Below, one piece after another: positions 1 to 64,000 of a stretch of DNA of 64,000 nucleotides. The DNA is taken from positions 2,091 through 66,090 of the forward strand of contig CADEGL010000006.1 of assembly GCA_902826885.1 (NCBI GenBank), written 5' to 3'. Each line of letters opens with the position of its first letter. The stretch's first letter is position 1. Below the pieces are notes generated by a model. It was not told the DNA's origin. It did not search any database and saw only the letters and a program-made list of their open reading frames with translations. This DNA is from an uncultured Alphaproteobacteria bacterium (GTDB lineage Bacteria > Pseudomonadota > Alphaproteobacteria > CADEGL01). A program made the translations under genes and the position numbers.

Positions 1-275
1 GCAAGCCCGCGCAAAAGGAGGGGTGGCTCGCGCCGCCCGCGCCGCCCGTTCCTGTCGAGACGCGTGCATCGGCGTCCTCCGGCGCACTTATTCAGAAAGC
101 CGAGGCGGCTGAGCCTGGCCGCGCGCAAGCGTCGCCGGATGCGGCATGGCGGCGGGCGATCGGATCGCCTTACGCGGCATGGATCGCGCTCGTCCTCCTG
201 ATCGGCGTGCCGCTGCTCGGCCTGGTCCGGCGCCACGTCGCCGGGCGCCGCGAGGACTTGACGCGTTACGACTGA
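1..275 (+). CDS. 3' end of unidentified protein (partial, enters from window edge) with C-terminal hydrophobic anchor
   Basis: Frame 3 is open from the window edge to TGA 273-275 with GC-rich third positions. The tail ...AWIALVLLIGVPLLGLVRRHVAGRREDLTRYD looks like a TM helix followed by basic residues. No family recognised. Confidence 0.3.
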   Translation, partial: KPAQKEGWLAPPAPPVPVETRASASSGALIQKAEAAEPGRAQASPDAAWRRAIGSPYAAWIALVLLIGVPLLGLVRRHVAGRREDLTRYD

Positions 276-297
276 ACGCCGGCGCGAAGGCCGCTTG

Positions 298-459
298 TTA
301 CGCGTGGATGGCGGTCGTGCCCGAATGGGCCGGCAGGTCCCTGGTCTGATAGGTGCGGACCAGGGCGCTGGCGAAAATGAAAGCCGCGGCGGCGGCAAGC
401 GCCAATCCCACGACAATGTTACGGCGCCGCATGCGGCGGCGTGCTTCGGTGCGTTCCAT
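298..459 (-). CDS. small single-pass membrane protein (hypothetical)
   Basis: ORF-track 298..495 trimmed to the internal Met (ATG 459), 13 nt downstream of the amidohydrolase stop. Sequence MERTEARRRMRRRNIVVGLALAAAAAFIFASALV has a basic N-terminus followed by one TM helix. Confidence 0.35.
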   Translation of the reverse strand: MERTEARRRMRRRNIVVGLALAAAAAFIFASALVRTYQTRDLPAHSGTTAIHA

Positions 460-472
460 GGGCGCTTCTATC

Positions 473-1462
473 CTATGAAGCGGGCGCGGGATCAAGCCCG
501 AACAAGCGCTCCGCGTTGGTGCGGCCGATCTTCTCGCGCGCTTCGTCGCCGATCGCGCAGGAATCGAACCAGGAAACGGCCTGGTCGTTCGTCTCGTAGG
601 GGTAGTCGACCGAGAACATCACGCGGTCCGCGCCCATCTCCTCGATCACGTTCTTGAGCGTGGGCGTGTGAAAGTTGCCGCTGGTCGTGATGTAGAAATG
701 GTCTGGCAGGTAACGCGCCAAGGGCTTCTCCAGCGTCTTGCCGAACGAGGCGTAGCCGAAGCGGTTCTGGGTGCGCCAGATCATGGGCACCAGCCCTTCG
801 CCCAGATGGCCCAGGATCATGGTGAGCTTGGGGAGGCGGTCAAACAGCCCGGCCGTGATCAGGCGCAGCGCGTGGGTCGCGGTCTCGACGCCGAAGGCCC
901 AGGCCGGGCCGAGAAGCTCGTGGTGCCCCTCATAAATGATCTGCTGCGAAGGCAGGGTGCCGCGCGGATGGAGATAGACCGGAACGCCGAGATCGCTGGC
1001 GCGCTCCCAGAAGGGCAGGAACTTGGGCAGGTCGTAGTATTCGCCGGTCTCCGCGCTGGCATTGGTGAAGCCGTTGACCAGGGCGCCCTTGAAGCCGAGT
1101 TGCGTGACCGCGCGCTCCAGTTCGTTCGCGGCTTCCTTCGGGTCTTGCAGCGCGACGGCGGCGAACCCGGCGAAGCGCGCGGGATATTTGCGGGTGAAGT
1201 GCTCGGCCAGCCAGTCGTTGGTTTGGCGCGCCATCGACACGGCCTTGGCGCGGTCGGGCTCGGCCTGCACGCCGTTGGCGGTCAGCGACAGGATCTGCAT
1301 GCGGATGCCGTGCGCATCCATGCCGGGCAGGCGCCAGCGTTCGGCATCGGGCAGGCGCGCCTCGATCGCCCGCTCCAGCGCGGGATCGAAGCCGTTGTCG
1401 GGCAGATGGCCCTCAATGCCCGGCACCATGAAGTGTTCTTCGAGCGCGATCTTGTTTTTCAT
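473..1462 (-). CDS. amidohydrolase-2 family protein (ACMSD / gamma-resorcylate-decarboxylase-like)
   Basis: ORF 473..1534 trimmed to Met25 (ATG 1462, GGAGA 7 nt upstream). MKNKIALEEHF..., VYLHPRG, ILGHLGE and FSVDYPYE resemble the metal-ligand blocks of non-oxidative decarboxylases of the amidohydrolase_2 family. Confidence 0.85.
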   Translation of the reverse strand: MKNKIALEEHFMVPGIEGHLPDNGFDPALERAIEARLPDAERWRLPGMDAHGIRMQILSLTANGVQAEPDRAKAVSMARQTNDWLAEHFTRKYPARFAGFAAVALQDPKEAANELERAVTQLGFKGALVNGFTNASAETGEYYDLPKFLPFWERASDLGVPVYLHPRGTLPSQQIIYEGHHELLGPAWAFGVETATHALRLITAGLFDRLPKLTMILGHLGEGLVPMIWRTQNRFGYASFGKTLEKPLARYLPDHFYITTSGNFHTPTLKNVIEEMGADRVMFSVDYPYETNDQAVSWFDSCAIGDEAREKIGRTNAERLFGLDPAPAS

Positions 1463-1733
1463 CAATGGTCTCCGAGACATGGGATGCGCGCCAGCATAGC
1501 GAATTTCGCCACCGGCGGCGGAAGTCCGCATCATCCCTTGCTTTCCGGCCCCATCGGCCCCATTTTAAAGGCAATCAATGCGCTTCCTTTGGGGCCGGTT
1601 CGCGTTCGCCGCGAATCGATGGTGCCTGTCCGGGAAGCCAACGCACTGCCGCACGATGATGGGCGTCCGCGCCCGTGGCGTTCCGAGAGAATGCCGCGGG
1701 CGCTTGAGCGCGCCCCCGGAAATGGAGAGGCCG

Positions 1734-2012
1734 ATGGCCAAGGAAGAGCTGATCGAATTCGAAGGCGCCGTGACCGAGGTCCTGCCCAACGCGATGTTCC
1801 GCGTGAAGCTGGACAACAACCAGGAGGTCCTGGCCCACACATCCGGCCGCGTCCGGCGCAACCGCATCCGCATTCTGGCGGGCGACCGCGTGACGGTCGA
1901 AATGACGCCCTACGATTTGACCAAGGGGCGCATCAATTTCCGCCACAAGGACGAACGCGCCGCGATGGCAGCGCCCAAGCGCCCCGGCAACCAGCAATGG
2001 CGCCGGCGATAG
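1734..2012 (+). CDS. infA: translation initiation factor IF-1 with about 20-aa basic C-terminal extension
   Basis: [70 protein letters not shown] is a near-canonical IF-1 S1 fold. ATG 1734 is preceded by GGAGAGG. The upstream part of ORF 1578..2012 was discarded. Confidence 0.93.
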
Positions 2013-2020
2013 GAGGTGGC

Positions 2021-2302
2021 ATGAGCCTGATCGAGAAACTGCCCGAGATGACCGACATCGAGTTGGCCACGCTCAAGGCCAACGCCGACACGCTGGCCGC
2101 TTCCGGCAACGACAAGCAGAAGAGCGCCGCCGCGGCGCTGATGCCGGCTTTGGAGGCCGAGCTGGCGGTCCGTCGCGAGCGCGCCGCCGCCGAACGCGCG
2201 GCCAAGCCCAAGCGCAAGCCGCCGGTGCGCCGTAAGAAAGCCGAGAAGGCCGAGGAAAGCGCCGCGGAGGAAATGACGCCCGAGTTGGGCGGCACCGAGT
2301 GA
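2021..2302 (+). CDS. hypothetical protein with Ala/Lys/Glu-rich C-terminus
   Basis: ATG 2021 lies 5 nt after AGGAGGTGG and 9 nt after the infA stop. This is the last 93 codons of the otherwise spurious 668..2302 ORF: MSLIEKLPEMTDIELATLKANADTLAAS... followed by a KPKRKPPVRRKKAEKAEE tail. Confidence 0.55.
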   Translation: MSLIEKLPEMTDIELATLKANADTLAASGNDKQKSAAAALMPALEAELAVRRERAAAERAAKPKRKPPVRRKKAEKAEESAAEEMTPELGGTE

Positions 2303-2544
2303 TTGATCGTCCGCCGCCGGTGCAAGCCGTGGCCAGAGCCGATCAGAAAGTCTCCGGCGCCGATCACAAATTCCGGGTGGGCCAGCGCGTTCACTTGCTC
2401 GTGCGCGCGTGGGATCTGACGCCGCCGGCCGGGCATTTCCACATCATGCGCCTGTTGCCGCGAGAAGGCGCCGAGTACCAATATCGAATTCAAAGCGTGT
2501 CGGACGGCCACGAGCGGGTCGTGCGCGAAAGCCAGCTCGCCTGA
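2299..2544 (+). CDS. small conserved-looking hypothetical protein (81 aa)
   Basis: GTG start overlaps the previous stop (GTGA). Composition is globular (FRVGQRVHLL...GHFHIMRLLPREGAEYQYRIQSVSDGHERVVRESQLA). It resembles small YRI-x-S...ERVV proteins I recall from alphaproteobacteria (memory only). Confidence 0.55.
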   Translation: MIDRPPPVQAVARADQKVSGADHKFRVGQRVHLLVRAWDLTPPAGHFHIMRLLPREGAEYQYRIQSVSDGHERVVRESQLA

Positions 2545-3578
2545 GCGCGAGAGCCGCTCGCGAGCCGAAAATCGCCGCCGCGAGCGCGCGTTCCGAACTG
2601 CGCCGTATCGTCGCCCGCCACCAGGCGCCCAGCCTGGGCAAGAGCCTCTGGCAACTCCTCTCGACCGCCCTCGCGTTCGCCGCGGTGTGCGGGAGCATGT
2701 ATTTCAGCCTGACGGTTTCCTATGGGCTCACCCTCGGCCTCTCCATCCTGGCGGCCGGGCTTCTGGTTCGCATCTTCATCATCCAGCACGATTGCGGGCA
2801 CGGCGCGTTCTTCCGCTCGAAATGGGCCAACCATGCCGTCGGCTCGCTGTGCGGCCTTTTGACGCTGACGCCGTATGCCCATTGGCGCCGCCAGCACGCG
2901 GGGCATCACGATATGTGGAACAATTTGGACCGGCGCGAGAGCGGCGTGGACATCTATTCCACCTGTCTGACCGTCGAGGAGTACAGGGCGCGCAGCCCGA
3001 TGGGCCGGTTCGGGTACCGTTTGGTTCGCAACCCGCTGGTCACGCTGGTGCTGTTGCCGCCGTTGATCTTTCTTCTCCTTTACCGCGTGCCGTTCGACAC
3101 GCCGGACGGCTGGGCGTGGGAACGGTTCTCGGTCCACGCCACGACCGCCGGCGTGGTGGCGATCGTCTTGCTCATGGGTTGGGCCATCGGCTTTGGCGCC
3201 GTGGCCCTGGTGCAGCTTCCGATCATGATCGTCGCATCGATGATCGGCGTCTGGCTGTTCTCGGTGCAGCACCGGTTCGAGAACGTGGCCTGGCTGCGAG
3301 GGGCCGAGTGGAATATGCGCACGGCCGCCTTGCGCGGCTCGTCCTACCTGCGCCTGCCGCGTGTCTTGCAGTGGTTCACCGGAAATATCGGCTTCCACCA
3401 TGTCCATCACTTGAACGCGCGCATCCCCAACTATCGCCTGGCGGCATGCCATGCCGAGATGCCGGGCATGGACGCCGTCCCGACGCTCACGCTTGGCGCG
3501 GCGTTACGTTCGCATCGTTTTTCCCTATGGGACGAAGCGCGCGGCAGAATGGTGACCTTCCGGGCCGCGCGCGCCTAA
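2409..3578 (+). CDS. membrane fatty-acid desaturase family protein (start codon uncertain)
   Basis: Three His boxes are present: HDCGH, HWRRQHAGHH and HHVHH, plus several TM segments. The only canonical in-frame start is GTG 2409, which overlaps the upstream ORF by 136 nt (see finding). Confidence 0.85.
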   Translation: MGSDAAGRAFPHHAPVAARRRRVPISNSKRVGRPRAGRARKPARLSARAAREPKIAAASARSELRRIVARHQAPSLGKSLWQLLSTALAFAAVCGSMYFSLTVSYGLTLGLSILAAGLLVRIFIIQHDCGHGAFFRSKWANHAVGSLCGLLTLTPYAHWRRQHAGHHDMWNNLDRRESGVDIYSTCLTVEEYRARSPMGRFGYRLVRNPLVTLVLLPPLIFLLLYRVPFDTPDGWAWERFSVHATTAGVVAIVLLMGWAIGFGAVALVQLPIMIVASMIGVWLFSVQHRFENVAWLRGAEWNMRTAALRGSSYLRLPRVLQWFTGNIGFHHVHHLNARIPNYRLAACHAEMPGMDAVPTLTLGAALRSHRFSLWDEARGRMVTFRAARA

Positions 3579-3606
3579 AGCGCGAAAATGTATTTGATCG
3601 TCGCGG

Positions 3607-4038
3607 CTAAAGCGCGACGAGCGCGGCGCCAACCGCGATCAGCGCCACGCCCAGCCAGGCCACGAGCGACAGTTCCTCGCCGAGCAGGAGCGCGCCGAAA
3701 ATCGCCACCATCACCACGCTCAGCTTGTCCACCGGCGCCACGCGCGCGGCGTCGCCAAGCTTGAGCGCGCGGAAATAGCAGAGCCAGGACGCCCCCGTCG
3801 CCAGGCCCGAGAGAATCAAGAATAGCCAGCTTTTGCCGGAAACCGACGATGGCGCCTGCCACTGGCCCGTCGCGGTCAACAGCGCGCCAAGCGCCAGCAC
3901 CACCACGACCGTGCGCGCGAAGGTGGCGAAGTCCGCGCCCACGTTTTCGACACCGGCCTTGGCGAAGATCGCGGTCAGCGCCGCGAAGGCCGCGGACAGA
4001 AGCGCCCAGAACTGCCAAGCCGCGAACGCGCCGCGCAT
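3607..4038 (-). CDS. EamA-like (DMT superfamily) half-size transporter
   Basis: 143 aa with 4-5 TM helices. AWQFWALLSAAFAALTAIFAKAG ... YFRALKLGDAARVAPVDKLSVV is typical of a single EamA domain. Confidence 0.8.
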   Translation of the reverse strand: MRGAFAAWQFWALLSAAFAALTAIFAKAGVENVGADFATFARTVVVVLALGALLTATGQWQAPSSVSGKSWLFLILSGLATGASWLCYFRALKLGDAARVAPVDKLSVVMVAIFGALLLGEELSLVAWLGVALIAVGAALVAL

Positions 4039-4163
4039 GGTGTCCTCCCCGTGCTTGCGTCCGCGCAGGATGGCAGAGCGGGGAGGGCGTGGCGATGGCG
4101 CGATGTACCCTTGATCCTCCGGCGCTTCGCCGCCAACCTGAGCGCGGTTCGAGGGGAGGGGAG

Positions 4164-5726
4164 ATGGCCGCGATCCGCGCCGAGGCCCATTACGGGCGGG
4201 TGATGAAATGCTACGCCGAGCGGCCGCCGCACATGCTGGCCATGCTGGCCGATGCCGTCGCGCAGGCGCCCGACCGCGTCGCGCTGGTCGACGGCGGACG
4301 GCGCATGACCTATGCCGCGCTCGACGCCGAATCCGCGCGCATCGCGGGCAATCTTGCCGCGCGCGGGATCGCGCCGGGCGACCGGATCGCCATGCTGATC
4401 GGCAATTCGCTGGAGTTCTTCACCGTCCTGCTGGCCTGCGCGCGGATCGGCGCCATCGCGGTGCCCATGGGAACCCGCCTGCGCAAGCCCGAGATCGCTT
4501 TCATCTGTTCGCAAAGCGGCGCGCGCATGCTGATCCACGAGGCGGGCCTGGCGGCGGAGCTGCCCGGCGCGGGCGACGCGCCGGAGCTCAAGGAACGCAT
4601 CGCGGTGGGTTCGCCCGCTTTCGAGGCGCTGCGCCAAGACGGACCCCGCGCGCCCGCGGTCGAGATCGCCGAGGAGGACACGTTCTGCATCCTCTATACC
4701 TCCGGCACCACCGGACGGCCCAAAGGGGCCATGCTGACGCATCTCGGCATGGTCCATACCTGCATCCATTGGCGCGAGCGTCTGTCGTTGCGCATGGATT
4801 CCGAAGTCGCGCTGCTGCCCATCCCGATCACCCATGTCTCGGGCTTAGGCGGCATGTGGGCGCCGATCCTGTTCATGCGCGGCACGCTGGTGCTGATCCA
4901 GGCGTTCAAGGCGCGCGGCTTCCTGGAGATCGCGCAGGCAGAAGGCTGTACCTACGTGTTGATGGTGCCGGCCATGTACAATCTCTGCCTGTTGGAGCCG
5001 GACGTCGCTTCGTTCGATCTGAAATCCTGGCGGTTGGCGCTCTATGGCGGCGCGCCGATGCCGGAGCCGACGATCAAGCGCTTGGCCGAGGTGACGCCGC
5101 ATCTGCAATTGGTCAACGCCTACGGCGCGACCGAAACCACGTCGCCCACCACGATCACGCCGCCCGGCTTCGGCGTGAGCCACGCCGACAGCATCGGTAA
5201 GGCGGTGGATTGCGGCGAGTTGCGCGTGATGGACGAAGAGGGCCGCGAGGTGGCGCCGGGCGAGCAAGGCGAGTTGTGGATCGCCGGGCCCATGGTCGTG
5301 CCCGGCTATTGGCGGAACGAGAGCGCCAATGCGGCCGCCTTCACGGGCGGGTTCTGGAAGTCGGGCGACGTCGCCGCGATCGACACGGAAGGGTTCGTGC
5401 GCCTGTACGACCGGAAGAAGGACATGATCAGCCGCGGTGGCTACAAGATCTATCCCGCCGAGGTCGAAAGCGTGCTGACCGAGCATCCCGACGTGGTCGA
5501 GTGCGCCATTGTCGGCCAGACCTGTCCCGTTCTGGGCGAGCGGGTCCACGCCTTCGTGGTCACGAAGTCTGGCACGCTCGATGCAGGGGATGTCCGGGCT
5601 TTCTGCGCGCCGCGCATGGCGGACTATAAAGTGCCCGAATTCGTCACCGTGCTGCCTGGCGCCTTGCCGCGAAACGCCAACGGCAAGATGCAAAAAGACA
5701 TGCTGCGGAAACTGCTGCCGGCCTAA
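4164..5726 (+). CDS. AMP-dependent synthetase/ligase (acyl-CoA synthetase family)
   Basis: ORF 3849..5726 trimmed to ATG 4164 (GAGGGGAGGGGAG upstream). Carries the AMP-binding motif ILYTSGTTGRPKGAM, then YGATET and WFKSGD-like GFWKSGD, with a C-terminal NGKMQK. Confidence 0.9.
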   Translation: MAAIRAEAHYGRVMKCYAERPPHMLAMLADAVAQAPDRVALVDGGRRMTYAALDAESARIAGNLAARGIAPGDRIAMLIGNSLEFFTVLLACARIGAIAVPMGTRLRKPEIAFICSQSGARMLIHEAGLAAELPGAGDAPELKERIAVGSPAFEALRQDGPRAPAVEIAEEDTFCILYTSGTTGRPKGAMLTHLGMVHTCIHWRERLSLRMDSEVALLPIPITHVSGLGGMWAPILFMRGTLVLIQAFKARGFLEIAQAEGCTYVLMVPAMYNLCLLEPDVASFDLKSWRLALYGGAPMPEPTIKRLAEVTPHLQLVNAYGATETTSPTTITPPGFGVSHADSIGKAVDCGELRVMDEEGREVAPGEQGELWIAGPMVVPGYWRNESANAAAFTGGFWKSGDVAAIDTEGFVRLYDRKKDMISRGGYKIYPAEVESVLTEHPDVVECAIVGQTCPVLGERVHAFVVTKSGTLDAGDVRAFCAPRMADYKVPEFVTVLPGALPRNANGKMQKDMLRKLLPA

Positions 5727-5741
5727 TCCGATGGGACTCCG

Positions 5742-6233
5742 ATGAAACGAAGCAGAAGTAAGGTTCGCGCGGCCCGGCACATCGCGGAGACGGGCACGGC
5801 TCTCGCCAAACGGTTCCGCACCGATGCGGAGATGGCGGCGGCCGCCACCCGGGTCGTCGCCCACCGCACGGTGATGTTGACCGAGGCCTTGGCCAAGCAG
5901 GATCTGCGCGCGGGCTCCGAGATGGCACGCATGGGGGCGGAGAAAGTATCCGCCGCGACGCAGGCGGGCACGGCCGCGCTGGTCGAATCCTTCGGCGCGG
6001 GGCGCCTCTGGCTCGATCTCTATTTCCGGCAGGCCGCGCGCACGATGGCGCTGGCCTCGGCATTCACCGGCCGGCGCGCACCGGGCGAGGTGACGCGAAC
6101 GGCCGAAGCCATGTGGACCGATCTCTTGGACACGGGCGCGGCCATGGCGCGGCTGGCGACGGAGGTGGCTGACGCGGCCATCGAGCCCATCCACCGCACC
6201 GCCGTCGCCAACGCCAAGCGCCTCGCGCGCTGA
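5742..6233 (+). CDS. hypothetical all-helical protein (possibly phasin-like)
   Basis: 163 aa, Ala-rich, no signal peptide. The C-terminal ...EPIHRTAVANAKRLAR resembles the phasin-family endings I recall. The functional call is weak. Confidence 0.5.
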   Translation: MKRSRSKVRAARHIAETGTALAKRFRTDAEMAAAATRVVAHRTVMLTEALAKQDLRAGSEMARMGAEKVSAATQAGTAALVESFGAGRLWLDLYFRQAARTMALASAFTGRRAPGEVTRTAEAMWTDLLDTGAAMARLATEVADAAIEPIHRTAVANAKRLAR

Positions 6234-6247
6234 CGCCGGTTATTGAA

Positions 6248-6508
6248 TCAAGGTTTCTTGTTGGCGACGTTGGCTTGCGCCGCGTCCGCCTGACCGATGG
6301 CCTGGCGCAGGGCCTCCAGCGCCTTGGTCTTGTGGCCGCTCGGATCCTCGCCGGTCTTGCTGATCTGCTCTTCGGCCTGGTGCATGGATTTGATCGCGGC
6401 CTCATAGGCCTTGCGGTCATCGGACGGCGTCGCCGCCGCCAGGGCCAAGCCCGACAAAAGCGAGATGCCGGTCGCCACGGCCATCACGCGGATTGGGAAT
6501 CGTCTCAT
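6248..6508 (-). CDS. small exported protein (hypothetical)
   Basis: MRRFPIRVMAVATGISLLSGLALAAA is a signal peptide. The mature part is a helical, 60-aa charged domain. Confidence 0.6.
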   Translation of the reverse strand: MRRFPIRVMAVATGISLLSGLALAAATPSDDRKAYEAAIKSMHQAEEQISKTGEDPSGHKTKALEALRQAIGQADAAQANVANKKP

Positions 6509-6642
6509 CGGATATCTCCTTTGCGCCGTCGTGTACTGGCAAGGCGGCCGACGCGCCGGATTATTCCTGATGACGCCGTGGCTTTTCGGAGCGGAACCTG
6601 CGACCGTTCACGGACGTTGGCCTTTGAGGAAGGGAGAGCGCG

Positions 6643-7272
6643 ATGCCGATCCTGGAAGAGGCGAAACGAATCATCGAACGGGCGACCGGCTTGGGCCAGC
6701 CCTCGCCGCGCGCGGCGCGAGCCGCCGTGCGGGCGCGCAAGGCGCACACGTTCCATTTCGATGACGACGGGCTGATCCCGAACAACCCCCGTCTGCCGCT
6801 GGTGGTCTATCGCGGCGCGGTGAACCTGTCGGGCGCGTCCGATCCCGCCGCCATGTTCGAGGTCCTGTTCGAGAGCAACGGTTGGGGCGAGGGTTGGCGT
6901 GGCGGCGTCTACGATTATGACCACTATCATTCGGCCGTCCACGAGGTGCTGGGCATCGCGCGCGGGCGGGCCGAAGTCCGCTTCGGCGGCGAAAGCGGCA
7001 AGGCCGTCGAAGTGAAGGCCGGCGACGTGGTCGTGATTCCCGCCGGCACGGGCCACAAGCGCCTCGCGGCCAGCGACGATCTCTTGGTCGTGGGTTCTTA
7101 CCCGCCCTCGGGGCGTTTCAACCTCCGCAAGGCGCGCAAAAGCGAGCGTGAGGAATCGCTGCGGGAAATCCCCCGTACGCCGGCGCCGCGCAACGACCCC
7201 GTCTATGGACGGCGCGGCGCGGTCGCGCGTCTATGGGCGCGGCCGGCGGCAAAGCGGAGAGGGCGAATCTAG
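6643..7272 (+). CDS. cupin-domain protein (YjlB-like)
   Basis: YDYDHYHSAVHEVLGIARG...VKAGDVVVIPAGTGHKR matches the cupin G-x5-H-x-H ... G-x5-P-x-G-x2-H-type pattern. Confidence 0.75.
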   Translation: MPILEEAKRIIERATGLGQPSPRAARAAVRARKAHTFHFDDDGLIPNNPRLPLVVYRGAVNLSGASDPAAMFEVLFESNGWGEGWRGGVYDYDHYHSAVHEVLGIARGRAEVRFGGESGKAVEVKAGDVVVIPAGTGHKRLAASDDLLVVGSYPPSGRFNLRKARKSEREESLREIPRTPAPRNDPVYGRRGAVARLWARPAAKRRGRI

Positions 7273-7661
7273 GTCAGCTTGCCCTTGGCGATCTTGCAGC
7301 CGAAGCTGACCGGCTTGCGCGGATCGGTCGACAGGATCGCGCCCATCAGCAGGGCGGTTTCCTCGTTCGGCTTGGCATCCGTGCTGATCAACAGGAACAG
7401 GCCGGCGTTGCGGTCGGCGAAGACGATCGCGTTCTTGTCGTTCTTCTCCTTCCACTCCAGGAACTTGGCGTTGTTGATGTTGTAGGGGTCGCCTCCTTGG
7501 CCGGCGGTCGTGACCGTGGTGTCCTTGACGGTGAAGACGTAACGCGTCGGCGGCGTGGTTTCGGCCTTGCAGTCGAGCACGGCATCGAGCGTCGCGGCCT
7601 CGGCGGCGGCCGCGAGGACGAGCGAGAAGGAAAGGGCGGAGAACAAGCGCAGGAAAGCCAT
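7269..7661 (-). CDS. exported hypothetical protein
   Basis: MAFLRLFSALSFSLVLAAAAEAA is a signal peptide. The mature part has two Cys (LDCKAE, FGCKIA) and no recognised domain. Confidence 0.65.
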   Translation of the reverse strand: MAFLRLFSALSFSLVLAAAAEAATLDAVLDCKAETTPPTRYVFTVKDTTVTTAGQGGDPYNINNAKFLEWKEKNDKNAIVFADRNAGLFLLISTDAKPNEETALLMGAILSTDPRKPVSFGCKIAKGKLT

Positions 7662-7761
7662 GGACGACCCCGGTGGAATGGTGAACCGGCCGGGATCATA
7701 GCGGGAAACGCGCGCTTTACGCCTCGGATTATTTTCGCCGTCGCCGGACAGGCCGGAAGCG

Positions 7762-9351
7762 TTAGTCGCCGGGCGGCCGCGGCGCGCCTTTGGGCTTGCG
7801 AACGACTCGGCGCTTCAAACTCGAGATCTCCGGTTTGGCCTCGTCGATCTGCGCGCGCTTCAACTGCTCGGCCGCCTCATCGCGCGCCTTCGCCGCGGCC
7901 GGACGGGCGCTCGATTTGCCGTCCGCCACCACGGCCAGCCAGAGATAGGCTTGGTAGGGGTCTTTCGGCACGCCTTCGCCGCCCTCGATCAAAAGCTGAC
8001 CCAAGAGTAACGCCGCGCGCGCTTCGCCTTGGCGCGCCGATTCGCGCGCCCAGCGCACGGCTTCCGCCACGTTGCGCGCGGTGCCCGTGCCGGTCGCGTA
8101 TTGATTCGCGAGCCTGTATTGCGCTTCGGAGTGGCCTTGCGCGGCGGACTTGAGCCACCAGCCATGCGCGGCCTCGGGGTCCACGGACAATCCCCCTTCA
8201 CCCGACGCGTAGCGATCGCCCAGCACGAACTGCGCGCTGTTCTCTCCGTGGTCGGCGGCTTTCCGGTACCAGCCGGTCGAAGCGACGCCGTCGGGTTCTA
8301 TAAAACCGAGCACCATTTCGGCCTGGCCATACCCCTGGGCGGCCGAAGCGCGGAACCATCTGAGCGCGGCCTCTCGATCCTTCGGCGTGCCTTCGCCGGC
8401 AAAGTATAGCCATCCCAAGTTGGACTGCGCCCATCGGTCCCCTTGCTCGGCCAATGGCGGCAGGTGCTGGAGGGCATAGGCGAAGTCCCGGCGAACGAGA
8501 GCGGCGCTGATCGGGTCTTTGGGCGCGTCGGCGGCGATGGGTTGGATTTGGAGTTCGCGCATGCGATTCACGGTTTCGGCTCTGCTCGCCGGGTTAGCCG
8601 CGGACCCCACGAAGCGCGTGGCCATCGCGGCGAGTCTCTTGTCTTCCATGGGCTCGGGTCCCGTGAGGCAGATCAGAAACCACGCTTCGGCCGTGCGCAG
8701 GTCCTTGGGGACGCCGCGGCCCGCGTCATACAGATTCGCCAGCGCGCATTGGGCCTTCTGATCGTTCCGCTCGGCGGCGGCTTGGATCAGCCGCGCGCCA
8801 GCTTCGAGATCCTTGGGCCCGGCTAGGCCGTCCATGGTCAGAAGGCCGAGATCGCGTTGGGCTTGGCGCTCGCCCAATGCGGCGCCCTTGCGGTACCAAT
8901 CCAACGCGGCCGCGAAATCCCTGGGCACGCCGAGACCTTCTTCGTAGGCGCGTCCGAGATGGTAGTGCGCGCTAGGGTGGCCTCGCTCCGCGGCCTCGCG
9001 GAGAAGCGCGATGCCTCGGGCTTCGTCCTTCGGCGTGCCGATTCCCTCCAGATAGAGGTAACCCAGGCTGGCCTGCGCCCGAACGTGCCCTTGGTCGGCG
9101 GCCTTGCGGAACCATTCGGCGGCGCGTCCCGCATCCGGCACGACCACACTGCCGTTGTAGTAGATGACGCCGAGAATGAATTGGGCTTCGGCGTCGCCTT
9201 GCTCCGCGCGCGGCGTCAAGAGCCGGCGCGCCCCGGCGTAATCGCTGCGGTCGAAGGCGAGAAGACCGGGATCGGCCTGCTGGGCGTGCGAGAAGAATGG
9301 CAGGGTGATGATGACGGCGGCTAAGACGGTCAAGACGACCAAGCGGTGCAT
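7762..9351 (-). CDS. exported Sel1-repeat (TPR-like) protein
   Basis: Signal peptide followed by at least 10 repeats of the Sel1 signature, for example AEAQFILGVIYYNG, RAQASLGYLYLEGIGTPKDEARGIALLREAAERGH and AHYHLGRAYEEGLGVPRD. Confidence 0.9.
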   Translation of the reverse strand: MHRLVVLTVLAAVIITLPFFSHAQQADPGLLAFDRSDYAGARRLLTPRAEQGDAEAQFILGVIYYNGSVVVPDAGRAAEWFRKAADQGHVRAQASLGYLYLEGIGTPKDEARGIALLREAAERGHPSAHYHLGRAYEEGLGVPRDFAAALDWYRKGAALGERQAQRDLGLLTMDGLAGPKDLEAGARLIQAAAERNDQKAQCALANLYDAGRGVPKDLRTAEAWFLICLTGPEPMEDKRLAAMATRFVGSAANPASRAETVNRMRELQIQPIAADAPKDPISAALVRRDFAYALQHLPPLAEQGDRWAQSNLGWLYFAGEGTPKDREAALRWFRASAAQGYGQAEMVLGFIEPDGVASTGWYRKAADHGENSAQFVLGDRYASGEGGLSVDPEAAHGWWLKSAAQGHSEAQYRLANQYATGTGTARNVAEAVRWARESARQGEARAALLLGQLLIEGGEGVPKDPYQAYLWLAVVADGKSSARPAAAKARDEAAEQLKRAQIDEAKPEISSLKRRVVRKPKGAPRPPGD

Positions 9352-9489
9352 CGGCAGTTCTCCCCGGGGACGCCGCGATCGTATCCGCGCCGTGTGTCCA
9401 TTCGTCGCCTCAAGGATGGGTTGCTCCTTGGGCGACAGTCCTCATCTCGCGTTGGTGGCGATAGGAGAAATACCCGCGTGCTTTCGAGC

Positions 9490-10140
9490 TTATTTCGCCG
9501 CCTGGACCTCTGTCTGGACCAGATTGGAGAAATCCTGCGCGGTCAGGGAAGGCAGCGGCTTGCCATTCACGAAAAAGGTCGGCGTTTGCTGGATGTTGGC
9601 GGCCTTTAGGTCGGCGACATCCCGGTCGAGCAGGCGCGTGATGTCCGGCGATGCGGCATCGCTTCGCGCGCGATCGAGATCCAGCCCAGCCGTACCCGCG
9701 ACCTCCCATGCCCGGTTCAGGTCGGGGGCGCCGTGACCGGCCCACTCCGGCTGATAGGTGAGGATCGCTTCGAGAACGGGTTCGTATTTTCCCTGTTTGC
9801 GGGCGGCTTCGAGAATGCGAACTGCTTCGTCGGAACCTTGGTGGAAAGGCGCATATCGAATGACCAGCCGGACATCGTTCGGGTAGCTGCGAAGCAGATC
9901 CTTCACGAAGGGATAGGCCGCGCGACAGGCCTCGCACGAGGGGTCGAAGAATTCGACGATCGTGACCGGCGCGTTCGCAGGGCCGATGACCGGTGCGTCG
10001 GCAGGGGCCAGCACGATGTTGCCCGGGCCGGGTTGGGCGGCCTGGTTTTTCGCCTCGTCGCGCGTATACAGATAAGCGGCCGACGCAAACACGGCTACGG
10101 TAACGAGAACAACGATTGCGACCGTCCGTTGTTTTTTCAT
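9490..10140 (-). CDS. DsbA-family thiol:disulfide oxidoreductase (membrane-anchored or exported)
   Basis: ORF 9490..10368 trimmed to MKKQRTVAIVVLVTVAVFASAAY (ATG 10140). Contains the thioredoxin CxxC as FFDPSCEACRAAYP and QQTPTFFVNGKP (cis-Pro loop). Confidence 0.85.
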   Translation of the reverse strand: MKKQRTVAIVVLVTVAVFASAAYLYTRDEAKNQAAQPGPGNIVLAPADAPVIGPANAPVTIVEFFDPSCEACRAAYPFVKDLLRSYPNDVRLVIRYAPFHQGSDEAVRILEAARKQGKYEPVLEAILTYQPEWAGHGAPDLNRAWEVAGTAGLDLDRARSDAASPDITRLLDRDVADLKAANIQQTPTFFVNGKPLPSLTAQDFSNLVQTEVQAAK

Positions 10141-10574
10141 CGGGCGTCCTTTGTCCGGGTGAGAATGAGGAGAAGGGCAATTGCGGCGAACGCGAAGACC
10201 GATAGGAAAGGGATCGGGACGGCGCCGAAAACCGTCATGTCCGAGCTGGAGCAAGAGGGGCCGCGCCCGCATGGTTCGATGGCTTTGGGAATGATGTCTG
10301 CATACAACAATGCGTGATAGGCGGCGATGCCACCTCCGATCGTTGCCAGCGGCAAGCCGTAGCGCCAAGCGCCGCCATCGTCACGGAAGCAAGCGACACC
10401 CAGGACGATGGCCAGAGGAAACATGAAGGCGCGCTGAAACCAGCAAAGATTGCACGGCGCCTGGCCCATGACCTCGCCGATGAAAAGAGCCCCCGACGTT
10501 GCCGCCAGGGCGATCGCCCAGGCGGCAAAGAGGAAGCCCCAGCGGGAATGGTTTGGAAGCGATGTCGTGGGCAT
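10137..10574 (-). CDS. disulfide bond formation protein B (DsbB/BdbC family)
   Basis: 4-TM protein with a CNLC pair in the first loop and C-x5-C (CGRGPSC) in the second. Its stop overlaps the dsbA-like start (ATGA, 10137-10140). Confidence 0.85.
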   Translation of the reverse strand: MPTTSLPNHSRWGFLFAAWAIALAATSGALFIGEVMGQAPCNLCWFQRAFMFPLAIVLGVACFRDDGGAWRYGLPLATIGGGIAAYHALLYADIIPKAIEPCGRGPSCSSSDMTVFGAVPIPFLSVFAFAAIALLLILTRTKDAR

Positions 10575-10601
10575 GGGGCCGCGCCTTCCTGCAAGATCTT
10601 G

Positions 10602-11156
10602 TCAACCGGGCGCATCACAGGAGTTGCGGCCTCGATCCGCCAGCATTGTCAAGGGATCGATCCGTTTTCCCTCCGACCATATCTCGAAGTGCAGGTTTGG
10701 GCCCGTTGTGCGGCCCGAGCGGCCCGATTTTCCGAGCGCTTCGCCCCGATCGAGATATGAGCCAACGCTGAGCCATTTCGAGAACCGCGCCAAATGCGCA
10801 TAGAGCGTTCGAATGCCATTCGTATGTTCCAGCATGACGAACCGTCCGTATGTGGAATTGCGCCCTATCTTCACGATCTCACCTTCGCCCGCGGCCAGAA
10901 CCGGAGTTCCTACCGGAGCGGAGTAGTCGATGCCTTTATGAAACCCTTTTCCGCCACTCGACGACCGTCTCGGTCCGAACAACGACGATATCTCGTTCCC
11001 GCCAAGCGGCGCGGTGAAACTATCGCAAGTCGCGTTGTCCGAGAGGCGCGGCCTCTCTCCGGCGGCGCCGTTCTCGTTCGCCATCGCGGCCGTGGAAAAA
11101 AAGATGGCGGTGGACAACAGGAAAAAGAAGCAAGGCGATGAAAGGGGCGCGGGCAT
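10602..11156 (-). CDS. M23 family zinc metallopeptidase (exported)
   Basis: Trimmed to MPAPLSSPCFFFLLSTAIFFSTAAMA (signal peptide, ATG 11156). Carries the HxxxD motif FHKGIDY and the HxH-region GPNLHFEIW. Confidence 0.85.
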   Translation of the reverse strand: MPAPLSSPCFFFLLSTAIFFSTAAMANENGAAGERPRLSDNATCDSFTAPLGGNEISSLFGPRRSSSGGKGFHKGIDYSAPVGTPVLAAGEGEIVKIGRNSTYGRFVMLEHTNGIRTLYAHLARFSKWLSVGSYLDRGEALGKSGRSGRTTGPNLHFEIWSEGKRIDPLTMLADRGRNSCDAPG

Positions 11157-11208
11157 GGAACTAAGACGGTTCGGCAGTGGAACGGAAACGGCACCGAAGG
11201 AACAGGGC

Positions 11209-11388
11209 TCAAACGTGTGCGGGTTGAAAGGGTGGGGCATTGGCGCCGTGTTGCCGCTGCTCGGCTTGATCGACCCGCACGATCGTCATGACGAAGAAGA
11301 GTGTCGCGAGGTTCACCAGAACGATCATAAGGGCTATGTTTTTATTGCGTTTGGAGTGAAGCCAGCGCTGGGTTTCTTTGTTTCGCAT
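11209..11388 (-). CDS. 59-aa single-TM peptide (hypothetical, below ORF-track cutoff)
   Basis: Hand translation gives MRNKETQRWLHSKRNKNIALMIVLVNLATLFFVMTIVRVDQAEQRQHGANAPPFQPAHV. It fits the gap between the zinc-ribbon and M23 genes. The SD is weak and GC is lower than the neighbours. Confidence 0.3.
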   Translation of the reverse strand: MRNKETQRWLHSKRNKNIALMIVLVNLATLFFVMTIVRVDQAEQRQHGANAPPFQPAHV

Positions 11389-11423
11389 CGGGTTGATTTG
11401 CCTCGACCGGTTGTGGGCGGCGG

Positions 11424-11708
11424 TCAGTCGAAAAGATCGCGCAGCCAGGACCCGCGCTCGGAATAGTGGCGGCTTTGTCCATGACGGCCGCGACGGTCGT
11501 CGTATTTGGGGTCATGATCCCGATAAGTTGGGACCTGCGGTTGGGACGCCGGCCCCGCCATGTTCCGCTCGATGATTTTGTCCAGTTCGCCGCGATCCAG
11601 CCAGACGCCGCGGCATTGCGGACAGTAATCGATCTCGATTCCTTGCCGTTCCGCCATCGAAAGAGCGGTCTTGCAGGAAGGACATAGCATAGCGGCAGCA
11701 GTATTCAC
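11424..11708 (-). CDS. zinc-ribbon protein (zf-TFIIB-like)
   Basis: CPSC-x16-CPQC four-Cys ribbon with the GVWLDRGELDKI signature, then a charged His/Arg/Asp-rich tail. Starts 18 nt after the ATPase stop. Confidence 0.75.
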   Translation of the reverse strand: MNTAAAMLCPSCKTALSMAERQGIEIDYCPQCRGVWLDRGELDKIIERNMAGPASQPQVPTYRDHDPKYDDRRGRHGQSRHYSERGSWLRDLFD

Positions 11709-11726
11709 GGCGACAATCCTTTTTTC

Positions 11727-13880
11727 TTAGTTGAAACGAAAGCGCATCAGCCTGAGGGCGTTAAGCGTGACGAGAACCGTCGCGCCGGTGTCGGCCATCA
11801 CGGCGATCCACATCCCTGTTATGCCGAAGACGGTGGTCGCTAGAAAGACGCCTTTCGAGCCTAAGGCCAAGATGACGTTGGCGCGGATATTGGCGAGCGT
11901 GGCGCGCGACAGCGCGACAAGTTCCGCGACGCCCATGACGCGATTCTTCAGAAGGGCCACGTCCGCGGCCTCGATCGCCACGTCCGTGCCGCTGCCCATC
12001 GCGATGCCGACGCGCGCCGCGGCGAGGGCGGGCGCATCGTTAATACCGTCACCAACCTTTCCGGCGGGGCCTTGAGCGGACGAGTCGAGCTCCCGCACGA
12101 TTCTGGCCTTGTCGTCCGGCAGAAGCTCGGCGTGGGCTTCGATGCCGAGATCGGCCGCTACCGCTCTGGCCGTCCGCTTGTTGTCGCCCGTCAGCATGAC
12201 ACAGCGGATGCCTAGGCCGGCCAACCGGGCGAGGCCGCTGCGGGCGTCTTCGCGCGGCTCGTCACGCACGGCGATGATGCCGGCAACGGCGTTGCCATCG
12301 ACGAGCACGATGGTCGTCTTGCCGGCGTCTTCGAACTTCTGAATGGCCGTGTGAATATCGTCCGATAGGGCGGTGCGGGTTTCCGCACTGCGCGGATTTC
12401 CCAGGAAGAGATCGCGGCCATCTATCCGTCCGGTCAGACCGTGACCGGCGATCGCCTTGGCGTCCTGCACGACGGGTAGGGCGGCGATTCCCGCTCGACG
12501 CGCGTGGGCCAGCACGGCGGTGGCGATCGGATGGTTGGAGCCCGCTTCCAGCGCGGCAGCCCATTTGAGCGTTTGGGATTCGGACGCGGCGACGCTCTGC
12601 ACATCGGTGACCTTGGGCGTTCCCGACGTGAGCGTACCAGTCTTGTCGAACGCGATCGTGCGAAGCTTGCCGATCGCTTCCAGCACGGCGCCACCCTTAA
12701 TCAAAAGGCCTCGTCGCGCGCCGGTGGACAGGCCTGCGGCGATCGCGGCGGGAGTCGAAATAACCAGCGCGCAGGGGCACGCGATGAGGAGCAGCGCCAA
12801 GGCGCGGTAGATCCAAGTCCCCCATGGTTCGCCCGCGACGAGCGGTGGCGTCACAGCCACCAGGGCGGCGATGCCGACCATGACCGGCATGTAGATACGG
12901 GCAAAGCGATCGATGAAGCGTTGCACGGTCGCTTTCGATTCCTGTGCTTCTTCGACGAGACGAATGATGCGTGCAATGGTGTTGTCTGCTGCCGCTTTCG
13001 TTACCGTGACTTTGAGCACGGCCGACAGATTGACCGTGCCGGCGAATACGGGTTCGCCCGGAGATTTGTCCTTGGGCACGGATTCGCCGGTAACTGGGGC
13101 TTCGTTCACCTCGCTGGCGCCCTCGGCTACTTCGCCGTCGCAAGGGATGCGATCACCCGGCCGGACCAGGACCATCTGGCCCGGTGTCAGGCTTTCGGCG
13201 AGAACTTCACGCTGCGCGCCGCCCTCCAGCAGAAGCGCGGTTTTCGGCGTAAGGGCGCTCAAGGCGCCGATGCTCTTGCGAGCCTTGCTGGCCGCGACGC
13301 CTTCGAGCAGTTCGCCAACGGCGAAGAGGAAAACGACGACGGCGGCTTCCTCGGCCGCATCGATGGCCAAAGCGCCCACCGCGGCGATCGTCATCAGCAT
13401 TTCGATAGTGAAGAAAGATCCCGAGCGGGCGGCAGCAAAAGCGGTTCTGGCGATAGGCAATAGGCCGACCAGCGTGGCAAGTACGAACGGCCAGCGATTC
13501 AAGCTTGGGAACAGCATGCCGAGGACGAACGCGATCGCGAGCAGACCGCCCGCGGTCAGGACGATCCGGCCCTTCGAGGTTTTCCACCAGGGCCGATGCG
13601 GCCGGGGTTCCGCGGGTCGTGCCGCATTGGCCGATGCCTTGCGCCTGACGCTAAAACCAAGTCGCTCGATCGCTTTAATGGCGTGGTCGGCGGAAATGAC
13701 ATCGTCGGCGCCGAAAATCGAGACGCTGCCCCCGGTCACGTTGACGTCGATGTGTTCGACACCCGGCAGGCGGCGGATCGCTGCCTCGATTTTTAGGGCG
13801 CAGCTGGGACAGTCCATTCCGTCGACAGACAGCCGGAGGGAGGGCGGAACGGAAACAGGAAGAGTTCGGGAAACAGTCAT
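11727..13880 (-). CDS. heavy-metal translocating P1B-type ATPase, Zn/Cd/Pb subtype
   Basis: Trimmed to ATG 13880. N-terminal HMA domain (GMDCPSCALKIE), CPC motif (IACPCALVISTP), DKTGTLT and GDGINDAPALA. The subtype markers N-x7-K (NVILALGSK) and ADTGATVLV are typical of ZntA/CadA. Confidence 0.93.
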   Translation of the reverse strand: MTVSRTLPVSVPPSLRLSVDGMDCPSCALKIEAAIRRLPGVEHIDVNVTGGSVSIFGADDVISADHAIKAIERLGFSVRRKASANAARPAEPRPHRPWWKTSKGRIVLTAGGLLAIAFVLGMLFPSLNRWPFVLATLVGLLPIARTAFAAARSGSFFTIEMLMTIAAVGALAIDAAEEAAVVVFLFAVGELLEGVAASKARKSIGALSALTPKTALLLEGGAQREVLAESLTPGQMVLVRPGDRIPCDGEVAEGASEVNEAPVTGESVPKDKSPGEPVFAGTVNLSAVLKVTVTKAAADNTIARIIRLVEEAQESKATVQRFIDRFARIYMPVMVGIAALVAVTPPLVAGEPWGTWIYRALALLLIACPCALVISTPAAIAAGLSTGARRGLLIKGGAVLEAIGKLRTIAFDKTGTLTSGTPKVTDVQSVAASESQTLKWAAALEAGSNHPIATAVLAHARRAGIAALPVVQDAKAIAGHGLTGRIDGRDLFLGNPRSAETRTALSDDIHTAIQKFEDAGKTTIVLVDGNAVAGIIAVRDEPREDARSGLARLAGLGIRCVMLTGDNKRTARAVAADLGIEAHAELLPDDKARIVRELDSSAQGPAGKVGDGINDAPALAAARVGIAMGSGTDVAIEAADVALLKNRVMGVAELVALSRATLANIRANVILALGSKGVFLATTVFGITGMWIAVMADTGATVLVTLNALRLMRFRFN

Positions 13881-13908
13881 ATCGCTTGCCCTTATAGGAA
13901 TGACGCGC

Positions 13909-13939
13909 AATATAAGAGCTATAGCTACTGGAGCTTCAA
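13909..13939 (-). promoter_or_regulatory. MerR-type promoter/operator of the ATPase operon (19-bp spacer)
   Basis: On the minus strand: TTGAAG (13939-13934), then 19 nt CTCCAGTAGCTATAGCTCT, then TATATT (13914-13909). The spacer holds the 10-bp palindrome AGCTATAGCT and an imperfect dyad GCTATAG-N3-CTGGAGC similar to CadR/PbrR/ZntR operators. It overlaps the divergent merR-family gene start. Confidence 0.6.
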
Positions 13940-13942
13940 GAC

Positions 13943-14422
13943 ATGATGATCTCACCTCAAGCAATTGATAATACTAATTTTTCTATCGGCGATTTAGCGA
14001 AGGCGTCTGGTTGTAAGGTTCAGACCGTTCGCTATTATGAACAGATCGGCCTTCTGCCCGCCCCGCCGCGCAGCCTGGGAAACCAGCGCGTATACGGAGA
14101 CGCCCATTTCCGGCGGCTGGCTTTCATCCGCCGCAGCCGCGAACTCGGCTTCACGATCGACATGGTCCGCGAGCTTTTGGGGATGGCGGACACGCCCGAC
14201 CGTTCTTGCGAGATGGTGGATAACATCGCGAGCCGTCACCTTTGGCATGTGCAGGAGAAAATTCGCGCACTGAAGTCCCTCCAGCGCGAACTGAAGCGGC
14301 TGCTGCGTCACGACGGCGGAAAGGTCGCGGAATGTCAGATCATCGAGGCTTTATCCAAGTCTACAACGGATGGCGCTCGTGCATCGAAGCGAGGGGCCGA
14401 CGGCTTGACGCCTGCGCGATGA
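13943..14422 (+). CDS. MerR-family metal-responsive regulator (ZntR/CadR-like)
   Basis: HTH FSIGDLAKASGCKVQTVRYYEQIGLL, a coiled-coil dimerisation helix, and candidate metal ligands Cys in DRSCEM and AECQ. Divergent from the ATPase. Confidence 0.9.
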   Translation: MMISPQAIDNTNFSIGDLAKASGCKVQTVRYYEQIGLLPAPPRSLGNQRVYGDAHFRRLAFIRRSRELGFTIDMVRELLGMADTPDRSCEMVDNIASRHLWHVQEKIRALKSLQRELKRLLRHDGGKVAECQIIEALSKSTTDGARASKRGADGLTPAR

Positions 14423-14666
14423 TCGCGGTCTAGCGGGTTGCGCGTCTTTCGTCCGGGCGCTGCCGTCCAGCGCGTGCTCGGATTGGTCGGGATGCGGAGC
14501 GTCCTTATCCAAAGGCGAGTGTTTCATGCTGCTCTTCCGTATGGAGTAGCGGAGGCATGATCGCGTGAGGATAAAATTATTTTATCGGCGTTAGGGAACA
14601 AAGCGTTGTCTTGCAGGTTATGTCATCCGAGGCCGGCCACGAACCCCCCGGCTCGTTGGTTGGATC

Positions 14667-15122
14667 TCAGAAGAGGGCGGCGTGACGAGCGTCGCCCTCT
14701 TGCTTTACGAACGCGCGTGCGACCCGGGTTTGCCAGATAACCAGCGCCGGAACGACGGCCAGTTCCATTATGAGGCCCGCCACATGCGGCCATGTGGGCA
14801 TGCCGGCTGCGAGCAGAGAAATCAAGCGGGCCAAACCGCCGGTGAAAACCAGCGCGGCGGCCAGCCGGAATAAGGCGCCCTTGCGTTCGATCGAGGGGAT
14901 GGCGGCATAGAAAGCCAAGCCGACGGCGAAGAAGGTCCCGGACAGGAAACGCAGATGACTATCCAGGCTGACCGAGGCGAACGCTTCGCCGCCCAGGAAC
15001 GCCGGCCCCATCAACACCCCGGCCGCGCCCGCGAAGGTCGGGATCAGGGCCAGAACGGCGACGGTGACCTGCAAGAGACGCTTGCTGACGCGGGGCGGCA
15101 TCCGGCTATCTATCCATCCCAT
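14667..15122 (-). CDS. small 4-TM membrane protein (DUF4345-like); true start may be Met8 at 15101
   Basis: Four hydrophobic helices, with LRFLSGTFFAVGLAFY and FTGGLARLISL patterns as I recall for DUF4345. ATG 15122 overlaps the divergent GIY-YIG start (CATG). Confidence 0.55.
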   Translation of the reverse strand: MGWIDSRMPPRVSKRLLQVTVAVLALIPTFAGAAGVLMGPAFLGGEAFASVSLDSHLRFLSGTFFAVGLAFYAAIPSIERKGALFRLAAALVFTGGLARLISLLAAGMPTWPHVAGLIMELAVVPALVIWQTRVARAFVKQEGDARHAALF

Positions 15123-15411
15123 GAGTTGTTTCGTCTATGTCCTTTGGAGCGGCGGCCGGGGCGGCCCCCGCACGTATGTCGGCTGGACCACGGACCTGGA
15201 GCGGCGCCTGGCGGCCCACAATGGCGGCAACGGCGGCGCTCGTTCGACGCGCGGGCGCGTCTGGTTCCTGGTCTATGCCGAACGATATGGCACGCGCGAA
15301 GAGGCCATGAGCCGCGAATGGCACCTGAAGCGCGAGCGGCGCTTTCGCAAGGAACTGGCGGATTCGCTTAAGCCTGTTCCAAAACGCGGTCGGCGGAGGA
15401 AATCCGAATGA
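15121..15411 (+). CDS. stand-alone GIY-YIG nuclease-domain protein
   Basis: Trimmed to MSCFVYVLWS...TYVGWTTDLERRLAAHNGG...REEAMSREWHLKR, which carries the GIY/YIG, Arg and Glu core motifs. Its stop overlaps the SDR start (ATGA). Confidence 0.85.
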   Translation: MSCFVYVLWSGGRGGPRTYVGWTTDLERRLAAHNGGNGGARSTRGRVWFLVYAERYGTREEAMSREWHLKRERRFRKELADSLKPVPKRGRRRKSE

Positions 15412-16166
15412 AGGTTGTCGCGATCACGGGCGGCGGACAGGGGATCGGCCGGGCCACGGCGTTCCACTTCGCCAAGGCCGGCTATGCCGTCTCCATCGCC
15501 GACGCGGACGCCGCAGCGGGGCGCGAGGCGGCCAAGATCCTGCGCGAGACGGGCGCGCCCGCGTTCTTTCTGCGCACGGACATATCGAAGGAAAAAGACG
15601 TGGCTGCGTGGATGAAGGCGACCGTACGCGCGTTGGGCCGTCCCGACGTGCTGATCAACAACGCCGGCTTTTTCCGCAACGGGCCGTTCTTGAAATTGAA
15701 GCCCAGGGATTTTGACGCGGTGATCGCCACCAATCTGCGCGGCGCGTTTTTGTGCAGCCAGGCCGCGGCACGCATCATGGCGGCGCGTAAAAAAGGCGGC
15801 GCCATCATCAACATCGCCTCGACCCGCGCCTTCATGTCGGAAGCCAACACCGAGGCCTATACGGCGTCCAAAGGCGGCATCGTTGCGTTGACCCACGGCA
15901 TGGCCATGAGCCTCGCGCCCTATCGCATTCGCGTGAACTGCGTCAGCCCCGGCTGGATCGAGGTGCGCGACTGGAAACTGTCCAGCCGGGCGCGGGCGCC
16001 GGTCCATTCCAAGAAGGACAAGGCGCAACATCCGGCGGGGCGCGTCGGCCGGCCGGAGGACATCGCCGAGGCTTGCCTCTATCTGGCCGACCATGCCGGG
16101 TTCGTGACCGGCCAGAACCTGACCGTGGATGGCGGTATGACCATCAAGATGATCTACGCGGAATAG
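15408..16166 (+). CDS. short-chain dehydrogenase/reductase (SDR)
   Basis: TGGGQGIG Rossmann motif, NNAG, and the catalytic S...YTASK. Confidence 0.9.
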   Translation: MKVVAITGGGQGIGRATAFHFAKAGYAVSIADADAAAGREAAKILRETGAPAFFLRTDISKEKDVAAWMKATVRALGRPDVLINNAGFFRNGPFLKLKPRDFDAVIATNLRGAFLCSQAAARIMAARKKGGAIINIASTRAFMSEANTEAYTASKGGIVALTHGMAMSLAPYRIRVNCVSPGWIEVRDWKLSSRARAPVHSKKDKAQHPAGRVGRPEDIAEACLYLADHAGFVTGQNLTVDGGMTIKMIYAE

Positions 16167-16205
16167 GCTGCTATAACCCCCGGCCAGAAGAAACAGGGGG
16201 GCCAT

Positions 16206-16847
16206 ATGACCGTTACTTTCTTTCGTGCGCTCGCTATTGCCGCCGTTTCGTTCGCGGCGCTGACCGTGCCCGTCGCGGCGCAGCAGGCCACGCCGCAAGA
16301 CCAAGCCATCCTGGACTCGCGCTACAACGCGCTCGACCAGCGGCTGAATCCCGAATCGAAGGCGCTCGACGCCAAGGACCCCTGGACCTTGTCGCAGCAC
16401 GACGCGGCGACCTTGGCCAACATGGCCAACGAGTACATGAAGGGCGGCGATGCGCTGGCAGCCTATGTGCTGTCGAAGGACGCTTCTCTGGCCTATGAAA
16501 ACCAGGATGGGCAGGAGCGCTGGAAGCCCGACGCGACCTATGCGCAGGCCCAGCTGGCCTTCGCGCGCGCCTATCAGCAGGTCTTCGACAAGGACAAGGA
16601 GTTCGCCCTGGCCGAGGTGCGCGGTTACACCGTCACCGACCTCAACACCGGCATTCAGGCGCGCATCGTCCACGCATATTTGAACGCGCTCGGCGCGCCC
16701 TTGGCGCCGGCCCTGCGCCCGGCCGCGGTGACCGAGTGCAAGGTGGCCCAGAAGAAACTGGGCGAGTTCCTCTCTAAGGCGCCGGCCACCATGCCGGCGC
16801 CGGAGCGGAGCTACTACGACAAGCGCCTCAAGACGGACTGCAAGTAA
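16206..16847 (+). CDS. exported hypothetical protein
   Basis: Signal peptide MTVTFFRALAIAAVSFAALTVPVAAQQ. The mature part is helical with two Cys (TECKV, TDCK) and no recognised domain. Confidence 0.65.
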   Translation: MTVTFFRALAIAAVSFAALTVPVAAQQATPQDQAILDSRYNALDQRLNPESKALDAKDPWTLSQHDAATLANMANEYMKGGDALAAYVLSKDASLAYENQDGQERWKPDATYAQAQLAFARAYQQVFDKDKEFALAEVRGYTVTDLNTGIQARIVHAYLNALGAPLAPALRPAAVTECKVAQKKLGEFLSKAPATMPAPERSYYDKRLKTDCK

Positions 16848-16870
16848 CCGCCGGGCCAATCCGGGGGATC

Positions 16871-18448
16871 TCAGGTCTTCAGCTTGGTCAAAGCTTCGAC
16901 CGTATCGGCCTCGCGCGCGGGCTTGTCCCAGCGGATGCGGTGCACGCGGGGGAAGCGCATGGCCAGGCCGGATTTGTGCCGCGCCGATTCATGGACGCTG
17001 TCGAAGGCGATTTCCAGCACGAGGCCCGGCTCGACCGAACGCACGGGGCCGAATCGCTCGACCGTGTGGTTGCGCACCCAGCGGTCCAGTTTCACCAGTT
17101 CCTCGTCCGTGAAACCGGAATAGGCCTTGCCCACCGGCACCAGTTCGCCGTCGCGCCAGGCGCCGAAGGTGTAGTCGGAATAGAAGGACGAGCGCTTGCC
17201 GTGACCGCGTTGGGCATACATGAGCACGGCGTCAAAGGTGAGCGCGTCGCGCTTCCACTTGAACCATGGTCCCTTAGGCCTTCCCGAGACATAGGGCGCA
17301 TCGCGGCGCTTCAGCATCAGCCCTTCGATGCCCTTGCTGCGCGCGTCCGCGCGTAACTGCTCCAGTTCGGCCCACGACGCGAAGGGGATCAAGGGCGACA
17401 GGTCGAACAGCGTGTGCGACGCGCCGGCATACCACGCTTCCAGCCGCGCGCGCCGGTCGCGCAGCGGCAGCGGACGCAGGTCATCGCCGCCGATGAACAG
17501 CGCGTCGTACAACCGCACGAAGGCCGGGTACTGGGCCAGCATCTTGGCCGTCACGGTCTTGCGGTTGAGCCGCTGCTGCAAATCGTTGAAAGGCGCCACC
17601 TCACCGCCGCGCACGACCAGAAGCTCGCCATCTAGCACCGTGCCGTCGGCAAGCGCGGCCGCGATCTCTGGAAAGGCGCCCGAGATATCGTCGCCCATGC
17701 GCGAGAAGACGCGCCGTTCGCCGCCGCGCGCCGCCAACTGCACGCGAATGCCGTCCCATTTCCATTCGGCCAGGTATTGGGCGGGGTCGAGCGCCTCCAT
17801 CTCGCCGGGCTCGATCGGGTTGGCCAGCATCAGCGGCACGAAGACGGCCTTCTCGCCGGGATGCGGCCGGTCGCCCTTGCCCTCCAGCCATTGAAACAGT
17901 TCCGTGTAAGGCGGTTCGAGGCCGTGCCAAATCTCCTCGATGGCGTCGGGCTCGACCGGACCGAGGGAGGCCACGGCGGTCTTGGCCAACCGCGCGGAGA
18001 CGCCGACGCGCAGCCCGCCGGTGATGAGCTTCAGCAGCGCCCAGCGGCCGGTGGCGTCCAAGAAATCGAACCAGCGCGCGACGGCCTCCACGGCCTCGGC
18101 GCGCGTGGCGGCACGCAGTCCGGTGACGATCTCCGACAGAGAGGGCGGCGGCGGGAAGTTCGTCGCCGTGTCCTCCCGCGCGGGCCAGATCAACGCCACC
18201 GTCTCGGCCAGGTCGCCGACGAAATCGTAGGACCAGCGAAACAGTTCGGCATCGACCCGGCTTTCGGCCAAGGCGCGTATCTGCGCGGGCTTCACGGCGG
18301 GGAAGGAAAGGGCGCCCGTCAGCGCGGCCAGCGCCCAGCCGCGGTCGGGATCGGGCACGCTGCGGAAATACTCCTCCATCAGCCGCAACTTCGCGTTGCG
18401 CGCGGGGGTGAGGAGAAGGGAGTCGAGGAGGTGGGCGAAGCGAATCAC
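16871..18448 (-). CDS. ATP-dependent DNA ligase (ligase-associated / cisplatin-damage-response type)
   Basis: Adenylation motif I AEWKWDGIRVQL, with downstream motifs EGLMLKR and FKWK. Start taken as GTG 18448, overlapping the upstream stop (GTGA). The N-terminal 279 aa of ORF 16871..19285 is out-of-frame read-through of the YihY gene. Confidence 0.88.
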   Translation of the reverse strand: MIRFAHLLDSLLLTPARNAKLRLMEEYFRSVPDPDRGWALAALTGALSFPAVKPAQIRALAESRVDAELFRWSYDFVGDLAETVALIWPAREDTATNFPPPPSLSEIVTGLRAATRAEAVEAVARWFDFLDATGRWALLKLITGGLRVGVSARLAKTAVASLGPVEPDAIEEIWHGLEPPYTELFQWLEGKGDRPHPGEKAVFVPLMLANPIEPGEMEALDPAQYLAEWKWDGIRVQLAARGGERRVFSRMGDDISGAFPEIAAALADGTVLDGELLVVRGGEVAPFNDLQQRLNRKTVTAKMLAQYPAFVRLYDALFIGGDDLRPLPLRDRRARLEAWYAGASHTLFDLSPLIPFASWAELEQLRADARSKGIEGLMLKRRDAPYVSGRPKGPWFKWKRDALTFDAVLMYAQRGHGKRSSFYSDYTFGAWRDGELVPVGKAYSGFTDEELVKLDRWVRNHTVERFGPVRSVEPGLVLEIAFDSVHESARHKSGLAMRFPRVHRIRWDKPAREADTVEALTKLKT

Positions 18449-19299
18449 GTTTTCGCGCGCGCGTCGGCGCGATGCTTCAGCTCGGCATTGATCTCGGCGC
18501 CGATGCAAACCGCGTAGGCCGACAGGTAGAACCACATGAGCAGCACGACGACCGCGCCCAACGAGCCGAACGTCTTGTTGTAATCGCCGAAATTGGCGAC
18601 ATAGATCGAGAAGCCGATCGAGGCGAAGGTCCAAAGCGCGGTGGCCACGATCGCGCCGGGAATTTCGTAGCGAAGCTGGCGCACCAGGCGGCTGGGCCCG
18701 TAGCGGTAAATGACGGTCAAGGCCAGAACCACGATGGCGGTAATGGCCAGCCACGGAACCCACACCACGGCCTCGATGGTTTCCTTGTCGACCCGCGCCA
18801 GTTCGAGCGCCGCGGGCAACCCGACGATGAGCGCGAGAACAACCATCAGCATGATCAGCCCGCCGAGGGTGAAACCCAGCGCGATGCCGGTACGGTGGAA
18901 GAAGCCGCGCCGCTCCTTCACGACATAGTCGTAGTTGAGCGCCGCCATCAGCGACTTGATGCCGCTGGCCGCGCTCCAGATCGAAAGCAGGAAGGCCATG
19001 ATGGCGCCGAACCCAAGCGCCGCCTCCTCGCGCATGCTGAGAGCGATGAGCTGGTTGCCCAGGATGTCGTAGGCGGCGGGCGGCACGATGCCGCGCAGGG
19101 GCGAGAGGGTGGTGTAGACCGTGCCGGTGTCCGCGAAGATGCCGTAGAGCGCGGCGAAGGCCGCGATGGCGGGAAACACCGCCAGCAGGCCGAAGAACGC
19201 GATGCCCGCCGCGAACAGGGACAGCTCGGACGAGAGGAGGCGGTCGGCGATTCGCTCGACCGCCTTCCAGCGCGGCGAGGCCCACAGGCTCTCAAGCAT
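18445..19299 (-). CDS. YihY/BrkB-family inner-membrane protein
   Basis: 284 aa with about 6 TM helices. FAAGIAFFGLLAVFPAIAA ... YGPSR ... GSLGAVVVLLMWFYLSAYAVCIGAEINAE matches the YihY (formerly RNase BN) signature. Confidence 0.85.
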   Translation of the reverse strand: MLESLWASPRWKAVERIADRLLSSELSLFAAGIAFFGLLAVFPAIAAFAALYGIFADTGTVYTTLSPLRGIVPPAAYDILGNQLIALSMREEAALGFGAIMAFLLSIWSAASGIKSLMAALNYDYVVKERRGFFHRTGIALGFTLGGLIMLMVVLALIVGLPAALELARVDKETIEAVVWVPWLAITAIVVLALTVIYRYGPSRLVRQLRYEIPGAIVATALWTFASIGFSIYVANFGDYNKTFGSLGAVVVLLMWFYLSAYAVCIGAEINAELKHRADARAKT

Positions 19300-19375
19300 G
19301 GCGGCGGCCCATCGATGCCAGGTCGGACGGCGTCATCCCATTTCAACCGGAGGGGTTTGGCAAGGTTCCCGCGCG

Positions 19376-20389
19376 TCAGCCTTCCTCCTCGTCGAAACCG
19401 ATGAGGGAGAGCGCGCGGGCGCGAATGCCCATAAGGGTGGCCTGGCGGACCAGGGCCTCCTCGTTGCCATGCGTGACCCACACTTCGGGCGCGCCGACGT
19501 CCTTCAAGGTCTGAACCAGCTCGTCCCAGTCGGCGTGATCCGAGATCACCAGCGGCAGCTCGACACCGCGCGCCTTCGCGCGCTGCTTCACGCGCATCCA
19601 GCCCGAGGCCATGGCCACCATCGGTTCGGGCAGACGCCGCGCCCACAGGTCCGAGGTCGCGCCAGGTGGCGCCAAGACGATGCGGCCTTTCAGAGCTTCG
19701 CGTTTGGCGCCGGTGGCCGGTTCGATCGGGCCCAGATCGACACCCAGCGAACGGTACAGCTCGACCATGGCAAGCAACGCACCGTGGAGCGGCACCGGCG
19801 CGTCGTAGCCTTGCCGGCGGAGAAGGGCCAGCACGCGCTGTGCCTTGCCCAGCGCATAAGCGCCGACCACGACGGCGCGTTCGGGAAAGAGGGCGGCGGC
19901 ATGGACCAGCTTCGCGATCTCATCGCCGTCCGGCGGGTGGCGGAAGACGGGCAGGCCGAAGGTGGCTTCGGTGACGAAGACGTCGCACGCGACGGGCTCG
20001 AAGGGCGGGCAGGTGGGATCAGGGCGCCGCTTGTAGTCGCCGGAAACCACGGCGCGCGATCCGCGCCATTCCATCACGGCCTGCGCGCTGCCCAACACAT
20101 GGCCGGCCGGGACGAGGCGCAGGGAAACACCGTTGATCGTGACGGCCTCGCCAAGACGAAGCGGTTGCAGGCTGCCGCCCGCGCGCTCGCCGAGGCGCGC
20201 TCGCATGATGGCCAGGGTTTCGGAGGTGGCCAGGACCGCCTTGTTGCCGGGCCGGGCATGGTCCGCGTGGCCATGGGTCACGACCGCCCGATCGACCGGA
20301 CGGACCGGATCTATATAGAAGTCGCCGGGGATGCAGTGCAGGCCCGCCGGTGTCGGCTTCAACCAGGTTTCGGGATGGGGCGCGGCCAT
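19376..20389 (-). CDS. ligase-associated DNA-damage-response exonuclease (metallo-beta-lactamase fold)
   Basis: VVTHGHADHARPG (the HxHxDH motif), with ...SDHADWDEL...WVTHG at the C-terminus, as in beta-CASP-like ligase-associated exonucleases. Confidence 0.85.
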   Translation of the reverse strand: MAAPHPETWLKPTPAGLHCIPGDFYIDPVRPVDRAVVTHGHADHARPGNKAVLATSETLAIMRARLGERAGGSLQPLRLGEAVTINGVSLRLVPAGHVLGSAQAVMEWRGSRAVVSGDYKRRPDPTCPPFEPVACDVFVTEATFGLPVFRHPPDGDEIAKLVHAAALFPERAVVVGAYALGKAQRVLALLRRQGYDAPVPLHGALLAMVELYRSLGVDLGPIEPATGAKREALKGRIVLAPPGATSDLWARRLPEPMVAMASGWMRVKQRAKARGVELPLVISDHADWDELVQTLKDVGAPEVWVTHGNEEALVRQATLMGIRARALSLIGFDEEEG

Positions 20390-20527
20390 GGCCTAGCAGA
20401 GTTGGGCCGGGCCAAGCCCGGATTCCAGCCGGTTGTTGAATACGCAGAGGAATTCACGGCCGTACCGGCGGGAAACATTTCGTGTGTTTCGTCTGAATAT
20501 TATTTTATAACATATTGAAAATAAATA

Positions 20528-21427
20528 TCATTCGCCTTTTGGTAACAAGACTTTCGGGCCGTCCTTCGCGCGTTCGATGGTTACATCCTTCACCTCGCGT
20601 GGCTCCGCCTCTTCCATGTCGGGCCAATAGCCGTCGCCAATGCGGAAGCGCGCGCTCTTCCAGCTTAAGGTCATGGACTTGCCGCGGCGAAGCGCGATGG
20701 GGGCGGGATCGTCGGGCGAGGCCCCGCCTTCCAGCCATTTGCACAGGGCGTCGTACTCGCTTTCGCGCGCGTAACCGACGTCGAGAAACCCATCCGACGG
20801 GTCGGCCGCCCAGGAGAGGGACAGGCGCGGGCCGACCGAACTGAAATTGAGCGCCTCCAGCAGCAGGAACTTCCCCTCGATTTCCTGGTCGTCCAGCGTG
20901 GCTTCGGCCGCCACCGGCTTGCTTCGGCGCAGCATGTTCAGGAGCTTCGCCCGCGCGACGGCGATTTCCTCCTTCACCGTCTTGGCGGTCACGGATTTCT
21001 TGTCCATGTGGTGCGCCATGCGCGTGAGGGCGCCCAGGCCGCAGCCTTCGATGAAGCGCCGCTCGCCCCACGGGCCTTTCGCGATCCAAACGTCGATTTC
21101 CTTCTTGTCGGCGGACTTCCACGTCTCGATCGCCTTCTCGGGATCGGTCGGCACGCCGAGCGCGCGGGCGATGTTGTTGGCGGTTCCCAGCGGCAGGATG
21201 GCGATCGGCGGGTCGGTCGAGCGCAGCGCCAAGGCGACCTTGGTAACCGCGCCGTCGCCACCCGCGGCGACCACCAGCTTGGCGTCTTCCAGCGCCTTAT
21301 GGAACTTCTTGGAGCCCGGCTTGGCGCGCACGATGTCGCAGCCGGCTTTCTCCAGCATGGCATGCAGGTCCTTCTTCTGGACCTTGCCTTTGCCGGCCTT
21401 GCGGTTGTGAACCAGAACAACCCGCAT
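20528..21427 (-). CDS. diacylglycerol/lipid kinase catalytic-domain protein (YegS/LCB5-like)
   Basis: MRVVLVHNRKAGKG, VVAAGGDGAV and LPLGTANNIARALGV are DAGK_cat motifs. Confidence 0.85.
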   Translation of the reverse strand: MRVVLVHNRKAGKGKVQKKDLHAMLEKAGCDIVRAKPGSKKFHKALEDAKLVVAAGGDGAVTKVALALRSTDPPIAILPLGTANNIARALGVPTDPEKAIETWKSADKKEIDVWIAKGPWGERRFIEGCGLGALTRMAHHMDKKSVTAKTVKEEIAVARAKLLNMLRRSKPVAAEATLDDQEIEGKFLLLEALNFSSVGPRLSLSWAADPSDGFLDVGYARESEYDALCKWLEGGASPDDPAPIALRRGKSMTLSWKSARFRIGDGYWPDMEEAEPREVKDVTIERAKDGPKVLLPKGE

Positions 21428-21587
21428 TTTTCCGGCTCCGCATAAGGGTGCGCCCAGTCAAACGAACGACGGCACCATAGGTTCCTGTAAACCCGGCGAC
21501 GGATTTCCCCCGCTTGGACGTAACATCACAAGGCGCCGACGCGCCCGGCCAGCAAGCCAGCCCGGTGCCAGCCAGCCAGCCGACATT

Positions 21588-22547
21588 CTAGGAAGCGGTC
21601 CGTTTCGCCCGCCGGGGCGCGGTGTCATGCGCGCTGACCGGCCAATGGCCTTCGCGCATCAAGGCCAACAACTCGCGCCGCGCGGTCGCGATCAGATGGC
21701 GCGCGGGCGCGCTCAAGGGCATCCACGGCGCGGTGACCAGGGCGAGGGGGCTTTCCAGCACGGGCTTCTCGATTCGCGCCGCGCCAATCAGACCCGCATC
21801 GACGTCCGGCCGGATCGTGGGATAGGGCAGGATGGAGAAGACGCCTTGATCCAGGATCAGGGCGCGCATGGTGCTGGCGCTTTCGGCTTCGACCACGACG
21901 CGCAGCGCCCAGCCTTGCTGCCGCGTGATGCGGTCCAGGTGTTGCCGCAGCACATGGTCCGGGCGCGGCAGGACAAAGGGCAGATCGGCCAGCGCCGAAA
22001 AGGGGATGGAGCCGTCGCGCAAGGGCACGGCACCCGCGCGGCCGACCAGGTGCATGTCCTGGCGCCCCACGGGCTCGACGCGGAAGTCCTTGGAGCGCGG
22101 CGGATCGTACATCAGCGCGGCATGGATCGCTCCGCGCGTGAGCTGTTCGCGCAGATAGACCCCGAAGCCTTCCATCACGCGCACCAGCACGTCCGGGTGC
22201 CGCGCGCGGAAGGCGCGCACCAGACGAGGCCCCAGCGTGGCGGCCATGGCGTGGGTCATGCCGATGGCGGCCATGCCGCCGGGCGCGCTGCGCCGCGCGG
22301 CCAGTTCGCGCTCGGCCTCGGCCAGTTCGTCCGCGATCGATTCGGCCCGGGCCAAAAGGTCCGTCCCGGCCTCGGTTATCTGCACGCCGCGCCCATGGCG
22401 GAGAAGGAGAGGGACGCCGGCTTCGGCTTCCAGGTCAGCGATGCGGCGGCTGACCGCGGGCTGGGCGATGCCCAGGCGCGCGGCCGCGCGGGAAATGCTG
22501 CCCTCGCGCGCCACGGCCGCGAAATAGCGGAGCTGGCGGGTGTCCAT
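21588..22547 (-). CDS. LysR-family transcriptional regulator
   Basis: MDTRQLRYFAAVAREGSISRAAARLGIAQPAVSRRIADLE is a LysR HTH. Divergent from the TauD pair. Confidence 0.92.
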   Translation of the reverse strand: MDTRQLRYFAAVAREGSISRAAARLGIAQPAVSRRIADLEAEAGVPLLLRHGRGVQITEAGTDLLARAESIADELAEAERELAARRSAPGGMAAIGMTHAMAATLGPRLVRAFRARHPDVLVRVMEGFGVYLREQLTRGAIHAALMYDPPRSKDFRVEPVGRQDMHLVGRAGAVPLRDGSIPFSALADLPFVLPRPDHVLRQHLDRITRQQGWALRVVVEAESASTMRALILDQGVFSILPYPTIRPDVDAGLIGAARIEKPVLESPLALVTAPWMPLSAPARHLIATARRELLALMREGHWPVSAHDTAPRRAKRTAS

Positions 22548-22561
22548 GCGGACATTCTATG

Positions 22562-22592
22562 CCATTTAGGCATGGAAACCATGCCTAAATGG
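22562..22592. promoter_or_regulatory. perfect 14-bp inverted repeat, candidate LysR operator
   Basis: CCATTTAGGCATGG-AAA-CCATGCCTAAATGG at 22562-22575 / 22579-22592. It lies 15 nt upstream of the LysR start and 83 nt upstream of TauD paralog 1. Contains a T-N11-A-type core. Confidence 0.55.
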
Positions 22593-22674
22593 ACTGTACG
22601 GCGGAAGACCGTTTGCTTTTAAATTCCCCTGTGAAGGGCGCGGGACGCGCCATGGGCATGAGGAACGATCGACG

Positions 22675-23553
22675 ATGGCACAGGCAATGGTGGCGGAACG
22701 GCCGGCGCAGGCGGCGGAATACCGGCGCATCACGGTCAAGAAGCTTTGCGGCGCGGCAGGCGCGGAGATCGGCGGGGTCGACCTGTCGAAGCCGTTGGAC
22801 GACCTGACGGCGGCGGAAATCCACCGCGCGTTCCTGGAGAACAGCGTGATCGCGTTCCGCGACCAGGAGCTTTCGCCCGAGCGCCAGATCGCCTTCACCG
22901 AAATCTTCGGCAAGGTCGAGCAGCATCCACTTTACCGCAGCAACCTGATCGAAGGATTCCCGGAGATCTTGGTGCTGGAGCACAAGGCCGGCCAGTACAT
23001 CAACGGCAAGAACGACATCTGGCACGCCGACATCACGTTCAAGGAAGAACCGCCGCTCGGCAGCATGCTTCATTGCAAAGCGGCCTGGGAGGGTTTCGCG
23101 GACACCATGTTCGCCAGCCAGTACATGGCGTACGAGACGCTGTCCGAGCCGCTGAAGCGCCTGTTCGACGGCATGAAGGCCGAGCATGACGCGTCGATCC
23201 TGCCGCGCCTGAACAACAAGCACGATTACAATAAGAAGATCGGAGACATTCCGCCGCCCGTCATCCATCCCGTCGTGCGCACGCACCCGGAGACGGGCCG
23301 CAAGGCGTTGTTCGTCAACGCGGCCTACACGATCCGCCTTCTCGGCGTGTCGGAAGAGGAGAGCAAGCAGCTCCTCGATATCCTGTACGCCCATGCCGTG
23401 CGGCCCGATTTCGTCTATCGCCATCGCTGGCGGGTGGGCGACGTGGTGATCTTCGACAACCGCTGCCTGCTGCACTACGTCGTGCCCGACCATCCGCACG
23501 ACATGCACCGGCGCATGCACCGCACCACGGCGGCGGGCGACCGGCCGTTCTGA
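22675..23553 (+). CDS. TauD/TfdA-family Fe(II)/2-oxoglutarate dioxygenase, paralog 1
   Basis: VIAFRDQELSPERQIAFTEIFG, WHADITF (HxD iron ligands), and the distal His in MHRTT. Confidence 0.9.
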   Translation: MAQAMVAERPAQAAEYRRITVKKLCGAAGAEIGGVDLSKPLDDLTAAEIHRAFLENSVIAFRDQELSPERQIAFTEIFGKVEQHPLYRSNLIEGFPEILVLEHKAGQYINGKNDIWHADITFKEEPPLGSMLHCKAAWEGFADTMFASQYMAYETLSEPLKRLFDGMKAEHDASILPRLNNKHDYNKKIGDIPPPVIHPVVRTHPETGRKALFVNAAYTIRLLGVSEEESKQLLDILYAHAVRPDFVYRHRWRVGDVVIFDNRCLLHYVVPDHPHDMHRRMHRTTAAGDRPF

Positions 23554-23603
23554 TTTCCGGCCACGCCTGCTAGGCTTCCGCCTGTCGTCAAGGGAGGCGG
23601 TCG

Positions 23604-24461
23604 ATGGCACAGGCGGTGATGGACGCCTATAAACGCATCAAGGTCGAGAAATCGTGCGGCGCGGGCGGGGCCGTGATCAGCGGCCTCGACCTGTCGCAGC
23701 CGTTGGAAGACGACGCGATCGCCGAGATCAAGCGCGCGTTCCTCGATCATTGCGTCATCGTTTTCCGCGGCCAGGACCTTTCGCCGGAGCGCCAGATGGC
23801 GTTCACGCGGATTTTCGGCAAGGTCGAGCAACATCCCGTCGTGCGCGGCTTCGAGATCGAGGGCTATCCCGAGATCATGGTGATCGAGCACAAGGCCGGC
23901 GTCTTCTACAACGGCAAGAACGACATCTGGCACTCGGACGTGACCTTCAGCGAGACGCCGCCCTTGGGCAGCGTGCTTCACTGCCGCGCGGCGTGGGAAG
24001 GTTTCTCCGACACGATGTTTTCCAACCAGTATCTGGCCTACGAGGCGCTGTCGGAGCCGTTAAAGCGAATGCTGGGCGGGCTTCAGGCCGAGCACGACGC
24101 GCAGCTTCTGCGGCGGCGCATGAACGCCTACGAGCACAACAACCAGATCAGCGAAATCCCCAAGCCCGCCATTCATCCGGTCGTGCGCACGCACCCGGAA
24201 ACAGGGCGGAAGGCGCTCTACGTCAATCCGATCTACACCACGCGGCTTCTGGGCGTGAGCGAGGAGGAGAGCAAGTTCCTGCTCGAATTCCTCTATCAGC
24301 ACGCGGTGCGGCCGGACTTCATCTACCGGCACCGTTGGCGCCCCGGCGATGTGACCATGTTCGACAACCGCTGCCTGCTGCACTATGTCGTGCCCGACCA
24401 TCCGCAGGACATGCACCGGCTGATGCATCGCACCACGGCGTCCGGCGACCGCCCGTATTAA
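23604..24461 (+). CDS. TauD/TfdA-family Fe(II)/2-oxoglutarate dioxygenase, paralog 2
   Basis: Collinear with paralog 1 over its full length (VIVFRGQDLSPERQMAFTRIFG, WHSDVTF, LMHRTT). This is a tandem duplicate. Confidence 0.9.
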   Translation: MAQAVMDAYKRIKVEKSCGAGGAVISGLDLSQPLEDDAIAEIKRAFLDHCVIVFRGQDLSPERQMAFTRIFGKVEQHPVVRGFEIEGYPEIMVIEHKAGVFYNGKNDIWHSDVTFSETPPLGSVLHCRAAWEGFSDTMFSNQYLAYEALSEPLKRMLGGLQAEHDAQLLRRRMNAYEHNNQISEIPKPAIHPVVRTHPETGRKALYVNPIYTTRLLGVSEEESKFLLEFLYQHAVRPDFIYRHRWRPGDVTMFDNRCLLHYVVPDHPQDMHRLMHRTTASGDRPY

Positions 24462-24517
24462 GCGCGGTTAAGGTGAAATTTGTAGGGGGATCAAATCGAA
24501 TGAACGGCAGCGACACA

Positions 24518-24662
24518 ACCCTCTCCGTCCGCATAGCGGAGGGAGAGGGTGGCGAGCCATAGCGAGCCGGGTGAGGTAGGTGTTTCCGGCAAGCACCACC
24601 TCACCCTCCCGATCGCAGTGCGATCGGGCCTCTCCCTCTCCCCCGCACGCGGCGGAGAGGGG
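24518..24662. repeat. compound REP-like element: four consecutive hairpins
   Basis: Four stems: ACCCTCTCC/GGAGAGGGT (24518-26 / 24542-50), GGGTGAGGT/ACCTCACCC (24569-77 / 24598-606), CCCGATCGC/GCGATCGGG (24608-16 / 24620-28) and CCCTCTCC/GGAGAGGG (24634-41 / 24654-61). Located between convergent genes. Confidence 0.6.
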
Positions 24663-24686
24663 CTGTCCCACTCAGTGAGTTAAACC

Positions 24687-25565
24687 TCAGAGCGGCTGGC
24701 GGGTGAACGGGACCTGGAGCTGGCGCAGGAACGTCTCCGGCATCGGGTGGCTGATGCCGATATCCGCGGGCGGGCGGCGCGGCGGATTGTGGAAGGTCCT
24801 GAACAACAGGTCGAACAGCATCAGGTTCTCGCCGTAGTTGCGGTTGCCTTCCTCCAGCTTCTTGGAGTGATGCCAGCGATGGAGCGTGGGCGTGTTGAAC
24901 ACGTAGTCCAAGACGCCGCAGCGCATCTCCACGTTGCAGTGGGTCAGGATGCCGATGAAGGCCGTGATCGCGCTGGTCAATAGAAGCACCTCGCGCGGCG
25001 CGCCCAACAGCAGCAGAACCGGCATCCCCACGGCCAGCGCCAGCACCGTGTCGACAACGTGGAAACGCCCGGTGTTGAAGAACCACAGGCGGCCCACGCT
25101 GTGATGAACGGCGTGGAAGCGCCAGAGCGGCGGCCATTCGTGGGACAGCCGGTGTTTCCAATAGAGGCCCATCTCGACGATCACGAGACCCAGCGCGGTT
25201 TGGAAGAAGAGGGGCCACTGCGCCGGCCACCAGCCGCCGCTGCGGGGCGCCAGCCAGTCGGCGATGCCCATGAAGGTGATGACGGTGATGATGGTCTGCG
25301 CCGCGCCCTTGTTGAGGATCGTGTGGGCGAGGTCGGGCAGCATCTGGCCGTCGTTCTTGAGCCAGGTCCGCTCATGCGGCATCACGCGTTCGAGCAGCCC
25401 GAGGATCAGCGCCAGGGCGAGGTACGTGACATTGAAGGCGATCACGCCATGGTCCGCGCGCATGCCCGCATAGGTCGCGCCGATGGCGCAGGCCAAGAGC
25501 GCCGGCCATAGGACATAGGACAGCCGGCGGCGAAGATTCGAGTTGTCGGTTTCGGCTTTTGTCAT
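24687..25565 (-). CDS. sterol desaturase / fatty-acid hydroxylase family membrane protein
   Basis: Trimmed to MTKAETDN (ATG 25565). His boxes HRLSHE, HAVHH and HRWHH, with several TM helices. Confidence 0.85.
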   Translation of the reverse strand: MTKAETDNSNLRRRLSYVLWPALLACAIGATYAGMRADHGVIAFNVTYLALALILGLLERVMPHERTWLKNDGQMLPDLAHTILNKGAAQTIITVITFMGIADWLAPRSGGWWPAQWPLFFQTALGLVIVEMGLYWKHRLSHEWPPLWRFHAVHHSVGRLWFFNTGRFHVVDTVLALAVGMPVLLLLGAPREVLLLTSAITAFIGILTHCNVEMRCGVLDYVFNTPTLHRWHHSKKLEEGNRNYGENLMLFDLLFRTFHNPPRRPPADIGISHPMPETFLRQLQVPFTRQPL

Positions 25566-25824
25566 CGATCGGATCCGTAGGCGGCATTCAGACGCACGTC
25601 CGACCCCCCGGGGCGACTTTTTCAAACCCCGAGGAAAAGGAACAGTCTTTTTTCGCGCCCTTGGGGCCCGCCCCATCCTTGTATTGCGAATAAGTCGCAT
25701 TAGTGATCTACTTTTCGGGAATACTTCTCTTTTTTCCCACAGTCGGCGGCGGGTTTTTCGCAGGCCGCGGGTCGGTCCGGCGGTTGCCGTGCCACGACCG
25801 GAGACGGCGGTTCCTTGATCCTCG

Positions 25825-26472
25825 ATGAGCGAAACTTCGCGCACCCGAAATCTCTCGGACCAGAATCAGCGGGCATTCTGGCTCAAACATTTGCACCGCT
25901 GGCATTGGATCAGCGCGGGCCTGTGCCTGGTCGGAATGATCCTGTTCGCCGCCACCGGCATCACCCTCAACCATGCCGCCCAGATCGAGGCGCGTCCCGT
26001 CGTCATCCAGAAGGAAGCCACGCTGCCGGCCGATTTGCTGGCGTCGCTGTCCGCGGCCGCGCCGAAGGGGGACACAGGCGAATTGCCGCCCGCGGTCGAG
26101 CACTGGCTGGCGAGCGAATTGGGCATCGTGGCGGGCGGCCAGATCGCCGAGTGGTCGGACGACGAAGTCTATGTGCCGCTGCCGCGCCCGGGCGGCGACG
26201 CGTGGGCCAGCATCGACCGCGAGGACGGCAAGGTTCTTTACGAACGGATCGACCGCGGCTGGATTTCCTATTTCAACGACCTGCACAAGGGCCGCAACAC
26301 GGGCGCCGCGTGGAGCTGGTTCATCGACGTCTTCGCGGGCGCGTGCCTGGTCTTCTGCCTGACCGGCCTCTGCCTTCTGCAAATCCATTCCGGCAAGCGG
26401 CCGGCGACCTGGCCCGTGGTGGGGCTGGGCGTGGTCGTGCCGCTGTTGCTGGCCATTCTTTTCATTCACTGA
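25825..26472 (+). CDS. PepSY-associated TM-helix protein
   Basis: FWLKHLHRWHWISAGLCLVGMILFAATGITLNH ... FNDLHKGRNTGAAWSWFIDVFAGACLVFCLTGLCLL is the typical PepSY_TM signature. Confidence 0.75.
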   Translation: MSETSRTRNLSDQNQRAFWLKHLHRWHWISAGLCLVGMILFAATGITLNHAAQIEARPVVIQKEATLPADLLASLSAAAPKGDTGELPPAVEHWLASELGIVAGGQIAEWSDDEVYVPLPRPGGDAWASIDREDGKVLYERIDRGWISYFNDLHKGRNTGAAWSWFIDVFAGACLVFCLTGLCLLQIHSGKRPATWPVVGLGVVVPLLLAILFIH

Positions 26473-26485
26473 CGAGGTTCTTCCG

Positions 26486-26998
26486 ATGCGTGTCTTTTTA
26501 CCGGCCGCTCTGACCGGCCTGCTGGCCAGCCCGGTCCTGGCCGCCGACATGAATGTGAAGGTCGAGATCCCGAAGCTGAACGTGGCCGAGTATCACAGGC
26601 CCTACGTCGCGGTGTGGGTCGAGCGGCCGGACCAGAGCGTCGCGGCCAATCTGAGCGTCTGGTACGACGTGAAGAAGAATGAAAACGCCGGCACCAAGTG
26701 GCTCAAGGATTTGCGCCAATGGTGGCGCCATATCGGCCGCGAGCTGACGGTGCCCGTCGACGGCGTCACCGGCGCGACCCAAGCGCCCGGCGAGCATCAG
26801 CTGAATTACCAAAGCGGCAAGGCGCCGTTCGGCAATCTTCCGGCCGGCGACTACAAGCTGGTGGTGGAAGCCTCCCGCGAGGGCGGCGGACGCGAGGTCG
26901 TGCGCGTGCCGTTCCAGTGGCCGCCCAAGGGTTCGCAGAGCCTAAGCGCCAAGGGCGCGGACGAACTGGGCGCGGTCGCCCTCAACCTGACGCCGTGA
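26486..26998 (+). CDS. DUF2271-type periplasmic protein with ApbE flavinylation motif
   Basis: Signal peptide MRVFLPAALTGLLASPVLAA. EYHRPYVAVWVE and WWRH blocks as I recall for DUF2271. Carries D-G-V-T-G-A-T at codons 92-98 (nt 26759-26779). Confidence 0.75.
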   Translation: MRVFLPAALTGLLASPVLAADMNVKVEIPKLNVAEYHRPYVAVWVERPDQSVAANLSVWYDVKKNENAGTKWLKDLRQWWRHIGRELTVPVDGVTGATQAPGEHQLNYQSGKAPFGNLPAGDYKLVVEASREGGGREVVRVPFQWPPKGSQSLSAKGADELGAVALNLTP

Positions 26999-27012
26999 TC
27001 GGGAGGCCTTTC

Positions 27013-27864
27013 ATGAATCGCATGTCCAAGTTCGCCATCGCCGGCCTGATCGCCGCCGTTTTGGTTCCCGCCGCGGCCCACGCGCACCGGCAGTGGATTT
27101 TGCCTTCGGCCACCGTGCTCTCCGGCAACGCGCCGTGGGTCACGTTCGACGCGGCCGCGTCGAGCGAGCTGTTCTATTTCGACACGGCGCCCATGCGCCT
27201 GGCCGACGTGGCGCCGCCGCAAGGCATGCCCGCCATGCCGGGCGCCAGCTTGCGCATCACCACGCCGGACGGCATGGAGACCGTGGCCGAGAATGTTCTG
27301 ACAGGCCGGCTGCGCAGCGTGTTCGATCTGCGCCTGGCGCAAAACGGCACCTACAAAATCGCCGCGACCAACCAGGGCGTATTCGCGACCTACAAGCTCG
27401 ACGGCCAGCCCAAGCGCTGGCGCGGCGCGGCGGAAAATCTCTCGAAGGAGATTCCAGCCAACGCGCAGGACGTCCAGGTGACCGAAACCGCGTCGCGGGT
27501 CGAAACCTTCGTGACCTTGGGCAAGCCGACCGAGTCGGTATTCAAGACGGCGGGCGCGGGGTTGGAGCTGGTACCGGTCACCCATCCCAACAATCTGTTC
27601 GCCGGCGAGAAGGCGACCTTCAAGGTCCTGCTCGATGGCAAGCCCGCGCCGGATGTCGAGGTGGAGATCGTGCCGGGTGGCAACCGCTATCGTTTCAAGC
27701 TGGGCGATTCCGTGGTGCGTACCGCAGCCGACGGCAGCTTTACCGCTGCCTTCCCGGACGCGGGCATGTATTGGGTCGGCATGGACATCGAGGACGGCAA
27801 AGTGAAGATCGCGGGCGCCAAGCGACGCGCCAGCTATGCCGTCACGCTCGAAGTCCTGCAATAG
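27013..27864 (+). CDS. DUF4198-type periplasmic protein (NikM-like fold)
   Basis: ATG 27013 after GGGAGG. Signal peptide ending AAAHA followed by HRQWILPS, and a beta-rich body. Family call is from memory. Confidence 0.7.
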   Translation: MNRMSKFAIAGLIAAVLVPAAAHAHRQWILPSATVLSGNAPWVTFDAAASSELFYFDTAPMRLADVAPPQGMPAMPGASLRITTPDGMETVAENVLTGRLRSVFDLRLAQNGTYKIAATNQGVFATYKLDGQPKRWRGAAENLSKEIPANAQDVQVTETASRVETFVTLGKPTESVFKTAGAGLELVPVTHPNNLFAGEKATFKVLLDGKPAPDVEVEIVPGGNRYRFKLGDSVVRTAADGSFTAAFPDAGMYWVGMDIEDGKVKIAGAKRRASYAVTLEVLQ

Positions 27865-27887
27865 CCGCCGGCGGGAGAAACGGCGCG

Positions 27888-28889
27888 ATGCGGCGCGTCC
27901 TGGTTCCGCACGGCGTGCCATCCGCGCCGCCCGCGGCCGTGGGCGGCGGAATATCGAGTTTCCGCGGCGCGACGATGGGCACGACCTGGTCGATCAACCT
28001 GGTCGCGCCCAAGTCGCTGCCGCTGCTGGACGCCTTGACCGGCGTGCAGAAGGAGCTCGACCGCGTGGTCGCCCAGATGAGCACCTGGGATGCGGATTCC
28101 GATCTCAGCCGCTTCAACCGCGCGCCGGCCGGGACATGGCATGTCCTGCCGGAGGAGTTCTTCACCGTTTTGGCCTATGCGCTGTCGGTCGCGGAAGCGA
28201 GCGGCGGGGCGTATGACCCGACCATCGGCCCGTTGGTCAACCTTTGGGGCTTCGGCCCGGAGCCCGTGCGCACGACCGAGCCCGCCGCGGCCGATCTCGA
28301 CGCGGCGCGCGCGCGCTGCGGCTGGCGCCAGTTGTTGCTGGAGCCCGAGGAGCGCCGTGTCTTCCAGCCCGGCGGGCTCTATGTCGACCTTTCGGCCGTG
28401 GCCAAGGGCTTCGGCGTCGATCAAGGCGCGCGCTATTTGCAAAGAATCGGTGTCGCCGACTTCTTGATCGAAGTCGGCGGCGAGTTGCGCGGCGAGGGCA
28501 CCAAGCCCGATGGAACTCCGTGGTGGGTCGCGCTGGAGCGTCCGCCTTCGAGCGCCGTGCCGCCGACCGAAACGGTCGCCGCGCTGCATGGGCTGTCGAT
28601 CGCCACGTCGGGCGACTATCGCAAGTTCGCCGAGATCGAGGGCCGCCCTCTGTCTCATACGATCGACCCCCGCACCGGCCGCCCCGTGGCGGGCAAGCCC
28701 GCCAGCGTCACGGTGCTGCATACCGAGTGCATGCGGGCGGACGCGCTGGCCACGGCCATCACCGTGCTGGGTGCGGACGATGGCATGCGTTTCGCGGAAC
28801 GGCACGATCTCGCGGCCTTGAGCCTGACGCGCGCGGGTCAGGGCTTCGCGGAGCGCATGACGCCGGCTTTCGCCGCGATGCTGACATGA
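27888..28889 (+). CDS. apbE: FAD:protein FMN transferase (ApbE family)
   Basis: GATMGTTWSI, DADSDLSRFN, YDPTIGPLVNLWGFGP, LSIATSGDYRKF, HTIDPRTGRP and DALATA are ApbE hallmark blocks. Confidence 0.88.
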   Translation: MRRVLVPHGVPSAPPAAVGGGISSFRGATMGTTWSINLVAPKSLPLLDALTGVQKELDRVVAQMSTWDADSDLSRFNRAPAGTWHVLPEEFFTVLAYALSVAEASGGAYDPTIGPLVNLWGFGPEPVRTTEPAAADLDAARARCGWRQLLLEPEERRVFQPGGLYVDLSAVAKGFGVDQGARYLQRIGVADFLIEVGGELRGEGTKPDGTPWWVALERPPSSAVPPTETVAALHGLSIATSGDYRKFAEIEGRPLSHTIDPRTGRPVAGKPASVTVLHTECMRADALATAITVLGADDGMRFAERHDLAALSLTRAGQGFAERMTPAFAAMLT

Positions 28890-30538
28890 GCGCGCGAAGC
28901 CCGGTCTGGAGCGCGCAGCCGATCGTGGGCGCCTTGGTGGCGGCGCCTTTGCTTCTGTGGTTGATCGTCCGCGCGGCCGGGCCTGACGCCGTCGCGCTGC
29001 GGCCCGGTGGCGCTCCCTTGGTCTCGGCGCTCATGGTGATCCTGGTTTATCTGGCCTTCTGCGGCCTGACCTATCGCGCGCACCGGCTGCGGCGCGATGG
29101 CGCGGCACGGGAAAGCGCCGGGCTTTTGCATGCCGAAGGCGCGCGCGGGGCGCCCATCCTGGTTGCATACGCGACGCAGACTGGTTTCGCCGAAGATCTG
29201 GCATGGCGTACGGCGCGGTCGCTGCAGGCGGCGCATGTCCCGGTCAAGGTCGCGCCGCTGGCCCAGTTGGACGCCGCCGCGCTGGCCCATGCGCCGCGCG
29301 CGCTGTTCATCGTCAGCACCACGGGCGAAGGCGACATGCCCGACGGCGCCGCGGGCTTCGTGCGCCGCGTGATGCCCAAGCCGGTGACGTTGTCCGGCCT
29401 TCACTACGGCGTGCTGGCGCTCGGCGACCGCAGCTATACGAGCTATTGCGCGTTCGGCCATGCGCTCGATGGCTGGCTGCGCGGGCAGGGGGCCGTGCCG
29501 TTGTTCGATCTGGTGGAAGTCGACGACGGCGACGAGGGCGCGCTGCTTCACTGGCAATCGAATCTGCGCATGGTCGGCGGCGGTACCGAAGTGCCCGATT
29601 GGGCGCCGCCAAGCTATGGATGCTGGCGGCTCGCCGAACGCCGCCTGCTCAATGCGGGCAGCCCCGGCGGGCCGGCATTTCACCTCGCCTTCGAGCCCGT
29701 GGAGAACATGCCCACATGGCAAGCGGGCGACATCGTGGAGATCGGCCCCCGTAACGACCCCGCCGAGGTCGAGCGTCTTCTGGACAGGCTGTCGATGGAC
29801 GGCGAGGCCGAGGTGGCTGGCCATGGCGAATCCTGGCGCGCGCTGCTCGCGCGCAGCGTCCTGCCGCATGACGAAGCCGCCATCGCCACGTTCGCGGCGC
29901 TGTCCGGCGAAGAGCGCGTCCCGTCGCTGCGCGCCTTGCCGCACCGCGAGTATTCCGTCGCATCGTTGCCCGAAGACGGCCGCCTGGAACTGCTTGTTCG
30001 CGAGATGCGCCATGCCAATGGGCGGTTGGGGCTCGGCTCGGGTTGGTTGACCAACCACGTGCCAGCCGGCGGCGCGGTCGCGATGCGCGTGCGGGAGAAT
30101 CGCAGCTTCCACGCCCCCGAGGACGACAGGCCGATGATCCTGATCGGCAACGGCACCGGCCTGGCGGGCTTGCGCGCCCATATCAAGGCCCGCGCGGCGG
30201 CCGGACGCACGCGCAACTGGCTGGTCTTCGGCGAACGCACGCAGGCGCACGATTATTTTCACCGGGCCGAGATCGAGTCCTGGCACGCATCCGGCGCGTT
30301 GGAGCGGCTCGATCTGGCTTTCTCCCGAGACCAGACACGGCGGGTCTATGTGCAGGACAAGCTGCGCGCGGCGGCGGGCGAACTTCGCGCGTGGGTGGAA
30401 GAGGGCGCCGCGATCTATGTTTGCGGCAGTCTGGAGGGGATGGCGCCTGGCGTGGCCGCGGCGCTGACCGAGGCGCTGGGGGCCGAGATGCTGGAACGCT
30501 TGGCCGACGAAGGCCGCTACCGCCGCGACGTTTATTGA
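28886..30538 (+). CDS. membrane-anchored flavodoxin / FAD / NAD(P)H reductase (CysJ- or PiuB-like)
   Basis: ATG overlaps the apbE stop (ATGA). Two N-terminal TM helices, then a flavodoxin domain (ILVAYATQTGFAEDLA, FIVSTTGEGDMP), an FAD site (REYSVAS), and NAD(P) sites (ILIGNGTGLAG, YVCGSLEGMAPGV). Confidence 0.88.
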   Translation: MSARSPVWSAQPIVGALVAAPLLLWLIVRAAGPDAVALRPGGAPLVSALMVILVYLAFCGLTYRAHRLRRDGAARESAGLLHAEGARGAPILVAYATQTGFAEDLAWRTARSLQAAHVPVKVAPLAQLDAAALAHAPRALFIVSTTGEGDMPDGAAGFVRRVMPKPVTLSGLHYGVLALGDRSYTSYCAFGHALDGWLRGQGAVPLFDLVEVDDGDEGALLHWQSNLRMVGGGTEVPDWAPPSYGCWRLAERRLLNAGSPGGPAFHLAFEPVENMPTWQAGDIVEIGPRNDPAEVERLLDRLSMDGEAEVAGHGESWRALLARSVLPHDEAAIATFAALSGEERVPSLRALPHREYSVASLPEDGRLELLVREMRHANGRLGLGSGWLTNHVPAGGAVAMRVRENRSFHAPEDDRPMILIGNGTGLAGLRAHIKARAAAGRTRNWLVFGERTQAHDYFHRAEIESWHASGALERLDLAFSRDQTRRVYVQDKLRAAAGELRAWVEEGAAIYVCGSLEGMAPGVAAALTEALGAEMLERLADEGRYRRDVY

Positions 30539-30616
30539 ATTTCCGCCATTTTCCTGGGCCGGAGCGGGGCAATCGCCGCGCGCCTTGACTCCCTGCGCGC
30601 GCCATCGCTCAATAAA

Positions 30617-30647
30617 CCGGATGCCAAACATAGTAATTGGCATCCGG
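30617..30647. promoter_or_regulatory. perfect 11-bp inverted repeat upstream of the binding-protein gene
   Basis: CCGGATGCCAA-N9-TTGGCATCCGG, 35 nt upstream of ATG 30682. No T-run follows, so an operator is more likely than a terminator. Confidence 0.4.
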
Positions 30648-30681
30648 GCGTTCAGATCATGACGATTTCAGGGAGGGGCGA

Positions 30682-31764
30682 ATGGCGAATCGGAAGGGGA
30701 CAATGGTCGAACGGCGCACGGGCGTGTCGCGCCGCAAGTTCATCATCGGCGCGGGCGCGGCGGGCATGGCCGCGAGCTGGCCGCTGATCCTGACGCCCGG
30801 CAAGGCGAAGGCCGCCGAGCGCGTCGTGCTGATCAGCTGGGGCGGCGCATACCGTGAATCGATCGAAGCGAACTACGTGAAGCCGTTCACGCAGGAGACC
30901 GGCATTCCGGTCGTCATTTCCGACACGCCCGATCTGGCCAAAGTGAAAGCCCAGGTCACATCGAAGAACGTCGAATGGGATGTTTTCGACGGGGTCGGTT
31001 CCATGGCCATGAGCGGTCAGAAGGACGGGTATTGGGAGACGCTGGATAAATCGGTCATCGACACGTCGCATCTGCGCAGCGGCGTTTATCCCGATACGAC
31101 CGCGTTCTACACGTCGGCCGGCGGCATCGCCTGGGACCCGAAACGCTATCCGGACGGCAAGCATCCCGTGGACTTTAAGCAGTACTGGGACTTCACGAAG
31201 TTTCCGGGGCGTCGCAGCTTCCGCACGCGCGTCTCCGAGACGCTGGAAGCCGCACTGATCGCCGACGGCGTCGCGCCGCGCAGCCTCTATCCGCTGGACG
31301 TGGATCGTGCGTTCAAGTCGCTCGATAAGATTAAGCCGCACGTGGCCAAGTGGATCGAGCAGACGCCGCAGACCATCACGCTGCTGCAACAGAACGAAGT
31401 GGATTTCACCTACACCTATGCCAGCCGCGTGAAGCCGGCGGCGGCGGGCGGTCAGTCGATCCAGTTCTCCTTCGAACAGACGCTGAACGGGGCGGAGTAC
31501 GTGCAGGTGTTGAAGGGCGCGCCCAACAAAGCGGCGGCGATGAAGTTCGTCGCATTTATGCTGCGCCCAGACCGCTTGGCCGCGTTCTGCGAGCAGTTGG
31601 GCCTGGCCCCCAACAGTGACAAGGCCACGGCGCTGCTCTCGGCTGAAGCCAAGAAGTGGGTTCCCAACATGTCGAACCCGAACAACGCGGTCATCGACGA
31701 CGTGTGGTGGGCCGCCAACTTCGCTCCGCTAGAGAAGCGTTTCAAGGAGTGGCTGTTGACCTAA
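30682..31764 (+). CDS. ABC-transporter periplasmic substrate-binding protein (PotD/PotF-like family 1), Tat-type leader
   Basis: ATG 30682 after GGGAGGGG. The twin-arginine leader is SRRKFIIGAGAAGMAASWPLILTPGKAKA. VVLISWGGAY... matches the family-1 SBP pattern. Confidence 0.88.
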   Translation: MANRKGTMVERRTGVSRRKFIIGAGAAGMAASWPLILTPGKAKAAERVVLISWGGAYRESIEANYVKPFTQETGIPVVISDTPDLAKVKAQVTSKNVEWDVFDGVGSMAMSGQKDGYWETLDKSVIDTSHLRSGVYPDTTAFYTSAGGIAWDPKRYPDGKHPVDFKQYWDFTKFPGRRSFRTRVSETLEAALIADGVAPRSLYPLDVDRAFKSLDKIKPHVAKWIEQTPQTITLLQQNEVDFTYTYASRVKPAAAGGQSIQFSFEQTLNGAEYVQVLKGAPNKAAAMKFVAFMLRPDRLAAFCEQLGLAPNSDKATALLSAEAKKWVPNMSNPNNAVIDDVWWAANFAPLEKRFKEWLLT

Positions 31765-31775
31765 GGCAGGAAGCT

Positions 31776-31807
31776 GCGGGCGGCGTTACGGAGCGCCGTC
31801 CGCTTTT
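31776..31807 (+). terminator. rho-independent terminator after the binding-protein gene
   Basis: 10-bp stem GCGGGCGGCG / CGCCGTCCGC (one G-U pair), 8-nt loop, then TTTT. Confidence 0.55.
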
Positions 31808-31834
31808 CCGCGCGAAGCGATGGACGTGGAACTC

Positions 31835-32737
31835 TCAGCGCGTGCCGAGACTGCGCGACAGGTCGTAGGCGGTCTGGCGCACGACGTGTACCAACTCCTT
31901 TTCGGCCTTCTTGCGCGGCCAGCGCGCGATGGGCACGAAGGTGTTGACCGCGCCGACGACGCGGCGTGCGACATCAAACAAGGGCGCCGCGATGGAGATC
32001 GCGCCGGGAATGATCTCTTGCTCGGCGATCGCGTAACCGGTTTCGCGCGCCTGTGCCAGAAGGGCGATCAACGCCTTCCGGTCCGTGATCGTGTGCTCGG
32101 TCAGCGGCTTGCGGTCGGTGCGGTCGATGATATCGAGGGCTTGCTCTTCCGGCTGGAAGGCCATGATCGCGCGCCCCGGCGCCGTGCAGAAGGCCGGGAA
32201 ACGCATCCCGAGCGAGGAATTGACGCTGATCGGATGACGGCTGCTGGGCACACGCGCGACCACAACGTTCTCGGTGTCGTCGTTCTCGGTCAGCGAGAAG
32301 GCTTCCCCGCATTTGTCTCTAGCCTCGCTCATGTGACGCAGTGCGATGGCGACGAGGGGGTCGCTGCCCAAATAAGACAAGGCGAAGTCCAGTACGCGTG
32401 GGGTCAAGCTGTAGAGCCGCGTGTCAGGATCGCGCCGAAGGTAGCGCAACTGTTCCAGCGTGTAGACGAAACGCTGAGTCGCGCTGCGGCCGAAGCCGGT
32501 TCGCTTGGCGATGGATGCGATGGACAGGGCCCGGTCGGCTTCGTTGAAGACGTAGAGGACGCGCAACGCCTTCTCGACGGAATAGATGAACAGCCGCTCG
32601 TCACTGTTCTCGGCCACATTCGGCCCGTCGAAAACAGGCGTAGAGAAGGCTGCCAGCGTAGGCAGGATCAGGGGCGTTTCGGGTTTGGCGCGTTTTCGGC
32701 TGGTCACGGGCGGCAACTTAGCACCGCCGCGCGCCAA
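31835..32737 (-). CDS. IclR-family transcriptional regulator
   Basis: SVEKALRVLYVFNEADRALSIASIAKRTGFGRSATQRFVYTLEQLRYL is the HTH, followed by an IclR effector domain. TTG start 32737 gives MARGG, like the MARGR start of the second IclR paralog. GTG 32707 is an alternative. Confidence 0.88.
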   Translation of the reverse strand: MARGGAKLPPVTSRKRAKPETPLILPTLAAFSTPVFDGPNVAENSDERLFIYSVEKALRVLYVFNEADRALSIASIAKRTGFGRSATQRFVYTLEQLRYLRRDPDTRLYSLTPRVLDFALSYLGSDPLVAIALRHMSEARDKCGEAFSLTENDDTENVVVARVPSSRHPISVNSSLGMRFPAFCTAPGRAIMAFQPEEQALDIIDRTDRKPLTEHTITDRKALIALLAQARETGYAIAEQEIIPGAISIAAPLFDVARRVVGAVNTFVPIARWPRKKAEKELVHVVRQTAYDLSRSLGTR

Positions 32738-32787
32738 GGGTAACCGCGGCGGAGCGAGACGCCGCGCGGAGGAGGGGACGGGAGGAT

Positions 32788-34833
32788 ATGGCGAAGTACG
32801 ACGCGCTTCTGAAGCCGTTGACGATCAAGAAGACGACGATCCGCAACCGGATCGTCTCGACGGCCCATGCGCCGGCCTATGACGAGGACCGCAAGCCCAA
32901 GGAGCGGTATCAGCTCTATCACGCCGAGAAGGCCAAGGGCGGCATCGGCCTGGTGATGTTCGGTGGCTCGACGGGCGTGGCCATCGATTCGGAAGCGGGA
33001 TGGGGGCAGCTTTCCGCCGCCGACGATTCGATCATTCCGTACTTCAAGGAATTCTCCGACCGCGTCCATGGCCATGGCGCCAAGATCATCGTTCAGCTCA
33101 CGCACATGGGCCGGAAGATCCGCTGGGATCTGGGGAATTGGCTGCCGACGCTCGCGCCGTCCAAGGCCGCCGAGCGGTTGAACTATCCCTATCCGAAGGA
33201 GATGGAGGATTGGGATATCAGCCGCGTGATCGAGTCCTACGGCCATGCCGCGCGGCGCTGCCGGCAAGGCGGGCTGGACGGGCTGGAGCTGTCGGCCCAC
33301 GCGCACCAGATCTTCGATGAGTTCTGGTCGCCCGATACCAACCGGCGCACCGACGAGTATGGCGGCAGCTTCGAGAAGCGCCTGCGCTTCCCGCTCGCGT
33401 GCGCGGCCGCGGCGCGCAAGGCCGTGGGCGACGATTTCTTGATCGGCATGCGCATGTCGGCCGACGAGCTGATCGAGAACGGCTTGAATCAGCAGGACTG
33501 CCTGGACATCGCGGTGGCCTTCGCGAAGAGCGGCCTGATCGACTTCCTGAACCTGACCGCTTCCCAGACCAACACCAACATGTCCCACGCGGCGATCACG
33601 CCGACCATGGCCTATCCGGTCGGCGTCTATCTGCATTACGCCAGCGCGGTGAAGGCGGCGGTGGACATCCCGGTCTTTCACGCCTCGCGCATTCCCGACC
33701 TGGCCACCGCCGCGCGCGCGGTCGAGGAGGGCCATGTCGACATGGTCGGCATGACGCGCGCCCACATCGCCGACCCGCATATCGTCAACAAGATGATGGC
33801 CGGGCGCGAGGACGATATCCGCCAATGCGTGGGCGCGGGTTATTGCCTCGACCGGCTCTATACCGGCGGCGGCGCCTTGTGCATTCAGAACCCGTCGACC
33901 AGCCGCGAAAAGACCATGCCCCATGTCGTGCCCAAGGCCGGCAAGAAGCGCACGGTCGTGGTCGCGGGCGCGGGCCCCGGCGGCATGGAGGCGGCGCGCG
34001 TCTCGGCCGAGCGCGGTCATCGCGTCGTGCTGTTCGAGGCCTCCGACCGCACGGGCGGGCAGATCAATTTGGCCTCGCGCGTCGGCTGGCGCGAACCCAT
34101 GTCGGGCATCGCGCGCTGGCTCGACGGTCAGGTTCGCAAGCTCGATATCGATTTGCGCCTGAACACGCCGGCCACGGAAGACGCCATCCTGGCCGAGAAA
34201 CCGGACGAGGTGATCGTCGCCACCGGCGGCGTGCCCAACCGCGGCCGTTTCGCATCGTCGGATTTGGTCCGGACGGGCTGGGACGTTCTGGAAGGGCGTT
34301 TGGCGCCCGCCGAAGGGCAAAGCGTCCTGGTCTATGACGATTCCGGCGACCATCAAGGCCTGTCGTATGCCGAGTATTTGGCCGGCCGGGGCGTATTGGT
34401 CGAGGTGGCCACGCCCGACAAGCATGTCGGCTTCCGCCTGGGGCCGACCAACCGGCCGATCCACGTCCGCAACCTGCACAAGGCGGGCGCCATCATGACA
34501 CCCGACATGCGCATGGGCGGGGTCAGCCGCGAGGGCAACCGCGTCGTCGTGGTGCTGAAGAACGACTACACGGGCGCGGAGGAGGAACGGGTGGTCGACC
34601 ATGTGGTGGTCGAGCACGGCACTTTGCCGCGCGACGATCTCTATTTCGCGCTGCGGCCGAAATCGTCCAATCTGGGCGAGGTGGACCCGGCGGCGCTGGT
34701 GGCCAACCAGCCGCAAACGGTGAGAACCAATCCGGACGGCCTATTCCGTTTGTTCCGGGTGGGCGATGCGGTGGTGACACGCAACATCCATGCGGCGATC
34801 TTCGATTCGCTGCGTCTCTGCAAAGATTTCTGA
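32788..34833 (+). CDS. two-domain flavoprotein, OYE-like FMN domain plus FAD/NAD(P) domain (TMADH/DgcA/StcD-like amine demethylase family), paralog 1
   Basis: IRNRIVSTAHAP, EKAKGGIGLV, QLTHMGR, DGLEL, RMSADE, VVVAGAGPGGMEAA (Rossmann) and the C-x5-C-x11-C segment CVGAGYCLDRLYTGGGALC. Confidence 0.9.
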   Translation: MAKYDALLKPLTIKKTTIRNRIVSTAHAPAYDEDRKPKERYQLYHAEKAKGGIGLVMFGGSTGVAIDSEAGWGQLSAADDSIIPYFKEFSDRVHGHGAKIIVQLTHMGRKIRWDLGNWLPTLAPSKAAERLNYPYPKEMEDWDISRVIESYGHAARRCRQGGLDGLELSAHAHQIFDEFWSPDTNRRTDEYGGSFEKRLRFPLACAAAARKAVGDDFLIGMRMSADELIENGLNQQDCLDIAVAFAKSGLIDFLNLTASQTNTNMSHAAITPTMAYPVGVYLHYASAVKAAVDIPVFHASRIPDLATAARAVEEGHVDMVGMTRAHIADPHIVNKMMAGREDDIRQCVGAGYCLDRLYTGGGALCIQNPSTSREKTMPHVVPKAGKKRTVVVAGAGPGGMEAARVSAERGHRVVLFEASDRTGGQINLASRVGWREPMSGIARWLDGQVRKLDIDLRLNTPATEDAILAEKPDEVIVATGGVPNRGRFASSDLVRTGWDVLEGRLAPAEGQSVLVYDDSGDHQGLSYAEYLAGRGVLVEVATPDKHVGFRLGPTNRPIHVRNLHKAGAIMTPDMRMGGVSREGNRVVVVLKNDYTGAEEERVVDHVVVEHGTLPRDDLYFALRPKSSNLGEVDPAALVANQPQTVRTNPDGLFRLFRVGDAVVTRNIHAAIFDSLRLCKDF

Positions 34834-34843
34834 GGGACGGACA

Positions 34844-36883
34844 ATGGGACAGTACGACGCGCTTTTCCAACCGCTGCGAATCAAGAACGTCACGATCCGC
34901 AACCGGATCATGAGCACCTCGCACGCGCCCGCCTATGGCGAGAACGGCATGCCGGGCGAACGCTATCAGGCCTATCACGAGGAAAAGGCCAAGGGCGGTT
35001 TGGGCCTCGACATGTTCGGCGGCTCGTCGACGATCGCGATCGAGTGTCCGCCGACCTTCGGCCAGCTGTCCGTCGCCGAAGACCGGGTGATCCCGTATCT
35101 GCAAAAAATGTCGGAACGTATCCACCGGCACGGTGCGAAGACGTTTTGCCAGATCTCGCATTCCGGCCGGCGCACGCGCTGGGATCGCGGCAACTGGCTG
35201 GCGCCCGTGGCGCCGTCGGCCATCCGCGAGCCCGAGCACCGGCCATTCCCGAAGGAGATGGAGGACTGGGATTTCGACCGTATCCGCGGCGACTATGTCC
35301 GCGCCGCGCGCCGGGTGAAGGCGGGAGGGCTGGACGGCTTGGAGCTTCTCTATGCCGGCGGCCATTTGATGCTGCAATTCTGGTCGCCCTCGGCCAACAC
35401 GCGCACGGACCAATACGGCGGCAACCTGGACAACCGCATGCGCTTCGGTTTCGAGGTGTTGGAGGAAATCCGCCAGGAAGTGGGCGAGGATTATGTGCTT
35501 GGCGTGCGTATCACATCGGACGAGCTGATCGCCGATGGTCTCGCGCCGGTCGAATGTCTGGAAATCGCTCGGAAGCTCGCGTCGTCGGGTTACATCGACT
35601 ACCTGAACATCATGACCAGCCAGCCGCGCGACTGGCGTTCCAGTTCGCTGAGCACGCTGAGCATGGCGTTCCCCAGCGCGCCCTATCTGCATCTGGCCAG
35701 CGCGATCAAGGAGGCCGTGAACATCCCGATTTTCCACGCCGGCAAGATCGCCGACGCGGCCACGGCCGCGCGCGCGGTCGCCGACGGGCATTTGGACATG
35801 GTCGCGATGACGCGCGCCCACATGGCCGATCCGTATTTCGTGAAGAAGCTTCAGGAAGGGCGCGAGGACGACATCCGGCAGTGCGTCGGCGCGAACTATT
35901 GCATCGACCGTATCTATACGGGTGCCGAGGCGCTTTGCATTCAGAACCCGGCCATGGGGCGCGAGCAGACCATCCCCCAGATCGTCTCGCCCGCGGACAA
36001 GAAGAAGACGGTGGTGGTCGCGGGCGCGGGTGTGGCGGGCTTGGAGGCCGCGCGCGTCTCGGCCGAGCGCGGGCATCGCGTGGTGCTGTTCGAGGCGGCG
36101 GGAGAGACGGGCGGGCAGATCAACACGGCGGTCAAGGCGACCTGGCGTTCGGGCCTGGCGGGCATTCCGCGCTGGCTCGATGCCCAGGTGCGCAAGCGCG
36201 GCGTCGATTTGCGCCTTAACACGCCGGCCACGGCCGAAAGCGTGATGGCGGAAAACCCCGACGTGGTGATCGTGGCCACCGGCGGCCTGCCCAACAAGGG
36301 CGCGATCGAAGGCATCGAACTGGCGGTTTCCACCTGGGATATCCTGAACGGCAAGGTCGAACCCGGCGAAAACGTGCTGGTGTTCGACGACCAGGGCGGC
36401 CATGCCGCTCCGTCGACGGCCGAGTTCCTGGCCACGCGCGGGACCAAGGTCGAGGTGGCGACGCCCGAGCGCTTCCTTGGCATCGAGGTGGGCGGCACGA
36501 ACTTCCCGATCCACTTCCGCGAGCTTTATAAGATGGGCGTGGTGATGACGCCGGATGTGCGCCTGACCCGTGTTTATCGCGAGGGCAACCAGCTCGTGGC
36601 CGTTCTGCGCAACGAGTACACGCTGACGGAAGAGGAGCGGGTGATCGACCAGGTGGTGGCCGAGCACGGCACCTTGCCGAAGGCGGACTTGTATTTCGCG
36701 CTCAAACCCCATTCGACCAACCGGGGCGAGACCGATCTGCGCGACCTCTCGGAAAACAAGCCGCAGACGCTGAACAAGAATCCGGACGGCAAGTTCCAGC
36801 TCTTCCGCGTGGGCGACGCCGTGGCATCGCGTAACATCCATGCGGCGATCTATGATTCGCTGCGGCTATGCAAGGATTTCTGA
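34844..36883 (+). CDS. two-domain flavoprotein of the same family, paralog 2
   Basis: Trimmed to MGQYDALFQPLRIKNVTIRNRIMSTSHAP (ATG 34844 after GAGGGACGG). Collinear with paralog 1 down to the identical C-terminus SLRLCKDF. Confidence 0.9.
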   Translation: MGQYDALFQPLRIKNVTIRNRIMSTSHAPAYGENGMPGERYQAYHEEKAKGGLGLDMFGGSSTIAIECPPTFGQLSVAEDRVIPYLQKMSERIHRHGAKTFCQISHSGRRTRWDRGNWLAPVAPSAIREPEHRPFPKEMEDWDFDRIRGDYVRAARRVKAGGLDGLELLYAGGHLMLQFWSPSANTRTDQYGGNLDNRMRFGFEVLEEIRQEVGEDYVLGVRITSDELIADGLAPVECLEIARKLASSGYIDYLNIMTSQPRDWRSSSLSTLSMAFPSAPYLHLASAIKEAVNIPIFHAGKIADAATAARAVADGHLDMVAMTRAHMADPYFVKKLQEGREDDIRQCVGANYCIDRIYTGAEALCIQNPAMGREQTIPQIVSPADKKKTVVVAGAGVAGLEAARVSAERGHRVVLFEAAGETGGQINTAVKATWRSGLAGIPRWLDAQVRKRGVDLRLNTPATAESVMAENPDVVIVATGGLPNKGAIEGIELAVSTWDILNGKVEPGENVLVFDDQGGHAAPSTAEFLATRGTKVEVATPERFLGIEVGGTNFPIHFRELYKMGVVMTPDVRLTRVYREGNQLVAVLRNEYTLTEEERVIDQVVAEHGTLPKADLYFALKPHSTNRGETDLRDLSENKPQTLNKNPDGKFQLFRVGDAVASRNIHAAIYDSLRLCKDF

Positions 36884-36887
36884 AGTC

Positions 36888-37724
36888 ATGACCGGGGCTG
36901 GCCAAGGACGCGTCGCGGCGCTCTTTCTTCTGCCCGCCATGGCGTTGATGACCGGCATCTTCCTGGTGCCGTTGGCGGGTGTCGCGCACCAAAGCGTGAC
37001 CAACCCGGCTTGGACTCTGGACGGCTATGTCGAGCTCACCACCAGCAAGCTGTTCCTGCGCGTCCTGTGGACGACGTTCGAGATCAGCCTGTCTTCGTCT
37101 CTGGCGACGCTTCTCCTCGCTTACCCGATCGCCTATCACCTGGCCAAGCAGCCGCCGCGCCGCCGGGCCTTGCTGATGACCCTGGTGATGGTGCCGTTCT
37201 GGACCAGCATCCTGGTGAAGAGCTACGCCTTCACCGTCATCCTGGGCCAGCACGGCGCGGTGAATTCGATCCTGGCCTGGAGCGGCCTGCCGACCGTGAA
37301 GTTGTTGTTCAACCGGGTCGGCGTGATCATCGGCATGGGGCACTACCTCATTCCGTTCATGGTCTTCCCGATCCTGAACAGCCTTTTGGCTCAACCGCCG
37401 GATTTGGCCAAGGCCGCGCGAGTCATGGGCGCGGGCAAGGCGCGCATCTTCTGGCGCGTGACCCTGCCGCTCAGCATGCCTGGGGTTATGGCCGGCTTTC
37501 TGTTGAGCATGATCCTGTCGCTTGGATTCTTCGTGACGCCCGCGCTGCTCGGCGGGCGCAAGGACATGATGATGGCCAATCTGGTCGACATGTACACGCG
37601 CGAGACGCTGGATTGGACGATGGCCTCGGCCATCGCGATGATTCTCTTGATGCTGTCCGGTGTCCTGATCGCGGCGCTGTCGCGCACCGGCGGCGGCAAG
37701 GGCATTTTGGGCGGGGCGCACTGA
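36888..37724 (+). CDS. ABC-transporter permease (PotB-like)
   Basis: Trimmed to MTGAGQGRVAALFLLPAMALM. 6 TM helices with the EAA-type loop AARVMGAGKARIFWRVTLPLSMPG. Confidence 0.9.
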   Translation: MTGAGQGRVAALFLLPAMALMTGIFLVPLAGVAHQSVTNPAWTLDGYVELTTSKLFLRVLWTTFEISLSSSLATLLLAYPIAYHLAKQPPRRRALLMTLVMVPFWTSILVKSYAFTVILGQHGAVNSILAWSGLPTVKLLFNRVGVIIGMGHYLIPFMVFPILNSLLAQPPDLAKAARVMGAGKARIFWRVTLPLSMPGVMAGFLLSMILSLGFFVTPALLGGRKDMMMANLVDMYTRETLDWTMASAIAMILLMLSGVLIAALSRTGGGKGILGGAH

Positions 37725-38539
37725 TGCGCGGGCGCGAACCCATGGCGGGCGAAGGGCGCTCGCTCCTGTCCATGGCGGCCTCGGGCGCGGCGTGGTTCGC
37801 CTATTTGTTCCTTCTTATGCCCAGCCTGATCGTCATTCCGATTTCGTTCGGCGAGCGCACCGCGGTCGAGTTTCCGCCTCCGCGCTTCTCGCTTGACCTC
37901 TATCACCAATATTTTTTCGAGGACCAATGGATGGCGGCGACCGCGCTCAGCCTGCGCGTCGCAATGGGCGCCACGATCATCTCGGTGGTCGCTGGCGTTC
38001 TCGCGGCCTATGCGTTGGTGCGGTGCGAGTTTCCGGGCAAGAAACTGGTCGGCGTGATCCTGCTCAGCCCTATCCTGGTGCCCATCATTGCCGTGGCGCT
38101 GGGGCTCTATCTCTACTTCAACGCGCTTAACATCCGCGGCTCGGAGCTGTCGTTGATCCTGGCGCATAGCGTGATCACCGCGCCGTTCGTGATCGTGACC
38201 GCCATGGCGGGCTTGCGGCATATCGACGCCAATCTGGAGATCGCGGCGACCGTGATGGGGGCGGGGCGATGGCGCACCCTCAGCCGCGTGACCTTGCCGC
38301 TGCTCAAGCCCGCGGTGGTGGCGGGGGCGCTGTTTGCCTTCTTGCTGTCGTTCGACGAGGTGGTCATCGCCTGGTTCGTGGCCAAGACGGCGTCGCCGAC
38401 ACTGCCGGTGGCCATGTATTCCAGTATCCAATGGAGCGGCGTGTCGCCCGTCTTGGCGGCCATCTCGACCCTGTTGACCGTGCTTTCGGTGACGATTTGC
38501 CTGATCGTCGCGGCCGTGACGGGCCGGGAGAAACGCTAG
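37724..38539 (+). CDS. ABC-transporter permease (PotC-like)
   Basis: ATG overlaps the previous stop (ATGA). EAA-type loop ATVMGAGRWRTLSRVTLPLLKPA. ATG 37742 is an alternative start. Confidence 0.9.
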   Translation: MRGREPMAGEGRSLLSMAASGAAWFAYLFLLMPSLIVIPISFGERTAVEFPPPRFSLDLYHQYFFEDQWMAATALSLRVAMGATIISVVAGVLAAYALVRCEFPGKKLVGVILLSPILVPIIAVALGLYLYFNALNIRGSELSLILAHSVITAPFVIVTAMAGLRHIDANLEIAATVMGAGRWRTLSRVTLPLLKPAVVAGALFAFLLSFDEVVIAWFVAKTASPTLPVAMYSSIQWSGVSPVLAAISTLLTVLSVTICLIVAAVTGREKR

Positions 38540-38644
38540 AGGCGCCGGGACCGGGAAAGGCCGTTTTGTGCGGCGGGCCGCTTTGGGCTAGTATCCCGCC
38601 GATTTCCAGGGGGCCATCCGGTTCCACGCGACAAGGATGAGACA

Positions 38645-39019
38645 ATGAAAAAGATCGTATCGGGCTTCATCGCCGCGGCCGTCGTGGCCGGTAGCGTTTC
38701 GCTGGCGCATGCGCAGATCAATCCTTTCGGCCGGTGGGCCCAGCCCGGCCTGACGAAGGAAGAATCCACGTTGGTCTCGAATGCCGCGCAGAGCGTTTAT
38801 AAGAATCCGGACGTGAAGCCCGGCGACCGCGCCGAATGGGCCAGCAAGAAGACCGGCAACAGCGGTTGGGTCGAGGCCGTGAAGCTGTTCACCTACAAAA
38901 GCAACATCAACTGCGTCGAGACGCTTTACGGCTTCAATATCAAGGAAGCCGATCAGGCGCGTAACACGCTGACCATCAACCACTGCAAGATGCCGGACGG
39001 AAGCTGGAAGATCCTTTGA
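38645..39019 (+). CDS. small exported protein, possibly 17-kDa-surface-antigen-like fold
   Basis: Signal peptide MKKIVSGFIAAAVVAGSVSLAHA. The mature part shows W-x-S-x3-G-N-S-G-W-V ... C ... C-x-M-P-D-G-S-W-K spacing that I recall from RT0821/Lpp0805-type surface proteins (low certainty). Confidence 0.6.
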   Translation: MKKIVSGFIAAAVVAGSVSLAHAQINPFGRWAQPGLTKEESTLVSNAAQSVYKNPDVKPGDRAEWASKKTGNSGWVEAVKLFTYKSNINCVETLYGFNIKEADQARNTLTINHCKMPDGSWKIL

Positions 39020-39051
39020 TCTGAAGCGCCGCGGCGCATCTGGAAACGAAG

Positions 39052-39082
39052 CGGCCCGGGAGGCGATCCCGGGCCGTTTTTT
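39052..39082 (+). terminator. rho-independent terminator
   Basis: 10-bp perfect stem CGGCCCGGGA / TCCCGGGCCG, 5-nt loop, then TTTTTT. Confidence 0.7.
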
Positions 39083-39103
39083 CGTGGCGGGAAAGGGAAG
39101 GGG

Positions 39104-39583
39104 TCAGCCGACGCTGTAGCCCTTGCCCTTGAGGCAGGTGCCGTAAGCCTCGTTGTATTTGTTGATCTGCGAATTGTAGTTCTGATTGATCTGCGCCTGT
39201 TCTTGCTGTTGCTCGCGGATGGAGCGGTTGCGCCGCATCATGCCGACGCCGGCCCCCACGCCCGCGCCGATCGCGGCGCCCTTGCCGGCATCGCCGCCGA
39301 TGGCGCCGCCCACGGCACCCAAGGCCGCGCCGCCCGCCGCGCCGCGCACGGCGCCGCCGCGCGGTTGGGTCTGCGTCGTTTGAACGCGTTGGGGGTTGGT
39401 CGGATCGAACCCCGTCTGCTGTGTCGCCCATTGGCTGCAGTCGAACTTGTCGCGCTGCATCTGTTCGTCGTTCTGGCCCTTGGCCGGATAGACGTAGATC
39501 GCGTTGGCGGGAGCGATTTCCATGCCCGTCGCCGCGACGGCGGCGGCCGCCGCCAACAAGACGATCTTGGCACCGCGTTTCAT
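39104..39583 (-). CDS. exported glycine-zipper protein
   Basis: Signal peptide MKRGAKIVLLAAAAAVAATG... followed by GGAVRGAAGGAALGAVGGAIGGDAGKGAAIGAGVGAGVG (a glycine zipper), then a Q/N-rich helix and YGTCLKGKGYSV. Confidence 0.7.
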   Translation of the reverse strand: MKRGAKIVLLAAAAAVAATGMEIAPANAIYVYPAKGQNDEQMQRDKFDCSQWATQQTGFDPTNPQRVQTTQTQPRGGAVRGAAGGAALGAVGGAIGGDAGKGAAIGAGVGAGVGMMRRNRSIREQQQEQAQINQNYNSQINKYNEAYGTCLKGKGYSVG

Positions 39584-39599
39584 CGTGACCGTTTCCCGA

Positions 39600-40127
39600 T
39601 TACGGCAGCTTGTACTTAAGCTCCGGCCACACGGCCAGGCCGATGACGGTTTGCGTCACCACGCCGGGGCCGCCGGGCATGGTTTCCTGCATCGTGCCGC
39701 GCAGGCCAAAGAGGCCGCCGCCCGTGATGCCTTTAAACTTGCCGGTGCCGCCGTTGAGCGTGAACTGACCGGCGCAGCCCTTCAGATATTCGCCTTTGCA
39801 GGTCCACTTGGCGAAGACCTGGTCGCCGTCCTGGGCGATCAGCAAACAGCCGCCTTGACCTGTCTGCGCGCCGTCGGGCTGCAGCGTGATACTGACCGGG
39901 CAGATCATCTTGGCTGTGTTCAAGTCGCCTTTGTTGTCTTCGATGAACATCGCGCCCTCGAGCACGCCGTTCATCAGGGCCTCCTTGTCGCCGACACGAA
40001 CCGCGGTGCCTTCACCCTGCCAGACGGCGGTGGCGCGGACGCTTGTCTCCTTGGCCGCGTAAGCGTCGGAGCCGAACAACGCGACGCATGCGGCCAGCAA
40101 GGTCATGGCGGAAAGGCGCATGGACAT
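39600..40127 (-). CDS. exported 4-Cys beta-rich protein of unknown function (paralog A)
   Basis: Signal peptide ...LFGSDAYA. Conserved MICP, GGC, WTCKG, KGC, GGTGKFKGITGGG and a C-terminal WPELKYKLP. No family recognised with confidence. Confidence 0.7.
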   Translation of the reverse strand: MSMRLSAMTLLAACVALFGSDAYAAKETSVRATAVWQGEGTAVRVGDKEALMNGVLEGAMFIEDNKGDLNTAKMICPVSITLQPDGAQTGQGGCLLIAQDGDQVFAKWTCKGEYLKGCAGQFTLNGGTGKFKGITGGGLFGLRGTMQETMPGGPGVVTQTVIGLAVWPELKYKLP

Positions 40128-40185
40128 GGTTTCTCCCGTTGTTGCGAGCGCCTTTTCTGCGGGCTCGAATGTTACGGAATGACGA

Positions 40186-40725
40186 TCAGGGCGTGTTGTA
40201 CTTGAAGCCCCGCCAGAAAATGATTCCCGAGGCGGCCTGGTCGATGATGGCGGTACTGCCGTCCTGGGTCGATTCGCGCCGCGAGGCGCGAATGGTGAAA
40301 GGACCGCCGCCCGTGACGTTGGCGAAGCGGCCCGTGCCGCCGGCCGTGATGGTCGAATCGCCTTTGCAGCCGACCATGTAAACGCCCGTGCATTTCAGGT
40401 CGAGGTTCATCAAGGCGCCGTCACTGCCCGCGATGGTGCAGCTTCCGGTCATTTCCTGGCTGCCGGTCTGGGTGTTCACCTTCAGCTTCAGGGGGCAGAT
40501 CATTTCACCGGCGTCCGTCGGTCCCTTGTCGGTCTCGACATAGACGCGTCCGGCCACCGAACCGACGAACGTCTTTTCGTTCGGGCCCGATTGGACGGTG
40601 AAGCCCTTGCCGGTCCAGGCCGAAAAGGCGTCAAAGGTTTGCTGCTCGCCGGCCGACGCGGAAAGAGGCAAGCAGGCGGCGAAGGCGGCGGCCAAGGCGA
40701 AGGTCTTGATGGGGGACGGGATCAT
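40186..40725 (-). CDS. exported 4-Cys beta-rich protein of unknown function (paralog B)
   Basis: Trimmed to MIPSPIKTFALAAAFAACLPLSASA (ATG 40725 after GAGGAGG). Shares MICP, GSC, LKCTG, VGC, GGTGRFANVTGGG and a C-terminal FWRGFKYNTP with paralog A. Confidence 0.7.
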   Translation of the reverse strand: MIPSPIKTFALAAAFAACLPLSASAGEQQTFDAFSAWTGKGFTVQSGPNEKTFVGSVAGRVYVETDKGPTDAGEMICPLKLKVNTQTGSQEMTGSCTIAGSDGALMNLDLKCTGVYMVGCKGDSTITAGGTGRFANVTGGGPFTIRASRRESTQDGSTAIIDQAASGIIFWRGFKYNTP

Positions 40726-40738
40726 CGATGTGTCCTCC

Positions 40739-41254
40739 TCAATCGAAATCGATATAGACGGCATCGCCGCCAAGGGAGAGGGCTAGACCTTCGCGGTCAC
40801 CCTTGATCTCGATCACGACGTCCTGCTCATTCTGAAGCCAGAGCTTGCCGCCGCTCTTGTCGCCCGCGGCGAAGCCGTAGCGCCCCTGAACATAGGCGCC
40901 GGTAAAATCCTTCAGATTTTTCAGGTTATAGACGACGCCCGAGGCCTTGATGCGCGACACGCCGAAGCCGCCGATGCCCAGGCCGCCGATCGTGAAGTTG
41001 TAGGTCCGGCCGTTGAAGTCCAGCTTGCCGCCGCCCAGATTGCCGCTGCCGATGAAGGCAACCTGATACTGCTCGACGGTGATCGTGGCCGTTTTGACCA
41101 AGTCTTCCTTCTTCTTGTCGGTTTTGCTCGACGAAGCGGGCGCAGCGTCGGATGGCGGCAAGACGGTGAAAACCAGAGCCCCCGCCAACAGAGCGCAGCC
41201 ACTAAAACGTCCGAAATGCCGGAAAGACTTTGGAAGGGAGTGCCAGATGCCCAT
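40739..41254 (-). CDS. exported Gly-rich beta protein (possibly DUF1134/EipA-like)
   Basis: Hydrophobic leader ALLAGALVFTVLPPSDA. AFIGSGNLGGGKLDF...IGGLGIGGFGVSRIKASGVVYNLKNLKDFTGAY resembles envelope-integrity DUF1134 proteins as I recall them (weak). Confidence 0.65.
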   Translation of the reverse strand: MGIWHSLPKSFRHFGRFSGCALLAGALVFTVLPPSDAAPASSSKTDKKKEDLVKTATITVEQYQVAFIGSGNLGGGKLDFNGRTYNFTIGGLGIGGFGVSRIKASGVVYNLKNLKDFTGAYVQGRYGFAAGDKSGGKLWLQNEQDVVIEIKGDREGLALSLGGDAVYIDFD

Positions 41255-41345
41255 GTTTGCCCCCGCAAGCTGGCGATATCAGGCCGTTAGGATACGCGAC
41301 AACATGTGTCCGGTCCATTGACCGGCAATTCTTAACCCGAAAAAA

Positions 41346-42008
41346 TTACCTTCCGGTGACGCGATCGAGCGCGGCCCGGAAGTCGGCCGCCCCGCGGTTG
41401 ATGGCCGCGGCCGCGGCATCCTGGGTGCTGAGCGCGGCATCGATGTCGAAGGATTGCGGGCTGCGCTTGGCGACGAAGCCGCCAAGAACCTCGCCGGTCG
41501 CCGATGCCGTGATCTCGCCGGCGAGCGTGGCCGAGCCGACAAAGGCCGAGGGCTTGCCCGCCGCGCCGCGCGCGACCGAAGCATAAAGCCCGATCGGGTT
41601 GAGCTTGGTCGCGGCGTCCATGCCGGGGCGGCTGCGCGTGATGCCCGCGAGCGTGAGTTGAAGCGTGATCGAGTTCGCCGTCGGCTGATCGAGAACGACA
41701 TACTTGGTCGCCAGTTCACGGCGAAAGTCCGTCGTGGCGAGCTGCGCCAGATCCTGCACGTCCTGCTGCGTGACGCCGTCGAAGACCGCGTCGGGACCGT
41801 TATAGATGATGGTCGGCGCCACATAGATGCCGTGGTACTTGCGCACATCGATGTTGGGCGTGCGGTAGACATAGGTGCCGTCGCCGATTTGCTGGAGCTG
41901 GGCGCCGGGGGGCGCGACGTCCGTGGCGACGGCCTGGGACGGCTGGCCGCGATGGCAACCCGTCAAAAGCACTAGGCTGGCGGCCGCCGCGAAAACGATC
42001 GTGCGCAT
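41346..42008 (-). CDS. lipoprotein (DUF3313-like)
   Basis: Lipobox MRTIVFAAAASLVLLTGC. Body pattern YVAPTIIY...ELATKYVVLDQP...LQLTLAGI as I recall for DUF3313. Confidence 0.75.
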   Translation of the reverse strand: MRTIVFAAAASLVLLTGCHRGQPSQAVATDVAPPGAQLQQIGDGTYVYRTPNIDVRKYHGIYVAPTIIYNGPDAVFDGVTQQDVQDLAQLATTDFRRELATKYVVLDQPTANSITLQLTLAGITRSRPGMDAATKLNPIGLYASVARGAAGKPSAFVGSATLAGEITASATGEVLGGFVAKRSPQSFDIDAALSTQDAAAAAINRGAADFRAALDRVTGR

Positions 42009-42053
42009 GGATGGCTCCCCTAGGAAAAGCGCGGAAATTCGCGAAATTTTATG

Positions 42054-43679
42054 TCAGCTCTTGGCGTTATCCCAGTCCCAATCCTTGAACCGGGCGCGCA
42101 AAGCCGACTTCTGGAACTTGCCGGTGGATGTGCGCGGCACCTGGTCGATGAAGACGAAGGCGTCGGGCAGCCACCATTTGGCGAAGCGCTGGGCCAGATG
42201 CGCGCGCAACGCGGCTGGCTCGACCGACTGGCCTTGCTTCACCACGACGGCGGCCAGCGGACGCTCCTGCCATTTCGGATGAGAGACGGCGATGACGGCG
42301 GCCTCGGCCACGGCGGGATGGCCCATCAGCGCGTTCTCCAGTTCCACCGAACTGATCCATTCGCCGCCGGATTTGATCAAATCCTTGGTGCGGTCGGCGA
42401 TCTGCAGATAGCCCTCCGGGTCCATCGTCACGACGTCGCCGGTCATGAACCAGCCGTCCGCGGTCCAGCGGTCGGAGGCTTGCGCGTTCTCGTGATAGCT
42501 GGCGGCAATGAAGGGGCCGCGTACTTGCAGTTCGCCCATGCTTTTGCCGTCCCACGGCACCTCGCCGGAATCGTCCATCACCCGCATCTCGACCAGGGGC
42601 AGGGGAACGCCCTGGCGCGTCATATGGGCATGGCGCTCCTGCGCGGTCAGCGTGTCGTGCTGGGGCCGGAAGGAATGTACGGAGCCGACGGGCGTCATCT
42701 CCGTCATGCCCCAGCCATGCATAGGCGTGAAGCCGAGGCGAACGAGGTCGCGCACGAGCGATTCCGGCGCCGCCGATCCGCCGACCATCGCGCGCATGCC
42801 GGCGGGTGGTTTCCAGCGCTTCGGCTCCGCCTCCAACGCGCGCACCACGGCCAGCCACACGGTGGGCACGCCGGAGGCGAAGGTGACGCCCTCGCGCGCG
42901 CAAAGATCGAGCAAGCTTTCCGCGTCGAGATGCGGCCCAGGCAAGACTTGCTTGGCGCCGACCATGGCGCAGGCGTGCGGTTCGCCCCACGCGTTGGCGT
43001 GGAACATGGGCACGACCGGCATCACGCAGTCGCGGTGCGAGAAATTGAGCGAGTCGGGCAGGCTGATGGAAAGCGAGTGCAGCACCATGGCGCGGTGGGA
43101 ATAGATCACGCCCTTGGGCTTGCCCGTGGTGCCCGAGGTGTAGCACATGCCCGCGCCGTCGTTTTCCTCCAGCGCGGGATAGGTGAAGTCTTTCGGCGCC
43201 GCGCCCAGGAACGTGTCGTAATCCTCGATGCCCGGTGGCAGCGCCTCGCCGTTCCAGCGGACGGCGAAGATGCGTTCCGGCTTGATCTGGGCGCGGCATT
43301 TCTCCAGCGCCGGCAACAGTATGTCGTCAACGATCAGGAAACGCGGCTTGGCGTGGTTGACGATGTAGGCGATGTCGTCCGGGTGCAGGCGCAGGTTCAG
43401 CGTCAGCAGGATGCCGCCCGCGCAGGGCACGCCGAAATAGGCCTCCAGATGCGCGGCGTTGTTCCACATCAGGGAGGCGACGCGGTCGCCTTTCTTCAGG
43501 CCTGCGTTCTGGAGCGCCGCGGCTAGCGCATGGGCGCGCCGGCGCATGTCGGCGTAGGTATAGCGGTGAAGGCTTTTATCCGGCTTTCGGCTGACGATCT
43601 CGACGCCGCCGAACAGGCTGCCCGCCCGCTCCAGGATATGCGGCAGGGTGAGCGGGCCGTCCATCATGGTGCCGCGCAT
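42054..43679 (-). CDS. long/medium-chain fatty-acid--CoA ligase
   Basis: The track start is TTG 43691. I prefer ATG 43679, which directly follows GGGAGGAACC. Motifs [26 protein letters not shown] and TGKFQK. Confidence 0.9.
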
Positions 43680-43847
43680 GGTTCCTCCCAAGGCGGCTTG
43701 TGGTTACCGCTTGGCGATACTTTCTCCGCCCGCCACCGCGCCGGTCAAGCGGACATGGCTGCCCTGCGCGGGAAGCGCTGCGCGCGCCGGCCGAAAGCGC
43801 TATACCGGCAACGGGACAAACCTATCCGGTGGAAGAGGACGACGGCG

Positions 43848-45134
43848 ATGATCAGGCATATCAAGAAGCCCGCCAAAGCGGCGGATGCGCGCCAGACCGA
43901 AGATCGCGGCACCGAAGATACCGTGCGCGGCATCCTGACCGATGTGCGCGGGCGCGGCGACGCGGCCTTGCGCCAATATTCGGAGAAGTTCGACCGGTGG
44001 AACCCGCCCTCGTTCCGCCTGAGCGAGGCCGACATCAAAAGTTGCCTGGACGAGACGCCGGCGCGGGTGCGGGACGACATCATCTTTGCCCAAGCGCAGA
44101 TTCGCCGCTTCGCCGAGCATCAGCGCGCGGCGCTGAAGGATGTCGAGGTCGAGACCATCCCCGGCGTGATCCTGGGCCACAAGAACGTGCCGGTCGGCAA
44201 TGTGGGCTGCTATGTGCCGGGCGGGAAGTATCCGCTGGTGGCGTCCGCCCATATGGGCATCGTGACCGCCAAGGCCGCGGGCGTCGCGCGCGTGATCGCC
44301 TGCGCGCCGCCGACCGGCGGCAAGCCGCATGCGGCGACCGTGACGGCCATGCATCTGGCCGGCGCGGACGAGATCTATTGCATGGGCGGCGTACAGGCCG
44401 TGGCGGCCATGGCCTACGGCACCGAGACCATCGCGCCGGTCGACATGATCGTCGGGCCCGGCAACGCCTATGTCGCAGAGGCCAAGCGCCAGCTGTTCGG
44501 CACGGTCGGCATCGACCTGTTCGCGGGTCCGACCGAGCAGCTCGTGATCGCCGACGATTCTTGCGACGCGGAGCTGGTGGCCGCCGACATTCTGGGCCAG
44601 GCGGAGCACGGGCCGGATTCGCCGACCATCGTGGTCACCAATTCCGAGGCCCTGGCCAAGGCCACGCTGGTCGAGATCGAGCGCCAGCTCACCAAGCTCC
44701 CGACGGCCAAGATCGCCGGCGCGGCCTGGCGCGACCATGGCGAGATCATCTTGTGCGACACGGTCGACGAGATGGTGGCCGAGGGCGACCGCATCGCGTC
44801 CGAGCATGTCCAGGTGATGACGCGCGATCCCGACGTGTTCCTTAGGCGCATGACCAACTACGGCGCCTTGTTCCTGGGCAAGGAAACCAACGTCAGCTAT
44901 GGCGACAAGGTGGTGGGCACCAACCACATCCTGCCGACGCGCCGCGCGGCGCGTTACACGGGCGGGCTGTGGGTGGGCAAGTTCATCAAGACCTGCACCT
45001 ACCAACGCCTGACCGAAGCGGCCAGCGTGACCATCGGCGAATACTGCTCGCGCCTATGCGCCGTCGAAGGCTTCGCCGGTCACAAGGAGCAGGCCGATAT
45101 CCGCCTGCGCCGCTACCGCAAGGCAGCCGGGTAG
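43848..45134 (+). CDS. histidinol-dehydrogenase-family NAD-dependent dehydrogenase (not in a his context; HpsN-like possibility)
   Basis: ATG 43848 after [68 protein letters not shown] and GTNHILPT are HisD-family blocks. Confidence 0.88.
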
Positions 45135-45137
45135 GCG

Positions 45138-46511
45138 TCAGGCGGCGCGGACCGGCGGCAGAAGCGTTTCCAGGCAGTGTTGGACGGAAGCGCGCTCCAT
45201 CTCGGCGTATAGGGCGAACTCGTCCAGCACGGACGCGCCCAACGCATCCTCGAACGCGGTCTTGTTCGGATTCGCCTGGAAGGCGCCGTTGCCATCCTGG
45301 CCGAGATTCGAGCGGAAGATGCCGGCCGCGCTGACGGGCAGGAAATCCTCGTAGACGATGGGCCGAGCCGTCGCCAAACCCGTGCGCACGAGCGCGTCGG
45401 CCGTCGCGGGGATGTTTCCCTCGCGCACCGCGCGGCCGCGGCGCCCGGTCGGGACATACTCGAAATAGGCCAAGCCTTGCTCTCGCATCGCCGTTGCGTC
45501 GTCCGGGAAGGCCGAGAAGCGCTCCGCCAAGATGCGTTGCGCCTCAAGGGCCGGCTTCCCGCGCGACAGCGTGCGCGCCTCCACCAGCAACGCGTCGTAC
45601 AGCGCACGGCCTTTTGGCGTGAGGGCCGCGCCGCGCTGTTCGATTTCGCCGAAGCGGGCCGTGTGCGTGCCGTCGATTCGCCCGCTGCCGCCCGCGAACG
45701 AGATTGGCTCGTTCAAAGCCTTGAATGACGTTTGCCGCAAAAGGATGGGCACGTCGCGGCGGGGCGGGCCCTCGATCGTTTCCTTGGGCGCCATGCCGTG
45801 TTCCGGCATCAGACGCTGGACCGTGTCGATGTCGAGCGTGCGCGGGGTCAAGTGGTTGATGTGCGGCCCCTTGAAAGAGACGATGTCGGCGATCAGGGGA
45901 TGCGCGGCGCTCAAGCGCTGGTAAAGCGCGTGCGGAACGAGGGCTTCGTCGTGCCAGCGGAACGTTTCGAGCGCTTCGCGAATGAAGGCGCTGGCATCCG
46001 CTTCGGACAGACCGCCCGCGGCCTCGGCCTTTTCCACGAGCAGGCGCGCGGCGGGCGTGAAGATCTCGCGCGCATCGAGGGTCGCGGCGACTTCGCGCCG
46101 CAGCGATTCGTCGAGCAGGTCGACGCGCAAAAGCGACGTGAACACCCGGAAGGGATTCTTCTCCAGCGCGGCGGCGTTCACCGGGCGAAAGGCGGTCGAA
46201 TGCACGGGCAGTCCCGCGGCGGAAAGGTCGTAATAGCCGACGGGATGCATGCCCATCACGGCGAAGAGGCGGCGCATGAAGCGAAGCTCGCGGGCCGTGC
46301 CGAGCCGGATCGCGCCGTGCCGCTCTTCCGTGATGCGCGCCAGCGAACCGGTCTGGCCGCCCGGCTTGCCCTGGAGGTGGCGGCCATTCACGTCCGCCAC
46401 CAGGTCGCACAGCGTGCCATAGGCCGGCACTTCCTGCCGGTACATGCGGGACATGGCGCGGGAGAAGCGGGCGCGGATATCGTCCGTGGATACGAAGCTG
46501 GGGGCGGCCAT
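45138..46511 (-). CDS. DUF1338 / HglS(YdcJ)-like 2-oxoacid dioxygenase-decarboxylase family protein
   Basis: Trimmed to MAAPSFVSTDDIRARFSRAMSRMYRQEVPAYGTLCDLVADVN, which matches the N-terminus I recall for YdcJ/HglS. An alternative start lies 18-21 nt upstream. Confidence 0.8.
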   Translation of the reverse strand: MAAPSFVSTDDIRARFSRAMSRMYRQEVPAYGTLCDLVADVNGRHLQGKPGGQTGSLARITEERHGAIRLGTARELRFMRRLFAVMGMHPVGYYDLSAAGLPVHSTAFRPVNAAALEKNPFRVFTSLLRVDLLDESLRREVAATLDAREIFTPAARLLVEKAEAAGGLSEADASAFIREALETFRWHDEALVPHALYQRLSAAHPLIADIVSFKGPHINHLTPRTLDIDTVQRLMPEHGMAPKETIEGPPRRDVPILLRQTSFKALNEPISFAGGSGRIDGTHTARFGEIEQRGAALTPKGRALYDALLVEARTLSRGKPALEAQRILAERFSAFPDDATAMREQGLAYFEYVPTGRRGRAVREGNIPATADALVRTGLATARPIVYEDFLPVSAAGIFRSNLGQDGNGAFQANPNKTAFEDALGASVLDEFALYAEMERASVQHCLETLLPPVRAA

Positions 46512-46611
46512 GCGCGCGCCTTTCATCATAAATTCATGCTCTATACAGATGTTTTCACTATATAAATCCTTTAAAAATCGATAATTTTTCATCGGTTAAT
46601 GAGGTTATGTA

Positions 46612-47571
46612 ATGGATTTTCCCCGCCGCGCGATGCCCTCGGTCGGCGAGCTGGCGGCGTTCGAAAGCGCCGCGCGGCTGAAGAGCTTCACCCGCGCCGC
46701 GGAAGAGTTGCATCTGACGCAGGGTGCGATCAGCCGCCAGATCCGCAGCCTCGAGGAAACGATCGGCGCCATCCTGTTCGCGCGCGTCCGGCGGACGATC
46801 GTGCTGACCGACGCGGGCGCCTTGTTCCTGGCGGATGTGCGCAAACTGCTCGCGGATTTGGGCGAGGCCAGCGCGCGCGCGGCCGCGTTCGGCGCGGACC
46901 ACGTGCTCAATCTCGCGGTGCTGCCGACCTTTGCCACGCGCTGGCTGATGCCCCGCATGCCCCGTTTCCTGAAGGGCAGGCCCGAGGTGACTGTCAACTT
47001 CCTGGTCCGGCTCGCGCCATTCAGTTTCGAGGAACAGCCTTTCGACGCGGCCATCCATTTCGGCGATGGCGTTTGGCCGGGTGCCACGACGCATTATCTC
47101 TGCCGCGAGGAAATCGTCGCCGTGGCCAGCCCGGAGACGATCCGGCATTTGGGCCTTCGCGCGCCGGCCGATCTGGCTAAGGCCACGCTCTTGCACCAGA
47201 CCACGCGGCCGGATGCATGGCGCGAGTGGCTGTCGGTCCAACGGACAAGCCATCCCGCGGCCGATCAGGGGCCGCGCATCGAGCAGTTTGGCATGATCGT
47301 CGAGGCCGCCATGGCGGGGCTGGGTGCGGCGCTAATCCCGAAATTCCTGGCGGCGGCCGAAATCGCGCAGGGACGCTTGGCCGTCATTCCCGCGGCGCCG
47401 TTCGAAAGCAGCAAGGCCTATTGGCTGGCCGTGCCGGAGCGCAAGCAAAGCGACGCCACGGTCGCGGGCTTCCTCGAATGGTTGAAGCGGGAGACGGCCA
47501 CGCTGACGCAGGAAAAAACCGCGACCGCCAAAGCGCCGCGGAAGCCGCGCCGTCCCGCGGGGCCGACTTAG
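46612..47571 (+). CDS. LysR-family transcriptional regulator (GcvA-like)
   Basis: LAAFESAARLKSFTRAAEELHLTQGAISRQIRSLE is the HTH. Divergent from the HglS-like gene across a 100-bp AT-rich spacer. Confidence 0.9.
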   Translation: MDFPRRAMPSVGELAAFESAARLKSFTRAAEELHLTQGAISRQIRSLEETIGAILFARVRRTIVLTDAGALFLADVRKLLADLGEASARAAAFGADHVLNLAVLPTFATRWLMPRMPRFLKGRPEVTVNFLVRLAPFSFEEQPFDAAIHFGDGVWPGATTHYLCREEIVAVASPETIRHLGLRAPADLAKATLLHQTTRPDAWREWLSVQRTSHPAADQGPRIEQFGMIVEAAMAGLGAALIPKFLAAAEIAQGRLAVIPAAPFESSKAYWLAVPERKQSDATVAGFLEWLKRETATLTQEKTATAKAPRKPRRPAGPT

Positions 47572-49895
47572 ATCACCTTGGCGCCATAGCGGTCGCCCAG
47601 GATTTCCACCTCCAGCGCCGTGCCCGGCTTCGCCTGGGCGGCGTCGACCATGGCGAAGGCCATGCTCGCACCGCGTCCATGGGCGTAGCCGCCCGAGGTA
47701 ACCGCCCCCACATCCGTGCCGTTGATGGAAACGGGCTCGTCCCCCCAGGGATCGACCGGCCGCGCGCCTTTCGCGATTTCCAGGCGCACCAAACGGCGCG
47801 ACGCGCCATTGGCCTTGCGCTTGGCGCTGTCCTTGAGAAGGCCGCCGAGGCCAACGTCGTTCGGATCGCTTTCCATCCAGTAATCCAGACCGAACATCGG
47901 CACGCCTGCTTCGAGGCGAATGGCGCCGTAGGCACGGAAGCCAATGTCGCGGATGCCGTGCGCCTTGCCCGCCGCGGTTAGTGCTTCGTAGACCGCGATC
48001 TGGTTTTCCATCGGATGATGGACGCCCCAGATCGGCGTCTCGCCCGCATTCAGACGCACGAGCCGGATCGGAATATTGCCGAGGCGCGTTTCCGCGATCG
48101 TGTCCGGCTTCATGGATGCGTCGAGGCCGAGCGCTTCGACCACCGCTTCGCCCTTCGGGCCGAGCAGGGCGAGGATGCCCCAGCGTGCCGAGACGTCTTC
48201 GAACTTCGCATCCTTCGCGTGGGTCGAAAGCCAATGGGCGTCGCGCGCCGCGTCGATCGGCCAGCCGACCAAGTAGAAACGGTCGTCCGTGAGCCGCCCG
48301 AGATGCATCACCGCGGCGACGCGGCCCTGTGCGTTGAGGAACGGCGCGGCGGGGAAGCCGCCGGCCTTCGGCACGGCGCCCGCCGACAGGCGTTCGATCA
48401 GCGCCGCCGCGTTCGGGCCCGACAGCTCGAACTTGCCCGTGCTCGACCAGTCCAGGATGCCGACACCCTCGCGAACCGCCTTCGCCTCGGCCGCCACATG
48501 TGGATGCCAGTTGGTGCGTTCGTAGGCGTGGACGTCCTCGGTCTTCTGGCCTTTCGGCGCAAACCAGTTGGGCACCTCCCAGCCGTTGACCGCACCGAAC
48601 ACCGCACCTTGCGCCTTCAGCCGATCATAGACCGGCGTGGTGCGGCAGGGGCGGCCTTCCGGCGCTTCGACATGCGGGTAGTAAGCCGCGGATGCGAAGG
48701 CGTGGCCGGACGACAGGCGCTGCACCGCGTAATGCTTGTCGGCGTACGGGCCGAAGCGGTTCACGTCGAACGGCGCCAGGTTGATGCTGGGCTGGCCTTC
48801 GATGATCCATTCGGCGAGATAGCGCGTCACGCTGCTGAACATGAACGCGCCGGAGACGCCGTTCATGTTCCAGAAATTGTCGTAGCCGTGCGCCGGTCCG
48901 ATCAGCGGGCGCATATCCGGGCTGCGCGGCGTCGGTCCGTTCACGACCGTACGGATGCCGACGGTCTTGAGGGCGGGGATCATTTCTTGAATTTGCAGCA
49001 GCCGGTGCTCGGTCCGCTCCAAATCCGGCGGGAGCAGTTCCTGCCCGAACTCGGGTGGCACGCCCTCGACGCCGAAGAACTTCGGATGGTCCTCGTAGCA
49101 GGAGATGATCAACCCCTTGCGGTCGGCGCGCGTGTACAGAGGCACGGACATGTCCCACAGCATGGGCAATTCGTGGCCGAGCTGCTCGATGTCCGGAATG
49201 GTCTCGGTAACCAGGAACTCATGCTCGATCGAAACGGCGGGCAGGATGCCGCCGACCATGGCCGAGATTTCCTTGGCCCACATGCCGCCGCAATTGACCA
49301 CATGGTCCGCCGTGATCGCGCCCTTGTCGGTTTCGATACGCCATTCGCCCGACGGCATGCGCGTCATGCCCGTTACCTTGGTATGGCGATAGATCTCGGC
49401 GCCTAACTCGCGCGCCTTGCGCGCTAGGCCCTGCGTCGTCTGGGACGGATCGGTGTAGCAGTCGCCCGGCAGCCACAGGGCGCTTTTCACGTCCCGCGCT
49501 TCGAGGAGAGGGAAAAGGTCGCGCACGCGTTGCGGCCCGATGATCTCGGCTTCCTTGCCGACCTGCCGGGCGATGCCGAGGAAGCGTTTGTTCTCGTCCT
49601 CTTCGTCGCGATTATTGGCCAAACGGATACTGCCGCACTCATGCACGCCGGAGGGCGAGCCGGTCAGCGTCTCCAGGTTTTTATAAGTCTCCTGGCTTTC
49701 ATGGAGGACGCGGGCGATCAGCGCGCATTCGGCGAAGCCGGGCACCATGCCGGCGGCATGCCAGGTGGAGCCCGCGGTCAGTTCCGCCTTCTCGATCAGG
49801 GCTATGTCGGTCCAGCCCATTCGGGCCAAATGATAGAGGGTGCTGCACCCCAGAAGGCCGCCGCCGATGACGGCCACACGCACGTGCGATTTCAT
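47568..49895 (-). CDS. FAD-dependent amine oxidoreductase fused to GcvT-like folate-binding domain (dimethylglycine/sarcosine-dehydrogenase-like)
   Basis: VAVIGGGLLGCSTLYHLA dinucleotide fold, a DAO domain, and a C-terminal aminomethyltransferase-like domain (GKFELSGPNA ... AYGAIRLEAG). Confidence 0.9.
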   Translation of the reverse strand: MKSHVRVAVIGGGLLGCSTLYHLARMGWTDIALIEKAELTAGSTWHAAGMVPGFAECALIARVLHESQETYKNLETLTGSPSGVHECGSIRLANNRDEEDENKRFLGIARQVGKEAEIIGPQRVRDLFPLLEARDVKSALWLPGDCYTDPSQTTQGLARKARELGAEIYRHTKVTGMTRMPSGEWRIETDKGAITADHVVNCGGMWAKEISAMVGGILPAVSIEHEFLVTETIPDIEQLGHELPMLWDMSVPLYTRADRKGLIISCYEDHPKFFGVEGVPPEFGQELLPPDLERTEHRLLQIQEMIPALKTVGIRTVVNGPTPRSPDMRPLIGPAHGYDNFWNMNGVSGAFMFSSVTRYLAEWIIEGQPSINLAPFDVNRFGPYADKHYAVQRLSSGHAFASAAYYPHVEAPEGRPCRTTPVYDRLKAQGAVFGAVNGWEVPNWFAPKGQKTEDVHAYERTNWHPHVAAEAKAVREGVGILDWSSTGKFELSGPNAAALIERLSAGAVPKAGGFPAAPFLNAQGRVAAVMHLGRLTDDRFYLVGWPIDAARDAHWLSTHAKDAKFEDVSARWGILALLGPKGEAVVEALGLDASMKPDTIAETRLGNIPIRLVRLNAGETPIWGVHHPMENQIAVYEALTAAGKAHGIRDIGFRAYGAIRLEAGVPMFGLDYWMESDPNDVGLGGLLKDSAKRKANGASRRLVRLEIAKGARPVDPWGDEPVSINGTDVGAVTSGGYAHGRGASMAFAMVDAAQAKPGTALEVEILGDRYGAKVI

Positions 49896-49907
49896 CCGAC
49901 GCTCCCT

Positions 49908-49926
49908 GTAATCAATAATTGATTAC
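49908..49926. promoter_or_regulatory. 19-bp perfect palindrome, candidate IclR operator
   Basis: GTAATCAAT-A-ATTGATTAC lies in the AT-rich spacer between the divergent DMGDH-like gene (start 49895) and IclR gene (start 49985). Confidence 0.45.
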
Positions 49927-49984
49927 TTTAATTTTTTGCCGATTAAACTCTAGGCGACGAAAAAAGCCGGAGTCGAGAGCGCCC

Positions 49985-50872
49985 ATGGCCCGTGGAAGAC
50001 CACGCCTGAACCCCTTGCCGCCCGCGGTGCAGGAGCCTGGCCGTCCCGGTTCACCGCTGTCGGCCGTGGTGTGGAATTACGATGGCGAACGCTTGGCCGA
50101 GGAGAGCGACCAACGCCTGTTCAACAATTCCATCGAGAAAGGGATGCGGGTTCTCCATGCGTTCGGCGTCGAGCGGCGTTCGCTCAACGTGGCGGAGATC
50201 GCACGAGCATCGGGGCTCGATCGCAGCTCGACCCAGCGCGTGGTTTACACGCTGCATCGCCTTGGCTACCTGCGGAAGGACGAGGTCACACGGCGCTATC
50301 GCCCGTCGTCGCGCGTGCTCGATTTCGGCAGTGCCTATCTGGCGGCTGACGAGCCTGCCTCGCGCCTGCCGCGTTATTTCTCACTGATACACCGGCGCAC
50401 CGGCGAGTTTGTCTCGCTCAACGAGTTGGACGGCACGGAGGTCGTGGTGATCACGCGGCTGCCGAGCCGCCGCCTGTTCAGCATCAATGTCCAGCCCGGC
50501 ATGCGCTTTCCGGCGTTTTGCACGGCGACCGGCCGGGCGATACTGGGCTTTCTTCCGCTTGACGCCGCGCGCGCGGTCCTCGCGCGTTCGAAGCGCAAGC
50601 CACTGACCGGACACACGGTGACCGATCTGGCCGGGATCGAACGCGCGCTGCAACGCGTGCGCGAAACGGGTTATTGCATCACAGAGCAGGAAGCCGTGGC
50701 CGGCACGACGGCATTGGGAGTGCCGATTTTCGGCGCCGGCGGACATCCCGTGGCCGCGATCGAATTCTATCTGCCGCTGGCGGAATGGCCGCGCGAACGC
50801 ATCGCGCGAGAGTTGGCGCCGCCGGCGTTGGAGGCGGGACGCGAGATGTCGCGCAGCCTGGGCGCGCGCTAG
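49985..50872 (+). CDS. IclR-family transcriptional regulator
   Basis: Trimmed to MARGRPRLNPLPP. NSIEKGMRVLHAFGVERRSLNVAEIARASGLDRSSTQRVVYTLHRLGYL is the HTH, followed by an effector domain. Confidence 0.88.
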   Translation: MARGRPRLNPLPPAVQEPGRPGSPLSAVVWNYDGERLAEESDQRLFNNSIEKGMRVLHAFGVERRSLNVAEIARASGLDRSSTQRVVYTLHRLGYLRKDEVTRRYRPSSRVLDFGSAYLAADEPASRLPRYFSLIHRRTGEFVSLNELDGTEVVVITRLPSRRLFSINVQPGMRFPAFCTATGRAILGFLPLDAARAVLARSKRKPLTGHTVTDLAGIERALQRVRETGYCITEQEAVAGTTALGVPIFGAGGHPVAAIEFYLPLAEWPRERIARELAPPALEAGREMSRSLGAR

Positions 50873-52494
50873 GGAATCTCGATCTCGAAGCGGAAGATCG
50901 CTTTCTCGAAATCGTTCACCAGCACGTCGACGCGGACCTGCCATGTGCCGGGATAGGGCATGGGCACGAAGGCGAACTGGTAGCGGCCGCCCGCGATGGC
51001 TTCCGCCGTGCGCGGAAACGCCTCGATGCCCTGGTCGCCCTTGGTGATCGCCGCCGTGACCTCGGAAGATTTGATGGGATTGCCTTTGGCGTCGTGAACC
51101 ATCAGTTCGAGCGTGTTCAGTCCCGCGTGGCCCGGCGTCACGGCCAGATTGGCTTTATAGACGCCGCTGACGGCTTCGGCGGCGATGCCCGCGCCTTCCG
51201 GCGTCAGATGGTGATGTTCATGCGCGGCCGGCGCACCGCCCGCGCGCGGGGGCGTCGCGAAACCGAGGCCCGCCGTCACGCCGAGGATTAGAAACGCCAA
51301 CGCCAACTCCATCCGGATCGTGCGGCGAAACATCGCCAAAGCGCGGTCACGGTCCGTCTGCAAGCGGCCGAGCAGGCGTTGGCGATTGTATGCGGCCAGG
51401 GCCGCCAAGCCGGCGACGAGGACCAGCTTGGCCAACAGCATGCGGCCGTAATCGGTGGCCGTCAGCCCGGCGACCTCCCGAACCTGGAGAAAGGCGACGA
51501 TGAGGCCCGACAAGGCGAGCAATGCCACGTTGGGCACCGCGAATGTCGAGAACCGCGATAGCGCGCGGGGCGCGTCCTGCGGCGCGGCGGCGATGATGCG
51601 GAGGAGGGGCCACAGCGCACCGATCCAGAACGAGACGGTCAGCGCGTGAAGGCCGAGCGAAGAATTGGCCAGCCATGCCGGGTCCGCGCCGCCGACATGC
51701 CCCGTGGCCGTGAGGCTGGCCGCGGTGATCGCGGCGCCCATGATGGCGGTGACTTGAAAGAACGGCCGTGCAATCCGCCGGATCGAGAGGGCGATCAGCA
51801 CCGCGCCGCCGATGGCGATGGCGGCCGCGGGCGCAAGGCTGCTCTCGCCGCCCACCTGCCAGGGCCGGGGCGTGAAAAACTCGCCGAGCGGCGTGAGGGC
51901 CAGGAGCGCGCCGTGAACGCCGACGTCGAGGGCGGCCGTGAATGCGACCAAGGCCGCGGAAGCGGCGACATAGCGCCGGAGCCAGCGCGACGCGCCGCCC
52001 GCGACGAAGACCGCGAACAAGGCACCGCCGCACGCGGCAATCAGCGCCGCGAAGTTGAGCGTGCGCAGGGCCCAGTCGGCGGTCCGCCAAATGCCCTCCA
52101 GGGCCTGCGTCTCCGGCGCCATGGGCGGCTGCTCGGTGGCGTAGCCCAGCGAGAAATAAAGCGACCCGGCGACGGGATGGGAATCCCCCGAACGCACGCG
52201 ATAGGTGACGAGATAGGTGCCCTCGGGCATCTCCGCCGGCAGGTTGATGCGCATTTCCGAATCGCGCACGCGCACGTTGCGCATCTCGGCGATGACCGCG
52301 CCGGTGCCATCCAGCACACGCACGTCCACCGGCACGACGGTCTCGTTGAAACTCAGCACGACGGCGTCGATCGGGTCCTTGAGAACCGCGCCGTCCTTGG
52401 GATCGCTGCCCAAAAGCAGGGCGTGGGCGCGCGCTGGATCGGGCGCGAACGCCAGAACGGTGAGCAACAGCGCAAGGATCGTCAGTCGTTTCAT
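50869..52494 (-). CDS. CopC-CopD fusion copper-transport protein (YcnJ-like) with extra C-terminal periplasmic domain
   Basis: Signal peptide ending ARA, then a predicted mature N-terminal His (HALLLGSDP). The CopC beta-sandwich (YRVRSGDSHPVAGSLYFSLG) is followed by about 8 TM helices (CopD-like) and a C-terminal beta domain. Confidence 0.85.
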   Translation of the reverse strand: MKRLTILALLLTVLAFAPDPARAHALLLGSDPKDGAVLKDPIDAVVLSFNETVVPVDVRVLDGTGAVIAEMRNVRVRDSEMRINLPAEMPEGTYLVTYRVRSGDSHPVAGSLYFSLGYATEQPPMAPETQALEGIWRTADWALRTLNFAALIAACGGALFAVFVAGGASRWLRRYVAASAALVAFTAALDVGVHGALLALTPLGEFFTPRPWQVGGESSLAPAAAIAIGGAVLIALSIRRIARPFFQVTAIMGAAITAASLTATGHVGGADPAWLANSSLGLHALTVSFWIGALWPLLRIIAAAPQDAPRALSRFSTFAVPNVALLALSGLIVAFLQVREVAGLTATDYGRMLLAKLVLVAGLAALAAYNRQRLLGRLQTDRDRALAMFRRTIRMELALAFLILGVTAGLGFATPPRAGGAPAAHEHHHLTPEGAGIAAEAVSGVYKANLAVTPGHAGLNTLELMVHDAKGNPIKSSEVTAAITKGDQGIEAFPRTAEAIAGGRYQFAFVPMPYPGTWQVRVDVLVNDFEKAIFRFEIEIP

Positions 52495-52552
52495 GGGCAG
52501 CGTGAGGGAATCCGGCGGAGCAGCGCGCTCCGCCGGACCTTACCTCGTCTTG

Positions 52553-53074
52553 TCAGGATTTCGGCAGCAGTTTCACCTGCGGCACGGGATGGGCATAGTC
52601 CTCCATGCTCTTGCCCGCTTCCGGCACTTCGATCCAGCGCGCGAAGCCCTTCTTGCATTCCTGCACGGTGGGAAAGTTGAGCGTCTCGCCCGGACGGTCC
52701 GGCAGCTTCATGCGCATGGCGAACTCGTCGTAGTACTCGTCGGGCAACTGGCCGGTCCAAATCACCTCCTTGACGCCTTCGGTGATCTGGCCGCCATGGC
52801 CATCGGGGACCGGCTGGGCCAGCTTGCCCTTCACGATCTCCAGCTTCCAGCCCGCCTTCGGCTGCGGCTTCACGCCGGTGACGCCGTCGGGGATCTGGAT
52901 GCGGACCTTGAGCGTCGGCGAACCGTCGCAGCCGTGCGGAACGCGCATGACCAGCTTGTAATAGCTGTCGGCCGGTGCCTGTTTGGTTTCGATGGTGGCG
53001 TGGGCGAAGGCCGTGCCGGCGAATCCCAGCAAGCCGAGCACGGCCGCGGCCGCGCGCAAACGTGAGCGTGTCAT
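52553..53074 (-). CDS. YcnI-family (DUF1775) periplasmic copper-binding protein
   Basis: Leader ...GTAFA, then a predicted mature N-terminal His (HATIETKQAP). MRVPHGCDGSPT and WTG blocks are typical of YcnI. Confidence 0.8.
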   Translation of the reverse strand: MTRSRLRAAAAVLGLLGFAGTAFAHATIETKQAPADSYYKLVMRVPHGCDGSPTLKVRIQIPDGVTGVKPQPKAGWKLEIVKGKLAQPVPDGHGGQITEGVKEVIWTGQLPDEYYDEFAMRMKLPDRPGETLNFPTVQECKKGFARWIEVPEAGKSMEDYAHPVPQVKLLPKS

Positions 53075-53132
53075 TCATAAGCTCCTGATGAAAACCATGT
53101 TCGAAGCCCGCTCGGAAGCGGGCGCTGCGTGA

Positions 53133-53531
53133 TCAGCCGGTGACCGGCGGTGCGCGGGCCTGGAGCGGGCTGGCAAATCGCTCGGCCGCCGTGCCGGACG
53201 CGGCCGTTTCGAACACGACGCCCGCGATCTCGGGCGCCTGGAACACATACGCGATGGGAACAAGGGCAGGGCCGCCAAGTTGCAGCGCCTGACAGATCGG
53301 GCACTGCATCGGCCGGTCATGGCCGGGCTTCGCGGGTTCGGGCGCATCCTGCTCCGCGGCGGCATGGTCGCCACGGGAGCCGTGCGCGGAGTGGCCGGAG
53401 CCATCCATCGCATGCGTGGCCGCCGGCACGGAGGTCGCGGCGAAGCCAGGTGGCCGGTGCGCCATCGGCACGGCCATGTGCAGCAGCAGGCCGAAGACGG
53501 CCAGCCATCGCGCCATGGCCGCGAAACGCAT
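53133..53531 (-). CDS. DUF2946-type CxxC protein (copy 1)
   Basis: Last 132 codons of the spurious ORF 53133..54068. MRFAAMARWLAVFGLLLHMAVP is the leader or anchor, followed by a His-rich stretch, CPICQ, and C-terminal PLQARAPPVTG. Confidence 0.65.
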   Translation of the reverse strand: MRFAAMARWLAVFGLLLHMAVPMAHRPPGFAATSVPAATHAMDGSGHSAHGSRGDHAAAEQDAPEPAKPGHDRPMQCPICQALQLGGPALVPIAYVFQAPEIAGVVFETAASGTAAERFASPLQARAPPVTG

Positions 53532-53542
53532 GGAGAAGCTTG

Positions 53543-54139
53543 TCACCCGAGCAGTTTGCGGATGCGCGCGGCCATGTCGGCCGGCGGCGTGTTGGGCGTG
53601 AAATGGGTCATGAACCGGCCTTGCGGGTCCATCAGATAGAGGATGCCCGTGTGGTCCATGGTGTAGTCGTCGCCCTGCGGCACTTTCTTGTAGTAGACGC
53701 GGTAGGCCTTGGCGGCTTGGGCGACCTGTTCCGGCGTTCCGGTCAGCGCGACGATGCGCGGGTCGAAATTGGCCACGTATTGAGACATCGCCTCGACCGT
53801 GTCGCGCTCGGGGTCGACCGTGATGAAGATGGGCTGGATCTTGTCGGCCGAGGCCCCCAATTCGGTCAGCACCGCCGACATGTCGTTCAAGGCCGTGGGG
53901 CAAACGTCCGGGCAATGGGTGAAACCGAAAAACACCAGCATCCACCGGCCGCGGAACGCTTCGTCCGTGACCGTGCGGCCCTTTTGATCCACCAAGGTGA
54001 AGGGGCCGCCGACCGAGGCCGTGCCGGACGACGTGACTTGCGGCGTGGGCACGTTGAAGAAGGTCCACAAGGCGGCGCCGGCGGCAATGATGGCCAGGGC
54101 CGCCGCGACGATCGCGACGCGGATGAACGGGCGGGGCAT
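53543..54139 (-). CDS. SCO1/SenC-family copper chaperone / thiol-disulfide oxidoreductase
   Basis: Trimmed to MPRPFIRVAIVAAALAIIAAGAAL (membrane anchor). FFGFTHCPDVCP is the CxxxC motif, and the distal His lies in TMDHTGILYL. Confidence 0.9.
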   Translation of the reverse strand: MPRPFIRVAIVAAALAIIAAGAALWTFFNVPTPQVTSSGTASVGGPFTLVDQKGRTVTDEAFRGRWMLVFFGFTHCPDVCPTALNDMSAVLTELGASADKIQPIFITVDPERDTVEAMSQYVANFDPRIVALTGTPEQVAQAAKAYRVYYKKVPQGDDYTMDHTGILYLMDPQGRFMTHFTPNTPPADMAARIRKLLG

Positions 54140-54140
54140 G

Positions 54141-55046
54141 TCAGGCGCTCTCCTTGCGCGTCTCTGTCTTATTCGCGCGGTTCGATCGCGGCATGAAGAA
54201 AAGCGCGACCTTGACCAAGCGCGGCACCAGCTTCGGCCGCGGCAGGCTTGCATCGTAGCGTGCCATGCGCCGGTCGTTTTCGGTCAGGCAAATTTCCAGC
54301 AGCTCGCGCGGGTTGATGTCCGCGCCTAGCTCCTCATGACCTTTGGCGGTGAAATTGTTGCCGCCGCCGACGTCCTTCGCCGTGCCCAGGCGGTCGCGCG
54401 CGATATCGAAGAAGATGCGGACACACCAAGTCAGAAAGATCACGCGGCGCAACGGCGAAAGATTGCGCAGATGCCATTTCACCCAATTGTTGAAGAAGAG
54501 AATGTGGCGGCATTCCTCCTGAATGACCGGCTCGAAAGTGTCCACCAGCACCGGCGGGAAGAAACCCGACCGCTTGGCCAGCGCGAACAAGCCGAAGGCG
54601 AAGAAGCTGTCGACGCATTCGCCGAAACCGGTGCGCATGAACCCTTGCTCGGGTCCGTTCCAGCGCTGATAAGGCGGCTCGGGTTCCAGTTTGATGCCGT
54701 AGAACGAAACCATGTGGTGCAGCACGTCCTTGTGCCGCTGCTCCTCGAAGCCGTTGAGGGCGATGGCTTCCTTGACCAAGGGATCGGCCAAGGTCTCGGC
54801 GTAATACTTCATCCGCAGGGCGGCCTTGCCCTCCGTCTGAACCGCAAGGTCCCAAATCGGCAGGGAAGTCAGGCGCTTGAACGCGTCGGGTTCGAGTTCG
54901 GGCCAGGCGATGATCGCCGGCTTGTAGGGGTCGAATGTGTCGAGGAACATCCGGCAGAAGGCCTGCTTGTGCGCCTCCGAACCAAGGCGGAGAGGGGGCG
55001 CCGTTCGCATCGCGGCATTGGCGTTCATATGATTTTGAGCGCTCAT
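54141..55046 (-). CDS. ferritin-like four-helix-bundle protein with diiron-carboxylate motif, family unassigned (paralog 1)
   Basis: No signal peptide. Candidate ligands are E in AVQTEGKA, ExxH in FEEQRH, E in FGECVD, and ExxH in IQEECRH. The stop is 1 nt before the SCO start. Confidence 0.75.
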   Translation of the reverse strand: MSAQNHMNANAAMRTAPPLRLGSEAHKQAFCRMFLDTFDPYKPAIIAWPELEPDAFKRLTSLPIWDLAVQTEGKAALRMKYYAETLADPLVKEAIALNGFEEQRHKDVLHHMVSFYGIKLEPEPPYQRWNGPEQGFMRTGFGECVDSFFAFGLFALAKRSGFFPPVLVDTFEPVIQEECRHILFFNNWVKWHLRNLSPLRRVIFLTWCVRIFFDIARDRLGTAKDVGGGNNFTAKGHEELGADINPRELLEICLTENDRRMARYDASLPRPKLVPRLVKVALFFMPRSNRANKTETRKESA

Positions 55047-55088
55047 CGTGTCTCCAACACGCGTCCTTCGAGCTCACGGAGCATTGAT

Positions 55089-55105
55089 TTTATCTCCGAG
55101 ATAAA
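55089..55105. promoter_or_regulatory. perfect 8-1-8 palindrome in AT-rich promoter island
   Basis: TTTATCTC-C-GAGATAAA lies 43 nt upstream of the diiron paralog 1 start, inside the 179-bp gap (55047-55225), which contains a strongly AT-rich stretch (about 55081-55140). Confidence 0.35.
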
Positions 55106-55225
55106 CTCGATAAGATATTGATAATATTTTATTAATGTCTTCCCGATTGCCCCCGGCGCGGTTCCACGGCTGCGCCTGTGCCGTTCGATAACATTGTTTA
55201 GCGCTGACGTGAATGCCATTGGGGG

Positions 55226-56119
55226 TTATGCGGTCTTGCTGGCCGTGACGGGTTTGCCCCAGTTGCCCGGCCATACGTTAAGGACGGTCAGAGCGCCGCG
55301 GGCCAGGCCCGGCATGAGCGACGGACGAAGCAGGCGCGGATCGAAAGCCCCCATCCGTCGCGCGTTCTCGCTGAGACATTCGCTCAGAAAGGCGCGGGCG
55401 TTGAAGCCGCCGGGAAAGATATCGGCCTGGGTCGCGGAGAACTTGGCCCGGTCCCGCTCCTCGGCCGAGACTTCCGTCTTGTTCTTCTGTCCATCGCGAA
55501 TGTCCTGAACGTGACGCGCGACCGCGCGGCCGTGGAACCACAGCGAGTGGAGCGCGCGCAAGGGGGCCGCGCCGCGGCCGCGTTGGGCCTGGCGATAAGC
55601 CACCCAGTTCACGAAGAACACGATGTGACGCACTTCCTCCTCGAGCAGGGTCGCGAGGATGGCGAACAGGGAATCGGGCAGGAACTGCGCGCGTTTTCCG
55701 AAACTGTAGGCGCCGAAGCCCAGAAACGAATCCACGCACTCGCCGAAGCCGAAATCGAGGAAACCGGTCTCGATGTCCGCGGGAAGCTTGGAAATCGGCC
55801 GGTCGGATGCGGGGATGCCGTAGAGGTCGATCATGTGGCGGATCAGATCGGCGTGCCGCGCTTCCTCGAAGCCCTGAAGATCGATGGCTTCTCGCACCAG
55901 CGGATCTTGGATGGTCTCGGCATAGGCCCGGACCATCGCGCCCGCGCGGCGTTCGGCGAAAAACACCTCGTCCCAGAACGGCACCGAACGCAGCCGCGCC
56001 AAGCTGGCGTCGTCCAGCTCGGGCCAGGGCAGCTCGGTGACGATGTAGGGATTGTGCGCCTCCATGAAGCTTCGGCAGAAAAGCTCCTTATGCGCGTCGG
56101 TTCCGATCTTCATTCGCAT
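55226..56119 (-). CDS. ferritin-like protein with diiron-carboxylate motif, family unassigned (paralog 2)
   Basis: Last 297 codons of the spurious ORF 55226..56845 (ATG 56119 after AAGGA; alternatives 56146 and 56113). Candidate ligands are E in FFAERRAG, FEEARH, FGECVD and LEEEVRH. Collinear with paralog 1. Confidence 0.75.
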   Translation of the reverse strand: MRMKIGTDAHKELFCRSFMEAHNPYIVTELPWPELDDASLARLRSVPFWDEVFFAERRAGAMVRAYAETIQDPLVREAIDLQGFEEARHADLIRHMIDLYGIPASDRPISKLPADIETGFLDFGFGECVDSFLGFGAYSFGKRAQFLPDSLFAILATLLEEEVRHIVFFVNWVAYRQAQRGRGAAPLRALHSLWFHGRAVARHVQDIRDGQKNKTEVSAEERDRAKFSATQADIFPGGFNARAFLSECLSENARRMGAFDPRLLRPSLMPGLARGALTVLNVWPGNWGKPVTASKTA

Positions 56120-56157
56120 GTCATCCTTTTGAAATCCGTCCCGCATCGCGCGTAAGC

Positions 56158-56610
56158 TCAGTGCCCGTGTCCCGCGGGCTTGTCGACCGAAGCCGAAACG
56201 GATTTCGCGCCGGCCTTTTCGAAGGTGAGGGTCAGGGGAACCGTGTCGCCCGGTTTGAGGCCGCCTTGCACCTCCATCAGCATGATGTGCAAGCCGCCAG
56301 GCTTCAGCTCGACGGTCTCGCCGGGTTTCAGCGTGAGTCCGTCCACCGGCCGCATCTTCATCACGCCATTGTCGTTGGTGACGGAATGGAGCTCGGCCTT
56401 GCCCGCGACGGGGGTGGATACCGCCACCAGCCTGTCGGGGGCCTTGCCGGCGTTCGTGATCAGCAGATAGGCCGCGCCCACCTTCGCGCCGGGCATGATC
56501 CGGGCGTGGGCGTCCTGAAGCGTGATGTTCGCGTCCGCTGCGTAAGCGGCCGGACAGATAATGGTGAGGAAAGCGGCGGCGACAGCCGCACGCACTGACA
56601 GCGTACCCAT
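56158..56610 (-). CDS. periplasmic copper chaperone PCu(A)C
   Basis: Signal peptide, then H-x10-M-x21-H-x-M: AELHSVTNDNGVMKM ... GGLHIMLM. The C-terminus is GHGH. Confidence 0.88.
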   Translation of the reverse strand: MGTLSVRAAVAAAFLTIICPAAYAADANITLQDAHARIMPGAKVGAAYLLITNAGKAPDRLVAVSTPVAGKAELHSVTNDNGVMKMRPVDGLTLKPGETVELKPGGLHIMLMEVQGGLKPGDTVPLTLTFEKAGAKSVSASVDKPAGHGH

Positions 56611-56670
56611 GGCAACACTCCTGGACCGGTCGGGCCGAGACGCCGCGCATACCGCGCGGCGAAAATCGTC

Positions 56671-57090
56671 TCAGGCCGTCAGGGGAGGTGCGCGGGCTTG
56701 GAGCGGATCGAGATGGTGACGGGCTGGCGCGGCTTGGCCCGGCGCGCGCGCATTGGGCTCGGACTCGTAGGCCGGTCCCAGGAGATTGACGGCCGATGCC
56801 GGTACGGCGTTGCCGAGGTTTTGCCAAACCTGGCAGAGCGGGCACTTGGGCGTCCGTGCGGTGTCCGCATCGTTATGCGATGGGCCGGTGTCTGACATCT
56901 TCGTCAGACCGTGGGCGGTGCAGAGCGCGAGATCGCCCGCGAAGGGCAGGGCGGTGCCTTCGGCCGATGCGGGCTGGTTCAGAAGCGGCAGGACCGTCTG
57001 AAGAAGCAGCGCGAAGGACGCGAGCCAGACGCCGAACAGCGACACGCGCGCGGCTTTTCTGAACGTCGATCGCGAGACTCGTGGGCGCAT
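56671..57090 (-). CDS. DUF2946-type CxxC protein (copy 2)
   Basis: Anchor LFGVWLASFALLLQTVLPLL, CPLCQ, and C-terminal PLQARAPPLTA, which is nearly identical to the copy 1 tail. Confidence 0.65.
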   Translation of the reverse strand: MRPRVSRSTFRKAARVSLFGVWLASFALLLQTVLPLLNQPASAEGTALPFAGDLALCTAHGLTKMSDTGPSHNDADTARTPKCPLCQVWQNLGNAVPASAVNLLGPAYESEPNARAPGQAAPARHHLDPLQARAPPLTA

Positions 57091-57204
57091 TCGTCCACCG
57101 GTTGAAGGAGGCGCAATCTAACGCTAGGGCCGGTGCCTGACAATTGACCAATCGCGTGCCGGGCACCAGGCTATGCCGAGAAAATTTTAACCGGAGCCTT
57201 AAGT

Positions 57205-57666
57205 ATGTTTCGCCATTTTGCCGTTCTGGCCGTGTTTTTGCCGTTCGTGCTTCCTAGCGCGGTTCTTGCCCACAGTTTCACGCACGGCGATATCCGGGTC
57301 ATGCACCCTTGGGCCGCCGTCGCGGCGGCGGGCAAATCGAGCCCCGTTTACATGACGCTGACCAACAGCGGCATCGAGCCCGACAGGCTGGTCGCGGTCG
57401 AGGCCAAGGCGGCGGGGCGCGTCGAAATCCAGAAGGCCAAGAAAGGGAGCGGCGCGACGTCCTATGAGACCATCGCCGCCGTGGAGTTGGGCGCCAAGAA
57501 GACCGTCGCGATGCAGCCGGGCGGCCTGCGCATCCTGCTGATCGATCTGAAGGAGCCGCTGCGCCACGAATATACGCTGCCCATGACGTTGGTGTTCGAG
57601 CGCGCGGGGCGGGTCGAAATCCAGGCCGTGATTCAGAAATCCGCCGCGGAAGGCCATACGCATTAG
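57205..57666 (+). CDS. PCu(A)C-like periplasmic protein lacking the canonical Cu(I) ligands
   Basis: Same length and block structure as PCuAC (YMTLTNSGIEPDRLVAV, QPGGL..L, LTLVFERAG). However, the H/M ligand positions read VEIQKAKKGSGATSYETI and GGLRILLI. Confidence 0.7.
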   Translation: MFRHFAVLAVFLPFVLPSAVLAHSFTHGDIRVMHPWAAVAAAGKSSPVYMTLTNSGIEPDRLVAVEAKAAGRVEIQKAKKGSGATSYETIAAVELGAKKTVAMQPGGLRILLIDLKEPLRHEYTLPMTLVFERAGRVEIQAVIQKSAAEGHTH

Positions 57667-57738
57667 TCCCGCGGCGTTGCGGTAGGCGGGACGAGCGCCT
57701 AAAGTTCGCCGCCACGACATTTCATACAGGGGATACCC

Positions 57739-58161
57739 ATGTCCGATACCGTTTCGACGTTGAAGCTCACCCATGCCGGCGCGCTGAAGATGCTGGCCGC
57801 CGCCGTGAAGAAGTCCGAGGACATGGGCGTGCCCCAGTGCATCGCCATCGTCGACGAGAGCGCCAACCTGCTGGCTTTCTCGCGCATGGACGGCGCCAAG
57901 GTCCTGTCCATCGAGACCGCGACCGCGAAGGCGCGCACCGCTGCCTCGTCCAAGGGCCCGACGGGCAAGACGCCGCCGCACGCCGAGAACCTGATGGGTC
58001 TGGCCACCGGCGGCCGTTTCACCAATCTGAAGGGCGGCCTGCCCGTGATCGTCGACGGCAAATGCGTCGGCGGCATCGGTGTCGGTTCGGGCACCGGCGA
58101 CCAGGACGTGGAAGTCGCCAACGCGGCGCTCGCGGCTGTTAAGGGCGCGCAGACGTTCTAA
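57739..58161 (+). CDS. GlcG/HbpS-family (DUF336) protein
   Basis: AIVDESANLLAFSRMDGA...SIETATAKARTAA...GGLPVIVDGKCVGGIGVGSGTGDQD is the GlcG signature. Confidence 0.85.
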   Translation: MSDTVSTLKLTHAGALKMLAAAVKKSEDMGVPQCIAIVDESANLLAFSRMDGAKVLSIETATAKARTAASSKGPTGKTPPHAENLMGLATGGRFTNLKGGLPVIVDGKCVGGIGVGSGTGDQDVEVANAALAAVKGAQTF

Positions 58162-58230
58162 ACTCGCCATGCGGCCGCGGTCCGCCATGATGCGGGCCGC
58201 GGCCGTTTCGCGCGATCAGCCGGAGAGGCC

Positions 58231-59532
58231 ATGCCGTTAGGGGCGAAGACGACTCGTTACCGACGTCTTGGAAGCCTCCTGCGACACCGCTGGCGGCGGC
58301 AGTTCGTGTTCCTGATGGGCGGTGTGGTTACCGCCTTGGTGGCTATCGCCTTCACCATCGCGGCCGACCACGTCCATGCGGCGAATCAATTCATCCGCGC
58401 CCAGTGGCCCTATGCGCCCCTGATCCTGTGCCCGGTCGGCTTCGGGCTCCTTGTTTTCCTAGCCAACCGCTATTTTCCGAATTCGCAAGGCAGCGGCATT
58501 CCACAGGCCATTGCCGCGCGGCATCTGGACGATCCGTCGGCGCGGGAAAAGCTGATCGGCTTGCGCGTGGCGATCGGCAAGATCTTCCTCACTCTTGGCG
58601 GCCTTCTCTGCGGTGCGTCGATCGGGCGCGAAGGTCCGACCGTGCAAGTCGGCGCGGCGGTGATGTTCACCGTCGGGCGCATGTCGCCGCTGCGTCAGCG
58701 CGGCTTGATCGTGGCAGGCGCGGGCGCGGGCATTGCGGCGGCCTTCAACGCGCCCTTGGCCGGAATCATTTTCGCCATCGAGGAGCTGAGCCGTTCGTTC
58801 GATACCAAGACCAGCCGCCTGGTGATCGCGGCCGTGCTGGTCGCGGGCCTGATCTCGGTCATGATCCTCGGAAATTACAGCTACTTCGGAAAGAGCGACG
58901 CTACGCTGCATGGCATCGACGCCTGGATCGTCGTGCCGGTGTGCGGCGTGCTGGGGGGCCTGGCCGGCGGGCTGTTCAGCCGCCTTCTGGTCGTCATCAC
59001 GCGCGGCATCCATGGACGGATCGGCCGTTGGTACAAGCGCAATCCGATCCGCTTCGCGGTGTTGTGCGGGCTGGCTTTCGCGGTCATCGGCTTTCTTTCG
59101 CAGGGTTCCGTCTATGGCACGGGCTATGACCAGGCGCGCGCCCTTCTCGAAGGCAACGAAGGGGCGGGCTGGAGTTTCGGCTTGCTGAAGTTCGGCGCCA
59201 CGCTGCTGTCGTCCGTCAGCGGCTTGCCCGGCGGTCTGTTTTCGCCGTCGCTGGCGGCGGGCGCGGGTTTCGGCATGAACATCGCGTCGATGTTCAGTCC
59301 CGAGCTGTTCAAGGCCGTGGTGCTGGTGGGGATGGTGGCCTACTTCACGGGCGTCGTGCAGGCGCCGATCACGGCATTCGTCATCGTGACGGAGATGACG
59401 CAGAACTACGGCATGCTGGTGCCCCTGATGGGCGCGGCGTTGATCGCCTATGTCTGCTCGCGGCTGGTGTGCCCGAAGAGCGTCTATCACGCGCTCGCGG
59501 AAAATTACCTCACACCGCCATCGCCGCGCTGA
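58231..59532 (+). CDS. ClC-family chloride/proton channel-transporter
   Basis: Selectivity motifs GSGIPQ, GREGPTVQ and GGLFSPSL, with about 10 TM helices. Confidence 0.9.
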   Translation: MPLGAKTTRYRRLGSLLRHRWRRQFVFLMGGVVTALVAIAFTIAADHVHAANQFIRAQWPYAPLILCPVGFGLLVFLANRYFPNSQGSGIPQAIAARHLDDPSAREKLIGLRVAIGKIFLTLGGLLCGASIGREGPTVQVGAAVMFTVGRMSPLRQRGLIVAGAGAGIAAAFNAPLAGIIFAIEELSRSFDTKTSRLVIAAVLVAGLISVMILGNYSYFGKSDATLHGIDAWIVVPVCGVLGGLAGGLFSRLLVVITRGIHGRIGRWYKRNPIRFAVLCGLAFAVIGFLSQGSVYGTGYDQARALLEGNEGAGWSFGLLKFGATLLSSVSGLPGGLFSPSLAAGAGFGMNIASMFSPELFKAVVLVGMVAYFTGVVQAPITAFVIVTEMTQNYGMLVPLMGAALIAYVCSRLVCPKSVYHALAENYLTPPSPR

Positions 59533-59568
59533 ACCCGCTCGCGCGGCGGCCGGGCGTTTCCCGGAACG

Positions 59569-59997
59569 TCAGTTCGCCTTCTTCTGCAACTCGTCCTTGG
59601 TGATCTTGCCGTCCTTGTTTTTGTCGGCGGCGTCGAACTTCTTGGCGTAGTAGTCGAGATATTCCTGCTTGGTGACCGTGCCGTCCTTGTTCACGTCCAT
59701 CTCGTCGAACACGGTGTTGGGCTTGCCCTTGTTTTTCGTGGGCATCTCGTCGGCCGTGATCTTGCCGTCCTTGTTCTTGTCCATCGCGTCGAATTTCTTC
59801 GCGTAACTGTCGAGATACTCCTGCTTCGAAACCGCGCCGTCCTTGTTCGTGTCCATGCCGTTGAACAGCATGTTCGGCGGAATGACGGGCGGGGGGCCTC
59901 CGGGCGCCACCATTTGGGCGCTCGCGCCGCTGGCGCCGGCCAACATGGCGGCAGCGAACGCAACCGAAAGAAGGCGGCGGGATTTCGGGTTCGTCAT
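59569..59997 (-). CDS. periplasmic EF-hand calcium-binding protein (4 loops)
   Basis: Signal peptide ...GASGASA. Four EF-hand loops: DTNKDGAVSKQE, DKNKDGKITADE, DVNKDGTVTKQE and DKNKDGKITKDE. Confidence 0.85.
   Translation of the reverse strand: MTNPKSRRLLSVAFAAAMLAGASGASAQMVAPGGPPPVIPPNMLFNGMDTNKDGAVSKQEYLDSYAKKFDAMDKNKDGKITADEMPTKNKGKPNTVFDEMDVNKDGTVTKQEYLDYYAKKFDAADKNKDGKITKDELQKKAN
59602..59856 (-). repeat. intragenic tandem duplication of an EF-hand pair (156-nt period)
   Basis: 99-nt blocks at 59602-59700 and 59758-59856 align without gaps at roughly 80 percent identity by eye. The offset is 156 nt, or 52 codons. Confidence 0.6.
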
Positions 59998-60022
59998 GGA
60001 CGTTTCCTCACGTTAAGGCCGT

Positions 60023-60493
60023 TCACTGGCCGCCGAGGGCTTCGCTCTTGCTCAGCGATCCGTCCTTGTTCAGATCGTGCTGTTGGTACCATTCGGCGGA
60101 GTGGATCTGGAATTCCTGTTGGGTGACCACGCCATCGCCATTCTTATCCATGGCTTGAAAAGTCTTCTTGGCTTGCGGCGTGTCCGGCATCTCGTCCGGT
60201 GTGATCTGGCCGTCGCCGTTCTTGTCGAACTGCTTGAACGCCTGGGATGTCGCGCCGTCATATTCGTTCTGGGTCAGCACGCCATCGCCGTCGGCATCGT
60301 GGTTGTCGAATGCCTGGGCGTTCGTTTGGGTCGTGTTCTCGTCGACCGGCATAAATAGATAGGATGGGGCGATGGGGTCCGACATCAAGCCCTGTGCCTT
60401 TGGCGCGTCTGTCGAGAACGCCAAGGCGAGGCCGGAAAAAAACACGGCAAGGCACGGGCGCGAGAACTGCACGGAAGGATCCCCCATTCGCAT
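60023..60493 (-). CDS. periplasmic EF-hand calcium-binding protein (4 loops, divergent)
   Basis: Leader CLAVFFSGLALAFS. Four loops: DADGDGVLTQNE, DKNGDGQITPDE, DKNGDGVVTQQE and DLNKDGSLSKSE. Confidence 0.8.
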   Translation of the reverse strand: MRMGDPSVQFSRPCLAVFFSGLALAFSTDAPKAQGLMSDPIAPSYLFMPVDENTTQTNAQAFDNHDADGDGVLTQNEYDGATSQAFKQFDKNGDGQITPDEMPDTPQAKKTFQAMDKNGDGVVTQQEFQIHSAEWYQQHDLNKDGSLSKSEALGGQ

Positions 60494-60655
60494 TCAATAC
60501 TGCGTGATGGTACGCCGGGGTTGGGGCGAAAAGCGAAGCTTTTTCAGCGGTATGCGGCTGGTCCTTGCCGGGGGATGGAAGCGGCTTTTCCCGCCGTTTG
60601 CCTTGATTTCGTCACGTTTGGCCGCACATATGAGCGGCAGACCATAGTCGGGGTG

Positions 60656-62764
60656 ATGCGCGTGCGCCGTCTCTTCTTATTACTTCTTCTGGCGCCGATC
60701 TTTGCCGTGCTCGCATCCGCTGGCGCGTCGGCCAACCCCGTTCAGCGCGACCATGTGCGCGTCACGCTCATTTCCGAGGTCGAATCCGTACGGCCGGGCG
60801 ACACGTTCTGGGTCGCGTTGCGCCAAGAGATCAAGCCGGATTGGCACACCTATTGGATCAATCCCGGTGATTCGGGCATTCCCACGGCCATCGCCTGGAC
60901 GCTGCCGCCGGGCGCCGAAGCAGGCCCGATTGTCTGGCCCGCGCCGATTCGGTTTCCGCTCGGCCACTTGGTCAACTTCGGTTATGCCGGTGAAGCGTGG
61001 CTGCTGACGGAGATCACGGTGCCGGTGACCGCGGCGCCGGGCGCCAGCTTCGACGTGACGGCCCAAGCCAATTGGCTTGCGTGCGCGCAGATCTGCGTGC
61101 CGGAAGAGGCGTCACTCACGATTAACGTTCCGCTCGCCACCGAGACTCGCGCCGATCCCGATGCCGCGGTGGGGTTTGCCACGGCGCGCGCCGCCTTGCC
61201 GCGGCCCGCGCCGTGGCCCGCGTCCTATGCCGCGACGAAAGACGGCTTCCGCCTCGCGTTGGCCATGCCGAAGGAAATGGCGGCCGCCGTGTCCGATTCC
61301 TTCGTCTTCCCCGAACAGCTCGATGTGATCGAAAACGGCGCCGCGCAGAAGAGGCGCGCGACGGCGGACGGGCTTGTCGTCGATCTACAGCGCGGCGTGC
61401 TGGGCCTGAAGCAAGGTGAGAAGCTGACCGGCGTCGTCGAGCTGACCGAAGGGAAGGGCGCCGGCGGCCAAGTTCATCATTTCGCCTTCGCGGCCGGTCC
61501 CGCGCCGGCTGGCGCATTGGTCGGCACGAGCGAGGGCGATGTCGGCGGGGGTTTGCCCGTCGCGCTTCTGCTGGCTTTCGCTGGCGGCCTTATCCTCAAT
61601 CTGATGCCGTGCGTGTTCCCGATCCTATCCATGAAGGCCGCAGGGCTGGTTCGTCTGGCGGACGGGGAACGCCGCGTGGCGCGCACGCATGGACTGATCT
61701 TCGGTGCCGGCGTCATCCTGTCCTTCGCCGTGTTGGCGGGCGTCTTGATCACGCTGCGCGCGGGCGGCGCGGCGGTCGGCTGGGGCTTCCAGCTTCAGAC
61801 GCCGTGGTTCGTCCTGTTCTTGTCCTACCTGATGTTCGCGCTCGGACTGAGCCTCTCCGGCTTCTTGCGGATTGGTGGCGGTTTCGCGGGCGCGGGCGGC
61901 GCGCTGGCTTCGAAACCCGGCAAGGCCGGTGCGTTTTTCACCGGCGTGCTGGCCGTGCTGGTGGCCACCCCATGCACGGCGCCGTTCATGGGCGCGGCGC
62001 TCGGTTTCGCGCTGGCGCAACCGGCGCTGCCCGCGCTCGCCGTATTCCTGGCGCTCGGCGCCGGTATGGCGGCGCCGTATGTCTTGCTCAGTCTCTCGCC
62101 CGCGCTGCTGCGCCGCCTGCCGAAGCCGGGGCCTTGGATGGAGCGTTTCCGGCAGCTTCTCGCTTTCCCGATGTACGCGACCGCCGCGTGGCTCGTCTGG
62201 GTGTTGGCCCAGCAAAGCCCGGTGAGCGGTATCGCGCTGGCGCTCGGGGGTTTCATCCTGATCGGCTTCGCGGTCTGGCTGGTGCGCCAGATGGATGGCA
62301 GCCGTCAGGCATGGCGCACGGTATATGCCGCGCTGGCCGCCGTGGCATTCGGCGGCGCGTTGTCGACATTGCATTTCGTGGAAGCATCGGCGGCGCCGGC
62401 GCCCGCCGGCCGCGCGGCGGCCGTGGCGGACGCCGAACCGTGGAGCGCGGTTCGGGTGGAAGCCCTGCGCGCCGAGGGACGGCCGGTTCTCGTGAACTTC
62501 ACGGCGGCGTGGTGCATCACCTGTCTTGTGAACGAAAAGGCGGCCTTGAGCACAACCGCCGTGAAAAATGCCCTGAAATCGAAGAACGTCGCCTATCTCA
62601 AGGGCGATTGGACGCGCCAAGATCCGGCGATCACGGCGGCCTTGGCGGCGTTCGGACGCAGCGGTGTTCCCCTTTACGTGCTTTATCCTCCGGGCGGCGA
62701 GCCGATCGTCTTGCCGCAAATCTTGACCGAAGGTGGCGTGCTCGAAGAGCTGAACCGGATCTGA
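60656..62764 (+). CDS. DsbD-superfamily membrane thiol:disulfide reductase, ScsB-like
   Basis: Trimmed to MRVRRLFLLLLLAPIFAV. The N-terminal periplasmic domain has WLACAQICVPE. The TM core has the redox Cys LMPCVFP and TPCTAPF. The C-terminal thioredoxin domain has FTAAWCITCLVNE. Confidence 0.88.
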   Translation: MRVRRLFLLLLLAPIFAVLASAGASANPVQRDHVRVTLISEVESVRPGDTFWVALRQEIKPDWHTYWINPGDSGIPTAIAWTLPPGAEAGPIVWPAPIRFPLGHLVNFGYAGEAWLLTEITVPVTAAPGASFDVTAQANWLACAQICVPEEASLTINVPLATETRADPDAAVGFATARAALPRPAPWPASYAATKDGFRLALAMPKEMAAAVSDSFVFPEQLDVIENGAAQKRRATADGLVVDLQRGVLGLKQGEKLTGVVELTEGKGAGGQVHHFAFAAGPAPAGALVGTSEGDVGGGLPVALLLAFAGGLILNLMPCVFPILSMKAAGLVRLADGERRVARTHGLIFGAGVILSFAVLAGVLITLRAGGAAVGWGFQLQTPWFVLFLSYLMFALGLSLSGFLRIGGGFAGAGGALASKPGKAGAFFTGVLAVLVATPCTAPFMGAALGFALAQPALPALAVFLALGAGMAAPYVLLSLSPALLRRLPKPGPWMERFRQLLAFPMYATAAWLVWVLAQQSPVSGIALALGGFILIGFAVWLVRQMDGSRQAWRTVYAALAAVAFGGALSTLHFVEASAAPAPAGRAAAVADAEPWSAVRVEALRAEGRPVLVNFTAAWCITCLVNEKAALSTTAVKNALKSKNVAYLKGDWTRQDPAITAALAAFGRSGVPLYVLYPPGGEPIVLPQILTEGGVLEELNRI

Positions 62765-62787
62765 TGTCGGTGAGAGGGAGATCGACG

Positions 62788-63414
62788 ATGAATGCGCAAA
62801 ATCTTTTCAAGGCCGGCCTGACGGCGGGTGCCATGTTCCTCGTCCTTGGCTTAACCCAGGCTGGCGCGGCACCGGCGATCGGGCAACCGGCGCCCGGCTT
62901 CACGGCGACCGACAGCAACGGGAAGACCGTGAAGCTGTCCGATTACAGGGGCAAGGTTGTCGTCCTGGAGTGGACGAACAACGAATGCCCTTATGTGAAA
63001 AAGCATTACGGCAGCAGCAACATGCAGACACTGCAAAAGGACGCCACGGGCCAAGGCGTGGTTTGGCTGACCGTCATCTCTTCCGCCAAGGGCGAGCAGG
63101 GGTATGTCGAGCCTGCCGCCGCGAACCAGCTTACCGCCAGCCGTTCGGCTTCGCCGTCCGCGGTGTTGCTCGACCCGTCGGGCAAGATTGGCCAGGAATA
63201 CGGCGCGAAGACGACGCCGCATATGTACATCGTCGACCCGGCGGGCAAGCTCGTCTACATGGGCGGCATCGACGATAAGCCGACCAACAATCCGGCCGAC
63301 ATTCCGAACTCAAAGAACTATGTGCGTGCCGCCTTGGACGAGGTGATGGCGGGCAAGCCGGTGAGCGAGCCGGTAACGCGCGCGTATGGCTGCACGATCA
63401 AATACCAGTCGTAA
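62788..63414 (+). CDS. exported thioredoxin-fold protein, PRX-like1 / AhpC-TSA type
   Basis: ATG after GAGAGGGAG, with a signal peptide. LEWTNNECPYVKKHY plus a C-terminal YGCTIKY, as I recall for the PRX_like1 group. Confidence 0.8.
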   Translation: MNAQNLFKAGLTAGAMFLVLGLTQAGAAPAIGQPAPGFTATDSNGKTVKLSDYRGKVVVLEWTNNECPYVKKHYGSSNMQTLQKDATGQGVVWLTVISSAKGEQGYVEPAAANQLTASRSASPSAVLLDPSGKIGQEYGAKTTPHMYIVDPAGKLVYMGGIDDKPTNNPADIPNSKNYVRAALDEVMAGKPVSEPVTRAYGCTIKYQS

Positions 63415-63435
63415 TCCGAAGAGGCTTTCGGCACA

Positions 63436-63469
63436 GCCGGCCGGGCTCATGTTCGGCCGGTTTTTCTTT
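63436..63469 (+). terminator. rho-independent terminator
   Basis: Stem GCCGGCCG / CGGCCGG(T), 10-nt loop, then TTTTTCTTT. Confidence 0.55.
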
Positions 63470-63525
63470 GCGACGAAAGTTGTGTAGTATCCCAATAATA
63501 CCCCAACTGCCGAATAGGAACGCCA

Positions 63526-64000
63526 GTGCCGGGCTGGTCACGTCCTCTCTTGGCGTTGCTTGGAGCGATCGCCGCGTTTGCGGCTTTCGCGGCATCGCCG
63601 CGTGCGCATTTCGACCAGCCCATACCGTCAGTCCCCAAGTCCGAGACGCGTGCCTTCTTCGATCTCAATCTGATTGGTGGCGTGAAGCTGGTCATCACCA
63701 CGATCGATGCGATGGAAAAATGGGAGCGCGTCCGCCAAGACCTGCTGACCGATGCGACCGCGGCGAACGAAAAAGCAGGCGCTTGGACGGAATGGGCGCA
63801 GAACCTGAGCGCGCTGTCGCCCAAGGAACGTTTGATGGCGATCAATGTCCGGGTGAACCAGCGCCTGACCTACAAGATCGACCAGCTACAGTGGAACACG
63901 GGCGACTATTGGCAAACGCCCGGAGAAAGCATCACGCTCGGCACCGGGGACTGCGAAGATTATGCGATCTTGAAAGCCTACCTCGCGCTCAAGGCCGGCT
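63526..64000 (+). CDS. bacterial transglutaminase-like cysteine peptidase (BTLCP/LapG-like), 5' partial, runs off window
   Basis: GTG 63526 lies 5 nt after AGGAA, and the frame stays open to the window end. Has a signal peptide (RPLLALLGAIAAFAAFAASP), NQRLTYKIDQLQWNTGDYWQTP, and the catalytic-Cys motif GTGDCEDYAILK. Confidence 0.75.
   Translation, partial: MPGWSRPLLALLGAIAAFAAFAASPRAHFDQPIPSVPKSETRAFFDLNLIGGVKLVITTIDAMEKWERVRQDLLTDATAANEKAGAWTEWAQNLSALSPKERLMAINVRVNQRLTYKIDQLQWNTGDYWQTPGESITLGTGDCEDYAILKAYLALKAG

Follow-up and report, generated by a model that had tools for sequence, protein, structure and literature searches.

A paired, uncharacterized family of predicted R2-like ferritin-fold dimetal-carboxylate proteins with genomic links to hopanoid biosynthesis and copper supply

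Among the described proteins that come closest to the gene pair reported here are R2lox and the class Ib ribonucleotide reductase (RNR) subunit R2F, both of approximately 290–300 aa and both carrying the ligand pattern E/ExxH/E/ExxH across two helix hairpins. R2lox is a dimer with a bound long-chain lipid ligand. Class II diiron-oxo proteins, to which the acyl-ACP desaturases belong, are defined by two (D/E)ExRH motifs, a definition reportedly due to Fox et al. 1994. The AurF/CmlI N-oxygenases are ferritin-fold diiron enzymes as well, and the AurF ligand set includes a third His four residues before the second ExxH.

The closest described operons are those headed by CruR, a copper-responsive regulatory upstream ORF whose defining features are a CxxC motif, a RAPP arrest motif approximately three residues from the C-terminus at a spacing of about 45 residues, and a position leading a copper-homeostasis operon (PMC9426467). 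A DUF2946 leader in first place, with PCuAC, SCO, YcnI and CopCD-type genes behind it, is what the operon described here shares with the Bordetella bp2923-bfrG-bp2921 operon (PMC9426467) and with Bradyrhizobium pcuABCDE-type operons. The genes named downstream of cruR in the portion of the published survey available encode copper proteins, MbnPH-like proteins and AhpC_TSA proteins, with no ferritin-like family among them. Hopanoids, the other theme of this report, are sterol-like lipids that make up a major part of bacterial membranes and are much-used geological biomarkers. The makers of bacteriohopanepentol and -hexol and of delta-6/delta-11 unsaturated hopanoids, as well as the function of HpnL, are still unidentified (PMC12583986; bioRxiv 10.1101/2025.07.29.667474).

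The initial annotation of a 64 000 nt stretch of DNA from an uncultured alphaproteobacterium, hereafter the window, described two tandem paralogs with an E/ExxH/E/ExxH signature. Both ORFs are present: gene A (54141..55046, minus strand, 301 aa) and gene B (55226..56119, minus strand, 297 aa) encode an A-type and a B-type member, respectively, of a predicted ferritin-fold dimetal-carboxylate family. The ATG of A is preceded by GGAG at 7–10 nt, and alternative in-frame ATGs for B lie at 56146 and 56113. The two products are collinear, with 38 % identity over 275 residues (BLASTP, E=6e-65). A carries the motifs AVQTE72GKA, FE101E102QR104H105, FGE143C144VD and IQE177E178CR180H181, with E72, E102, H105, E143, E178 and H181 as candidate ligands; the counterparts in B are FFAE56RRAG, FE85E86AR88H89, FGE127CVD and LEE161E162VR164H165, with E56, E86, H89, E127, E162 and H165. 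In an alignment that drew on 82 loci and comprised 82 sequences of A type and 31 of B type, the six candidate ligands of this E/EExRH/E/EExRH pattern are invariant (113/113 sequences), and so are the additional Glu and the Arg of each EExRH motif.

Further conserved positions in A are H26, C144, C253, E256 and R260, and the family as a whole shares an N-terminal GSxxHKxxFCR block and a C-terminal CLxENxRR block. The N-terminal block originally noted in both proteins reads HKQAFCRMF in A and HKELFCRSF in B. Both proteins also have the C-terminal block, which was given correctly for B (ECLSENARRM), but A has EICLTENDRRM rather than the ECLTEN first reported. Both C144, adjacent to the candidate ligand E143, and C253 are invariant across the family alignment. 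Such a Cys beside a ligand, together with C253, is odd for diiron oxygenases. Neither protein contains a TM helix (highest 19-residue Kyte–Doolittle mean 1.26 in A and 1.37 in B) and neither N-terminus resembles a signal peptide, in agreement with the initial annotation; a cytoplasmic location is predicted for both.

The AlphaFold models of A (pLDDT 87, pTM 0.86) and B (pLDDT 91, pTM 0.88) are confident and all-helical, each with two helix hairpins that bear the candidate ligands. In the A model the candidate ligands lie on helices 65–85 (E72), 89–115 (E102/H105), 132–160 (E143) and 165–194 (E178/H181), which pair into two hairpins. The ligands are spaced 30 and 35 residues apart, an arrangement that fits the canonical layout of such sites. 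Nearly all of the top 50 Foldseek matches listed per model are R2, R2lox, AurF/VlmB, aldehyde-deformylating oxygenase or acyl-ACP desaturase structures, at TM scores of 0.56 or below. RNR R2 proteins are the top fold matches among these 50; of the matches listed, 1R2F (class Ib R2F) has the lowest E-value (2.4e-3) and R2lox (4XB9, 4HR0, 3EE4) the best TM score (0.52–0.56). Searches of Pfam, NCBIfam and PDB sequences returned no significant match for A or B, and the sub-threshold Pfam matches of 38 family members were confined to the ferritin clan: AurF (12/38), Rubrerythrin (10/38) and Ferritin_2. Profile and structure searches, which had been suggested as checks, yielded distant ferritin-fold likeness and no confident family match, so that both the original reading of a ferritin-like oxygenase pattern and the original failure to place the pair in a characterized family are borne out. 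Because significant matches are lacking in all three databases, we regard the family, which spans at least 1213 clusters at 50 % identity, as uncharacterized. Its assignment as R2-like ferritin-fold dimetal-carboxylate proteins is supported by the predicted structures.

The family differs in several respects from each of its nearest neighbours. Relative to R2lox and R2F, sequence similarity is not significant, the radical Tyr is absent, the EExRH motif is doubled, an invariant Cys stands beside the third ligand, and the family has its own conserved terminal blocks and its A/B paralog pairing. The class II motif pair is found in both proteins (FEEQRH and QEECRH in A; FEEARH and EEEVRH in B) and, as in acyl-ACP desaturases and multicomponent mono-oxygenase hydroxylases, the first carboxylate ligand precedes each EExRH by approximately 30–35 residues. 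However, the family proteins are shorter, with 76 residues between the two motifs as opposed to approximately 86–100 in those enzymes, the stearoyl-ACP desaturases 1AFR and 2UW1 are found among the B fold matches at TM scores of just 0.36–0.38, none of the 38 members searched matched Pfam FA_desaturase_2 or MMO, and, unlike in desaturases and mono-oxygenases, no ACP, ferredoxin or reductase gene is conserved nearby, the exception being an FMN reductase in Burkholderia loci. AurF is the sole recurring weak Pfam match (E=0.005–0.008, best 0.0052), and it falls on the fourth ligand helix; A itself scores 15.8 bits against PF11583, whose gathering threshold is 29.6, over a single helix, and B has no match. 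AurF (2JCD) and VlmB (8WVR) are among the fold matches, but the TM score to AurF is 0.34 and, as the initial annotation had pointed out, the third His is replaced by V174 in A and by Leu in B, four residues before the Glu of the second ExxH.

Two established families were considered and rejected. RNR R2 (PF00268) gave no Pfam match at E up to 1, the residue four after H105 is Leu instead of the radical Tyr, and hhalign against Escherichia coli NrdF returned a probability of 0.9 %; no nrdA or nrdE was seen among the ORFs around A and B (approximately the 42–64 kb part of the window). AOX (PF01786) likewise gave no Pfam match at E up to 1 and was absent from the top 50 Foldseek matches.

In the window, A and B are embedded in a minus-strand run of copper genes. 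A DUF2946 ORF of 139 aa (56671..57090; Pfam DUF2946, E=1.3e-9) comes first and is followed by a gene for a PCu(A)C periplasmic copper chaperone of 150 aa (56158..56610; PF04314, E=8.4e-40), by B and A, and by a gene for a 198 aa SCO1/SenC copper chaperone/thiol-disulfide oxidoreductase with an N-terminal membrane anchor (53543..54139; PF02630, E=2.3e-58). The spacing of 1 nt reported between A and SCO can be read directly from the DNA (A stop TGA 54143–54141, C at 54140, SCO ATG 54139–54137), and a tight SCO junction recurs in loci L082, L005 and L010. A second DUF2946 ORF (53133..53531, 132 aa, beginning MRFAAM; Pfam DUF2946, E=1.9e-6) starts 11 nt past the SCO stop. It precedes genes for a 173 aa YcnI-like DUF1775 periplasmic copper-binding protein (52553..53074; PF07987, E=1.7e-50) and a 541 aa CopC-CopD-YtkA fusion (50869..52494; Pfam CopC 1.2e-19, CopD 6.7e-24 and YtkA 5.3e-8), a YcnJ/PcuD-type copper importer whose NCBIfam CopD/CopC matches fall under the equivalog cut-off.

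Both DUF2946 ORFs head an operon and carry the CruR features described in PMC9426467: the first has CPLC at position 83 and RAPP at 133, a spacing of 46 residues, and the second has CPIC and RAPP 45 residues apart, RAPP lying three residues from the end in each. These defining features mark the window DUF2946 genes as predicted CruR-type regulators, not as substrates. The spacers after the leaders are short (approximately 60 nt) compared with the 162 nt of Bordetella. Because the A/B family has no Pfam model, it would be invisible to a domain-based census of cruR neighbours.

A neighbour-joining tree separates the family into two deep clades, A and B, with one window gene in each, which points to an ancient origin of the two paralogs. 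The usual order is A then B, seen in 32 of the 81 loci; in eight loci the two are joined in one polypeptide of approximately 598 aa, and partial A-B fusions (P0009 and P0283) are present in the protein database; the pairing and the eight fusion loci make an A-B heterodimer likely. The window genes form long branches. A branches close to the base of the A clade, amid loci with unrelated neighbours, and may thus act on a different substrate from the enzymes encoded in hopanoid clusters.

The main genomic partners of the family are HpnL and the hopanoid biosynthesis genes. In a sample of 81 loci, which are phylogenetically non-independent, 45 carry an HpnL-like gene after A or A-B, where it is the usual next gene; the HpnL-like genes tested, including those of copper-type loci, score 256–289 bits against a TIGR03476 cut-off of 195.65. 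Approximately 30 of the 81 loci lie in hopanoid clusters, and 24–27 have the order hpnI-hpnJ-hpnK-A-(B)-hpnL-hpnA-hpnB-hpnC-hpnD-hpnE-shc. The isolate Vineibacter terrae has the run A-hpnL-hpnA-hpnB-hpnC-hpnD-hpnE, in which each gene overlaps the next by 4 nt, except that hpnL and hpnA share 1 nt. The family is integral to, and translationally coupled within, the hpn clusters of many Alpha- and Gammaproteobacteria, with HpnL nearly always next to it on the downstream side, yet it is not among the named hpn genes (hpnA–hpnT), and the 2025–26 hopanoid surveys PMC12583986 and bioRxiv 10.1101/2025.07.29.667474 do not mention it. Neither HpnL nor shc nor any further hpn gene lies in the 64 kb window, and the hopanoid link of its A and B genes therefore comes from the family and not from local context.

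Approximately 16 loci, including the window, tie A/B genes to SCO, PCuAC, CopC, CopD or YcnI. The arrangement DUF2946-PCuAC-(B)-A-SCO is common to the window, L001 and L082, and continues into DUF2946-YcnI-CopCD in the window and L082; this continuation was not detected in L001. Hopanoid and copper genes come together in L010 (CruR-SCO-PCuAC-A-B-HpnL) and L032 (CruR-(SCO/PCuAC)-A-B fusion-HpnL), and a squalene-synthase-family gene adjoins SCO-PCuAC-A in L005 and L009. In L005 and L010 the PCuAC gene and A share 4 nt, while L034 and L075 have the order A-(B)-(HpnL)-x-CopC-CopD, followed in L034 by PCuAC. Many other members are orphans or stand beside unrelated genes, for example in Hypericibacter, in Burkholderia (beside the FMN reductase) and elsewhere (beside a CoA-transferase).

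We propose, with moderate confidence, that A and B form an O2-using dimetal oxidase for a membrane lipid, with an extended hopanoid as the probable substrate and with expression induced when copper is low. A and B would be the two subunit types of one soluble or membrane-peripheral R2-like enzyme, each subunit with a dinuclear metal-carboxylate site of four Glu and two His, presumably occupied by Fe2 or Mn/Fe. Judging from acyl-ACP desaturases, R2lox, aldehyde-deformylating oxygenase and hydroxylases with the doubled (D/E)ExRH motif, the reduced site would activate O2 and then carry out a two-electron oxidation of a hydrophobic substrate, such as a hydroxylation, a desaturation or a related reaction. 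The likeliest substrate class would be an extended hopanoid (a bacteriohopanepolyol or its glucosamine or cyclitol-ether form) or some other membrane lipid that the membrane protein HpnL handles. Because the window A/B genes sit in CruR-type-headed operons with PCuAC, SCO, YcnI and CopCD, they are predicted to be expressed when copper is scarce and turned off when it is plentiful.

Their location within hopanoid clusters also makes A/B candidates for a hopanoid-modifying step that lacks an assigned enzyme. A narrower version of the proposal, which we consider possible rather than probable, is that A/B is the missing O2-dependent hopanoid-tailoring oxygenase working with HpnL, wired by CruR to copper status in several lineages. 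It could then be the side-chain hydroxylase for bacteriohopanepentol/hexol derivatives or a delta-6/delta-11 ring desaturase. Rhizomicrobium palustre, with just two BHP types, 0 % unsaturated and 1 % pentol/hexol, would count against the hopanoid reading if the strain has A-B, as Rhizomicrobium MAGs do inside their hpn clusters, and if it was grown with O2. Also against the main proposal stand the lack of hpn genes in the window, the long branches of its A and B, the many members that are orphans or have unrelated neighbours, and the unusual invariant C144 and C253.

Other explanations start from the copper setting. A/B might instead be a copper-sparing substitute, an iron-dependent oxidase that replaces a copper enzyme at low copper, such as an AOX-like quinol:O2 oxidoreductase bypassing heme-copper oxidases or the soluble diiron counterpart of a copper mono-oxygenase in an sMMO/pMMO-like switch. 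AOX, too, has E/ExxH/E/ExxH on a four-helix bundle, and in several lineages the CruR-headed, predicted copper-repressed operons include genes for PCuAC and SCO, both of which are assembly factors of cytochrome oxidase. In Candida, copper starvation is reported to induce AOX (PMC5198983). We nevertheless judge this alternative unlikely, as it gives no account of the prevailing linkage to HpnL and hpnI/J/K/A/B, as neither A nor B matches AOX in Pfam (E up to 1) or in the top 50 Foldseek matches of either model, and as the A/B genes have no conserved neighbour with a role in quinone metabolism or electron transfer. It is quite unlikely that the enzyme is a small-molecule N-oxygenase or oxidase that builds a chalkophore, a copper-binding metabolite, or that oxidizes the free amine of BHT-glucosamine or cyclitol ether, with HpnL as flippase or exporter. 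Diiron N-oxygenases take part in the synthesis of natural products that bind copper, fragin and fluopsin C among them, a copper-acquisition metabolite would suit the copper-starvation setting, and A comes immediately after hpnK, the gene for the amine-exposing deacetylase, in hpn clusters. The only recurring weak Pfam likeness is of AurF type, with VlmB and AurF among the fold matches, but that likeness is sub-threshold, covers one helix and lacks the third His; moreover, biosynthetic genes, those for an NRPS or a peptide precursor included, do not recur beside A/B, and we know of no described N-oxidized hopanoid.

That copper itself is bound, at the dinuclear site or at Cys144/Cys253, making A/B a ferritin-fold enzyme with Cu or Cu/Fe or else a protein that handles copper in the cytoplasm, appears very unlikely. 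It would explain why A/B travel with the CopCD/YcnI importer and copper chaperones, an association seen in at least three different gene arrangements; CopCD brings copper into the cytoplasm, where A/B are predicted to reside, and the Cys beside E143 is invariant, like C253. Four carboxylates and two His, however, constitute a hard-ligand Fe/Mn site that is atypical for copper, SCO and PCuAC work in the periplasm, most members (in hpn clusters or as orphans) have no copper genes nearby, and to our knowledge there is no native copper-dependent ferritin-fold enzyme. A non-enzymatic ferritin-like role (iron storage/ferroxidase or rubrerythrin-like peroxide defence) or that of an RNR R2 subunit is highly improbable. 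The sub-threshold Rubrerythrin and Ferritin_2 matches and the R2 structures at the head of the Foldseek top 50 point that way, but a length of 300 aa corresponds to an R2-like and not a 24-mer ferritin architecture, the neighbours are lipid and copper genes instead of iron or peroxide genes, and the R2 role is opposed by the Leu in place of Tyr, the absence of a nearby R1 gene and of a Ribonuc_red_sm match, and the NrdF alignment. Least credible of all is that A/B modify the neighbouring DUF2946 peptides in a RiPP-like manner, a possibility behind the activity screens with these peptides that the initial annotation had suggested. Two CxxC-bearing DUF2946 ORFs do lie in the same cluster; both, however, have every defining feature of a CruR leader (PMC9426467), a CxxC...RAPP-ending ORF was found in just 8 of 84 fetched family loci within the DNA examined per locus, a similarity search with the window DUF2946 found one in 2 of 81, and CruR is exported whereas A/B lack signal peptides.

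If A/B is indeed the enzyme for such a missing hopanoid step, its O2 requirement would bear on how the corresponding biomarkers are read, and the narrower tailoring reading, if true, would establish a new link between copper limitation and hopanoid membrane remodelling. The position directly before hpnL in hopanoid operons makes the family a concrete, testable candidate for a missing step. Its repeated capture into CruR/PCuAC/SCO/CopCD operons could mean a copper–lipid regulatory link or an unusual metal need. Large as the family is, domain-based synteny surveys miss it for want of a domain model. For annotation, we suggest that genes A and B be labelled as a pair of the R2-like dimetal oxidase family and the DUF2946 ORFs as regulatory leaders, and that the lack of a family model in Pfam and NCBIfam be noted.

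Two non-coding features of the window operon deserve mention. A sigma-70-like match, TTGTCA-17-TAGATT (57115..57143, minus strand), precedes the first DUF2946 ORF by approximately 25 nt and is a possible operon promoter, as judged from its consensus (two sites compared with 1.0 expected in shuffles). The AT-rich spacer of 179 nt between B and A (55047..55225, minus strand) contains a palindrome at 55083–55111 with 14 nt arms and the core TTATCTC-G-GAGATAA, approximately 37 nt upstream of the A start, which may be an internal promoter or operator. Locus L082 has neither B nor the spacer, and in L001 a different AT-rich inverted repeat occupies the same place.

Paralogs A (54141-55046, minus strand, 301 aa) and B (55226-56119, minus strand, 297 aa) represent a new family without a domain model, inside a known superfamily, and our literature searches found no description of this family. 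The two proteins share 38% identity across 275 residues (E = 6e-65). Scoring of 8,000 candidates from a 5.8-billion-protein collection yielded more than 7,655 relatives, and an exhaustive profile search over 50%-identity representatives gave 1,213 family clusters at E ≤ 1e-3, of which 829 pass E ≤ 1e-10 and 299 pass E ≤ 1e-30. What is new here is the pairing of A with B, and the family-level links to HpnL and hopanoid clusters on the one hand and to CruR-type copper operons on the other.

ORF and domain annotation of the window delineated a compact array at 50869-57090, encoded entirely on the minus strand: a DUF2946 gene (56671-57090), PCu(A)C (56158-56610), B, an AT-rich spacer of 179 nt (55047-55225), A, SCO1/SenC (53543-54139), a second DUF2946 gene (53133-53531), YcnI/DUF1775 (52553-53074) and a CopC-CopD-YtkA fusion (50869-52494). 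The B-then-A order is the opposite of that usual in the family. The initial annotation, which had described tandem cytoplasmic paralogs with a doubled carboxylate/ExxH signature, one of them tightly joined to SCO, is confirmed in these respects: all the motifs it quoted are present and collinear in A and B, a single base separates the stop codon of A (TGA, 54143-54141) from the start codon of SCO, neither N-terminus resembles a signal peptide, and the hydrophobic stretches are too short for a transmembrane helix (maximum 19-residue Kyte-Doolittle means of 1.26 and 1.37). The shared C-terminal block also exists, with a correction to its wording for A, which reads EICLTENDRRM and not ECLTEN.

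Conservation was assessed in 113 full-length domains extracted from 82 loci. The six candidate ligands (E72, E102, H105, E143, E178 and H181, in A numbering) are invariant in 113/113 domains, and each motif also has an invariant Arg and, just ahead of its ligand Glu, a further invariant Glu, so that both motifs read EExRH. A doubled (D/E)ExRH motif is the hallmark of the desaturase/hydroxylase class of diiron-oxo proteins. Further invariant residues in the same set are C144, D146, W48, P49, W65, N187, W188 and R260; one B-type sequence has a gap at C253 and E256, and two of the 82 A-type sequences carry another residue in place of H26.

AlphaFold2 modelling from family alignments gave confident structures (pLDDT 87.0 and pTM 0.86 for A; 91.0 and 0.88 for B) that support the ferritin-like dimetal oxygenase signature proposed at the outset, as does the invariant ligand set. 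In the A model the four ligand helices form two hairpins (65-85/89-115 and 132-160/165-194), and the carboxylate-to-ExxH spacings of 30 and 35 residues match the canonical layout of R2-type proteins. Foldseek searches of the PDB with both models listed almost only ferritin-fold dimetal enzymes: among the matches listed were RNR R2 proteins of classes Ib, Ia, Ic and Ie (best E = 2.4e-3), R2lox proteins (TM up to about 0.54 for A), AurF, VlmB, aldehyde-deformylating oxygenases and stearoyl-ACP desaturases, the highest TM among them being about 0.55, for B against the R2 subunit 6ZJK. None of the listed matches reached E ≤ 1e-3, which leaves the family without a close solved structure. The difficulty of placing the pair in a characterized family was borne out by the profile searches: Pfam returned only AurF for A, with a score (15.8 bits) below the 29.6-bit cut-off, NCBIfam gave nothing significant for either protein, and neither did phmmer and hmmsearch against the PDB with single sequences and a 38-sequence profile, where the best profile matches were the MiaE-like 5UX1 and 2FZF (E ~0.6). 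A Pfam scan of the 38 alignment members found only sub-threshold ferritin-clan matches (AurF in 12/38, Rubrerythrin in 10/38, Ferritin_2 in 2/38 and DUF455 in 1/38).

Within this superfamily, several more specific assignments can be weighed. AurF recurs in both the Pfam and the Foldseek results; Val or Leu replaces the third His of AurF-type sites, as had been noticed from the sequence, and A and B are for this reason not AurF-type enzymes. An RNR R2 subunit would share the predicted fold, and when the family profile is aligned with E. coli NrdF by hhalign the first ExxH falls in register; the first carboxylate does not, the hhalign probability against NrdF is 0.9%, there is no Tyr at H105+4, and no R1 gene was found among the ORFs scanned around the pair. 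We rejected this assignment, and also that of an iron-storage ferritin, given a length of about 300 aa and an architecture that is R2-like rather than that of a 24-mer ferritin.

A neighbour-joining tree of the 113 domains resolves two deep clades, with A and B of the window as long-branch members, one in each, and the sequences indicate that the two are an ancient paralog pair. Gene order was compared across 81 loci (80 from species-representative genomes plus a Vineibacter locus, L081), which are not phylogenetically independent. A B-type gene follows an A-type gene in 32/81 of these loci, and in eight (L013, L015, L017, L021, L029, L032, L040 and L080) A and B form a single continuous ORF of about 598 aa, as in the in-frame fusion at L080:7640-9436; two protein-database entries (P0009 and P0283) are partial fusions. 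As all candidate ligands are kept in both clades, catalytic competence is probable for both subunits. By analogy with R2-type proteins, which are dimers, a heterodimer is the natural expectation for A and B. B is dispensable in many lineages: in L082, a relative with 80% identity, the copper operon is the same but contains A alone, and many hpn (hopanoid biosynthesis) clusters hold A without B.

The most frequent companion of the family that we recorded is an LPG_synthase_TM protein, which follows A or A-B in 45/81 loci. Seven examples, drawn from copper-type and unrelated contexts among others, scored 256-289 bits, above the 195.65-bit cut-off of TIGR03476 'HpnL'. The arrangement hpnI-hpnJ-hpnK-A-(B)-hpnL-hpnA-hpnB-hpnC-hpnD-hpnE(-shc) occurs in 24-27 of the 81 loci, including Rhizomicrobium, Steroidobacteraceae and other Alpha- and Gammaproteobacteria. 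The isolate Vineibacter terrae has A as the first gene of the chain A-hpnL-hpnA-hpnB-hpnC-hpnD-hpnE, with 4-nt gene overlaps and a single nucleotide shared by hpnL and hpnA; a protein search with the Vineibacter homolog retrieved almost only metagenome proteins. The 64-kb window holds no HpnL or hpn gene, and for its A and B, which are divergent members, a hopanoid link would derive from the family as a whole. Other copies adjoin rnpA-yidD-yidC on the opposite strand, or a CoA-transferase gene, and Hypericibacter has an orphan copy. Orphan A-type homologs in Burkholderia spp. (L039, L061 and L064) are each preceded by NIPSNAP and an NADPH-dependent FMN reductase, and the reductase could supply the dimetal site with electrons. 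In these three loci a GNAT-like gene, assigned by eye from the sequence, lies divergently upstream.

Copper genes form the other recurrent context, with PCuAC within 6 kb in 13/81 loci and SCO in 7/81. The order SCO-PCuAC-A(-B-HpnL) is found in L005, L009, L010 and L011, with a 4-nt overlap between PCuAC and A in L005 and L010, and a squalene-synthase-family gene lies beside SCO in L005 and L009. In L034 and L075 the order is A-(B)-(HpnL)-x-CopC-CopD, followed in L034 by PCuAC, and L052 shares these gene families downstream. Between HpnL and CopC-CopD, the three loci encode a conserved secreted protein (L034:9142-10128, L052:8914-10149 and L075:5164-6417; N-terminus ...AHGFAGDRFFPATL...), which is about 330-415 aa long, has no Pfam match, and may be an unrecognized component of copper operons.

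ORFs with a CxxC motif and, 38-52 residues on, a RAPP ending head the copper operons of L010, L032, L076, L001, L082 and the window. As shown by Roy et al. (PMC9426467), the DUF2946 protein Bp2923/CruR is a leader ORF on which the ribosome stalls at the C-terminal RAPP; without copper, stalling keeps the copper-acquisition operon transcribed, whereas copper is sensed by the nascent CxxC, relieving the stall and leading to Rho-dependent termination. Members of the family are defined in that account by a CxxC and a RAPP, about 45 residues apart, with RAPP three residues short of the C-terminus. The DUF2946 protein at 56671-57090, which heads PCuAC-B-A-SCO, has CPLC and RAPP at a spacing of 46, and that at 53133-53531, which heads YcnI-CopCD, has CPIC and RAPP at a spacing of 45, each with three residues after RAPP. 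Both are putative CruR-type regulators, and low copper is predicted to switch the array on, and high copper to switch it off; the spacers after the two ORFs are about 60 nt, as against the 162 nt given for the Bordetella prototype. These hallmarks do not support the initial suggestion that DUF2946 peptides are substrates of A and B: regulatory leaders are unlikely substrates, and we rejected a DUF2946-modifying enzyme for this reason. SCO and PCuAC appear to be joined in L032, in an ORF of 423 aa situated after the CruR ORF and before the A-B fusion.

The B-A spacer contains a near-perfect palindrome at 55083-55111 (ATTGATTTTATCTC-G-GAGATAAACTCGAT, 14-nt arms), about 37 nt upstream of the A start, and a different AT-rich inverted repeat occupies the equivalent place in L001. 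This palindrome may be an operator or internal promoter, which suggests that A possibly has regulation of its own. A terminator scan showed no excess over shuffled sequences. Short contigs that match the 3' end of A (54143-54299) and part of CopCD (51756-51966) with full identity occur in a freshwater metatranscriptome (run X24); these two contigs, from the one metatranscriptome with identical matches, hint that the array is transcribed in nature and are too thin a basis for statements on regulation. The source, an uncultured alphaproteobacterium, was detected in wastewater, bioreactor and landfill metagenomes.

Our data are compatible with a model in which A and B assemble into an R2-like (hetero)dimer, cytoplasmic or located at the inner membrane face, with a pair of metal ions (Fe2 or Mn/Fe) bound by each subunit. 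Once reduced, the site would activate O2, and a hydrophobic substrate would undergo hydroxylation, desaturation or a similar two-electron oxidation. Because the association with HpnL and hpn genes is tight and translationally coupled, an extended hopanoid would be the best candidate substrate. Such a proposal fits an existing gap: the enzymes for bacteriohopanepentol and -hexol formation and for delta-6/delta-11 unsaturation have not been identified, nor has the function of HpnL been established (PMC12583986; bioRxiv 10.1101/2025.07.29.667474). Neither survey mentions the A/B family, which, having no domain model, is undetectable by domain-based synteny. As a point of caution, Rhizomicrobium palustre showed little bacteriohopanepolyol diversity in culture. 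Possible explanations for the copper link include co-regulation of oxidase assembly and membrane remodelling when copper is limiting, a role in sparing copper, a metabolite related to copper, and an unusual metal requirement.

Beyond the array, a second PCuAC paralog (57205-57666, plus strand), 36% identical to the first, lies divergently and is followed by genes for an HbpS-like/GlcG protein (57739-58161, plus strand) and a CLC chloride channel (58231-59532, plus strand); the same trio borders the operon in both L082 and L001. Next to a gene for the thiol:disulfide interchange protein DsbD (60521-62764, plus strand) lie two genes (59569-59997 and 60023-60493, minus strand) whose products are small, secreted and of the EF-hand calcium-binding type, and the EF-hand pair and DsbD are kept beside the copper operon in L082. 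Elsewhere in the window, a 491-aa ORF (42051-43526, plus strand) with no Pfam match at E ≤ 1e-5 directly precedes a histidinol-dehydrogenase-family gene (43530-45134) whose product has an N-terminal extension of about 120 aa, and a 2-oxoadipate dioxygenase/decarboxylase (HGLS) gene lies nearby at 45138-46592.
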